A stretch of 44,045 nt of DNA from Nanobdellota archaeon (GTDB lineage Archaea; Nanobdellota; Nanobdellia; Parvarchaeales; Parvarchaeaceae): contig JAJZXE010000005.1 of assembly GCA_021802505.1 (NCBI GenBank), forward strand, positions 1 through 44,045, given 5' to 3'. The notes beneath the pieces are model-generated. The model saw only the letters and a program-made list of their open reading frames with translations. It ran no database searches and was not told the origin of the DNA. Below, in pieces: positions 1 through 44,045 of the stretch (its first letter is position 1; the number at the start of each line of letters is the position of its first letter). A program made the translations under genes and the position numbers.

Positions 1-151
1 CGGTTTCTTCCTTTGCTTTCAGTATGATCTCCCTTCCTTTCGTCTCTGCCTCTTCGACTATCTTTTTCGCCCTTTCGGTCGCTTCCCTTATCTTTCTCTC
101 GGATTCCTCCTCTTTTTCTTTTAATTTCCTTAGGTTCTCTATCCCTTCCAT
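1..151 (-). CDS. atpH: A/V-type ATP synthase subunit H (peripheral stalk), partial; runs off the window edge
   Basis: Not in the ORF track. Read manually from ATG at 151, which overlaps the atpD stop (TGATG): [50 protein letters not shown]..., an E/K/A coiled coil typical of subunit H, in operon position. Confidence 0.85.
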   Translation of the reverse strand, partial: MEGIENLRKLKEKEEESERKIREATERAKKIVEEAETKGREIILKAKEET

Positions 152-765
152 CAGCTTTTTAACCTCTTTATGAATTTTATTGAAACTAAACGATCTCTTT
201 CCATGTCGTCAAGGCTCTGTTTTATGTACTTTATTTTTTCCTTCCACCGCGGTATTATGATATTCTCTATGGAATTCGTCCTCCTGTTCAGTTTGTATAT
301 TTCGTTCAGCAGCTTTCTCATTGCGGTCTCCTTCTCCGCTATCTCTATCAGCATAGAAAGAAAAGAGGAATAGGTGTTCTTTGCGTCGTAAACCGCCGTC
401 GGTATGGTCAGGCTGTCGCTGTTCGTCAGTATATCAATGTTCTGGCTTATGTTTATGTTCGGTATTACCAAGCCCATCACGTTTCTTGCCTTTAGTTCGG
501 CGGTTTTCTCGCTCTGTTCCTGTGCGACTCTTTCTATCGTGATCCTTCCGCTGAGAGCTTCAGCGATCTCTATGCTCTCCCTGCTTTTCATGATGGTGTT
601 CTGCAGATCCGCCTTCATGTTTTCAATCTGTCTTACAAGCTCGAAGAACTCCATTATCAGCGAGGATCGCTTCATTTTAAGAAGATCAAGCCCTCTGCTT
701 GCGGTTTTAATCCTTCTTTTTGTCTCGATCAATTCCCTTCTGGTTACTCTGATGTTTCCTTCCAT
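151..765 (-). CDS. atpD: A/V-type ATP synthase subunit D
   Basis: TRRELI...[27 protein letters not shown] motifs; follows subunit B. Confidence 0.95.
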
Positions 766-2132
766 TTTCCGTATTTCTGTATAAATTCAGGCTTTATCCT
801 CTTTATCTCCTTTTTGTCTATCATGCTTAATAGCTCCCACCCTAAATCCAGCGTGTCATTTATGCTTCTGTCCTCGTCAAAGCCCTGCTTAAGGAAGCGG
901 TTTTCAAATTCATTCGCGAAGTTAAGGTACTGCTTGTCTATGCTGCTCAGTGCATCCTCACCGACGATCTCTGTCAGGCTTCTCAGTTCCTTGCCTTTTG
1001 CATAGGCCGCATACATCTGGTCCGAAACCCCTTTGTGGTCCTCTCTTGTAGAATCCTTTCCTATTCCCTGGTTCATTAATCTGGAAAGAGAAAGAAGTAC
1101 GTCTATGCCGGGATAAATCCCGCTTTTGTCCATGCTCCTGCTTAATACTATCTGACCTTCGGTTATGTAGCCCGTTAGATCAGGAATAGGGTGCGTAATG
1201 TCATCGCTCGGCATGGTAAGTATCGGAAGCTGTGTTACAGACCCCTGTTTGCCTTTCACTTTTCCCGCTCTTTCGAAAAGGCTTGCCAGATCAGTGTACA
1301 GATAACCGGGATAACCTCTTCTTCCCGGAACCTCGTCCCTCGCGGCAGAGATTTCACGCAGAGCCTCCGCGTAGTTCGTCATATCCGTAAGTATCACTAT
1401 CACGTGCGCTCCTTTTTCGTACGCTAAATATTCTGCTGTAGTTAACGCGAGTCTGGGCAGCACTATCCTCTCCATTGAAGGCTCCGCGGCAAGATTCAGG
1501 AATACCACTGACTTTTCCAGTGCGCCGCTTTTTTGGAATTCATTCACGAAGAAGTTGGCGTCCTCGCTGTTTATTCCTATACCGCCGAATACAACGTAGA
1601 ACTCGTCCTTTTCAGAGAGTATCTTAGCCTGCTTTACGATCTGCGCCGCAACCTTGTTGTGTGCCAGACCCGATCCTGAGAATATCGGGAGTTTCTGCCC
1701 CCTTACTAAAGTGTTCATGCAGTCTATCGCCGATATCCCCGTCTGCACAAATTCAGAAGGCTCTTCCCTTGCGTATGGATTTATCGGGTTTCCGTTTATG
1801 TCCGCCTTTTCGTCGCTGAAAACTGGAATTCCGCCGTCCCTCGGTCTGCCTAAACCATCGAATACTCTTCCGACCATGTCCATGCTCACCGGTATCTTGA
1901 ACGTGCTTCCCTTGAATCTGACCTTCGTGCCTTCGGTATTCATCCCGCTCGTATCTCCGAATACCTGTATTATGGTCACGTCTTCATTTGTCGCAAGCAC
2001 CTGTCCGTTTATCTTTCTTCCGTTTTCCAGTTCTATCTCAGCTACTTCGTTGTATGAGGCGTTTTTCACGCCCCTTACAAACAAAAGTACATTGGTCACT
2101 TTTTCAACGGTTTTATATTCAATGCCTTCCAT
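744..2132 (-). CDS. atpB: A/V-type ATP synthase subunit B
   Basis: [56 protein letters not shown] motifs. Confidence 0.98.
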
Positions 2133-2133
2133 T

Positions 2134-5100
2134 TTATTTCTCCGAATTCATTTTGCTTATTTCTTCTATGTTCTTTTCTATTTCCTTTATTGCATTATCG
2201 ATATCCTCTTCCTTTGTGTATCTCAGCCTTGCTATTTTCTGTTTCACCGGCAGGGAAACGAGTTTTTCCATTGTAATGTTTCTCGTTAATGCCGCCTTTT
2301 CCGTTTCAAATAGCTGCATTATAATTTTGAGCATTTTATACTGCTTGCTTACCGAGGCATAGGTGTCAACCTCATCGAAAGCGTTTTGCTGAAGGTAATC
2401 CTCCCTTAACGTTTTGGAAATCTCCAGAATAAGCTTGTCAGATTCAGGTAAAGCATCATATCCCACCAGCTGCACTATCTCATTTATCTCCGCCTCTTTC
2501 TGCAGCGTCGCCAAAGCGCTGCCCCTCAGTTCCGGCCAGTCCTGCGCTATGTTCTTCCTGTACCATGCATCTAATCCATCGGTGTAAAGCGAGTAGCTGT
2601 TCAACCAGTTTATCGACGGGAAATGCCTAGCATTCGCCAGCGCTGCATCTAATGCCCAGAAAACCCTTGTCACTCGCAGTGTGTTCTGCGATACCGGCTC
2701 GGATATGTCACCACCTGGAGGAGAAACCGCTCCTATTATAGTTGCAGAGCCTGTTTTTCCGCTGAGAAGTTTTGCGCGTCCGGCTCTTTCATAAAACTCT
2801 CCGATCCTCCTGCCAAGATAAGCGGGATAACCCTCTTCACCGGGCATTTCCTCCAGCCTGCCGGAAAGCTCACGCAGTGCCTCGGCCCATCTGGAAGTAC
2901 TGTCCGCCATCACGGCTACGTTGTAACCCATGTCTCTGTAGTACTCTGCTATAGTTATCCCGGTGTAGATGCTTGCCTCCCTAGCGGCAACGGGCATGTT
3001 TGAAGTGTTTGCGATCAAGATGGTTCTGTCCATCAGCGGCCTGCCGCTCTTTGGATCCTTTAATTCAGGGAATGTAGTCAGTATTTCAGTCATCTCATTT
3101 CCGCGCTCACCGCAGCCAACGTACACTATCACATCCGCGTCGGACCACTTTGCAAGCTGGTGCTGGATTACTGTATTATGGAGAAGAATGGCTCCTTCTC
3201 CCCCGACAAAATTGCTGCCAAACTCAGGAGTTACAACATCATATACATCAAAAGGTCCCGGAATTTCTTCTATCTTTTCTATCCTGTCAAAGTACACAAA
3301 TTCCAGTGCTTTTGCAAGGTAATTTAGCCGTTGTATCTGCAAGACGTTAGAGTGGTTTACCGAAAGAGTTTGTACAAATTTATTAAAGGAATTGACGCTC
3401 ATTTTTTCATTTCCGCCGGTGTAGTTGGTTATTTCTAATCCGTTTGATTTCAGCTCGCTGTAGCTGGAATAGGATCTATATAAATCTTGTACAGTCTGTC
3501 CTTTCAATGGAACTAAATCCACCGCGGTATAAGTATTTCCTTTTGAACTGCAATATGTTTTGATTTTCTCAATTTTTTCGTATTCGTTTTCTTCGGATTT
3601 TACGCTCGAATAGAATTTTTTAAGTTCATTTATGTTCCTTATAAATATCCTGTTTCTATCATTTTCGCTTAGGCTCTTGTTTGTACTGAGGGAATGCAGT
3701 ATTCCCAGCCTGGTCAACAGGTATGACAGTCCTATCGATAACTTTTTACTTGCGGTGGATAATTCTATATTTCCCTTATAATAGCTGCCGTCTCCCAGGT
3801 AGTAGCCCTTTAAAAATGCGGATATAATCTTGTCATTTGATTTCATTATCATTGTAGGTATGTATTTATCAGTAGCAGATCTAGCGTTTATCATTTTTTT
3901 CACAAAGCTGACCAATATTACGCTGTTGACCAGTACATTCGGAGTTTTATCTCTCGGTCTTTCGATTTTACTGTCTAAATTAAATACCTCTTTTATCAGG
4001 TACTTTACCCTATTAAGCAGCTTTTCATCTGAATTGGTGAATACAAACGTGGTTTTTCCCCTCAGATATCCCTCGGCTACATAAAACCCAAGCAGTTCCG
4101 CCAGTTCTTCGGACATGTAATCGGGAATAGTTACTATATTGCCCCTTCTGTCTCCTCTCAGTTTATTTATCCGCGGTAACTTTATATTGAGTGCATCATA
4201 AGCCTGTTTTATCCACTTTATTTTCGGTGCGGGATTATTTTCATTTCTGGTTATCTGGTTTATGATATCCTCTTTCAAACCGCTCTTTATTACCTTCTGT
4301 CTGTTCTTTTTTACCAGCGATTTAAGTTCTGCCTTGATGCTTTCATCGCTTGCCCGGGCCTCTGCAAACAGTGAGTAAACGTCTATATCCTGATCTGTTC
4401 CATTCGTTTTAAATTTCCTTATAGAAACTATATACTCTCCTTCCTTCAGTGAGTTAGCGGGTGTCTCCCTTATCTGGCCGTCCGGATCCAGTCTAAATAA
4501 CTTATGAATAGGCGTTACCTTTACTTTTTTCCCAGTTCTTGTTTTTATTCTTAATACAGAATCGCTTTTTCCTTGATATATGAAATTTGATGCGCTTTCA
4601 GCGACTTTTCCACCGTAGAAAGAACAGGTTTTTAGGGGAGAATCAAGTTTAATCAGCGTTTCATTCTCATCCCGATATTCTATTTTGCCGCTTGATAACG
4701 CCTCTTCATATACTTTCTCTATTGTTTCTATGCTTCCGTCCCCTAAAAGAATCGGCGTATCTCCGGTTACGCACTTACCAGATCCGAAAGGCCCCGGAAC
4801 CGCTGCAGTTCCTCCCATGGCTACCGGAAACATCGTATCTATTACCCTCTGCCCTGTCAACAAAGGTATGAACGGAGGAAGTTTTTCCTTTACCGGACGG
4901 GGAGTTCTCACCGGCCATTTGTTCATCATCTTTATGTTTTCGTTCTTTCCGTCGTTATCCAAAACCATTATCGTGTCTTCAATCGTGTACTCTCCTTCTT
5001 CGGCTATCTTTTTTACTTTTCCTTTTTTATCGGGCGGCAGAAGTATCCTGTGCTTTATAAGCGAGCTCTCTTTTACCTCGCCGATCTCCTCTCCATAATC

Positions 5101-5484
5101 TAGTTCCTGGCCCTCGCTTACTTTGGGTTTGAAATGCCATTTCTTTTCTCTGTCCAGCGAATCTACGGCTACTCCGCTTCCTATGAACGTTCCCTCTTTC
5201 TCCAGGATCTTATCCAACGGTCTTTGTATCCCGTCAAATATGGATCCTATCAAACCGGGGCCTAACTCAACGGACAAAGGCTCGTTTGTATCAATGGCCT
5301 TCTCCTCTACCTTTAATCCGCTGGTGTCTTCATAAACCTGGATTATCGCGTTTTCCCCGTCGAGTTTAACTATCTCCCCCACAAGAGATTTGTCTCCGAC
5401 AAGAACGATATCATTCATCTTAGGATTATCCAATCCCTTCGCAATTACAACCGAACCAGATACGCTTATTACTTTTCCTTCCAT
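2134..5484 (-). CDS. atpA: A/V-type ATP synthase catalytic subunit A, intein-containing precursor (583 aa after splicing)
   Basis: Walker A GPFGSGK|T is split by an insertion; [32 protein letters not shown] motifs. Confidence 0.98.
3175..4773 (-). mobile_element. Intein with LAGLIDADG homing endonuclease (533 aa) in the P-loop of ATPase subunit A
   Basis: Starts CVTGDT right after GSGK; block B VTPIHKL; LAGLIDADG-like motifs LLGFYVAEG and [10 protein letters not shown]; block F VYDVVT; ends LLHN followed by Thr. Removing it restores [13 protein letters not shown]. Confidence 0.95.
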
Positions 5485-5807
5485 TATTTGAATTTTGTTA
5501 TGTCCACCCCCAGTACTCTCCTGGCCAGACCCTCTATCGATTCCTTGCCCAGTTCTAAATTCTCGTTTGGTATAAGCAATACGAGAGGGTCCACCGAAGA
5601 GTTTATCATCATTAATTCGTTTTGATTTGCATGCTGTTTTATATTTTCTTCTGTAATTATTAGGTTATATTCTTTGCTTTTTATCAAGCGTATGACCTCT
5701 TCGAGCGCTTCCTTTCCATTCAAGGTCTTTGAATCATTTATTCCCGCCAGTCTGAGTCCTAAAGCGTCCCTTCTGTCTCCTATGAAAATTATCTTCCTAA
5801 ATTCCAT
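5484..5807 (-). CDS. atpF: A/V-type ATP synthase subunit F
   Basis: [16 protein letters not shown]-terminus and RRVLGVDI C-terminus; position before subunit A. Confidence 0.92.
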
Positions 5808-6837
5808 ATCCGATATTAACTACCTCTTTTTCTATATTATAATACTTCTTGAACCAGTTTAATCTTATCATATCTCTCTCTATCTCCGCTTCTATTATGA
5901 AGGAAAGGACGGATTCAAGGGATATAGAACTTGCTTTGAAGATCTGCAGATACCTGTCATGCGACTGCCTTTTCAGTTCCACCTCAAAATTAGCGACCAG
6001 TCCCTCTTTTCTGTAGAGTTCCAGAGCCTCGGACAGGTCGAATGGTATATCCTTTATCGCGTCTTCTATTCTCATCTTTGACATTTCAGCCAGCTTTTCA
6101 GTGCTAATTGACCCTCCTTTTATCAGGATGTTCTCCACGGTTTTGTTCATTTCTATCGCCTTGATCACCGTCATTATGTTCCTTATGTCTATCTGGCTCT
6201 GTATGAACCTCAGTATGGGGCCTTCGTTCCCGTTGTAGAATTTGAAGGCCTTGAGCAGGCCGTTGTAATACTCTACATCCAGAGCGGTGGCCATCCCGGA
6301 GACATCCCTGCTCAGCTCCGCGGAAACAGAAAACGGAAGCAGTACCTTCCCATAGTCATATCTCGTCAGGTAGTTTATCACCTCTGCGAGGTCCTTCTGC
6401 TGGATTATGTTCGAGTATTCGTCCTTGCTGAGCATCGGGCTTAGTATGCCCAGCGGAAAGCCCCTGTTGATGGTGAGCATGTTTTCTGTCATCTGCAGAT
6501 CCTTTCCGATAAGCTTTGCCGCAAGTATCAATTTTATGTTTTCTATGTCTATCTTGCTCAGATATGCCCGGATTAAACCTTTTCCGGAGCTCGGCAGCAA
6601 CATAATCGCGTTTTTGCAGTTTCTTAAGAAATGCGTGTTTACGACGATGTCGATGAGATCCTCTTCCCTGTATCTGTTGTAAACCTCATCTATATCCTGC
6701 TTGTAATTGGTACCGCTTAGAATGGCAATAAATTCGTCCTTACTGCTTTCCTTTATCCTGTTGATCTGATCCTTGCTTAAAAGGTCCAGGGAGAGAGCTT
6801 TTATGTGACCGTAAGCTCCAGCATAAGTTGAATCCAT
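5797..6837 (-). CDS. atpC: A/V-type ATP synthase subunit C
   Basis: 346 aa; DIENIKLIL and IDIRNIMTVIKA motifs typical of subunit C; operon position. Confidence 0.9.
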   Translation of the reverse strand: MDSTYAGAYGHIKALSLDLLSKDQINRIKESSKDEFIAILSGTNYKQDIDEVYNRYREEDLIDIVVNTHFLRNCKNAIMLLPSSGKGLIRAYLSKIDIENIKLILAAKLIGKDLQMTENMLTINRGFPLGILSPMLSKDEYSNIIQQKDLAEVINYLTRYDYGKVLLPFSVSAELSRDVSGMATALDVEYYNGLLKAFKFYNGNEGPILRFIQSQIDIRNIMTVIKAIEMNKTVENILIKGGSISTEKLAEMSKMRIEDAIKDIPFDLSEALELYRKEGLVANFEVELKRQSHDRYLQIFKASSISLESVLSFIIEAEIERDMIRLNWFKKYYNIEKEVVNIGYGI

Positions 6838-6840
6838 ATT

Positions 6841-7401
6841 CTAACTAGTTATTTTCTTTAAGACTTCCTGAGCTATGCTTTCCTCCGCGTTTTGTATTAT
6901 CCTGTTCAGTGTCAAATCAACGGATAATCTTCCGTCACTCGATTCTGCGTACACCCCGAATATGCGTTTTTTGGAGGTTTTCACGTTCTTTTCCTTTTTT
7001 CCGAATCTTTCAAAATCTTCGCTGTTCATGTAGATTACCGCATCGGGGCCCAGCTTCTCTTTTGCGGTCTTTATCATTGTTTGAATAACTTTTTCATATT
7101 CCTTTTCCCTGCTGAAATCTTTTTCTCCGCTGTAAAGATTTTTCATGCTCTCCTTAAATGCATCGCTTACGGCTTTTTTGACTATGCTCTCGCTTTCCAC
7201 AAGCATATTTGCCTTTTCCACCCGGTCTCTTTCATCAATTTCTTCCTTAAGCTTTTTTTTGCCCTCGGTTCTTATTCTTTCCGCTCCTTCGTTTGCTTGT
7301 TTAATATAATTATTGGCTTTAAGCTGAGCTTCCATTATTAATTTTTTTATCTTTGTATTCGTCTCTTTCTCTATGTGTTCGGTTATTTTCTCAAGACTCA
7401 T
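6841..7401 (-). CDS. atpE: A/V-type ATP synthase subunit E
   Basis: MSLEKI start, N-terminal coiled coil, C-terminal GVYAESSDGRLSVDLT motif. Confidence 0.9.
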   Translation of the reverse strand: MSLEKITEHIEKETNTKIKKLIMEAQLKANNYIKQANEGAERIRTEGKKKLKEEIDERDRVEKANMLVESESIVKKAVSDAFKESMKNLYSGEKDFSREKEYEKVIQTMIKTAKEKLGPDAVIYMNSEDFERFGKKEKNVKTSKKRIFGVYAESSDGRLSVDLTLNRIIQNAEESIAQEVLKKITS

Positions 7402-7414
7402 ATTCTAATATGCC

Positions 7415-7648
7415 TCACAGTATCTGTAACAGCAAGATCAAACCCAGTACAAAACCGATTATCCAGAGTGTTTCAGGGATTACAAAGAAGAAAAGAACCT
7501 GTCCGAATTTTTCAGGTTTCTCGGCGATTATTCCCATACCGGCCGCACCGATTCCCTGCTGTGCCATTCCGGTACCGATTAAACCGCCCGCTATTGCTAT
7601 TGCAGCGGCTATGGCATATAGAGCGCCTGCATCAGTTGTGACTACCAT
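7415..7648 (-). CDS. atpK: A/V-type ATP synthase proteolipid subunit K (c)
   Basis: Single hairpin, GAAGMGIIAEKPEKFG loop, ion-binding IPET glutamate. Confidence 0.95.
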   Translation of the reverse strand: MVVTTDAGALYAIAAAIAIAGGLIGTGMAQQGIGAAGMGIIAEKPEKFGQVLFFFVIPETLWIIGFVLGLILLLQIL

Positions 7649-7828
7649 AGCATCTTACGTTTTTTTCTATTTTTAAGCTTTGCTGTTTTATCAGTACTTA
7701 AAAAAAGACTTTTACATAGATAACTGGAAAAACACTAAAATGATACGATCTTAACATTTTTATATTCTGGCACCATCCCACCAATAAAATTCTATAACCA
7801 GTCTCGATTACCTTTCGCTCGCCATAAA

Positions 7829-7966
7829 CTACAGATATTTATTTATCTCGTCGAGCAAATAATCCGGTGAAACTAAATCAAATTTATGGCTTATAATTAT
7901 CTCTCTGGACTTATTGTTTTTTATAAGGGCTGCAATAACGCAGTTCGCGTCGATAACTAAAATCAT
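7829..7966 (-). pseudogene. Truncated PIN-domain (VapC-like) toxin
   Basis: ATGA overlap with the upstream antitoxin; reads MILVIDANCVIAALIKNNKSREIIISHKFDLVSPDYLLDEINKYL* (45 aa). PIN N-terminal D-x-N and E motifs are present; I found no C-terminal half in the downstream frames I read. Confidence 0.8.
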
Positions 7967-8184
7967 AGCCTGTGTCTTTTTGCCATGTTCTCTTTGATTT
8001 TATTGCCTATCTCGAGTGCATCTTTTTCAGTTAATTTGCTCTTTGCTAAAATCTTGTCCATAAGTTCCAGTTCCGTCGCTTTTTCCAGCAATGCCTGCCT
8101 AGCGACCTCGCTCCACTTTATTTCTTTATGTTTCTTCATTAACATATTCAGTTCCGGCGAAACTGCCAATGTCATATTTGTCAT
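7963..8184 (-). CDS. Ribbon-helix-helix type antitoxin (VapB-like)
   Basis: MTNMTLAVSPEL...MKKHKEIKWSEVARQAL motif; GGTGA SD at 8190-8194 favours ATG 8184; directly upstream of a PIN remnant. Confidence 0.8.
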   Translation of the reverse strand: MTNMTLAVSPELNMLMKKHKEIKWSEVARQALLEKATELELMDKILAKSKLTEKDALEIGNKIKENMAKRHRL

Positions 8185-8210
8185 ACATATCACCTAAGTA
8201 TAATAAGCAG

Positions 8211-8230
8211 AATAAGTATAAATACTTATT
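8211..8230 (-). promoter_or_regulatory. TATA box within a perfect 9-bp inverted repeat (likely TA autoregulatory operator)
   Basis: AATAAGTAT-AA-ATACTTATT; the minus strand contains TTTATA just upstream of the antitoxin. Confidence 0.6.
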
Positions 8231-8350
8231 TATTTGATATGCGAGTTCAGAGATGTGAAGTGACAACCTCTGGTGAAGGAGGCTGTGAGGTTAATTGGTT
8301 ATTTTTTTATTAAAGATTTATTTAAACTTACTTTAATCACTTTATATGTG

Positions 8351-8376
8351 TTAAAGTTTTTAGCTTAAAACTTTAA
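8351..8376. repeat. Near-perfect 26-bp palindrome in a divergent intergenic region
   Basis: TTAAAGTTTT-TAGCTT-AAAACTTTAA, with 10-bp perfect arms and an AGCT centre. Confidence 0.7.
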
Positions 8377-8524
8377 TAACCTAAAATGTTAGGTCTTAAT
8401 TCTGTTCCTAAGTTTTCTAATTAAGTTACTTTGTTAGCAAAGCCTTTAGAAACGAAAGCTTTAAAAAGGGTGGAATACAGAAAAGTATTTATATTAGTTC
8501 TTTCATATGGTTTATCGTAAACAT

Positions 8525-9010
8525 ATGGAAATAAACTCAATACCGGACGACGTAATCGACTGTCTTTTCGATGCAATAGAAAAGAACAATAAACTATATA
8601 TTATCCTCAAGGAGGATAACAAAGACAATGAAGATAAGATAGAGAAAGTTTTCGGGAAAGACGTCGAATTTTTGGACATGATGGATTTGATCCAGAAAAA
8701 GATGTTTTCCAGTTTGATGGATGCGGTGAGCGTATTCGATAACGAGCCTTTCCTGAACAAATTCGGCTTTAACCAGATAACAGAAATCTTTTACGATCTT
8801 ACGAGACTGGAGCAGAGCAAAAAAATGCTGTTTAATTACGCTTTACTCGGCAGAAGAGGAAAGGAAGGGCTGCTTCAAACCCTGGGAGGAGGACGGCTTA
8901 CAAAAAGCGCCATATTCGTTCCGTCCAGCAGGGCAAAAGAAGCGGAGAATTTTATAAAAAAATGGAATGTAGAATACCTGAAAAAGAGCGTATTCGTTCT
9001 AGGAGGTTAG
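8525..9010 (+). CDS. Hypothetical protein with a C-terminal Cas2/PaaX-like ferredoxin-fold domain
   Basis: IFYDL...FNYALLGRRGKEGLL...RLTKSAIFVP...FIKKWNVEY. ATG 8525 is preferred over 8507 because the TATA box at 8488 is too close to 8507. Ends 4 nt before cdc48. Confidence 0.6.
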   Translation: MEINSIPDDVIDCLFDAIEKNNKLYIILKEDNKDNEDKIEKVFGKDVEFLDMMDLIQKKMFSSLMDAVSVFDNEPFLNKFGFNQITEIFYDLTRLEQSKKMLFNYALLGRRGKEGLLQTLGGGRLTKSAIFVPSSRAKEAENFIKKWNVEYLKKSVFVLGG

Positions 9011-9014
9011 TGAT

Positions 9015-11312
9015 ATGGAAGAGGATAATAAGATAGGGATAAGCCTAAAAGTTGCGGAAGCACAGCAGGATGATATAGGGCAGAATTCTGTGAGGATAGG
9101 CACCGCCTGGATGAAGCAGATAGGGGTCAGGCCGGGTGATTTTGTAGAGGTAGAGGGAAACAGAAAGACAGTTGCTAAGGTCGATAGAGCACACCCTGGT
9201 GATTTGGGTTTAAACATAATAAGGATGGACGGTACAACGAGAAAGAACGCAAAAGCTGCAATAGGCGAGAACGTAATAGTTAGAAAAGCGGAGGTATTTG
9301 AGGCGGACGTCGTCAATCTTTCTCCGCTTTCAAATGTCTCGATAAGAGGGGCTGAGAACCTTATCGGCAAGCTTCTTCTGGACAGGGCCGTTTCGAAAGG
9401 GGATATAATAACACTGGGCAGCGGCGGCCACAGTTCGTTTGCCTCTTTCTTCGGTGACGATATAATGAGCATATTTGAAAACACGGCTTTTCCTTCGTTT
9501 CAGTTCGGTTTTTCCGAACTGAGGTTTCTTGTCACTTCGACCGCTCCGAAAGGTTTCGTGGTGATAACCGAAAACACGGACATAAACGTCTCTCCTGAGC
9601 CGGTTAAATTTTCCGAAGAAGCGAGGGTAAAGCACGTCAGTTACGAGGACGTCGGTGGGTTATCCGACGAGGTTTCAAAGATAAGGGAGATGGTAGAAAT
9701 ACCATTAAAGCATCCGGAGATTTTCATGAGACTGGGCATAACGCCTCCAAGAGGGGTGCTTTTATACGGTCCGCCGGGAACCGGCAAGACGCTGCTTGCG
9801 AGGGCCGTTGCAGACGAGAGCGAAGCACATTTCATAACGATAAACGGACCGGAAGTAATGAGCAAGTGGGTAGGTGACGCAGAAAAGAAATTGCGCGAGA
9901 TATTCGATGATGCGGAGAAAAACGCTCCTTCCATAATATTCATAGATGAAATAGACGCAATCGCAACCAAAAGAGAAGAAAGCATCGGGGAAGTGGAGCA
10001 TAGGGTGGTTTCACAGCTTCTTACGCTGATGGACGGATTGAAAAGCCGCGGAAAGGTAATCGTGATAGCAGCGACGAACAGGCCGAATGCGATAGATCCC
10101 GCGCTGCGTAGACCGGGAAGGTTCGACAGGGAGATAATGTTCGGCGTTCCGAATGAAAAAGGAAGGCTTGAGATACTTAACATACACACGAGAAACATGC
10201 CCCTGGACCAGAGTAAGGACAAGGGGGTAGACCTCGCATACATTTCAAAAATAACGCACGGATTCGTAGGCGCGGACATAGAATCGCTCATAAAGGAAGC
10301 CGCAATGAACGTTATAAGGAGAAATATAAACGAACTCAATGTAAAGGAGGGGGAAAACATACCCAAGGGCGTCCTGGAAAAACTTACCGTCACAATGGAT
10401 GATTTTAGGGAGGCCCTCAGGTTCGTAAGGCCCAGTGCGATGCGTGAAGTCCTTGTTGAAAGGCCGAGCGTCGGCTGGGAAGATGTCGGCGGTTTGGATG
10501 CAGTAAAGGCGCAGCTGAAGGAGGCTATAGAATGGCCGTTGAAGCACCCTGATTCGTTCAGAAAAGTGGGCATAACTCCCCCGAAAGGGATACTGCTTTA
10601 TGGCCCTCCAGGAACAGGCAAGACTCTGCTTGCCAAGGCGGTAGCGCACGAAACTGAATCAAACTTCATAGCTATAAAGGGACCGGAAATCTACAACAAA
10701 TACGTCGGTGAGAGCGAGAAGAGGATAAGGGAGATCTTTGACAAGGCAAGGCAGGTCTCCCCTTCAATAATCTTCATAGATGAATTAGACAGTATAGCTT
10801 CCTCACGTTCTAATTACGAGGGCAACAATGCAACGGAACAGGTTGTTAACCAGCTGCTAACAGAACTGGATGGCATTGAGCCGCTTAAAAACGTGATTGT
10901 TATAGGTGCTACAAACAGGATAGACAAGGTCGATTCTGCGATACTAAGAACGGGCAGATTTGACAACATAGTGTTCGTGCCGCCGCCGGATGAAAACGGA
11001 AGGAAGGACATACTCAGGGTTTATCTCACTAGAATGCCGATAGAGGGGGATAAGGAAGAACTTATAGAATACCTTGTAAAGAAGACCGAAGGCTATGTCG
11101 GATCAGACCTGGAGAGGCTTACAAAGGAAGCGGGAATGAACGCCCTCAGAAACAACATAGCAGCGACCAAGGTTACAAGGGATGACTTTGAAAAATCGCT
11201 GGAAATTGTAAGGCCGAGCCTGAGTCCGGACGACGCAAAGAAATACGAAGAGATGGCGAAGAAACTTTACAGTAAAAGGGAGAAGGCGAAGGAGTTGAAC
11301 TACTTCGGTTAA
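9015..11312 (+). CDS. cdc48: CDC48/VCP family AAA+ ATPase (VAT)
   Basis: N-domain with IIRMDG, two AAA modules (GPPGTGKT twice, IIFIDE twice, [12 protein letters not shown]), C-terminal NYFG (HbYX-like); GGAGG SD upstream. Confidence 0.97.
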
Positions 11313-11313
11313 A

Positions 11314-11979
11314 ATGGATCATGAGGATATATACAAGCTTATACTGAACGATGAGCTTGGCTGGGAGCATCTTATAACCACCATAATAAGGGAGGAGGAG
11401 ATGGATCCCATGGATATAGACCTCATAAAAATAGCGGACAGATTTGCCGCGCTTCTTTCCAGGATAAACCAGATCGATTTCCGTTTTGGCGGCAAGTTTG
11501 TTTACACGGCAGCAATTCTCCTTAAGATGAAATCAGATACAGTCATAGGGGAAATGCTGGAGCTGAACAGGAAAAAAGAGCATGAAAGCCAGCAGAGATA
11601 CATAAAGGCCGTGCCTTTTGACATAACGGTCACTTCAAAACTGCCTATTTTCAGGAGCAGAAAGATCACCCTTACCGAATTGATAAACACCATAAGGGAT
11701 GCGATGCGGTACAGCGGCAAGCAGAAGATAAACTTTGAACTTAAACTGAGGGAAGTCAAGATAGAAGAAAGGATCAGATACCTTATTGAAAAACTGTCAA
11801 GACTTTTCGGCCTTAAAGAAGTGGTGGCATTCTCCGAACTTATAGCCAAGAAAAACGACAGGAAGGAAGTAATCTATACCCTTCTGCCGCTTTTGTTCAT
11901 ATCTAACATGAACAAGGTGGAGCTGCTGCAGGAGCAGCCCTTCCAGGAGATATACATAAAAAGCAGGGTCAAAAGTTAG
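11314..11979 (+). CDS. scpA: Segregation and condensation protein A (kleisin)
   Basis: MDPMDIDLIKIADRF, AAILLKMKSD, LLPLLFI...VELLQEQPFQEIYI kleisin motifs. Confidence 0.92.
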   Translation: MDHEDIYKLILNDELGWEHLITTIIREEEMDPMDIDLIKIADRFAALLSRINQIDFRFGGKFVYTAAILLKMKSDTVIGEMLELNRKKEHESQQRYIKAVPFDITVTSKLPIFRSRKITLTELINTIRDAMRYSGKQKINFELKLREVKIEERIRYLIEKLSRLFGLKEVVAFSELIAKKNDRKEVIYTLLPLLFISNMNKVELLQEQPFQEIYIKSRVKS

Positions 11980-12048
11980 ACGGGAGCAGGAACTGTATAC
12001 AAAGCGATATGGCCCAGGTTTTTATTGATAAAAAAACAATAGAATGAT

Positions 12049-12582
12049 ATGGCTAAGATAAACGAATACGTTGAGGCATTGATATTTTCCTTTGGGGACG
12101 GAATAAGTCTGGATGAACTGGTGAAACGCACAAAATCAGATCCGATCATAATAAAAAAGGCAGTAGATTCTCTTAATAAAGGATATGAGGAGAGGAAAAG
12201 CGCCTTTTACATATTGACGGAGGGAAATCTGTACAGAATGAGATTAAGGAGCGATCTGCTGCATTTGGTACAGGACACTTTAAGGACTGACATGAGCAGG
12301 GGCGTCCTCATGACTCTTAGTTTAATTGTCCTGAGCGGAAAGATCAAGCAGAGCGATCTTATCAAAAAAAGAGGAAGCATCTCCTACCAGCACGTGAAGG
12401 AACTCCAGTCCCGCGGCCTTGTTTCAACTGCAGTAGAAGACGGCAGGAAAGTGATAAGGATAACCCCGTCGTTTTACGATTATTTCGACGTCGAAAAGAA
12501 GGAATTCAAGGAGATAACCGACACCATCAAGGAAGAGTTGAAGAAGGAGGATAATCAGACCGTAAAGTATGAAGGAAATTAA
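12049..12582 (+). CDS. scpB: Segregation and condensation protein B (kite subunit)
   Basis: VEALIF, tandem winged helices, QSDLIKKRG...HVKEL...GLV, TPSFYDYF; follows scpA. Confidence 0.9.
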   Translation: MAKINEYVEALIFSFGDGISLDELVKRTKSDPIIIKKAVDSLNKGYEERKSAFYILTEGNLYRMRLRSDLLHLVQDTLRTDMSRGVLMTLSLIVLSGKIKQSDLIKKRGSISYQHVKELQSRGLVSTAVEDGRKVIRITPSFYDYFDVEKKEFKEITDTIKEELKKEDNQTVKYEGN

Positions 12583-13124
12583 AAGACGACGACCTTTCTC
12601 TTTATTATGGTTTGCGGCGGCTTTTCTTCCTTTACCGTGTTTTCCGTTTTTTTAACCTCTTCCACAGCGGGTTTTTCTGGTTTAACTGGTTCCGTCGTTT
12701 TTACCCTCTCTATCGCGGATTTTATGGCGTTCGCTATTGCAGTAAAATCGCTTTCCTCCAGTTTCTGCGGCTGCCATACGTGATTTATCGAGTCATCGTC
12801 ATATCTCGGCAGCAGGTGTATAAGCGCATGCGGAGTAACAGTTCCCTTTGTAAGCTCCTTGGTATAGAGTAATTCCACATTATTGGGGGCGAGAGACAGC
12901 AGTATGGCGTATCCTACTGCTCTTGCCACGCTCACATACCCTAAAAATTCGTCCTGCGGTATCTCATACAGGTTGTTATAGTGTTTTTTAGGTATGATTA
13001 TGACATGGCCTTTTGAAGCGGGGTTTATGTCCAGCACGCCCATTACCAGCGAATCTTCATAAACCTCTTTCGAAGGTATCTTCTTGCCGGCTATCTTGCA
13101 GAATATGCAGTTTTCCTCCTCCAT
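12579..13124 (-). CDS. HIT family protein with a degenerate histidine triad
   Basis: CIFCKI, LDINPASKGHVIIIPKKH; the triad reads HALIH; K/E/P-rich C-terminal tail. Confidence 0.9.
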   Translation of the reverse strand: MEEENCIFCKIAGKKIPSKEVYEDSLVMGVLDINPASKGHVIIIPKKHYNNLYEIPQDEFLGYVSVARAVGYAILLSLAPNNVELLYTKELTKGTVTPHALIHLLPRYDDDSINHVWQPQKLEESDFTAIANAIKSAIERVKTTEPVKPEKPAVEEVKKTENTVKEEKPPQTIIKRKVVVF

Positions 13125-13225
13125 GACTTTTTATAGTCCTTTAAAGTATTTATCGTTTAGTGACGGTTTTACCGCCAATTTTAACGGAAAAAAAGCTTTT
13201 TAAGTAATAAAACTATAGGTCTATT

Positions 13226-13486
13226 ATGAAAGCAAAAACTAATGTAAAGTTTGCTGACGAAGAAAAAAGAATAGTAGATGCAGGGATCGGTTTGATACTG
13301 TTCGGATTGGGAGTAGTCCTTATAGTATTTGGCCTTGTGTCTATTATCTCAGCAGCGGTTCTTAGTGGTTATTTCTACAAGACCGTTACGACAGCTCCGT
13401 CAACTTACATATACCCCTTGTTTGAGGTTATAATCGGAATAATCGTATTCGCCTTTTCGATGTGGGTATTCAGGGCAAGGGTATAA
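13226..13486 (+). CDS. Small membrane protein, two predicted TM helices
   Basis: Two long hydrophobic stretches, TATA-like box ~29 nt upstream, T-rich tract downstream. Confidence 0.75.
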   Translation: MKAKTNVKFADEEKRIVDAGIGLILFGLGVVLIVFGLVSIISAAVLSGYFYKTVTTAPSTYIYPLFEVIIGIIVFAFSMWVFRARV

Positions 13487-13498
13487 GGATCATTTGGG

Positions 13499-13524
13499 TT
13501 TTTATTTTTTTTACTTTTATTTTT
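13499..13524 (+). terminator. Oligo-T archaeal terminator
   Basis: TTTTTATTTTTTTTACTTTTATTTTT directly after the stop at 13486. Confidence 0.6.
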
Positions 13525-13527
13525 GGT

Positions 13528-13577
13528 GAAAAAGAAAGATTTATATACTTGTTTGAGTCTTAGTAGTTTGTAGGTGA
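13528..13577 (+). promoter_or_regulatory. BRE/TATA promoter and SD of the TrmB-like gene
   Basis: A-rich BRE, TTTATATA at 13540-13547, GGTGA at 13573-13577 before ATG 13584. Confidence 0.65.
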
Positions 13578-13583
13578 TATATC

Positions 13584-14381
13584 ATGGCATTGTCGTTTAG
13601 TGAAGATTATATAGCAAAAGTAAGGAGGATGTTCGGTCTTAACCTGTACGAGGCAAAGGTATGGCTGGCTCTTCTTTCACAGGGCAAATCAACCTCCGGC
13701 AAGTTGAGCGAGATCGCCAATATTCCAAAGTCAAGAGCGTATGACATACTGGTTTCACTGGAAAACGGCGGTTTTATAGTCAGAGACCTAAGCAAACCAA
13801 TAAGTTACCGGGCCATACCGCCACAGGAGCTTATAGAAAAACTCGAGGAAAAGGCAAAGGAATCGCTGGAGCAGAAGGTTGAGAAGCTGAATAAGCTGAA
13901 GGACAGCGCGGTTCTTACGGATCTGCAGAATCTTTACACAAAAGGGATAAAATACGTGGAGGAAGGCAAGGTCGCAAATTCCTACCAGGGTTTGGATAAT
14001 ATATACTTCAGGATAAAGAAAAGTATAGGTTCCGCGAAGAACGAGATAGTAGTTATAACGACCGAACAGTCTCTAGAGAAGAAAATAAACTCGCTCGGGA
14101 GGGCGCTTAAAAAAGCCAAGGCAAATAACGTGACGGTGCATATTTATGCACCGGTGAAGGACGTAAACGAAACCATAATGAACGAGATAAAGCAGTTCGG
14201 AAAACTAAATAAGACAAATTTGGATATAGGAAGGTTTGTCATAGTGGATTCAAACGAAATTTTTATCTTTACAGAGAACGAGGATGAGACACACCCCAGC
14301 AACGAGGTCGTGCTGCACATAAAGGGCAAATACCTCCCGGAAAGGATCAGAAAGCTGGTATCATCGCACGTCGTCGACTGA
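13584..14381 (+). CDS. TrmB family transcriptional regulator / chromatin protein (TrmBL2-like)
   Basis: FGLNLYEAKVWLALL...LSEIANIPKSRAYDILVSLE winged HTH, coiled coil, PLD-like C-terminal domain (RFVIVDSNE); 265 aa. Confidence 0.88.
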   Translation: MALSFSEDYIAKVRRMFGLNLYEAKVWLALLSQGKSTSGKLSEIANIPKSRAYDILVSLENGGFIVRDLSKPISYRAIPPQELIEKLEEKAKESLEQKVEKLNKLKDSAVLTDLQNLYTKGIKYVEEGKVANSYQGLDNIYFRIKKSIGSAKNEIVVITTEQSLEKKINSLGRALKKAKANNVTVHIYAPVKDVNETIMNEIKQFGKLNKTNLDIGRFVIVDSNEIFIFTENEDETHPSNEVVLHIKGKYLPERIRKLVSSHVVD

Positions 14382-14443
14382 GCTTTTGAAGCCTGCGGAA
14401 ATAGTTAGCATTTAATATTAAAAATTTTTTTAGATACTTAGTT

Positions 14444-17400
14444 ATGACTTACATCAAACAGGTAGAACTCGATAATTTTAAATCCTTTGCGGGACACATA
14501 AAGTTCGATTTTATTAATGGCTTCAACGCAATCGCCGGCGCAAACGGTTCGGGTAAAAGCAACATCATAGACGCGCTGCTCTTCGTATTCGGCGGCTCCT
14601 CGAAAAAAGAAATGCGAAGTGATGTCCTTACCGATTTAATATTCAACGGCGGAAAAAACGGAAGACAGGCCGAGCACGCAAAGGTGAATGTAATACTGGA
14701 TAATTCGAAGAACGAATTCAAAGGAACGGCAGAAAAAGAGATTTCGATCAGCAGAAAAGTGGACAAGAACGGAAAAAGCGTCTACAGGATAAACGGAAAG
14801 GCTTCCACCAGGGAAGAAGTCCTTAACCTACTCGCACTTGTAAAATTCAGGCAGGACGGCTTTAACATAATACCGCAGGGGAGAATTCTGGAGATAATAG
14901 GCTCAACGAATGAGGACAGGATGAACCTCATAAATGACATCTCGGGGATAAGCATATTCGAGGATAAAAAAAGCAAGGCCATGAACGAGATGAAGAAAGT
15001 GGAGGACAATATCTCGAAAATAGAGACTATCCTGAACGAGAAGCAAAAGCTCATGGCCCAGCTGGACAAGGAGAAAAACAGGGCGGTTGAGTTCCAGGAG
15101 CTGAAGACCAGGCAGGCGGGTCTTCTTTCAAAACAGGCAATGATAAAAAGAGAGGCCTCGCAGAAGGAACTGCAGGCGATAACCGGGAAATTAAAGGAGA
15201 TAGAGAAGGGAAATGAAGCCCTGGCCGCAGAAATAGAGGCAATAAACGAAAAGACGAAGAAAATAAACGGGGAGATAGACCTGATAAACACAAAGGCCGA
15301 ATCCGAGGGCGAGAAGGAGATACTCGATGCGGAGAACAAGGCGAAGGAATTCGATTCCGAGCTGGCGAGGCTGAATGCCGTCCTTAAGAATGACAATGAA
15401 CAGCTTAAAAACATTCTTTCCTCTATAGAAGAGCTTTCAAAGTCGCAGGAAGAGATGAAGACGCAGGTAAAGGACGAAGAGAAAGAAAAAGATAAATTTG
15501 AGGAGAGGATAAGGCAGCTCAACTCAAGAAAACTCCTTCTCATAGAAAGCGATTCAAAGGCGCAGAATTACCTTAAAACGCACGAGGCTCTCGAGAAGAA
15601 AATTTATGATACAGAAAAAAAGATATACGAGGAAAAGATAATACTGGCAGATTATCCCAAAGTATCGGAGATAGAGGAAGAGCTCACAAAACTGCAGGAA
15701 TCAAGGAATGAGCTTGAAAGGAAAATAAAAGAGAGAACCCTCTCATTCTCGGCGTTGAAACCAGAGATAGACAGGCTGAAGGCGCAGGTGAAAAAGGAAT
15801 CCGATTCGGTTTATCTGCTGAGGGAGAACCTATTCAACCAGAGGAATCTGCTGTCGTCACAGAACAGGGTGATAGAGGTCGTAAACCGGCTAAAAAAGGA
15901 CATAAAAGGAATACACGGTGCGGTATCCGAACTTTTTTCGCTTAACAACGCGGAGTACATGATACCGGTCTTAAGGGCGATAGGGAGGAGGAGCGACTTT
16001 ATAATAGTAGACAGCGAGGAGACCGCCAGAGAGTGCATAGAAAAGCTGAAAAGCGACAGGCTTGGGTTTTATACCTTTGTGCCGCTGACCGCGGTAAAAA
16101 GCAGCTATAGCTTTAACAAAATAGACGACAGCGGAGTCATAGACTATATAATAAACCTTGTGCATTTCTCCGGGGAGTACGCAAATGCGATGAGATTCAT
16201 ATTCGGAGATACAGTCTTAGTGAGTGATTTTGATTCCGCGAAAAGGATGATAAACAGATACAGGATGGTTTTGCGGGACGGCACCGTTTTCGAGAAGACC
16301 GGAACCGTCTCCGGCGGACATTTTGAGGTGCCCAATGTCCTTAACATAAACAAGAGAATCTCTGAAATAACTTTGGAAATGGAAGAGCATTCAGGGTTAA
16401 AGGAAAAATATGAAGAGGAGATCATCGAAAAAGAATCGACGCTGAATTCATTTATGACCGAGATAAAAGTTCAGCAGAAGACCCTTGATGAAACCAGAAG
16501 TCAGATCACTAAGCTTATGCAGGAGAGGGCAAAGTTTACCGGAACGGAATCCGAAATATCAGAGAACATAAGAAAGCTGGAGAATGAAAGCATTGAATTG
16601 AAATCCAGGCTAGCGGACCTGGAAAAGAACAAACCCCAAATATCGGATCATAAAAAGGAGATAGAATCCATTGAAAGAGAGGTGGGCGATCTGCAGGTCA
16701 AGGTTGCAACTTCAGGCAACAAACTCTCCGCTGTTCTGCTGTCGGAAATAAACAATCTCGAAAAAAGGTATTCACAGCTGAACAGGGAGCGGGAAAAGTT
16801 TGAAAAGGACATAGGTGAGGTCGAAAGCGCGATAAAGGATACGCGGGAAAAATACGAGAAGGCGAGGGGTGAACTCTCAAACAAATCGAATAATCTCAGC
16901 ATGCTCAGAAAGAGAAGGACGGAGCTTCTGACCGAGGTGAGCCGTCTTCAAAAAGAAAGAGAGGAAGTGTATTCTAAATCGCAGAGGGTCGGCTCAGAGC
17001 TGAACGCATTAAAGGTTAAGGAAGCGGAGCTAAAGGTAAAGTTTGAGACGGCGGATGAAGAATACGCAAAGTATAAAGTGGAGAGTTTACAGCTAGAGGA
17101 GGGAGAAACGCTTGAGAGAATAACAAAGGAGCTTAACTCCATAACCTCCAAAATAAGTTCATTCGGTCCCATAAACGAGCTGGCCGTGAAAACCTTCAAC
17201 GAGACGCAGCAGCAATACGATGAATTCGAGGGCAAGCTCCTGAAATTGAACGAGGAAAAATCCAGGATAATGGCCATAATATCCGAGATAGAGCAGAAGA
17301 AGCTCGAATCGTTCATGAAAACCCTGTCGGACATAAATACGATGTTCACCAAGGTCTTCAATTCCATAACCGGCGGAAAGGCCGAACTAGTCCCGGAAGA

Positions 17401-17764
17401 CCCGCAAAATGTATTCTCCTCCGGACTGGACATCGCCATAGATCTTCCCAATAAGAAAGTAAGAAATGTGAGGGGTCTGAGCGGAGGGGAGCTTTCCGTT
17501 GTTGCGATCTCCCTTATAATGGCCCTCTCGAAATATACCGATGCGGTCTTCTATGTTCTGGATGAGGTAGACGCAGCACTTGATTCCATAAACGCCGGCA
17601 ACTTCTCCGCTTTGGTCAAGGCGTATTCTGTGTCATCGCAGTTTATAGTGATATCGCACAATGAGACCACTCTCATAAATGCCGACGTAATCTACGGCGT
17701 TACGATGAACAACGAAGGAGTAAGCAGGGTCGTAAGCGTCAAGATGCCCGAGCAGGGCAAGTGA
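14444..17764 (+). CDS. smc: Chromosome segregation protein SMC
   Basis: NFKSF, Walker A GANGSGKSN, Q-loop IIPQG, hinge GX6GX3GG (GTVFEKTGTVSGG), LSGGE signature, YVLDEVDAALD, QFIVISH. Confidence 0.97.
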   Translation: MTYIKQVELDNFKSFAGHIKFDFINGFNAIAGANGSGKSNIIDALLFVFGGSSKKEMRSDVLTDLIFNGGKNGRQAEHAKVNVILDNSKNEFKGTAEKEISISRKVDKNGKSVYRINGKASTREEVLNLLALVKFRQDGFNIIPQGRILEIIGSTNEDRMNLINDISGISIFEDKKSKAMNEMKKVEDNISKIETILNEKQKLMAQLDKEKNRAVEFQELKTRQAGLLSKQAMIKREASQKELQAITGKLKEIEKGNEALAAEIEAINEKTKKINGEIDLINTKAESEGEKEILDAENKAKEFDSELARLNAVLKNDNEQLKNILSSIEELSKSQEEMKTQVKDEEKEKDKFEERIRQLNSRKLLLIESDSKAQNYLKTHEALEKKIYDTEKKIYEEKIILADYPKVSEIEEELTKLQESRNELERKIKERTLSFSALKPEIDRLKAQVKKESDSVYLLRENLFNQRNLLSSQNRVIEVVNRLKKDIKGIHGAVSELFSLNNAEYMIPVLRAIGRRSDFIIVDSEETARECIEKLKSDRLGFYTFVPLTAVKSSYSFNKIDDSGVIDYIINLVHFSGEYANAMRFIFGDTVLVSDFDSAKRMINRYRMVLRDGTVFEKTGTVSGGHFEVPNVLNINKRISEITLEMEEHSGLKEKYEEEIIEKESTLNSFMTEIKVQQKTLDETRSQITKLMQERAKFTGTESEISENIRKLENESIELKSRLADLEKNKPQISDHKKEIESIEREVGDLQVKVATSGNKLSAVLLSEINNLEKRYSQLNREREKFEKDIGEVESAIKDTREKYEKARGELSNKSNNLSMLRKRRTELLTEVSRLQKEREEVYSKSQRVGSELNALKVKEAELKVKFETADEEYAKYKVESLQLEEGETLERITKELNSITSKISSFGPINELAVKTFNETQQQYDEFEGKLLKLNEEKSRIMAIISEIEQKKLESFMKTLSDINTMFTKVFNSITGGKAELVPEDPQNVFSSGLDIAIDLPNKKVRNVRGLSGGELSVVAISLIMALSKYTDAVFYVLDEVDAALDSINAGNFSALVKAYSVSSQFIVISHNETTLINADVIYGVTMNNEGVSRVVSVKMPEQGK

Positions 17765-18553
17765 TTATTTAAAGTAATCCGCCACCATTTTTATTTCGTT
17801 CACGGTGAGTTTCTTGACTTCCTTATAACCTATATTCTTTATTTCATCCGGGATACCGGAAAATTCCGTCCTGCCTTCCCTTTTCGTTTTGTATTCTACT
17901 GCTATCAGTCCGTTTATTATCGCGTTTTTTAGCGTCATCTCCCTTCTGCGGAATATCTCCTGCATTACACCATTTTGTTTTTTGGTCATCTTTATCATCC
18001 TGCTTGTCACCCGGGGTACAGGATAAAACGCATTTTTTGTCACTTCGGTAATTTCAATAAAATCGAAGAATATCTTCTGCACCGCGGAAAAAACTGTGTC
18101 TTCTTTTTTGGACAGCAGCTGCTGCGCTATCGTATTCGGCAGTATCATCACTCCCGTGTCAAAATCATAAAAAGAAATTTTTTCAAGCAAACGGTCTGCG
18201 ATATTGTACGGCGGATTCGATATTATCTTGTTAAATTTAGGGTATACCATATCCAGCGCATCGGCGTTTATTATCTCAACATTCGGATCCAGCTCATATT
18301 TATCTATAAGATATGAATAGCATTTTATTTCCTTCTCGACCGCAATAATGTGGCAGATTTTTCTTGCTTCGGTTTCTATGCTGCCGAATCCCGCACCTAT
18401 ATCCAAAACAGTGTCTGTTTCCTTTAATTCAGCGCTGCCTATTTCCTTGGCAAGAGTGTCTTCATCGACAAGAAAGTTCTGTCCGTTTTCATTGTCGCCT
18501 TTTATGCCGAAATCTTTTACGAGTTTTATTATTGTATCCTTCAATGGAGTCAT
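17765..18553 (-). CDS. rsmA: 16S rRNA adenine dimethyltransferase KsgA/Dim1
   Basis: GQNFLVD, VLDIGAGFG, ISNPPYNI, FYPVPRVTS motifs. Confidence 0.92.
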   Translation of the reverse strand: MTPLKDTIIKLVKDFGIKGDNENGQNFLVDEDTLAKEIGSAELKETDTVLDIGAGFGSIETEARKICHIIAVEKEIKCYSYLIDKYELDPNVEIINADALDMVYPKFNKIISNPPYNIADRLLEKISFYDFDTGVMILPNTIAQQLLSKKEDTVFSAVQKIFFDFIEITEVTKNAFYPVPRVTSRMIKMTKKQNGVMQEIFRRREMTLKNAIINGLIAVEYKTKREGRTEFSGIPDEIKNIGYKEVKKLTVNEIKMVADYFK

Positions 18554-18554
18554 A

Positions 18555-18833
18555 TTACTTGGAGTTTCCTCTCGGTGGCTTCAGCCTTTGAACGGCATAT
18601 CTCTGGCCGCATTCGCCGCAGTTAAATACATACATCTCCTTTGTTTTTCCGCTCTCTCTGATTTTTTCCGTTACAAGCTCAGATTTAAAGTCGTTATCGG
18701 CCCCGCACTTCGGGCATTTGAAAACGAAGTTGAAATCACTGCTGCCAGTTTCACGGTAAATGAGCAGCTTCTCGCTTTTTCCTTCAAAAACAACAAACGA
18801 TTTTTTTATGAAATTTATTTTGTCTATGTCCAT
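18555..18833 (-). CDS. Zinc-ribbon protein
   Basis: CPKCG and CGECG knuckles; stop 1 nt before the ksgA start. Confidence 0.8.
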   Translation of the reverse strand: MDIDKINFIKKSFVVFEGKSEKLLIYRETGSSDFNFVFKCPKCGADNDFKSELVTEKIRESGKTKEMYVFNCGECGQRYAVQRLKPPRGNSK

Positions 18834-18866
18834 ATGAGAGAAAGTTATTTTTATTTTATATAATTA

Positions 18867-19520
18867 TCATTCAACCGATATGCGATTCAGTTCCCCGCTT
18901 TCTTTTATCCATATAGCCCAGCACAGCGCTGTCTGGCTTATGCCTAATCTGTCAGCAATTTCCCTCCCTTTTGCTATTCCATCATGCGGTGTTTTAACCC
19001 CCCAAAAATTTCTGTTTATCCATCTCAGTATTATCTTATCCGGCATTACTGTATCTACTCCGCTTTGTATCCGCAGATACTGAAAAGTGTTTATTCCCAC
19101 TCCTTTTATTCCGCCTATCTCGTCTTCTTTAAATCTTAAAGGGTCCGCCTTCTCCGCCCAATCCTTAAGTGTTTTGATCTCATTTTTTCCACTGCTGTTT
19201 GCGGATACAAATCTGCATATTTCATTCATTACGTTCCAGACCCTCTCATTTCCGAAAAAGTCCATAAGCTCTTTTCTTTTTATTTTACCAAAATCCGAGC
19301 ATTTCACGATTTTTCTGTTTTTGGTATAAATTTCGCGGAATTTTTTGACTCTCGGCACTACGACGGTAAAGTAATTTAAGCCGGTGCTGTCCATGCACGC
19401 GTCCAGTATAATAAGAAGCGCGTTCCCTCCCCATCTTCTTCCTTCACTGCATAATCTCGCAAACCCTTCTGCTTCCCCTACTACTTCCTTTCCGAAAAGC
19501 TTTAATGCGTTCTTTTTCAT
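18867..19520 (-). CDS. Hypothetical protein with a helix-hairpin-helix motif (HhH-GPD superfamily-like)
   Basis: IGGIKGVGINTFQYL HhH followed by GVDTVMPD. Confidence 0.65.
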   Translation of the reverse strand: MKKNALKLFGKEVVGEAEGFARLCSEGRRWGGNALLIILDACMDSTGLNYFTVVVPRVKKFREIYTKNRKIVKCSDFGKIKRKELMDFFGNERVWNVMNEICRFVSANSSGKNEIKTLKDWAEKADPLRFKEDEIGGIKGVGINTFQYLRIQSGVDTVMPDKIILRWINRNFWGVKTPHDGIAKGREIADRLGISQTALCWAIWIKESGELNRISVE

Positions 19521-19623
19521 TATCTAAGAATAAAGTGTGTGGTATTTATTATATTTTATCCAAAAAAAGGATAAAAATATATATAAAGGTAAAAAACATA
19601 AGTAGTGTATAATTTCGATAAAT

Positions 19624-20325
19624 ATGAAAGTACCAAGGTCAAGAAGAAGGGGAAAGAGCAGGGTCTTCCGGTTTAATGACTTCAATGCCATAGGGGAAGC
19701 AAGACTGCCGAATCTTGCCGATTCAATGAACGCGAGGGTCATCAAGTTGATTCATGATCCGTACAGGACGGCACCACTTATGCAGCTTAAATTTGAAAAC
19801 GGACAGAAAGTGTTTCTTCCCGCGTTTACAGGTGCGTATGAAGGTATGATAATAACATACCTGAAAAACGACGTTGTAAAGGACGGATCGGTTTTGAAGC
19901 TGGGAGATATACCGGCTGGTACCAATGTTTATAACATTGAACTGAAATCCGGGGACGGCGGAAAGCTTGTAAGAGCTGGCGGAAACAGCGCCAGGATAGT
20001 GGAGAACACCGGAAATGACGTTGCATTATCCCTTTCAAGCGGCAGGATATTAAGATTAAAATCCGATTGCAGGGCCATTGTTGGAAAAATAGCAAATTCC
20101 GGAAGGAAGGAGAAACCTTTCTACAAGGCAGGCAATAAATATCATCTTATAAAGGCAAGAAGCAGGTACTGGCCAATGAATGCGGCGGTCGCAATGAATG
20201 CTTATGAACACAAGTTCGGCGGTAAAAGAAGAAGCACGCAGCACAAGTCAAAAAGTTCGGCTAGGAATTCCCCACCAGGGGCAAAAGTCGGAGCGATCGC
20301 TCCAAAGAGAACCGGTATCAGATAA
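19624..20325 (+). CDS. rpl2: 50S ribosomal protein L2 (uL2)
   Basis: IHDPYRTAP, NIELKSGDGGKLVRAGG, KPFYKAG, PPGAKVGAIAPKRTG. Confidence 0.96.
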   Translation: MKVPRSRRRGKSRVFRFNDFNAIGEARLPNLADSMNARVIKLIHDPYRTAPLMQLKFENGQKVFLPAFTGAYEGMIITYLKNDVVKDGSVLKLGDIPAGTNVYNIELKSGDGGKLVRAGGNSARIVENTGNDVALSLSSGRILRLKSDCRAIVGKIANSGRKEKPFYKAGNKYHLIKARSRYWPMNAAVAMNAYEHKFGGKRRSTQHKSKSSARNSPPGAKVGAIAPKRTGIR

Positions 20326-20712
20326 ATGGAAGAATACAAATTCAGAGGAAAGACGATTGATGAGCTTAGCAAGCTGTCCAATGAAGAGCTGGCAAAGATT
20401 GCAAATGCAGACTTCAGAAGGGTAGTAAAAAGGGGATTCTCGCCGGAGGAAAAGATTTTCCTCGCAAATATGAAAAAGAAGGCCGCGAAATCGAAGGCGA
20501 TAAGAACGCATATGAGGGAGATGTTTATCCTTCCCCAGTTCGTGGGTTTGACCATCCAGGTACATAACGGGAAGGAGTTTGTACCGATAGAAATAAAACC
20601 CTCGATGGTTTTCCACAGGCTGGGAGAATTTGCATTGACTACCAAACAGGTAAAGCACGGTTCGCCGGGTATGAAAGCTACCCGTTCAAGCGGATTCGTA
20701 CCTATTAAGTGA
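20326..20712 (+). CDS. rps19: 30S ribosomal protein S19 (uS19)
   Basis: FRGKTIDEL, IRTHMREMFILP, HNGKEF, HRLGEFALT, ATRSSGFVPIK. Confidence 0.96.
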   Translation: MEEYKFRGKTIDELSKLSNEELAKIANADFRRVVKRGFSPEEKIFLANMKKKAAKSKAIRTHMREMFILPQFVGLTIQVHNGKEFVPIEIKPSMVFHRLGEFALTTKQVKHGSPGMKATRSSGFVPIK

Positions 20713-20717
20713 TTGAT

Positions 20718-21311
20718 ATGGTTACAAAAGTACTGGCAAAAAGAGAAGGCATGCCCATATCCCTTAAGCACACCCATGAGATAATGGAAGCAGTAAAGGG
20801 AAAACAGCTCTCAAAGGCGAATGAATTGCTTAAAAAAGTGCTTTTAAAGGAGGCTTATATCCCCTTCAGAAAATATCCCAGCAAGGGGCATAAACACGGA
20901 GTGCCTGCGGGTTTTCCGCAGAAGGCCACAAAACAGGTGATATCAATCCTGGAAGAGCTGAAGTCAAATATAAAAAATATGGGTTTTGACGAGTCAAAGG
21001 TCGTGATAAGCGGTTATTTGCTTGGCCGGGGAGGTTATCCCAGATTTTCAAGCGGTGCCATATACAGGCACGGCAAAAGGACAAACCTTGCGGTTTATTC
21101 ACTCATTGATCAGGAGAGAAAAGCGGCTGTGAAGAAGGAGAAGCCTGAAGAAAAGAAGGAAGCGGCAAAAGAGGAAGTTAAGCCGGCGGCAGAAACAGAA
21201 AAAAAGGAAGAACCAGTTAAAGCAGAGAAGGAAGTTAAATCGGAGACGGGTGAAAAACCGGAAAAAAAGGATAAAAACACTAAGGATAGTAAATTAAAGG
21301 CAGAGACGTGA
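20718..21311 (+). CDS. rpl22: 50S ribosomal protein L22 (uL22) with a K/E-rich C-terminal tail
   Basis: ISLKHTHEI...IPFRKY...GFPQKA motifs; lies between S19 and S3; GTG 20709 is an alternative start. Confidence 0.9.
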   Translation: MVTKVLAKREGMPISLKHTHEIMEAVKGKQLSKANELLKKVLLKEAYIPFRKYPSKGHKHGVPAGFPQKATKQVISILEELKSNIKNMGFDESKVVISGYLLGRGGYPRFSSGAIYRHGKRTNLAVYSLIDQERKAAVKKEKPEEKKEAAKEEVKPAAETEKKEEPVKAEKEVKSETGEKPEKKDKNTKDSKLKAET

Positions 21312-21312
21312 T

Positions 21313-21984
21313 ATGTTACCAAAAAAAATAGTTGCGAGTAAGGTGAATGAGGAGACGGCAAGGGAGTACCTCTTCAAGAGATTCAGCAGGTACGGGATAA
21401 GCGACATAAGGATAGAAAAGACCCCTTTGGGTATGAAAATCGTGATACGGACGCCGAAACCCGGAGCGATAGTCACCAGGGCAAATCAGATACTCAAGGA
21501 GAGTTCAAAGGAACTTGGAAATTACTTCAATCAGGAATCCCCAAGAATAGAGGTTGAAAGCTCAATAAATCCCAATCTGGATCCGGCGATAGTCGCGGAT
21601 TCCATAGCGTTTAAAATAGCGAAATACGGGCCTATGAAATACAAGGTGGTGGCTCATAAGGCGATGGACAGCATAATGGATGCGGGTGCAAAGGGTGTTG
21701 AGATAGAGATCGGCGGCGTGATAAAGGAGAGGGCGGCGCACTTTAAATTCAGGCCCATCGGCAGCGTAATGCCTAAAACGGGGCAGGTGGAGTTCTTCGG
21801 CGTGAGGACCGCCAAAAAACAATTAGTGCTTAAAAGAGGATCGATAGGTATAAAGGTTACAATCGTTGTACCCGTTGAAAACATTGGAGGAGTAAAAATA
21901 AATGATGGAAGAGAATCTGAAGGACCTGGAAATGGAGCTTCTGAAAATGAACATAAAGAAGACGCAGGGTCTCCAACCAGCTGA
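21313..21984 (+). CDS. rps3: 30S ribosomal protein S3 (uS3)
   Basis: KTPLG, KPGAIV, NPNLDPAIVA, MDAGAKGVEIEIGG, GSIGIKVTI. Confidence 0.94.
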   Translation: MLPKKIVASKVNEETAREYLFKRFSRYGISDIRIEKTPLGMKIVIRTPKPGAIVTRANQILKESSKELGNYFNQESPRIEVESSINPNLDPAIVADSIAFKIAKYGPMKYKVVAHKAMDSIMDAGAKGVEIEIGGVIKERAAHFKFRPIGSVMPKTGQVEFFGVRTAKKQLVLKRGSIGIKVTIVVPVENIGGVKINDGRESEGPGNGASENEHKEDAGSPTS

Positions 21985-22078
21985 CGCCGGAAAATACAGG
22001 CATTTGAAGAAGAAAGTAGCACAGCTTAAGAATGAGCTCAGGCAGAAAGAGCTTTCGGCCGGTAAGCAGAAAAAATAA
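21902..22078 (+). CDS. rpl29: 50S ribosomal protein L29 (uL29), short form
   Basis: Absent from the ORF track (58 aa): MMEENLKDLEMELLKMNIKKTQGLQPADAGKYRHLKKKVAQLKNELRQKELSAGKQKK*. GGAGG upstream, canonical position after S3, fits the L29 pattern. Confidence 0.85.
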   Translation: MMEENLKDLEMELLKMNIKKTQGLQPADAGKYRHLKKKVAQLKNELRQKELSAGKQKK

Positions 22079-22104
22079 TTTTTGGTGTTTATACTAAAAA
22101 AGGA

Positions 22105-22989
22105 TCAGCCGTTTACCAGATCGAACAATGTGTCCAACTGCTCACGTCTGGCTTCTATCTGTGTCTTCATCTTCTGGTATTCGCCCTCGCTTATCTTTCC
22201 GGCTACGAAATTCCTTTCCAGATCGGCGGATTCCTTTTCTATCTCCCTCAGTTTATTGTTTAATTTCATGGATCCCTGTGGGCCCATGGAAAGGCTCGCG
22301 GAAACGTCGTTTGCCAGCTGTCTTTTGTTCAGCTTGTTTCCGTATCTTCTTGATAATTCGCTGTACATTTCGGTCATATCCCCCTCTAATTTGGAATATG
22401 AATCCTTGTCCTTGAATTTGCAGTCTCCCGCCAGAACCACCCTTACGTTTGCGGACTGCTCGGTGGGATCGTACACCCCTATTATCTTCGCCCAGAGGAA
22501 TATCGGAACTATCTTCTTTATTTCAAAAAATACAAACGCCAGAACAAAGAATGCTATCATCCCGTACAATACCAGAGCGGATGCGGAATAGCTGAAATGG
22601 GTTATATTAGAGTAAACCTCTGTCCTGTACGAGACGATAAGAACGACAGCAAGTATTATGCCTATTATAAGGCAGGCTTTCCATGCGACGGGGTATTTTG
22701 AGCCCTTTTTATTGTCCTTTGCGCTTTTTATCAGAGCTCTTACCGGCTTTATGTTGCCGCCGCGAAACGTTTCCTCCAGTTCGTTGTCATCAAACTTTGC
22801 GAGTTCATTAAGAAGTATCTTGTAGTCCATATCCGTCATATCCTCGGATACTTCGTTGCGTAAGACCTGCGGATCGTCGCTCTTTATGTAAAGATCATAG
22901 AAAACATGCTTCTTCTCCAGCTCCTGAGTATCAAATTCCTTCTCGTAGTTCTTTATGCTGAATCCAATCATAAAATTATATGATTTCAT
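22105..22989 (-). CDS. Membrane protein, two TM helices and a C-terminal SHOCT-like domain
   Basis: Two hydrophobic segments; LERNFVAGKISEGEYQKMKTQI matches the SHOCT pattern. Confidence 0.7.
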   Translation of the reverse strand: MKSYNFMIGFSIKNYEKEFDTQELEKKHVFYDLYIKSDDPQVLRNEVSEDMTDMDYKILLNELAKFDDNELEETFRGGNIKPVRALIKSAKDNKKGSKYPVAWKACLIIGIILAVVLIVSYRTEVYSNITHFSYSASALVLYGMIAFFVLAFVFFEIKKIVPIFLWAKIIGVYDPTEQSANVRVVLAGDCKFKDKDSYSKLEGDMTEMYSELSRRYGNKLNKRQLANDVSASLSMGPQGSMKLNNKLREIEKESADLERNFVAGKISEGEYQKMKTQIEARREQLDTLFDLVNG

Positions 22990-23088
22990 TTAAATAAATA
23001 AGTATTATTCCGGATTTTGGCGTTTAAAGCCGTGTGTTTGCGGACAGGACAGTTAATATTATTTATTTACATAGATACTGTTTAGTTA

Positions 23089-23565
23089 ATGGACATCGGC
23101 AGCATCGGCTTCCTGGTAATATCCGCATTGTTGATAGGCACTGCGCTGATGATGGTGGCAACCAAAAACCTGATACATTCGCTGCTTTACATGTTCATGT
23201 TCGTAATTTCAGTTACCGCAATGATCTTATACCTAAATGCCGTCTTCCTCGGCGTAGCGGAACTTATAATATACAACGGGGGAATAGTTCTTTTGCTGGC
23301 TATAGGGATAAGCTCCATGCCGGAAGGCAAAGTAAACAGGATAAATTCTAGGCTGGTTTTCCTGCTGCCCCTTCTTGTTCTGGCGATAACGTCTTTTCTT
23401 CTCCTGAAGATGCCCTCCGCTCCTTACAACAGCGCCATTGATTATTCCGTCTTTGGAACGTATTTCTTCCAGAATTACGGCGGTCTGCTCCTTGTCCTTG
23501 CTTTTACGGCGATAGCTAGCATTTTTTCCACAATATACATAATAAGCAGAGGAGATGAACTATGA
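23089..23565 (+). CDS. nuoJ: Complex I-like membrane subunit J
   Basis: KNLIHSLLYM, AELIIYNGGIVLL (TM3), FGTYFFQNY. Confidence 0.88.
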   Translation: MDIGSIGFLVISALLIGTALMMVATKNLIHSLLYMFMFVISVTAMILYLNAVFLGVAELIIYNGGIVLLLAIGISSMPEGKVNRINSRLVFLLPLLVLAITSFLLLKMPSAPYNSAIDYSVFGTYFFQNYGGLLLVLAFTAIASIFSTIYIISRGDEL

Positions 23566-23864
23566 TCCAGGAAATTTACTTTCTTCTGCTTACAGCAGTG
23601 CTTTTTGCGATAGGGATCTACGGCATAGCATCCAGAAGAGAGGGAATATCCATAATAATCTCCTCGGAGATAATAGTAAATGCTGCCATCATAAATTTCG
23701 TATCCGCTGCCAATTTTTATTCAGAGTTAAACGGGATAAGCTACGCTTTGATAACGCTGATAATGGTCGTATTTGAAGCGGTTGTTTTCATCGCTCTTAT
23801 GGTGGTCTTTTCGAGAAGGACCGGTTCCCTGTCCATTTCAAAATTGGGGAGGTATAAGGGCTGA
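23562..23864 (+). CDS. nuoK: Complex I-like membrane subunit K
   Basis: LFAIGIYG, ISSEIIVNAAIINFV and VFEAVV (both conserved Glu); 100 aa. Confidence 0.92.
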   Translation: MIQEIYFLLLTAVLFAIGIYGIASRREGISIIISSEIIVNAAIINFVSAANFYSELNGISYALITLIMVVFEAVVFIALMVVFSRRTGSLSISKLGRYKG

Positions 23865-23865
23865 T

Positions 23866-25614
23866 ATGCTTTACTTAATACTTGTTCCGCTGCTTGTATC
23901 CTCCGTACTGATAGCCGTTTTAGGGGAAAGAAAGTCATTAAGCTGGGCCCTGTCCCTGATAGCCGCAGTGGTTTCATTTCTTCTTTCCGCCTTTTTTTTC
24001 GTCTCATATTTTAACAGGAATATCCTAGAGAGCTATACCTGGTTTTCATTTTCAGGGTTGATATTCTCCTTATCCTTTGTAGGAAACAATCTTACGCTTT
24101 TTATGTCCCTGCTCGTGTCCTTTATCTCCGTTATGGTGCTCCTATTCGCGGGTTTTTACATGAAGAAGGAGAAACAATCCAGGTTTTATGCAGAGATGTC
24201 ATTCTTCATATTTTCCATGCTCGGGTTGGTGCTATCCGGCAGCCTTCTTTTATTCTTCATATTCTGGGAGTTTGTGGGCATAACCTCTTATCTTTTAATC
24301 GGGTTTTGGTATGATAAGGAAGCTCCTGCTGTTTCAAGCAAGAAAGCGCTGCTGATAACCCGCATAGGGGATCTTTCCTTTTTAGCAGCTATAGTAATCG
24401 TTTTCTCTGCGTTGAAGACATTTTCTATTTCTGCGTTTTTGGGATCTATTCCCCTGCTGCCTCCGATGGTCATATTGACTGTAGGTATATTATTTATCAT
24501 AGCGGCGCTTTCCAAGGCCGCACAGTTTCCCTTTTACACATGGCTTATCGATGCGATGGAGGGCCCGACCCCCGTAAGTTCATTGCTTCATTCCGCAACG
24601 ATGGTGGCAGCCGGTGCATATCTTCTTATCAGACTGCTGCCATTGATATCTGCAGCGGGTTTATCCAGCTTGATCCTGGTGTTCGCATTCATAACCGCGA
24701 TAACAGCGGCGCTGCTTGCCTTAAAGGAGAGGCATTTTAAAAAGATACTTGCTTATTCAACGATAGAGAGCCTTGCCTTTATGTTTATGGCGATAGGTAC
24801 ACTGAATGCCGGCGGCGCGGTATTTTACCTGTTTACACACGCTGTCTTCAAGTCGATGCTCTTTTTCATCAGCGGCGTTCTGGCGATTCTCTTCGGCACG
24901 TATGATATCTATGAATTAAACAGCAGAGGCACAAGGGGCAGCTGGGTAACTATTCCGGCTTTGATAGGATTTGCATCGATAGCCGCCATACCCCCGTTTA
25001 TGAGCTTTTTTGCGCATTCCGCCATAACCTATAATTTCAACATTTATGAGAACTCTGTGTTTGTGGTTATTGCCTTCCTGACCGCTCTGTTTTCTTTCAG
25101 GGCCTTCTTTGTCATATTCGGTAAAAAATCCAGGAATAAGCTTAAGAGAGAATTCACCGTTCTCTTCCCGATAGTCACCTTAGCGGTTATATCAACATTC
25201 GGCGGTGTAATCATCTACTTCTTTAATGCCATAGAGCCGATCCTGCATTCGTTTGATGCGTTTTCATTCATAAGTTTGGCCGCGGCTCTGCTCGGTGTTT
25301 TTGTTTCGTATGAGCTTTTCTACGCAAAAAAAGAGGAGAAAACAGTGTTGAAAATGCAGAGGACAGCGGTTAAGCTGGAAAAGTATAGATATGAGAGGTT
25401 TATAATCGGCGTAGGGAACGCGGTTTCTGATTTCGGTTACTACATCGGTAGATTCGATTCGATGCTCTCCAGTGCCGCATCAAGGGCAGCCGAATCAACA
25501 TTTATCCTTTCATCCAAGACCAGAGAGATAGAGAACGGAGATGCCTTCAGGTATATAACAGCGATTGTAATCGGCCTGATAGCGGTTATACTCGTGGCGG
25601 TGATATTCATATGA
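23866..25614 (+). CDS. nuoL: Complex I antiporter-like subunit L
   Basis: ATG 23866 (MLYLILVP); FWEFVGITSYLLIGFW, KAAQFPFYTWLIDAMEGPTPVSSLLHSATMV, THAVFKSMLF; C-terminal lateral helix region present. Confidence 0.93.
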   Translation: MLYLILVPLLVSSVLIAVLGERKSLSWALSLIAAVVSFLLSAFFFVSYFNRNILESYTWFSFSGLIFSLSFVGNNLTLFMSLLVSFISVMVLLFAGFYMKKEKQSRFYAEMSFFIFSMLGLVLSGSLLLFFIFWEFVGITSYLLIGFWYDKEAPAVSSKKALLITRIGDLSFLAAIVIVFSALKTFSISAFLGSIPLLPPMVILTVGILFIIAALSKAAQFPFYTWLIDAMEGPTPVSSLLHSATMVAAGAYLLIRLLPLISAAGLSSLILVFAFITAITAALLALKERHFKKILAYSTIESLAFMFMAIGTLNAGGAVFYLFTHAVFKSMLFFISGVLAILFGTYDIYELNSRGTRGSWVTIPALIGFASIAAIPPFMSFFAHSAITYNFNIYENSVFVVIAFLTALFSFRAFFVIFGKKSRNKLKREFTVLFPIVTLAVISTFGGVIIYFFNAIEPILHSFDAFSFISLAAALLGVFVSYELFYAKKEEKTVLKMQRTAVKLEKYRYERFIIGVGNAVSDFGYYIGRFDSMLSSAASRAAESTFILSSKTREIENGDAFRYITAIVIGLIAVILVAVIFI

Positions 25615-27023
25615 TAAACCTTATCTTTTTGTTGATAGTGCCTATGGCGGGGATACTTGCCCTGATAATAAAACCTTTCATCGGTAAACCCGTCTCCGCA
25701 GAGATTATAACCCTGATAACAATGGTCATAACCGTTATACTGTTTGGATTCGGTTTGCTGCTGGGTTTCAGCGGATTTAATGCGAATATAAATTCAAGCA
25801 TAAGCTTTTCATTCTCCCTGCAGACCAGCTTTATAACCATTCCGTTTCTATTGCTCGCGACGGTACTGCCGATTGCCATACTGTTATTTGCGGCGAAGGA
25901 GATAAGGCAGAGCAGGTCTCTTTTTTATGTCTTTTACCTTGTGGTTTATCTCTCCGTTATCTCCGTTTTCATATCCTCAAATCTTATAGTCTTTTTCATC
26001 TTTTGGGAGCTTGCCGTCTTGTCCCTGTTCTTTATAATCAGTTTGTGGGGAAACGCCGAGAAAGGAAGAAAGGCCGGCATGAAGTTCCTGGTCTTTACGC
26101 AGTTCGGCAGTCTCACTCTTCTCGCGGTCTTTATCCTTCTTTTTGTCTACACCGGCAGCTTTAATCTGCCTGTCATCGCGTCTAAGATGGCGCTGCTTCC
26201 TTCCTATGTAGAATATCTCTCATTTTTTCTTCTGCTGATAACGGTGATGATAAAAATGCCGATATTTCCGCTGCACGAGTGGCTTCTTGATTCTTACTAT
26301 TATTCTCCGTCTTCTGGAACCATGTTCCTTTCGGCCATGCTGTCAAAACTGGGAGGATTTGCATTCATACTTTTCGGCTTCGGGCTGTTCCGCAATGTTC
26401 TTTTGAATCTCAGGCTGCCGCTTGTTTTGCTGGGTGTTTTTACCGCTATATACATCGCTTTCGCCGCCTCCGGCCAGAAGGATTTCAAAAAACTTCTGTC
26501 TTATTCAAGCATGTTTTATATGTCCCTCGTTTTTATAGGAATATCCTCGGGTGTGGGCACCGCGATCATAGGCTCCGTTATACTTATGGTCAGCCACGGT
26601 TTTATAATAACGCTGCTTTTTGGCATATCCTATGTGCTGTTTCAGAAGACAGGCACAAATGAAACGGCCAAACTCGGCGGCATAATGTCGAAAATGCCTC
26701 TTTTTGCCTTTTTCCTTGTTTTCGGTGTGTTCGCCAGTCTCGGCATACCGGGGCTTTCGAATTTTCCTGGTGAGCTTTTGATATTTATAGGCTCGTACGC
26801 CGTGGCGGGCATATCACTTCTTGCAATATTCGGTATACTCCTGTCCACAAATTATTATCTCCGCATAATAAAACAGGTGTTATTCGGACAGCTGCCGAAA
26901 AAGTTAACGACTCTTAAAGAACTGTCCACTGTGGAGTTGGCAGTCTTTTCCTTTCTCTCATTTTTCATATTGCTGATAGGGCTGTTTCCTTCATTATTAA
27001 TCGGAGTGATAGGGGGTCTTTGA
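25611..27023 (+). CDS. nuoM: Complex I antiporter-like subunit M
   Basis: FFIFWEL, IKMPIFPLHEWL, LSKLGG, MVSHG, LGIPGLSNFPGE. Confidence 0.93.
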   Translation: MINLIFLLIVPMAGILALIIKPFIGKPVSAEIITLITMVITVILFGFGLLLGFSGFNANINSSISFSFSLQTSFITIPFLLLATVLPIAILLFAAKEIRQSRSLFYVFYLVVYLSVISVFISSNLIVFFIFWELAVLSLFFIISLWGNAEKGRKAGMKFLVFTQFGSLTLLAVFILLFVYTGSFNLPVIASKMALLPSYVEYLSFFLLLITVMIKMPIFPLHEWLLDSYYYSPSSGTMFLSAMLSKLGGFAFILFGFGLFRNVLLNLRLPLVLLGVFTAIYIAFAASGQKDFKKLLSYSSMFYMSLVFIGISSGVGTAIIGSVILMVSHGFIITLLFGISYVLFQKTGTNETAKLGGIMSKMPLFAFFLVFGVFASLGIPGLSNFPGELLIFIGSYAVAGISLLAIFGILLSTNYYLRIIKQVLFGQLPKKLTTLKELSTVELAVFSFLSFFILLIGLFPSLLIGVIGGL

Positions 27024-28376
27024 ATGGGATACTTAAATCCGCAGTATGTTTTATTTGGAGGGATTCTTCTCGTCATACTCCTTGATTTTTTAAGATATGG
27101 CCTGGGCGGAAAAGGCAAGTACATCATACATTACATCTCTGCCGGTATACTGGCTCTTGCGCTTGTTTTTGACGTCCTTTACGGAAACATGAACATAAAC
27201 ATGTTTTCCGAGGTCCAATACTCGCAGTTTGTAACCGGCTTCATGCTTTTCATCTCTCTTCTGGTATATCTTTTTATATTATCGGATAAACATGAACACG
27301 GCGTCGCTGCAGATGTTGCGTATCTTTCTGCCATTCTCGGCGCGACGCTTGTCGTTTTAGCGAGCAATCTGATTTCTCTGTTCCTTTCTATAGAACTGCT
27401 TTCGATATCTTCATACGCGCTGGTCTATCTCTATAAATCTGATAGTGCATTGGAGGGAGCAATAAAATACCTGTCAACGGGGATAATCTCAATGGTCATC
27501 CTTATATTCGGTATATCCGTTATCTATGCAGGAACAGGCACGCTGTCATTTTCATCCCTTCACACCGTATCGTATATTCCGTTCATTGCTGGCATTTCGA
27601 TAGTCATCGCAGGGCTCGGTTTCAAATCCACATTAGTGCCGTTTCATATGTGGGCCCCGGATACGTACGAGGCATCAAATAGCTCTATCACTGCCTTTAT
27701 ATCGTCTGTTTCCAAGGCGGCGGGACTTCTTGCAATGATACGCGTCTTCTTTTTTGCTTTACCAGTATCATCTTCATTCGTAACCGCACTGTTCTTATCT
27801 ATCGCGCTTATAACGATTTTTCTCAGCGCATTTCTTGCCTCTGTACAGGACAGAATAAAAAGGCTACTTGCCTATTCAAGCATATCGCAGGCGGGTTTTG
27901 CATTCATCAGCTTGGCCGTTCTGACGACTAAGGGGGTAAACGCCGCCATATTCTACATATTCGCATTTGCCGTTGCGGATGCTATAGTATTTCTTGCGTA
28001 TGGTATGTTTGAAAATAAGAAGATAATCTACAGAAAAGACAGCGGCCGCATGTACTCTGTATCAAAAATAGGCGCCATAAGCTTCTTTATAGGCATGCTC
28101 TCACTCGCGGGTTTTCCGCCGACGATAGGGTTCTTTGGAAAACTTTTGATATTTTATGCGCTTTTCAACAGCGGTTATTTCCCGATAGTAATCCTTCTGT
28201 TTTTCTCCCTGCTTGTTTCGACCTTCTATTACTTTAACATACTTTCAGGCATGCATTTTGCGGATTTGATAAAGAAAGAAAGTGCAAAAAAAACCATAAA
28301 GAGAGAACAGCGTGTAAAGGAGATTATACTAGTGGTATTGACCGTTTCACTGTTTGTAGGGGTCATATTTGCCTAA
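27024..28376 (+). CDS. nuoN: Complex I antiporter-like subunit N
   Basis: IELLSISSYAL, EGAIKY, GFKSTLVPFHMWAPDTYE, KRLLAYSSI, LSLAGFPPTIGFFGK. Confidence 0.93.
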   Translation: MGYLNPQYVLFGGILLVILLDFLRYGLGGKGKYIIHYISAGILALALVFDVLYGNMNINMFSEVQYSQFVTGFMLFISLLVYLFILSDKHEHGVAADVAYLSAILGATLVVLASNLISLFLSIELLSISSYALVYLYKSDSALEGAIKYLSTGIISMVILIFGISVIYAGTGTLSFSSLHTVSYIPFIAGISIVIAGLGFKSTLVPFHMWAPDTYEASNSSITAFISSVSKAAGLLAMIRVFFFALPVSSSFVTALFLSIALITIFLSAFLASVQDRIKRLLAYSSISQAGFAFISLAVLTTKGVNAAIFYIFAFAVADAIVFLAYGMFENKKIIYRKDSGRMYSVSKIGAISFFIGMLSLAGFPPTIGFFGKLLIFYALFNSGYFPIVILLFFSLLVSTFYYFNILSGMHFADLIKKESAKKTIKREQRVKEIILVVLTVSLFVGVIFA

Positions 28377-28478
28377 GACTAGTAGACTACACCGAACAAA
28401 TTACTGTGATAATAAACAATTTTCAGGTCAAATGTGCGTCATATTCACAGTTATGCAGAAGACTTGTAGTCTTTATAT

Positions 28479-28880
28479 TCAGAAATCAAGGCTGTTAACA
28501 AATTGTTTAGGTATTTTGTTTATTAGTTCCTTGTCCTCAGTATAAAGGACAGCATTACTTTTCTTTGCTAGTGCCACATAAACAGCATCATAAATAGTGA
28601 TATCATACTCCAAAGCCAAATCGATGGTTAAAGATGCGAGTTCATCGTCAAAATCAACAAAAGTAAATCCGCTTTTTTCAATTGCTATCGCAGCACTCTT
28701 AATCTTTTCAGGGCTGACCTTTCTGTATTTTAGTGCGTTTAAAACCTCATACTTTATGAGTGAAGGTTCGCTGATCTCTTCTTCTCCTTTTATGAATCGC
28801 TCAAACAGTTTGTTAGCCTTTTCAGAATCCTTCTCTGTTACAAAAAGCTTGAAAATAACACTTGCGTCAAGTACTAACAT
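28479..28880 (-). CDS. vapC: PIN-domain toxin (VapC family)
   Basis: VLDASV, YEVLNAL, TIYDAVYVALA, LYTEDKEL; all four acidic positions present. Confidence 0.92.
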   Translation of the reverse strand: MLVLDASVIFKLFVTEKDSEKANKLFERFIKGEEEISEPSLIKYEVLNALKYRKVSPEKIKSAAIAIEKSGFTFVDFDDELASLTIDLALEYDITIYDAVYVALAKKSNAVLYTEDKELINKIPKQFVNSLDF

Positions 28881-28882
28881 TT

Positions 28883-29119
28883 TCAGTGCCTCTCATTACG
28901 GAACTTTCTTATTATTGTCGTCGTATCACCGTCTTTTTCGAGTTTTATTTCACTGGACAGCCTGTGCATTATAGATAATGCCAAAGCAGTATTCTTCTGT
29001 TTTTCGATTTCATGATTTATGAAACGCCGTATTGCCTCCGACCAGTTAATTTTCAAACGTTTCATTTTGTCCTTGGTTTCTTCATTTACTTTTACCACCA
29101 CTTCAACTTGCCTTGTCAT
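28883..29119 (-). CDS. vapB: VapB-type RHH antitoxin
   Basis: VVVKVNEETKDKMKRLKINWSEAIRRFI...IIRKFRNER; 2 nt upstream of vapC. Confidence 0.85.
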   Translation of the reverse strand: MTRQVEVVVKVNEETKDKMKRLKINWSEAIRRFINHEIEKQKNTALALSIMHRLSSEIKLEKDGDTTTIIRKFRNERH

Positions 29120-29142
29120 ACTTATGTTAGTATCATACTTAT

Positions 29143-29169
29143 TATATATACTTTACGTACGATACGTAC
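29143..29169 (-). promoter_or_regulatory. TATA box with adjacent tandem TACGTAC repeat (putative antitoxin operator)
   Basis: TATATATA at 29143-29150, ~30 nt before ATG 29119; TACGTAC at 29154 and 29163. Confidence 0.55.
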
Positions 29170-29288
29170 ATGTGAATTTAACTCCTATAACACCATAAAA
29201 AACGTTGGGGTGGTATTTAATATTAATGACTAACGCCAAGTAGTAACTATAGAAAAGTATTTATACTAGTTGTTTTCTTAGTAGCTAC

Positions 29289-29675
29289 ATGGAAAAAGAA
29301 AAAAAATTAGAAAGCATACTCTCAGAAGCCATCGATCTGGTCGCTAAAAAGGGACATTATGAACGAAATAAAGGGTGGCGCGTCTACGATGAAAAGGAAC
29401 CCAAGGGCAAGTTCCTGGGAATATTCCAGAAATATGAACATCAGTTCACAGTCGTACACGAGAAGACAAGATATAGAATCGGCGTTGATGAATTGGATGA
29501 AAACGTAACAATATATGATCGGGATACTCCTGTCTTCAGGGCAAGTGCTGCATCGCTTTATGATGAGACGGGCAAAAGAGTAGGGGCTGACCCCTATAGT
29601 TTTCACATAAACTCTTACGTTCCGGGCGAATGGGAACGACACTTAGATGATCTGTACTCAGGCCTCAAAAAGTGA
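29289..29675 (+). CDS. Hypothetical protein (128 aa)
   Basis: Clean ORF with AGAAAAGTATTTATA BRE/TATA 29 nt upstream; no family recognised. Confidence 0.75.
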   Translation: MEKEKKLESILSEAIDLVAKKGHYERNKGWRVYDEKEPKGKFLGIFQKYEHQFTVVHEKTRYRIGVDELDENVTIYDRDTPVFRASAASLYDETGKRVGADPYSFHINSYVPGEWERHLDDLYSGLKK

Positions 29676-29678
29676 TGC

Positions 29679-29748
29679 GTGTTATCTCTATATAACATTA
29701 ATTTTATTTTAGGTTAATTGTATATAACACAAACTAAGGATACTTGTG
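29679..29748 (+). repeat. ~70-bp palindromic element, copy 1
   Basis: GTGTTATCTCTATATAAC-16 nt-GTTAATTGTATATAACAC-AAACTAAGGATACTTGTG; 62/70 identical to 31596-31665 by manual alignment. Confidence 0.9.
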
Positions 29749-29930
29749 AAATTTTATGTATCAATACTGATTAATAAATATCAATAATGAATCTTGTATG
29801 TCAAAAATGACATATAGAAAAATACGAGCCAACGGAAGCATCCTACACCATGGAAGAAAACTATTAAAGAAAGTAAATTAATTTAATATTATTAAAAAGC
29901 AATATAATTAAAAAATTAAAACGGTGCCAA

Positions 29931-30158
29931 ATGGTTTATAGAAACAAAATGAATAGATGCTTATCACAGGTGTATCATAATATAAAACTGCACTTTAGTC
30001 CTTCCTATCAGGCGGCATCCGCATTAGTGTTAAATCAAAAGGTAACTCCCAGCAACTTGGAGCATCTGGTTGCGGTAGCGGAAGGAAAGGAAGCAGGGGT
30101 TACGTACGATTCAGAGGTTTTAAATTACGCAGGGAAGATCTTGAAAGGAGAGCTGTGA
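29931..30158 (+). CDS. Short hypothetical protein or gene remnant
   Basis: 75-aa ORF in AT-rich DNA with protein-like composition; start uncertain (29931 or 29949). Confidence 0.4.
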   Translation: MVYRNKMNRCLSQVYHNIKLHFSPSYQAASALVLNQKVTPSNLEHLVAVAEGKEAGVTYDSEVLNYAGKILKGEL

Positions 30159-30359
30159 AGTTTATACAAAGCCGCCGAAAATACTTGCAGTTACGGCTAG
30201 AGAGATTAGACAGGTTTTTATTACTGTGTGAGTATTCTTACGTGACGCACATTGAATAGTAACTTCAACAATTGCAAGGTCAATAAGTAATAATGGATAA
30301 TGAACGTGAACTGGGTTCATTCCAAATTATCTTGAAAGTGTTTAAAGACATAACTATCT

Positions 30360-30583
30360 ATGACGAAGGTAATAAAGGTAGATGTAGATTAGCGGACTGC
30401 TAAGCAATTCAGGGAAAAGGTTGTACAGATCTATGGTTATAAAAAAGGTGCAATGAAAAAAGCGTTAGAAACTTTAATAAAGTGATGATAACAGAGAGCA
30501 AATTAGACGAGTCCGCATTGCAGGGTGTGATAAAATCAGACAAAATTTCTACAGTAATTCAGCACAAGACCTTTAAAAGATGA
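30360..30583 (+). pseudogene. Antitoxin pseudogene (RHH-like)
   Basis: MTKVIKVDVD*RTAKQFREKVVQIYGYKKGAMKKALETLIK with in-frame TAG at 30390, then a frameshift to ...LQGVIKSDKISTVIQHKTFKR*, whose stop overlaps the next ATG. Confidence 0.75.
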
Positions 30584-30712
30584 ACTTATTGATACAAACA
30601 TCTTCTTGGAGCCTTTTCTTGGCCAGAAAAAGGCAGTCAAATGTGAGGAGTTCCTTAAAAAAAGTTGTTGGGGAGAAGACAGAATCATTGTGGCTTCGTT
30701 TACTTCAATAAA
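30580..30712 (+). pseudogene. PIN-domain (VapC) toxin pseudogene, frameshifted and truncated
   Basis: ATG 30580 is out of frame with LIDTNIFLEPFLGQKKAVKCEEFLKK, a typical VapC N-terminus; resemblance ends at the promoter of the MNT gene. Confidence 0.8.
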
Positions 30713-30751
30713 GCGGTTAAGGTTTAAATTTATACACATCCTTTTGACTAC

Positions 30752-31138
30752 ATGAACAGGACAATAAGTTTAGAATATAAGGAAATTGCACAGGAATTTA
30801 CTAAGCGTGCAGTTGCCAGACTAGGAGGTAAAATAACCGCGATATTACTGTATGGCTCGGTTTCAAGAGGAGAAGCAAATAAATACAGCGATATAGATCT
30901 GCTTGTATTGAGCAATTACGCTAATAGCCCCTTGTTTAGACGCCAGCTATCAAGGATAGCCACAAAACTCGAGGAGGAGGACGAATTCTCTTTTTATATC
31001 TCCATTTTTCCGATATTGCCAAAAGATCTTTTAAGAAACGTTAGATGGGGGGTTCCCTTTATAAGAAATGTAAAAAAAGATGCGGTGGAGTTGTATGGCG
31101 GAAAAATATTCCAAAAACTTACTAGAGAACTATCTTAA
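30752..31138 (+). CDS. Minimal nucleotidyltransferase (MNT) antitoxin
   Basis: LYGSVSRGEANKYSDIDLLV (GS...DxD motif); overlaps the HEPN gene. Confidence 0.92.
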   Translation: MNRTISLEYKEIAQEFTKRAVARLGGKITAILLYGSVSRGEANKYSDIDLLVLSNYANSPLFRRQLSRIATKLEEEDEFSFYISIFPILPKDLLRNVRWGVPFIRNVKKDAVELYGGKIFQKLTRELS

Positions 31139-31493
31139 AGTTGCTGACGAAGCGTTGCGAGATGCTAAATCTAGGTATAATGAGAATAGTTTTCGAGCCG
31201 CTGCTCATTCAGCATATTACGCTATGTTTTATTCGGCAAATGCAGCACTAATAAAAATAGGAGCCGAATTACCTAGAACACATCAAGGTTTAGTTGCACG
31301 GTTCAATTACCATTATATACGAACCAAAATTATAAAAGACAACTTCTCCGATTATTTAAGAACGGCCATGGAATTGCGGCTCAGTGGAGATTACAACGTT
31401 ACAATCGAACCCGATAAACGCTTAGTATTAAGTACTATAAATAACGCGCAAGAGTTTGTAACTACAATAAAAAAGATTGTAAACAAGAAATAA
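31095..31493 (+). CDS. HEPN-domain protein (toxin partner of MNT)
   Basis: Start MAEKY at 31095; SAYYAMFYSANAAL, PRTHQGL, RLSGDY (R-x4-Y variant). Confidence 0.92.
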   Translation: MAEKYSKNLLENYLKVADEALRDAKSRYNENSFRAAAHSAYYAMFYSANAALIKIGAELPRTHQGLVARFNYHYIRTKIIKDNFSDYLRTAMELRLSGDYNVTIEPDKRLVLSTINNAQEFVTTIKKIVNKK

Positions 31494-31595
31494 CAGCCAG
31501 ATTTCTATTATGGAAAAAATATTTGGCAGCAATAACGGCGTAGCCATAAACATTAAGTGGGTTTCGCCTCGGATCTTGATTCCCCTTCTTGATAT

Positions 31596-31665
31596 GTGTT
31601 ATCTCTGTATAACGCTAATTCTATTTTAGGTTAATTGTATATAACACAAACCATGAATATTTGTG
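31596..31665 (+). repeat. ~70-bp palindromic element, copy 2
   Basis: GTGTTATCTCTGTATAAC-16 nt-GTTAATTGTATATAACAC-AAACCATGAATATTTGTG; direct repeat of 29679-29748. Confidence 0.9.
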
Positions 31666-31974
31666 GCCTTCTGCTCCAGTCTAGTTAATTCCATATTTAT
31701 ATTTGTGTAAGATAGTTATTGTATAAATGACTCTCTTCCATAATTTTAAAAGGAGTATACTGTAAGGAGTAGTATAACTATATTTAGTTTCAAGGGGTAA
31801 ATTGACAGTATGCCTTAAAAAGCTAAAATCTCTCTTCACAAGTATTTTTGTGATTTGGTGCTTTACTGTTTTCTTTTAGGTAGAGCACTTTAAGCACCGT
31901 TTGTATTATTTACAGGTATTAAGATAAATGGCCCTTCTTCTCATACGTATACTATTTTAGCATATAAAGCAGAA

Positions 31975-32001
31975 TGTAAACAAATTGTAAACATTTATAA
32001 A
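31975..32001 (+). promoter_or_regulatory. Tandem TGTAAACA repeat abutting a TATA box (putative antitoxin operator)
   Basis: TGTAAACA at 31975 and 31986; TTTATAAA at 31994, 29 nt before ATG 32023. Confidence 0.6.
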
Positions 32002-32022
32002 CTTTAAGCATCTAATAATTGT

Positions 32023-32256
32023 ATGGCAGACAGCGAAGTTATCTCTGTGAGAATTCCGAAGGGCTTAAAGAGAGAATTGAAAAAGAATAAAATAGATTAC
32101 ACGAGGGAGACGCGTAAATTTTTAGAGAATCTTGTGCGGAGAGCACGTTTGGAAGTAACGATGGGAAAGATGATAAAAACTTCTGCTTCATTAAAGAAAC
32201 CAGTAACTAACTTGGCCGCTAAGATAATTAGGGAAGACCGGGAGCATGGGCATTGA
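32023..32256 (+). CDS. vapB: VapB-type RHH antitoxin
   Basis: SEVISVRIPKGLKREL...AAKIIREDRE; overlaps vapC. Confidence 0.88.
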   Translation: MADSEVISVRIPKGLKRELKKNKIDYTRETRKFLENLVRRARLEVTMGKMIKTSASLKKPVTNLAAKIIREDREHGH

Positions 32257-32680
32257 AGAAATAGTTTTGGATTCCTCTGCAATTGTAGCTATGCAAGTGA
32301 AGGAGAAATATAGTACGTGGGTTATGAACAAGTTATCAGGCTACTTTAGTTTTGATATATTAGAATTAACTCCTTATGAAGTGTTTAACGCACTTAGCAC
32401 ATACAAAAGAAGAGGCATGCTAAACAATGATAAATACCAGGATATAATAAATAACACAAAGGATTTTCTAGATGACTGTAATGTTTATGGATATGATAAT
32501 GTGCTTTATTCTGCACTGGCAATATCAGCAGACTCAAAAATAGCTTTATATGATTCTGCCTATATAGCTTTAGCAAACAAGCTAAGATGTAAGCTGTTGA
32601 CTGTAGATCTGGCCCTTTACAATAAATTGTCAGATGTCCCCGCGCTGAAAGAGCTGCTTGTAACCCCTCTTAATAATTGA
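32246..32680 (+). CDS. vapC: PIN-domain toxin (VapC family)
   Basis: IVLDSSA, YEVFNAL, ALYDSAYIALA, LLTVDLAL. Confidence 0.92.
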   Translation: MGIEEIVLDSSAIVAMQVKEKYSTWVMNKLSGYFSFDILELTPYEVFNALSTYKRRGMLNNDKYQDIINNTKDFLDDCNVYGYDNVLYSALAISADSKIALYDSAYIALANKLRCKLLTVDLALYNKLSDVPALKELLVTPLNN

Positions 32681-32807
32681 ATCAAGTTAATACAGCCTGT
32701 TTAAATCCTTTGAAATAGTATTTTTGAAAGACAACGGAAAACAGGTACATAGAGTTACAGCGGTGGCGGGCACGAGTTATTTTATATGGCCCTTTCCTTC
32801 TGATTAT

Positions 32808-33503
32808 ATGGACATTGAAGATCTTCCGTTTAGATTTAAAAAAGGGTCGCGTGCCATAGCCAGCGGAGAATACTCTATCGTGGGGGATATCCACCTCGGT
32901 TTTGAGGAGGATATAAACAGCAGAGGGTATAACGTATGGGAGAAGACCGAGGAAATAACCGATGAGATAAAATCGCTCAGGTCGAAAAAACTCATTCTTT
33001 TAGGGGATATACGGAAGGAATACACCGAGATAAAACCGAAAGAAGGCGGCATACTGATAAAATTCTTCTCCATTCTTTCAGATAATTTTGATGAGATTAT
33101 AATAACAAAGGGAAATCATGACGGCGGCCTCGAAAAGATAACAGGTAGATTTGCAAACATTTCGATGGTAAACGAGTTTATACTCGGTAAAATCGGTTTT
33201 ATGCACGGCCATGCCCTGCCATCCAAAAAGTTTGCGCAGGAAGCGGAAACACTGTGTATGAGTCACCTTCATCCTTCCGTGGTACTAAGGGATTCAAACG
33301 GTATTTATTACCAAAAAGACTGTTTTTTCGTTCTTAGCATCGGTCTGCCCGAAAAATTATATCCGAAATCCGTCCTAAAGAAGGGGATAGTCGTACCTAA
33401 ATTTAATCCGTACATCGGAAGCTCCGCCGATGTGGATTATAAAGGGGTAATGAAATACGCCGAGATAGACAGCAGAATGACCATAGATCTCGCGGTATTT
33501 TGA
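32808..33503 (+). CDS. Calcineurin-like metallophosphoesterase
   Basis: GDIHLG, LGD, KGNHD, MHGH, SHLHP motifs; ATG 32808 lies ~29 nt after a TTTTATA box. Confidence 0.9.
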   Translation: MDIEDLPFRFKKGSRAIASGEYSIVGDIHLGFEEDINSRGYNVWEKTEEITDEIKSLRSKKLILLGDIRKEYTEIKPKEGGILIKFFSILSDNFDEIIITKGNHDGGLEKITGRFANISMVNEFILGKIGFMHGHALPSKKFAQEAETLCMSHLHPSVVLRDSNGIYYQKDCFFVLSIGLPEKLYPKSVLKKGIVVPKFNPYIGSSADVDYKGVMKYAEIDSRMTIDLAVF

Positions 33504-33544
33504 AAAAGGAACGGTTATAAATTTAAACTCTCCTTATAAGTATT

Positions 33545-34477
33545 ATGAGTCCCGGGGAATTTTGGGTTTTTGCGGTGGGAGTGATAGTGCTTGTGCTGCT
33601 GTTCCTCTTCAGTCTGTTCGTACCCAGCCTGTTTTACATCTTTCTTATCATATTTATCGTACTTTTGGCCGTGATATTCTTCATAACATTTGTGAAGAAA
33701 TACAGCCAGTTTGAAAGAGGGATAATTTTTAGGCTGGGAAAGTTCAACAGGATAGCCGGGCCGGGCTGGGCCGTAGTTGTACCGTTTTTTGAGGAGGAGT
33801 ACAAGAAAGTAGATGTGCGTGTTAAAATGATGGATATAAGCTCTCCAGATATATTCACTTCAGATGATCTTAAATTATCTATAGATGGCACCATATACTA
33901 CCAGATAGTCGATCCGGAAAAAGCCACGCTTCAGATAGACAATTACGGCCAGGGTCTATCAAATCTTGTGCAGTCCGCCGTCAGGAATGCAATAGCCTCT
34001 TTAACAATGAGGCAGGTTTTTGGCAGTTTGGACAGGCTTAATGACATATTAGCGGATGCGATAAGACATATGACCTGGAAATGGGGCATTGATGTTCCAT
34101 CGGTACAGATAAAAACGGTTTCTCCTTCTAACGAGGTTATACAGGCCATGCAGCAGCCGGAGATATCGGCCAATCTGCTGCAGGCGCAGAGGTTCAAGGC
34201 CGAGGCTCAGAAGATTGTGATAGAAGCCATCGGAGAAGGTGGAAAGTCGCTGGATGACAGGTCTATAATGTATCTCTACCTGCAGGCGCTTAAGCAGATG
34301 GGGGAATCCAGTTCGTCGAAGATAGTCCTTCCGATGCAGTTCATGCAGAATGCGGGCGGCATGCTCGGAGGAATAGCCGGGTTATCGACAACGGCTTTAG
34401 CTTCTTTGGGCGGGCAGGAAAACGTGCAGAATGTAATTGACAAGATAAAGGAAAAGATGTCCCAGGCAAATTCCTAG
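33545..34477 (+). CDS. SPFH / band 7 (stomatin-like) membrane protein
   Basis: N-terminal TM segments; ERGIIFRLGKF...GPG, VDVRV, IYYQIVDP, WKWGI. Confidence 0.92.
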   Translation: MSPGEFWVFAVGVIVLVLLFLFSLFVPSLFYIFLIIFIVLLAVIFFITFVKKYSQFERGIIFRLGKFNRIAGPGWAVVVPFFEEEYKKVDVRVKMMDISSPDIFTSDDLKLSIDGTIYYQIVDPEKATLQIDNYGQGLSNLVQSAVRNAIASLTMRQVFGSLDRLNDILADAIRHMTWKWGIDVPSVQIKTVSPSNEVIQAMQQPEISANLLQAQRFKAEAQKIVIEAIGEGGKSLDDRSIMYLYLQALKQMGESSSSKIVLPMQFMQNAGGMLGGIAGLSTTALASLGGQENVQNVIDKIKEKMSQANS

Positions 34478-35193
34478 GGGGATATACCTAATATCTTGTA
34501 TATCTGTTTCATGTCTTCTATTATGTAATCCGGCTCTGATTTGGACACTCTGCCTTTTTCAGTGTTATATCTATCGAACAAAACGGTAAACATGCCTGCT
34601 GATTTTGCGTTGTCTATGTCTACCTCCGGCACATCTCCTATAAACAGCACCTCATCTGGCTTTAAACCCATAAGCCCGGCGGTTCTCTTGAAAGCGCCGG
34701 GGTCGGACTTGCTTTCAGGGATTCCTTCTCTTGCAATGATCTTAACGTCAAATTTTTCCATAAAACCGATCTTTTCCAGGGTCTTTCTCTTTAAACCGGT
34801 GTACATTCCTTCGCCCGTGAGCAGGCCCATCTTCAAGCCGTTGTTCTTGATGGCGTCAATGACTTCTTCTATCCCTTCTGTAAATTCCATCCTGGTCAGC
34901 AATACCTCCTCAAATGTATCGGAGTATTTCCTGATTTTTTCCCGGTCCATATCAAATCCGCTGGCCTTCGCAAATAGCTCGTAGAAAAGTTCTTTATGCC
35001 TGTAACTCGGTTCTATTTTTTTGTATTCTATATCTGTCTTTGCGTGCATCTCATTGAAAAAATCTTCGCTTATCTCATCAAAATCCCTTTTCATCTCGTT
35101 TATTACTTCTTTATTCGCATCATCTATTATTTTGGAGGAATTCAATATCGTGTTGTCCAGATCAAATATCACTCCCTTTATCTCTTTTTTCAT
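34474..35193 (-). CDS. HAD superfamily hydrolase
   Basis: Motif I IFDLDNTI, motif II LLT, motif IV FIGDVPEVDIDNAKSAGM. Confidence 0.92.
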   Translation of the reverse strand: MKKEIKGVIFDLDNTILNSSKIIDDANKEVINEMKRDFDEISEDFFNEMHAKTDIEYKKIEPSYRHKELFYELFAKASGFDMDREKIRKYSDTFEEVLLTRMEFTEGIEEVIDAIKNNGLKMGLLTGEGMYTGLKRKTLEKIGFMEKFDVKIIAREGIPESKSDPGAFKRTAGLMGLKPDEVLFIGDVPEVDIDNAKSAGMFTVLFDRYNTEKGRVSKSEPDYIIEDMKQIYKILGISP

Positions 35194-35205
35194 AGCTTAA
35201 ATGAT

Positions 35206-35277
35206 AGCCTCCGACGGGTGCTGGCCCCGCGACCTTCTGCTTACAAGGCAGACGCTCTACCGCTGAGCTACGGAGGC
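35206..35277 (-). tRNA. tRNA-Thr (anticodon UGU) with non-canonical T-loop; CCA not encoded
   Basis: GCCTCCG TA GCTC AGCGGTA GAGC G TCTGC CTTGTAA GCAGA AGGTC GCGGG GCCAGCA CCCGT CGGAGGC T: all four stems pair, 72 nt, discriminator U73. Confidence 0.9.
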
Positions 35278-35347
35278 TTTTCAGCCTCTAAATAGTCTAT
35301 TACATTGAAATGAACTTATATATTTTATGCTTAACCTATACTGTTAA

Positions 35348-35971
35348 ATGGAAGAATATGAAGTAATAGAGCATCTCAAATCCGGTTCGAAGCCAGCGGA
35401 TAACAAATTCCTTATAGTGGCCATAAACTATAAAGAGCCCACGTACGTAAAATTCGAAAGTGATCAGGATTTTAAGGTCGGAGACAAAGTTAATATGGAA
35501 AATAAGGATGTTTTTTTTCAGGGTAAAAAGATAGGCGAGGTAAGAGAGGTAAAAAAAGCAAATGACGTGAAAATAGATACAAGATACGACATAAAATACA
35601 CGGGCGGCTATTCGGTAGACGGCAAAAAGGTCTATCTTGATGAACATTTTCCGAAGACAATAACCGTTGACGGCAAAGTTGTGGACACCGTGGAAAGCAT
35701 AGACAGACATCATGAAGTTACAGAAAAATGGCTTGTTGACGATGCATACGAGTACGCATATGCGCATGAAATAGCTACAAAGATAGAACGGGAATACATC
35801 GAATCCATCGGGGTAAACTGGGATGATTACTGCAAGGAAGTCAACAGAAACCTTCATGAAGTTTACATGACAAAAGCCGAAAAAACCCCCTCGGATCTGG
35901 ACCTCGCGCCATACTTTTATTCAAAGGATGAAAAAGCCCTCAAGGAAATAAGGGAAACAAAAAATAATTGA
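35348..35971 (+). CDS. Hypothetical protein, possible zincin-like metalloprotein
   Basis: GYSVDGKKVYLD, HHEVTEK, AHEIA...E pattern of candidate metal ligands. Confidence 0.6.
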   Translation: MEEYEVIEHLKSGSKPADNKFLIVAINYKEPTYVKFESDQDFKVGDKVNMENKDVFFQGKKIGEVREVKKANDVKIDTRYDIKYTGGYSVDGKKVYLDEHFPKTITVDGKVVDTVESIDRHHEVTEKWLVDDAYEYAYAHEIATKIEREYIESIGVNWDDYCKEVNRNLHEVYMTKAEKTPSDLDLAPYFYSKDEKALKEIRETKNN

Positions 35972-36010
35972 GTTGCAAAGCATTAATATTGTATTTTACT
36001 ACTTTCTTTA

Positions 36011-36760
36011 ATGGAAGACAAATTCATTGATGTCCATGCCCATCTGAGCGATCCTTCTTTTACAGATAGGAAAAAAGAGCTGTTTTCAATGTTAAAGGAT
36101 TCATACTTAGTTCTCAATGCCGGCGAAAATTCCGTTCAGGACAGAAAAATACTCGATGAAAGCCGTAACTTAAGTTTTCTTCTTCCGTGCATAGGCCTGC
36201 ATCCGAACGAAATAGCCAGGATGGCATATGAGGACGCAGAAAAAGAACTCGCTTATTTTTCACAGAATATCGCGGACTTTTTTGCGGTATCCGAAGTGGG
36301 TTTGGATTACAGGGGAAAAGACACCTACCAGATGGAGCAGGAAAAAGAATTTTTTTATAGGATTCTTGAGCTGTCAGAAATAAACAAAAAAGTGTGTATA
36401 ATCCACAGCAGAAAAGCCATAGAGGACGTATTTGATGCCGTGTCCGGTTTCAAGGTAAAGGCAATCCTGCACAATTTCGAGGGGAATCTGCGGAATCTTA
36501 AAAAAGCGGAGGAATTAGGACTGTACATAAGCGTGTCAACCGGTTTTATCAGGTTCAAAAAGGACAACGTAATAAAAAACATAGCCCTTGACAGACTTTT
36601 TACCGAAACTGATTCGCCGGTCCTCAGCCCCGACAGTGGTATAAATACTCCGCTCAATCTACCTAAACTATTAAACTATATATCAAGTATAAGAAACATG
36701 GGTGTAAATGACTTAAAATCTGCGGTCTATAACAATTTCAAGAGAGTATTTTATGATTGA
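36011..36760 (+). CDS. tatD: TatD family nuclease
   Basis: IDVHAH, GLHP, EVGLDY, IHSR, LHNF, TETDSP. Confidence 0.94.
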   Translation: MEDKFIDVHAHLSDPSFTDRKKELFSMLKDSYLVLNAGENSVQDRKILDESRNLSFLLPCIGLHPNEIARMAYEDAEKELAYFSQNIADFFAVSEVGLDYRGKDTYQMEQEKEFFYRILELSEINKKVCIIHSRKAIEDVFDAVSGFKVKAILHNFEGNLRNLKKAEELGLYISVSTGFIRFKKDNVIKNIALDRLFTETDSPVLSPDSGINTPLNLPKLLNYISSIRNMGVNDLKSAVYNNFKRVFYD

Positions 36761-37667
36761 AGGAACGTTTTTGGGAACATCGTCAGCTTTTCCGACTGCA
36801 ATGAGAAACCATCCCTCCGTTTATGTGACTTTAAACGGCAAAAAACTGCTTTTGGACTGCGGGGAGGGGACGCAGCGCCAGATAAGAAAAGCTGGTCTCA
36901 GTCCATCGATAGACCATATCTTTATAACGCACTGGCACGGAGATCATTCGCTTGGAGTGGGCGGGATAATACAGAGTCTTAATATGATGAAAAGCAGCAA
37001 GTCCCTTGATATCTTCGGTCCGGACGAAACCGGCCAAAGCGTAAAAAACATACTCAGGACGTATAAATTTTACAATACACTCGATATTGAGGCCGTTTCG
37101 GTCAATGCTCCCCATGAAAAGGTCATCTTAGAGGATACTTTGTACAGAGTATCCGCACTAAATGTAAAGCACTCCGTAAAATGTCTGGCGTATAAAATCA
37201 AGGAAAAGGATACAAGGAATATCCTGGCGGAAAAACTCGCCCTGAAAGGGATAAAAGCGGGTAAATTTCTCAGCGGGCTTAAAGAAGGAAAGGATGTGAG
37301 CTACAACGGTATAAAACTCAAGTACAAAGAGTTTACCTATATAAAAAAGGGCAAGTCCCTGGCGTACGTTACAGACCTTAGGTATGACAAGAAAATAATT
37401 CCGTTTATAAAAGGAGTCGACGCCCTTATTATAGAAAGCACGTTCGGGAGCGAATTTGACAGGTCGTATGATTATTTTCATCTTAACATAAAGGAAGCGA
37501 TGTCTCTGGCAAAAAGCTCCGGAGCAAAGACAGTCTATTTTATACACACGAGCCAGAGATACGAGAGTAACGATTCCCTCAAGAAAAACGCCCAGGAACT
37601 GTTTTCAAGGATGAAATGCAAATTTACGTATTCTTTTCCGGATGATCTGGATAAATTTGAGGTTTGA
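36753..37667 (+). CDS. rnz: Ribonuclease Z (tRNA 3' processing)
   Basis: FLGTSSAFPT..RN, LDCGEGTQRQ, THWHGDH, exosite arm, IESTF, HTSQRY. Confidence 0.94.
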   Translation: MIEGTFLGTSSAFPTAMRNHPSVYVTLNGKKLLLDCGEGTQRQIRKAGLSPSIDHIFITHWHGDHSLGVGGIIQSLNMMKSSKSLDIFGPDETGQSVKNILRTYKFYNTLDIEAVSVNAPHEKVILEDTLYRVSALNVKHSVKCLAYKIKEKDTRNILAEKLALKGIKAGKFLSGLKEGKDVSYNGIKLKYKEFTYIKKGKSLAYVTDLRYDKKIIPFIKGVDALIIESTFGSEFDRSYDYFHLNIKEAMSLAKSSGAKTVYFIHTSQRYESNDSLKKNAQELFSRMKCKFTYSFPDDLDKFEV

Positions 37668-37728
37668 TTTTTTTCCAATGGAATTGCATAGAAATCTATT
37701 TAAATGTTTTCCTCTTTATTAAGAAGGT

Positions 37729-38757
37729 ATGAATTCACTAACCGTGAGTGTGATAGGTCCTTACAGATCGGGAAAATCCACTCTTGTAAATAAATTGCAG
37801 CAAAGAAAAGGCGCAGAGGAAGACGTTTCGTTTTTCTTCTTCAAATACGGCGGGAAAAACGTCACTTTGATAGATACACCCGGCGATATGGACAATCCAA
37901 CGACATTGGCTTCCGTTCTCACCATTTCCAATGCCATCATTTTTTGCGTATCCCCCGAAACAGGGGTGAATCTTCAGGTGGGAGAACAGATAATAATGGC
38001 AAATTCAGTCGGGATCAAGCACGGTCTGATATGCATAACAAAAGCGGATATATCAACCGCAGACGACATAAACAAATTAGAGAAAAATCTACTCGGCATA
38101 ATAAAAGGCACATCTCTCGAAGCTTTTGAGATAATGGTCGTGGATATAAACAACGATCAAAGTATGGCGGACATACGGGCTAAAATCTCGGCTTTTCCAT
38201 ACGATAATGAAAGCATACAACAGCCTTTCAAGATACTCATAGACCATGCATTTGAATCCAGAGGCATGTCGGTTGCGGTAGGGACTATGCCCACCGGTAA
38301 AGTAGAAATTCATTCCGAAGGAATAATCGCTCCCGCACCTTTTACAAAGGAGATATCGATAAATTCCATCCAGATAAACCAGGAGGATGTGCCGTCTGCG
38401 GAAGCCGGCGATCGCGTCGGAGTAGCTATAAAGGGAGTATGGCCCTGGGATCTTCCGAGAGGGGTTGAAATAAGGAAAATCAAAAGCTTCAGAGACATAA
38501 AAGAGGGACAGTTTACTGTGAATGTCAGTCCTCTGTACAAGCAGGAGATAAGGGATGATGTGAAGCTTAATCTTATATGCAACTGGCAGAATATTGTTGT
38601 AACACTGAAAAACGTTAAAAGAGAAGGCAATAAAGTGACGGCGGACTTCGAGGCCGATAAAAATTTCTGTTTTGATGAAAACGACAGGATACTACTGATC
38701 AATAAGGATTTACCGATCAGATTCCTGAGGGTCATAGGAAAAGCAGCTATTCTGTAA
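37729..38757 (+). CDS. Archaeal SelB-like translational GTPase (EF-Tu/SelB family)
   Basis: G1 GPYRSGKST, G3 DTPG, G4 TKAD; domain II IDHAF...SIQI...AEAGDRVGVAIKG; only 342 aa. Confidence 0.85.
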   Translation: MNSLTVSVIGPYRSGKSTLVNKLQQRKGAEEDVSFFFFKYGGKNVTLIDTPGDMDNPTTLASVLTISNAIIFCVSPETGVNLQVGEQIIMANSVGIKHGLICITKADISTADDINKLEKNLLGIIKGTSLEAFEIMVVDINNDQSMADIRAKISAFPYDNESIQQPFKILIDHAFESRGMSVAVGTMPTGKVEIHSEGIIAPAPFTKEISINSIQINQEDVPSAEAGDRVGVAIKGVWPWDLPRGVEIRKIKSFRDIKEGQFTVNVSPLYKQEIRDDVKLNLICNWQNIVVTLKNVKREGNKVTADFEADKNFCFDENDRILLINKDLPIRFLRVIGKAAIL

Positions 38758-38791
38758 GCAAATTTTTATACTCCCCGTTTCAATATAATAT

Positions 38792-39766
38792 ATGCCTGTT
38801 AAGGATGAAGAGATACGAGTGGATTACAGGACCGGCACGCGGGTCATATTCTCCGGTGTAAGAAACAACAAACCGATAGATTTTCATCTGAAGGATGAGG
38901 AATGGAAAACAGACGTTGAAAAATGTCCCTTTGAGTACGGAAAAGAGTCATTGAATAAGACGCTTATGCTTGTCGGAGGAGATGAGCACTCCTGGAAATT
39001 GAAGGTCATACAGAATAAGTTTCCCCTGGTTTCCCCCGATTTTGATTTTCAAAAAACAGGGGGATTTTTTGAAGAAAAACCTGCATTTGGTTATTCGGAG
39101 GTAATAATCGATACTCCAAAACATAATGTGCCTTTTTATAAGCTAACTGAGGATGAACTTTTGGTCTGGTTAAATACCATAATAAAAAGGGAACAGGAAC
39201 TTTACTCAAAGGAAAAAATAGGTTATGTCTATGCATTTAAGAACGAGGGGCCGAAGAGCGGAGCAAGCATCTCCCATACACACACCCAATTAATGGCATT
39301 TCCCGAACTTACACACACAATCCTTGAGGAAAAAAAGCATGCTGATGATTATCTGAGAAAAAATAATCGCTGCCTGTATGAAGACGCGATAAAATACGAA
39401 AAAGAAAGGGTGCTGGAGGAGAATGACACGTTTATTGCAGTCGCACCTTTCGGTTCTAAATTTAATGCTGAGTCTATTATACTTCCGAGAAGACATATAA
39501 GCTGCAGCGTTGATCTGTCCGGTAGGGAGAAAACAGACTTATGCAGGATGCTCAGCCATACCGTCAAATCAAACGAAAAAATCTTTGGAAATCTCTCCTA
39601 CAACATCATTTTTCATGAATTAAAGAATGACAAAAACTTTCACTTTCACATTGAGATATACCCGAGAGTTATAACGTTTGCGGCCGTAGAATTCGCGGGT
39701 TTTAATACCAATCAGTTAAACCCTGAGACTTATGTTAAGATGTTCAGGGAAAATAACAAAAACTGA
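38792..39766 (+). CDS. galT: Galactose-1-phosphate uridylyltransferase family protein
   Basis: CPF, NKFP, GYSEVIIDTPKH, FKNEGPKSGASISHTHTQ, FHFHIEIYPR. Confidence 0.9.
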   Translation: MPVKDEEIRVDYRTGTRVIFSGVRNNKPIDFHLKDEEWKTDVEKCPFEYGKESLNKTLMLVGGDEHSWKLKVIQNKFPLVSPDFDFQKTGGFFEEKPAFGYSEVIIDTPKHNVPFYKLTEDELLVWLNTIIKREQELYSKEKIGYVYAFKNEGPKSGASISHTHTQLMAFPELTHTILEEKKHADDYLRKNNRCLYEDAIKYEKERVLEENDTFIAVAPFGSKFNAESIILPRRHISCSVDLSGREKTDLCRMLSHTVKSNEKIFGNLSYNIIFHELKNDKNFHFHIEIYPRVITFAAVEFAGFNTNQLNPETYVKMFRENNKN

Positions 39767-39768
39767 TC

Positions 39769-40737
39769 TTATCCAACTTCTCTTAGATCCACGTTGAAAA
39801 GCTCCATGGCCTTGCTGTAAATTAGGTCTCTCAGTTCTGGGCTGTAAATCCTCATCCCTTCCACGAATTTTTTCACATTTTCTTCCCTAAGGTTTATCGA
39901 TAACCAGCTTTCTACCCTTCCGAAATCGGCCGCAGTATACTGTTCTTTTTTAATGATAAATCCGAAGGCTTTCGATGCTCTGTCCATTATCTGGTCGTTT
40001 ATCGCATCCGTCAGGTGCATCTCATTGTTTGTGCCGGGCCTTACATTTTTGAGGTAGTCTATGCTTTTTTCATTAAATATATATATCCCGCCGGCCATTA
40101 CATCATAGCTGTCCTTCAATCCGAATTTCTCTTTTATAATTTCTTCGGCTGGTTTTTCTATAGCCTCCTCCGTATCAATCAATATATCATCCAACCCGCG
40201 GGTTCTTTTTCCTTTTATGAATCCGCAATTTTTTGCGGTTTCCTTATCCAGATTCTCAACCGAGTACATAATATTTCCGTCGAATCTTTCCAGTAACTTT
40301 TTAAGCAGGCTTTCTCCCCTGTCATAGCCGCTTATTATCAGATTATCCCCCAATAAAACGACATAAGATTTATTTTTCAGTTCTTTTTCGGCTGTGGCCA
40401 CTGCATTCGCGGGCCCTTTGGGCTTTTTTAAATCCTTGTCTTCTTCTTGGTAAACAAGCTTTATTTTTACTTCCGGATCAATCTTTTTTAATTCCCTCTC
40501 AAGGTTCTTTATATAGTCATTCTGAAATTTGAAAGAATAATTGTTTTCTTCATCATGTCTTGTTACTACTATTATGTCTTTTATCCCATTGTTATAAGAA
40601 TTCATTATGTGGTGGTACATCAGCGGTTTATCCCTGTAAAGGACCATTGTTTTTGGGATGTAGTTGGTAAATGGGCGAAGGCGACTTCCGTTCCCGGCCG
40701 CTAGAATTACGGCCGTTCCTACCTTCGCATCTGCCAT
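39769..40737 (-). CDS. Sugar-1-phosphate nucleotidyltransferase (GalU/RmlA-like)
   Basis: AVILAAGNGSRLRPFT..IPK, LLGD, IEKP, EMHLTDAI, DFG. Confidence 0.88.
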   Translation of the reverse strand: MADAKVGTAVILAAGNGSRLRPFTNYIPKTMVLYRDKPLMYHHIMNSYNNGIKDIIVVTRHDEENNYSFKFQNDYIKNLERELKKIDPEVKIKLVYQEEDKDLKKPKGPANAVATAEKELKNKSYVVLLGDNLIISGYDRGESLLKKLLERFDGNIMYSVENLDKETAKNCGFIKGKRTRGLDDILIDTEEAIEKPAEEIIKEKFGLKDSYDVMAGGIYIFNEKSIDYLKNVRPGTNNEMHLTDAINDQIMDRASKAFGFIIKKEQYTAADFGRVESWLSINLREENVKKFVEGMRIYSPELRDLIYSKAMELFNVDLREVG

Positions 40738-40840
40738 AATTTATAAAATCTATATGAAATAAACCCATATTAATACTTTTTTTTATCACGGACTGGCCTA
40801 ACAGAAATCAATTTCTATCATATTGATATACACTGTACAT

Positions 40841-41491
40841 CTACCCAAGAAGTATGTTTTCAGTTATCAGCCCCGGCAGGCTCTTAATCTTTTCTTCCTT
40901 AAAATCACTTTCCTTCAGCAGCAGTTCTTTGATTAAACCCTCCGCCTCCGTCCTTTCCATTTTTTTATCCGAAAGGTCCCTTGATATCTCTCTGTACCTT
41001 ACCGAGTCTATCATAGGAAAATTCTCGTATTTTTTGATATAAGCAAGCATTTCATTTTCATAGTCTCTTCCGTCCTCGATATTTATTATCTCCTTCCAAA
41101 GTCTGACCTCTCTTTCTGCGGTTTCGGGGCTGTCCGAAGCGTGGACTAGGTTGATGCCTTTTGTCGTGCCGTATCTGCCTCTTATTGAAGCGGGATCCGC
41201 CTTTTCGCACATAGTTTTACCCAAAAGATCCCTGACTTTTTGCGTAATATTCTCGCCGCCCGCAATCAATACCGCCAATTCCGTTGAAGACATGAAATTC
41301 ACCAGGTTCTCATAAAAGAACTTTCCCTTGTGCTCCGCGTAATGCCTGTCCGACAGAAATTCCTTTTCAGGTTTTATGATTCCGAAAAAGTTTACCTTTA
41401 CCCCCAGATCCAGTATGCTTTTGAGGGCCCTCGCGCCGGAATATCTTCTTACAATGCCGTCGGGCTTAAGCAGTATGAGCATTTCTTCCAT
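40841..41491 (-). CDS. ndk: Nucleoside-diphosphate kinase with a C-terminal extension
   Basis: LLKPDGIVR, HYAEHKGKFFYENLVNFM, SIRGRYG, NLVHASDS. Confidence 0.93.
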   Translation of the reverse strand: MEEMLILLKPDGIVRRYSGARALKSILDLGVKVNFFGIIKPEKEFLSDRHYAEHKGKFFYENLVNFMSSTELAVLIAGGENITQKVRDLLGKTMCEKADPASIRGRYGTTKGINLVHASDSPETAEREVRLWKEIINIEDGRDYENEMLAYIKKYENFPMIDSVRYREISRDLSDKKMERTEAEGLIKELLLKESDFKEEKIKSLPGLITENILLG

Positions 41492-41622
41492 TTCAGAACT
41501 AGGTTTTTATAATATAAATATCTTAAAAAAATCTTACCCTTTTTTATTTGGCAGGGATTTTTGGTTCAGTTAGCTTTATTAGCGATAACGATTTATCTAT
41601 AGAATTAACAGAGGTTTTTAAT

Positions 41623-43338
41623 ATGAGATCCCCGATATGCGCATTTTTAGGGCATGTAGACGCCGGCAAGACAAGTATAATGGACGCCATAAGAAATACG
41701 ATGTCGGCCTACAAGGAGAGCGGGGGTTTGACGCAGAACATCGGTTCTACAGAGGTGCCCACCGGCAGGATCAAGGAGCTAGCGGAGGATTTACTGAAGA
41801 AGTTCAACATAAGCATAAAAGTCCCTAGCATAATCTTCATAGATTCGCCGGGCCATGAGGCGTTTGTGACTTTAAGAAAGAGGGGCGCTTCAATAGCTGA
41901 TATCGCGATATTGACAGTGGATATAACGGAAGGCATACAGAATCAGACAATAGAATCGATAGAGATACTGAAATCCTACAAGACCCCCTTCCTGATAGCG
42001 CTGACAAAGATAGACACGATAACCGGTTTCTATAAGACTGAAAACAGTTCCTTCCTGGATTTTATCCAGAAACAGAGCGAAACTTACAGGGAAAGGCTGG
42101 ATGAAAAGATATACAGTTTGATAGCAGATTTTTCGCTCTATAACTTTCAGGCGGAGAGGTATGACCGGGTGAAGGATTTTACCAAAGAGGTGGCGATGAT
42201 TCCGTTATCGTCGGTAAATGGCATAGGGATAAAGGACCTTATCGTAATGATTATAGGTTTAAGCCAGAGGTACCTGGAGTTGGACAAGCAGGGCATCAAC
42301 AGCGCAGCCATTCTCGAAGAGAAAAACATCAAAGGGCTGGGGAAAGTATACGATGCGATAGTCTATTCCGGAAAAGTATCCGTTGGAGACAGGGTTATAG
42401 TACAGACGCAGGAGGGCCCGTTTGAAAACAAGATAAAAGGCATTATGCGCCTGATCCCGTTGGAGGAGAGCAGGGAGAATTTCGGTAAATATGACAGCAT
42501 ACAGTATGCAGAAGCGACCGCTCCGATAAGATTGATACTGCAGGAGCCGAATGCGATGATAGGTACATCCATTTATGTCTTTTCTTCGGAAGAAGAAAGA
42601 AGCAGATTCATCGAGGAAATAAATCGTGAAAACGTCAACGACAACAATGATGAGAGCAGGGGCGTGGTCGTCTGCGCCGACTCTCTGGGAAGCATAGACG
42701 CGATAAGAAAAATAGCGCAGTCCTACGGAATAGAAGTAGGAAAAACAAAAATAGGGGAGCCATCCAAGGTCGATATAACGACTGCAAGCGTGAACGGCGG
42801 TGTCATCCTTTGCTTCAATGTGCCGGTCTCAAAACAGACCGAGGGGATTGCAGACGAGTACAGCGTGAAGATAATAGCATCCAATTCGATTTATACTCTT
42901 TTTGAAAGTTATAATGAATACATGAAGAACTTTAGGAATATGAATCTGGAGGCAAAACTGCAGAAGCTGAGGCTGCCTTCCAAATTCGTTTTTCTCGAGG
43001 GGAACATCTTCCGCAGGTCGAGTCCATGCGTATTCGGGGTTGAGGTCTTAGCGGGAGAAATACGGCCCAATTATCCGGTTATGAATTCAAGGGGGCAAAG
43101 GATCGGCAGGATAGTCGATATACAGTCGGATAAGACGAAACTCAACAAAGCAATCAAAGGGGAAAAAGTGGCGGTAAGCGTTGATGATGCGGTTTACGGC
43201 CGCAATATAACGGAAGGAGATATGTTCTACACAGATATCGAGCTGCCGGACATAATAAAGTTTGAAGACGTGGTCAATGAACTGACTGAGGACTATGCCT
43301 CTGCATTATCCGAAATAAGAAGGATAAAGAGGCTTTAA
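41623..43338 (+). CDS. infB: Translation initiation factor aIF5B (IF-2)
   Basis: Start MRSPICAFLGHVDAGKT at 41623; EsGGLTQNIG, IDSPGHEAF, ADSLGS, FRRSSPCVFGVEV, VYGRNI. Confidence 0.95.
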   Translation: MRSPICAFLGHVDAGKTSIMDAIRNTMSAYKESGGLTQNIGSTEVPTGRIKELAEDLLKKFNISIKVPSIIFIDSPGHEAFVTLRKRGASIADIAILTVDITEGIQNQTIESIEILKSYKTPFLIALTKIDTITGFYKTENSSFLDFIQKQSETYRERLDEKIYSLIADFSLYNFQAERYDRVKDFTKEVAMIPLSSVNGIGIKDLIVMIIGLSQRYLELDKQGINSAAILEEKNIKGLGKVYDAIVYSGKVSVGDRVIVQTQEGPFENKIKGIMRLIPLEESRENFGKYDSIQYAEATAPIRLILQEPNAMIGTSIYVFSSEEERSRFIEEINRENVNDNNDESRGVVVCADSLGSIDAIRKIAQSYGIEVGKTKIGEPSKVDITTASVNGGVILCFNVPVSKQTEGIADEYSVKIIASNSIYTLFESYNEYMKNFRNMNLEAKLQKLRLPSKFVFLEGNIFRRSSPCVFGVEVLAGEIRPNYPVMNSRGQRIGRIVDIQSDKTKLNKAIKGEKVAVSVDDAVYGRNITEGDMFYTDIELPDIIKFEDVVNELTEDYASALSEIRRIKRL

Positions 43339-44045
43339 GGCCAGTTCTTTATCGCCTTTTCATACAGATCCATGTTGTCGCAGGGCAGCCATTTGCCGGA
43401 GTATATAAATCCGTCTATGATCCTGCGCTCTGCAACCTGCTCGAATACTTTTGATATGTTTGATTCACCCTGCGGTATAAAACTGAGAAAGGAGGGGTTT
43501 ATGACGTATATCCCCGCGTTTACCAGGTGCGAAGTCTGTTCTGTTTTCGGTTTTTCTATGAATTTTACTATTTTATTTCCTTCCATTTCGACTACCCCGA
43601 ACTGCGATACGTCGTCCTGCGATACCAGTGCCAGTGTCGCAAGCGGCTTGTCCTTCTTATGAAAATCGTATATCTTATTCAGATCAAAATCAAACAGGTT
43701 ATCGCCGTTCAGTACGATAAAATCATCATGAAACAGGTTCTGGTTCTTTTTTATGGCTCCGCCGGTTCCTACCGGAGTAGTTTCCTCTGAATACCTTACC
43801 CTTACGCCGAACTTGCTTCCGTCTCCGAAATACTCCTTTATCTTGCTGCCCAGGTATCCTATTGATATTATGATATCAAGAAACTCTACTTTTTTCAACT
43901 GCTCTATCACATGCTCCAATATAGGCCGGCCGTTTACCGGCAGCATCGGTTTTGGTATCTCGTATGTCAGCGGTCTCAACCTTGTGCCGGATCCTCCCGC
44001 CAGTATCAATGCGATCCTGTTTTTGTTGGGTTCAAGCTGTTCTTT
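43335..44045 (-). CDS. Sugar-phosphate nucleotidyltransferase (Man-1-P guanylyltransferase-like), 5' partial
   Basis: ILAGGSGTRLRPLTYEIPKPM, GTGGA, NGD, FIEKP, NAGIY; the frame stays open to the window edge (KEQLEPNKNRIALILAGG). Confidence 0.9.
   Translation of the reverse strand, partial: KEQLEPNKNRIALILAGGSGTRLRPLTYEIPKPMLPVNGRPILEHVIEQLKKVEFLDIIISIGYLGSKIKEYFGDGSKFGVRVRYSEETTPVGTGGAIKKNQNLFHDDFIVLNGDNLFDFDLNKIYDFHKKDKPLATLALVSQDDVSQFGVVEMEGNKIVKFIEKPKTEQTSHLVNAGIYVINPSFLSFIPQGESNISKVFEQVAERRIIDGFIYSGKWLPCDNMDLYEKAIKNWP

Follow-up and report, generated by a model that had tools for sequence, protein, structure and literature searches.

A two-copy double-dyad repeat around a toxin–antitoxin block in a Parvarchaeaceae genome: a candidate scar of gene gain

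Introduction

Why would a very small archaeal genome carry two highly similar, internally symmetric elements on either side of a toxin–antitoxin module? The question is raised by a contig of a Nanobdellota archaeon (Parvarchaeaceae; assembly GCA_021802505.1, contig JAJZXE010000005.1), of which a stretch of 44,045 nucleotides constitutes the window analyzed here; the two elements sit within a 4.4-kb low-GC toxin–antitoxin island of this acid-mine archaeon (Table 1). An initial annotation, made from the letters of the window, interpreted them as attL/attR-like or cassette sites of an unrecognized site-specific system that moves toxin–antitoxin modules, and listed a MITE-like element, a tandem operator and a structured RNA as alternatives. 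We lean, at a probability of about 0.55, toward the pair being a recombination scar from the gain of foreign genes behind a gene, and not a dedicated recombination site.

Table 1. Features of the island, and other repeat-bracketed blocks of the same genome (positions without a contig name are those of the window)
Feature	Position	Strand	Remarks
Low-GC toxin–antitoxin island	28377..32806	.	Between nuoN-like gene (27024-28376) and metallophosphoesterase gene (true start ~32807)
PIN toxin (28479-28880) and VapB-type antitoxin (28883-29119)	28479..29119	-	Pfam PIN E 5.6e-15
128-aa orphan gene	29289..29675	+	Stop codon is the start of copy 1
Repeat copy 1	29673..29748	+	Boxes 29681-29696, 29713-29728; tail hairpin motif 29728-29748
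75-aa conserved small ORF	29931..30158	+	Three protein clusters, 79-100% identity
Broken frames	30293..30752	+	24-aa PIN-middle-like piece 30293-30364; weak PIN N-terminal piece 30579-30752
MNT-type nucleotidyltransferase (30752-31138) and HEPN (31080-31493)	30752..31493	+	Pfam NTP_transf_2 E 4e-10; HEPN E 1.3e-13
Repeat copy 2	31590..31665	+	Boxes 31598-31613, 31630-31645; tail motif 31645-31665
AbiEi-type remnant	31668..31751	-	Promoter region and first 9 codons; ATG at 31694
Stretch swapped for 21 other letters in strain variant X12 record 6	31751..31972 (222 nt)	.	Contains third motif, CACAA-N6-TTGTG
VapB-type antitoxin (32023-32256) and PIN toxin (32246-32680)	32023..32680	+	NCBIfam VapB E 8.4e-15; Pfam PIN E 3.2e-5
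Repeat pair on contig C24	23374-23466 / 24250-24342		93 nt, 84%; brackets MNT and HepT
Repeat pair on contig C12	17070-17114 / 18552-18595		45 nt, 89%; brackets AAA_14 ATPase
Repeat pair on contig C24	29293-29406 / 30691-30803		114 nt, 96%; brackets NTase and HEPN
Repeat pair on contig C22	9542-9629 / 10544-10631		88 nt, 100%; brackets Fic gene and takes in last 32 nt of S3Ae gene

Results and Discussion

The repeat pair

The two copies form the sole repeat family returned, a direct, ungapped repeat of 76 nt with 87% identity (66/76), in which the copies have the same orientation and a spacing of 1917 nt. The likeness first reported for 29679-29748 (62 of 70 positions identical to copy 2, no indels) is therefore confirmed and extends to 76 nt. 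Since neither MAFFT, applied to 340 nt of sequence surrounding each copy, nor a sensitive self-BLAST of 28001-33600 revealed similarity beyond these 76 nt, the borders of the repeat are sharp and the duplication does not extend further. In four independent runs, contigs cover each of the copies and the flanks that belong to it (X12 records 3 and 5; X13 record 15; X15 record 29), so the pair is not an assembly artefact.

Each copy contains two GTTA-N8-TAAC boxes separated by 16 nt (32-bp period), an outer GTGTTAT...ATAACAC inverted repeat seen in the letters of the element, and a trailing CACAA-N11-TTGTG motif, all as described in the initial annotation. Box 1 can be written as TGTTAT-N6-ATAACA, and the box centres are CTATATAA and GTATATAA. 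The window contains the 23-nt core of the repeat twice, where 0 occurrences are expected; a third related motif, CACAA-N6-TTGTG, lies at 31837-31852, giving three CACAA/TTGTG matches against 0.22 expected. Copy 1 had been placed 3 nt after a stop codon; it does adjoin one, but the full repeat opens with the stop itself (TGA, 29673-29675) of the 128-aa ORF. Copy 2 follows the HEPN gene, as had been noted, and starts 97 nt after its stop at 31493.

The 10 mismatches between the copies (29677, 29678, 29690, 29697, 29698, 29704, 29735, 29737, 29739, and 29743 in copy 1 numbering), 8 of which fall within the span first reported, all lie off the symmetric arms. This avoidance has P = 0.0125 for the 28 arm positions named in the initial annotation and P = 0.11 for the 16 box-arm positions only, the arms having been chosen post hoc, after inspection of the data, which leaves these tests a modest statistical weight; the longest identical run between the copies is 30 nt (permutation P = 0.047). 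The earlier observation that the differences spare the arms is confirmed, and the pattern of differences hints at some constraint beyond that of a neutral scar.

Genes of the island

The GC content of the island (0.28-0.40) is lower than that of its flanks (0.42-0.47). At its left end, the VapB assignment (28883-29119; NCBIfam E 4.5e-11) is under the curated cut-off. The 128-aa orphan gene has no Pfam or NCBIfam family, and its product falls into only two clusters among 5.8 billion proteins; because its C-terminus aligns with the end of a 53% identical relative (P0002), the gene is not truncated. A tie between the repeat and this gene was rejected, as a homologue in another genome (G004) has no such element downstream, and a tie to the 75-aa gene was rejected likewise, as no such element precedes its homologue in G031 (104 aa; 70% identical at the DNA level over 184 nt).

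Between the 75-aa gene and the MNT-HEPN pair, the 24-aa piece resembles the middle of the island's own PIN protein (tblastn E 0.004), and the PIN N-terminal piece is under the Pfam cut-off (E 0.12, 13.4 bits). A broken RHH antitoxin with an internal stop, proposed by eye at 30360-30485, was discarded after a family search gave no match, and candidate remnants of an AAA_14 ATPase gene within the island were noise.

Copy 2 lies at a junction: its end is 2 nt from the point at which the AbiEi-type gene is cut off. In two other genomes (G032 and G023) the operon is intact and consists of AbiEi (250 aa) and AbiEii (256 aa), and its 5' end matches the remnant at 79-84% DNA identity; the remainder of the operon is absent from the contig that carries the remnant. 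A simple insertion of copy 2 into AbiEi was rejected, as the 96 nt on its left are not AbiEi-like (score 20-22 vs a shuffle mean of 18).

Relatives and strain variants

The entire island, both copies included, is absent from 14/14 fetched same-genus loci, in all of which nuoN is followed by the phosphoesterase gene across an intergenic spacer of ~40-155 nt. In run X14, a related organism has 28153 joined to 33081, one side of the joint being just 35 nt long.

Excision junctions, in the form of one hybrid copy or a ~1.9-kb circle, had been named as a mark of a mobile cassette. The contigs of four runs, a type of data that can miss rare forms, contain no hybrid single-copy, skipped or excised form, and none of the four joints listed for them links the copies. 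The 128-aa gene followed by one copy without the block was likewise seen neither in relatives nor in the contigs of the four runs. Cover gaps between the copies in the X13-X15 contigs carry no weight.

A single strain variant was seen (X12 record 6), in which 30296-31669 is swapped for ~1563 unaligned letters; the left border of the replacement is 547 nt to the right of copy 1, not at copy 1. Judging by size alone, the replacement may carry an intact AbiE operon. The variant differs from the window at 12/130 and 26/237 positions, and the 87% identity between the two repeat copies is near that of this co-occurring variant.

Copy number and recombinases

A search for further copies in this and related genomes and their viruses had been suggested, and none emerged. 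There are no copies besides these two in the organism's own 763-kb genome; BLAST against 60 relatives gave no further copy (best partial match 48 nt at 77%), and among 400 further genomes of the class none matched the double-box pattern. When public contig collections were scanned for exact words, the genome, viral and metagenome sets yielded 0, 2 and 1 loci, respectively, all with unrelated flanks, and 29600-31800 had no match in plasmid and phage collections. Two kinds of look-alike were set aside: short BLAST matches of 27-33 nt in relatives, none stronger than E 7e-4, which are AT-rich, TATA-like and have unrelated flanks, and the best double-box look-alike (L068; 39/50 positions, 18 of those fixed by the pattern), which has an unrelated context.

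No tyrosine or serine recombinase (PF00589, PF00239) was identified in the organism's own assembly, which is 84% complete. The PF00589 search matched 14/14 control genomes, and the family is present in only 9/33 genomes of the genus.

Other repeat-bracketed blocks in the genome

Self-BLAST of the genome gave 109 non-self pairs shorter than 400 nt, and several of the same-contig pairs examined flank toxin–antitoxin or ATPase genes. At least four other blocks (MNT-HepT, NTase-HEPN, Fic, and AAA_14 ATPase) have repeats of their own at both ends, unrelated and 45-114 nt long (Table 1). These pairs double the 3' end of a gene for RNase P RNA, 23S rRNA or a protein: C24 23374-23466 consists of the terminal 82 nt of the gene for RNase P RNA and 11 nt more, C12 18552-18595 comprises the final 22 nt of the 23S rRNA plus trailer, C24 29293-29406 is the 3' end of a gene kept in 6/6 relatives, and the C22 pair takes in the S3Ae gene end. 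Empty sites exist for two of them: the RNase P RNA site has a single copy and no cassette in 6/6 relatives, and the 23S site is empty in 3/4 relatives, with an IS605 TnpB there in the fourth. In 3/3 MNT/HEPN cases the second copy begins 60-97 nt past the toxin stop. The bracketing repeats of the genome are pair-specific, with no sequence or motif common to them or to the pair at 29673/31590; being unrelated in sequence, they indicate no common site. At two further pairs (C13 12478/14998 and C1 24296/25488), the relatives lack synteny.

Origin of the repeat pair

We infer that ~76 bp directly after the coding part of the orphan gene, its stop codon included, may have been doubled as a foreign block entered this fast-changing island. 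A homologous "anchor" would have paired with resident DNA and the other end would have been joined illegitimately (3'-end displacement), such that one copy remained at the anchor gene and the other was displaced past the block to its opposite side, next to the truncated AbiEi. The inserted block would today be represented by the 75-aa gene, the broken PIN pieces and the intact MNT-HEPN pair. Gene gain by one-sided homology is the most likely process behind the pair, and integration via an integrase supplied in trans is less likely. The primary papers on homology-facilitated illegitimate recombination are those of de Vries and Wackernagel (2002) and Prudhomme et al. (2002), both cited in PMC5361080. 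The repeat itself would be a by-product, with the phased dyad boxes forming part of the duplicated intergenic DNA; these boxes probably represent an operator or promoter.

The arrangement of the locus is consistent with such an event: copy 1 lies at the 3' side of an intact 128-aa anchor and copy 2 beyond the MNT-HEPN block, the repeats are specific to the locus, and no dedicated recombinase is found in the assembly. Pair-specific repeats and the lack of a detected recombinase together fit homology-anchored gain. The analogy with the other bracketed loci, by which the pair may share their origin, is indirect.

PMC5361080 describes anchor-based illegitimate recombination with displaced 3' pieces; 3' fragments left as orphans at the rhs, cdiA and T6SS effector–immunity loci are such displacement scars, attributed to homology-facilitated illegitimate recombination. 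The present pair resembles such scars in having a direct repeat from the 3' side of an anchor gene with a foreign block between the copies, no recombinase, locus-specific repeats, and a copy divergence close to the lineage divergence. It differs from those described there in that 73 nt of intergenic DNA and a stop codon are duplicated, rather than a coding tail, and in that the anchor is an orphan in a mobile island of a DPANN-type archaeon, with no empty site seen.

Several observations tell against a scar: no empty site was seen for this pair in relatives or in the contigs of the four runs, the one strain variant has its left border 547 nt from copy 1, the repeat takes in only the stop codon of its anchor, whereas the analogues duplicate gene tails, the anchor gene is an orphan that itself lies inside the island, and the copy differences avoid the symmetric arms.

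If the pair is a scar, it is ordinary in itself and its value lies in its context: a very small symbiont genome would, without encoding a recombinase, turn over its toxin–antitoxin and defence genes as blocks slot in behind conserved gene ends, including those of RNase P RNA and 23S rRNA genes. The locus would then also caution that symmetric boxes in a two-copy repeat need not signal recombination; a new mobile system would be at hand only if the boxes prove to be recombinase sites.

Alternative explanations

The pair could instead be a selected tandem operator or promoter, with dyads three helical turns apart and TATA-like centres, recognized by a dimeric regulator and directing rightward transcription; copy 1 would drive the 75-aa gene and copy 2 vapBC, and the duplication would be functional. 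We regard this as unlikely to explain the pair, and it is compatible with a scar origin; among the alternatives initially listed, a tandem operator is the best fit for the internal boxes. Both copies carry two same-arm dyads in helical phase, with the centres given above, and the copy differences avoid their arms. Same-arm dyad pairs with an exact 32-bp period and AT-rich, TATA-like centres and spacer also occur at two AAA_14-type ATPase promoters of the genome (C8 37066-37118 and C12 17160-17211), and 32 bp is the only enriched same-arm dyad period genome-wide (7 vs 0.2 in shuffles), the two promoters being among the loci concerned. At five unrelated loci the double-box pattern is found 24-68 nt from the start of an AAA_14 ATPase gene, and at ~20 Methanoregulaceae loci it precedes a membrane-protein/Xre pair (53 pattern matches in total), although these matches were picked by the pattern itself and are hence no proof of homology. 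However, the arms are GTTA/TAAC here and TTCGTA/TACGAA and TTGCT/AGCAA at the AAA_14 promoters, and neither copy has a gene start at promoter distance, the next start codons being 182 nt (copy 1) and 357 nt (copy 2) downstream. Moreover, the island contains no AAA_14 gene remnant, GTTA-N8-TAAC is not enriched in the genome (14 vs 21 expected, with 4 of the 14 being the boxes of this pair), and a cognate regulator was not identified.

True cassette or att sites, at which a site-specific system would read the double palindrome and move toxin–antitoxin modules, are a doubtful explanation. In its favour, the direct repeats enclose a toxin–antitoxin block, copy 1 adjoins a stop codon in the manner of attC, box 1 resembles a recombinase core site, and copy 2 is located at a rearrangement junction. 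Against it, only two copies were found across the organism's own genome, the 60 relatives, the 400 other genomes of the class and the exact-word contig scans; PF00589 and PF00239 are missing from the assembly; the contigs of the four runs, from which rare forms can escape, hold no excision joint; and the genome's other cassettes are bracketed by unrelated repeats.

Known site types differ from the pair in several respects. In attC, core sites R'' (RYYYAAC) on the 5' side and R' (GTTRRRY) on the 3' side delimit an imperfect palindrome of 55-140 nt; a dif/Xer site has 28 bp in an 11-6-11 layout. The initial annotation had excluded both geometries, and correctly so: the polarity here is GTT...AAC instead of AAC...GTT (the sole AAC...GTT unit, TAAC-N16-GTTA, has 24 nt), and the boxes are laid out as 4-8-4 or 6-6-6. 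Unlike attC, the pair has no R''/L''/L'/R' layout over 55-140 nt and no IntI, and its two copies are homologous in sequence, not just structurally similar; unlike dif, it has no PF00589 protein in the assembly. The pair does share with CALIN and attC sites of Archaea, as presented in PMC9668308, two sites less than 4 kb apart (the attC-cluster spacing rule), toxin–antitoxin cargo, and a site right after a stop codon.

Further parallels are elements that have attL/attR but no longer an integrase, namely archaeal cryptic integrated elements (PMC6563490) and cis-mobilizable elements of streptococci (PMC5704250). In such elements, direct repeats flank an insert at the 3' side of a gene, as they do here, and at 76 nt the present repeat is not far from the 29-69 bp given for att sites of crenarchaea. 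In contrast to such elements, the block has only 1.8 kb with no integrase in it or in the assembly, copy identity is 87%, and no empty site or excised form was seen in relatives or in the contigs of the four runs. The repeats do flank the block, but what the relatives lack is the whole island with both copies.

The attL/attR comparison of the initial annotation therefore survives in one respect, as the two copies probably lie where a gained block starts and stops. Its unrecognized site-specific system does not, given two copies only, no recombinase, no shared site and no excised form; a dedicated cassette site is without support, and we consider it quite improbable. That annotation had itself named the findings that would speak against its proposal (only these two copies, no empty-site or circular alleles, and a nature as local leftovers or plain promoter operators), and these are largely what was found.

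A broader variant is a long shot: integrase-free mini-cassettes of one toxin–antitoxin pair or ATPase gene (0.8-1.9 kb) in acid-mine nano-archaea of the genus would be moved by an undescribed dedicated mechanism that duplicates 45-114 bp 3' of RNase P RNA, 23S rRNA and protein genes, with the GTTA-N8-TAAC dyads as sites for a trans-acting recombinase and the pair as a working attL/attR.

We give little credence to a neutral leftover of local duplication with no insertion involved, either side of which was cut back in subsequent rearrangements. In its favour, the island is pieced together from broken genes, the repeat borders could be later breakpoints, and the constraint statistics are weak; such a leftover would, however, explain neither the exact start of copy 1 at a stop codon nor the match in layout with three other bracketed cassettes.

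Structured RNA, either as a small RNA or within an untranslated region, and a mobile element of MITE type, both also raised initially, are very improbable: the inverted repeats are nested and the copy differences fall in predicted loops, but Rfam gave no match, whether at the gathering threshold or with E relaxed to 1, three of the four folds are weak (z-scores on the + strand, -0.84 for copy 1 and -1.81 for copy 2; on the - strand, -0.08 and -2.67) with only copy 2 on the - strand standing out (3/200 shuffles), and, with regard to a MITE, there are two copies, no target duplication and a terminal inverted repeat of just 7 bp. Copy 1 has no flanking duplication, and the CTTCT on either side of copy 2 is conserved AbiEi sequence.

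Structure and Setting of the Repeat Pair

Carrying A-type ATPase, SMC and ribosomal protein genes and a Nuo operon, the window represents ordinary chromosomal DNA, and it occurs in metagenome runs from acid-mine drainage and tailings. An intein interrupts the gene of the A-type ATPase catalytic subunit (window 2134–5484, - strand); this intein includes a LAGLIDADG homing-endonuclease domain (Pfam Intein_splicing, LAGLIDADG_3).

The genes flanking the low-GC toxin–antitoxin island are adjacent to each other in all 14 same-genus loci fetched, which makes the island lineage-specific. It carries, in order, PIN and VapB genes (- strand); a 128-aa orphan gene followed by repeat copy 1; a conserved 75-aa ORF followed by broken PIN-like frames; and an intact MNT–HEPN pair followed by copy 2 and a VapB–PIN pair. 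The 128-aa and 75-aa proteins are small and lineage-restricted: a search of 5.8 billion proteins gave just one further cluster (53% identity) for the former, which also has a 34% homolog in the related genome G004, placed after a 149-aa gene; for the latter, three close clusters were found and, in the related genome G031, a homolog of 104 aa.

A repeat search of the window returned one family, the ungapped pair listed in the table, with a spacing of 1917 nt. No similarity outside the 76-nt repeat emerged when 340 nt around each copy were aligned or when 28001–33600 was compared with itself by sensitive BLAST, so both borders are sharp. The TGA stop of the 128-aa ORF forms the first bases of copy 1, the start of copy 2 lies 97 nt past the HEPN stop, and both copies close with CACAA-N11-TTGTG. 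Because each copy is spanned together with its own flanks by contigs of independent runs, an assembly artefact is ruled out. The duplicated element with double dyad boxes reported in the initial annotation is thus real, and its 70-nt span (62/70 identical) extends to 76 nt. All 10 differences between the copies fall outside the symmetric arms, as had been noted for the 8 in the shorter span; selection on the symmetry, which had been read from this, carries modest statistical weight (P = 0.0125 for 28 arm positions defined post hoc in that annotation, P = 0.11 for the 16 box-arm positions, and P = 0.047 for the longest identical run of 30 nt).

Coordinates of the repeat pair, its surroundings and comparable features elsewhere in the genome (C-numbers are contigs and L-numbers loci; plain coordinates refer to the window)
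Feature	Location	Length, identity	Remarks
Low-GC island	28377 to about 32806		Between nuoN-like gene and metallophosphoesterase
128-aa orphan gene	29289–29675
Repeat copies 1 and 2	29673–29748 / 31590–31665	76 nt, 87%
GTTA-N8-TAAC boxes	Starts 29681, 29713, 31598, 31630		32-bp period
75-aa ORF	29931–30158
AbiEi-like remnant	31668–31751 (-)	84 nt	Right of copy 2
Third CACAA motif	31837–31852		CACAA-N6-TTGTG
AAA_14 promoter dyads	C8 37066–37118; C12 17160–17211		Two near-identical boxes each, exactly 32-bp period
MNT–HepT repeats (L117, 23176–24342)	C24 23374–23466 / 24250–24342	93 nt, 84%	Enclose MNT + HepT, 783 nt
NTase–HEPN repeats (L118)	C24 29293–29406 / 30691–30803	114 nt, 96%	Enclose NTase + HEPN, edge of 7.7-kb island
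Fic repeats (L121)	C22 9542–9629 / 10544–10631	88 nt, 100%	Enclose Fic/DOC gene; contain last 32 nt of S3Ae gene
23S repeats (L122, 17070–18595)	C12 17070–17114 / 18552–18595	45 nt, 89%	Enclose AAA_14 ATPase gene and its own promoter

Search for Further Copies

Further copies were sought at several levels, and only the two were found. The assembly carrying the window (763,118 bases, 28 contigs, 84% complete) has no third copy, the next best matches being only 29 and 14 nt. Sixty relatives gave partial matches only (longest 48 nt at 77%, best E-value 7e-4), and those inspected are AT-rich stretches in unrelated context. Exact scans returned no loci in the genome contig collection (23-mer), two in viral contigs (19-mer) and one in metagenome contigs (20-mer), the latter three with unrelated flanks; plasmid and phage collections held no match to the repeat region. 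The four-arm pattern was absent from 400 other genomes of the class, and a looser pattern (only the four arms and AC fixed) retrieved 53 loci from the genome contig collection, none of them a clear relative of the element. For a structured RNA, Rfam gave no match at either threshold used, and folding was weak in three of the four copy and strand combinations (z -0.08 to -1.81); the remaining one, copy 2 on the - strand, stood out (z -2.67, 3/200 shuffles).

Dyad Boxes as Putative Operators

Single GTTA-N8-TAAC boxes are not enriched in this genome (14 found vs 21 expected, four of them in the repeat pair) and hence do not form a regulon. When same-arm dyad pairs are sorted by period (18–50 bp), only the 32-bp period is enriched (7 vs 0.2 in shuffles); beyond the two repeat copies and one coding-region match, these loci are promoters, belonging to two of the genome's six AAA_14 ATPase genes. 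In the C8 promoter a TTTAAATA box lies between the dyads, and the second box adjoins the start codon. The same double pattern, 32 bp apart, occurs 24–68 nt from AAA_14 ATPase starts at five of the 53 pattern loci (L051, L083, L066, L100, and L087; two DPANN and three Bacteroidales genomes), where all five N-terminal fragments match AAA_14, four above the cut-off. At about 20 Methanoregulaceae loci (among L048–L100), double boxes precede a gene pair for a small membrane protein and an Xre-type regulator. The double-box layout is therefore not unique to the repeat pair, and these contexts support the boxes being putative phased operators overlapping TATA-like cores. Neither repeat copy has a gene start within promoter distance, and no ATPase remnant was found within the island. 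In an uncultured archaeon (L064, 243–266 and 355–378), a double-box element of ~110 nt sits between ~24-nt direct repeats and looks like a small insertion or local duplication.

Bracketed Cassettes Elsewhere in the Genome

Whole-genome self-BLAST yielded 109 non-self pairs below 400 nt in length; eleven same-contig, same-orientation pairs were inspected and the genes between them scanned. Several enclose toxin–antitoxin or defence-type genes, and the repeat sequence differs from pair to pair. At the MNT–HepT site, the first copy consists, by Rfam, of the terminal 82 nt of the RNase P RNA gene and a further 11 nt. In 6/6 relatives the left-flank alignment stops at 23466 and the right-flank alignment begins at 24250, both overlapping on a single ~95-nt stretch, and hence the relatives present a clean empty site at this gene. 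The second copy of the 23S pair comprises the last 22 nt of 23S rRNA and trailer; three of four relatives have a single copy there without the cassette, and the fourth (G031) has an IS605 TnpB. A by-product of this analysis worth noting is this set of toxin–antitoxin and ATPase cassettes placed after the RNase P RNA and 23S rRNA genes.

The first copy of the NTase–HEPN pair corresponds to the 3' end of a gene kept by all six relatives, in which this anchor gene directly precedes sequence located 7.7 kb further on in the present genome. The Fic block is absent from relatives, whose sequence there is too diverged to reveal a single copy; two further pairs lie where relatives lack synteny. The distance from toxin stop to second copy is 60–97 nt in all three MNT/HEPN cases. 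The recurrent pattern is an accessory gene block behind an anchor gene, with the 3' side of the anchor present twice, and the pair in the window would be a further instance of it. In a relative (G008, locus L150 on C48), 79-nt direct repeats (2679–2757 / 3578–3656, 98.7%) enclose a 203-aa ORF without a Pfam family, and a tyrosine integrase gene lies 5.5 kb away.

Junction at Copy 2 and Strain Variation

To the right of copy 2, a stretch of 84 nt matches (79–84%) the promoter and first nine codons of intact AbiEi–AbiEii operons in two related genomes (G032 and G023). The rest of the operon is absent from this contig. Because the AbiEi homology breaks off 2 nt short of the repeat, copy 2 ends at a rearrangement junction, and its right border may be the end point of a deletion that removed AbiE. 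Simple insertion of copy 2 into an AbiEi gene is ruled out, as the 96 nt on its left have no AbiEi likeness.

Contigs of four metagenome runs, which can miss rare excision products, were compared with 27500–33600, and none held the joint between copy 1 and copy 2 expected from excision. In run X12, a variant contig (record 6, depth 9.27) occurs alongside a reference-like one (record 5, 8.66). The variant aligns over about 30106–30295 and next at 31670–31750, and 21 letters substitute for 31751–31972; it swaps 30296–31669, copy 2 included, with a right border at the end of copy 2 and a left border away from copy 1. The intervening ~1563 letters (from coordinates) would, by size alone, match an AbiE operon. 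The variant suggests an ancestor with the order gene, repeat, 75-aa ORF, AbiE, right flank. A joint in run X14 (28153 to 33081, one side just 35 nt) fits a relative without the island.

Origin of the Repeat Pair

Direct repeats of this kind are a classical mark of integration. Crenarchaeal att sites span 29–69 bp, and for 14 of 68 elements the integration site was the 3'-distal portion of a protein gene (available text of PMC6563490). In the present genome, however, the repeats are unalike between loci and no integrase was found: PF00589 and PF00239 recombinases had no match in the 84% complete assembly (control genomes were positive), and PF00589 occurs in 9/33 genomes of the genus. The two copies probably delimit a gained block, and to this extent the proposal of attL/attR-like or cassette sites stands; nothing shows a dedicated site-specific system moving toxin–antitoxin modules, and two copies without a joint between them make up most of what the initial annotation had itself named as speaking against one. 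An integrase acting in trans, leaving a CIME-like state (available text of PMC5704250), is a less likely alternative.

We favour homology-anchored illegitimate recombination, because the lack of an integrase, locus-specific repeats, and lineage-like copy divergence are what it predicts (as set out in the available text of PMC5361080): a foreign block would have been joined in this way and the resident 3' piece displaced. The pair would accordingly belong to a known kind of scar, left by gene gain and marked by a displaced 3' flank. Identities across the bracketing pairs range from 84 to 100% (87% for the pair in the window), and this divergence resembles the distance between co-occurring lineages.
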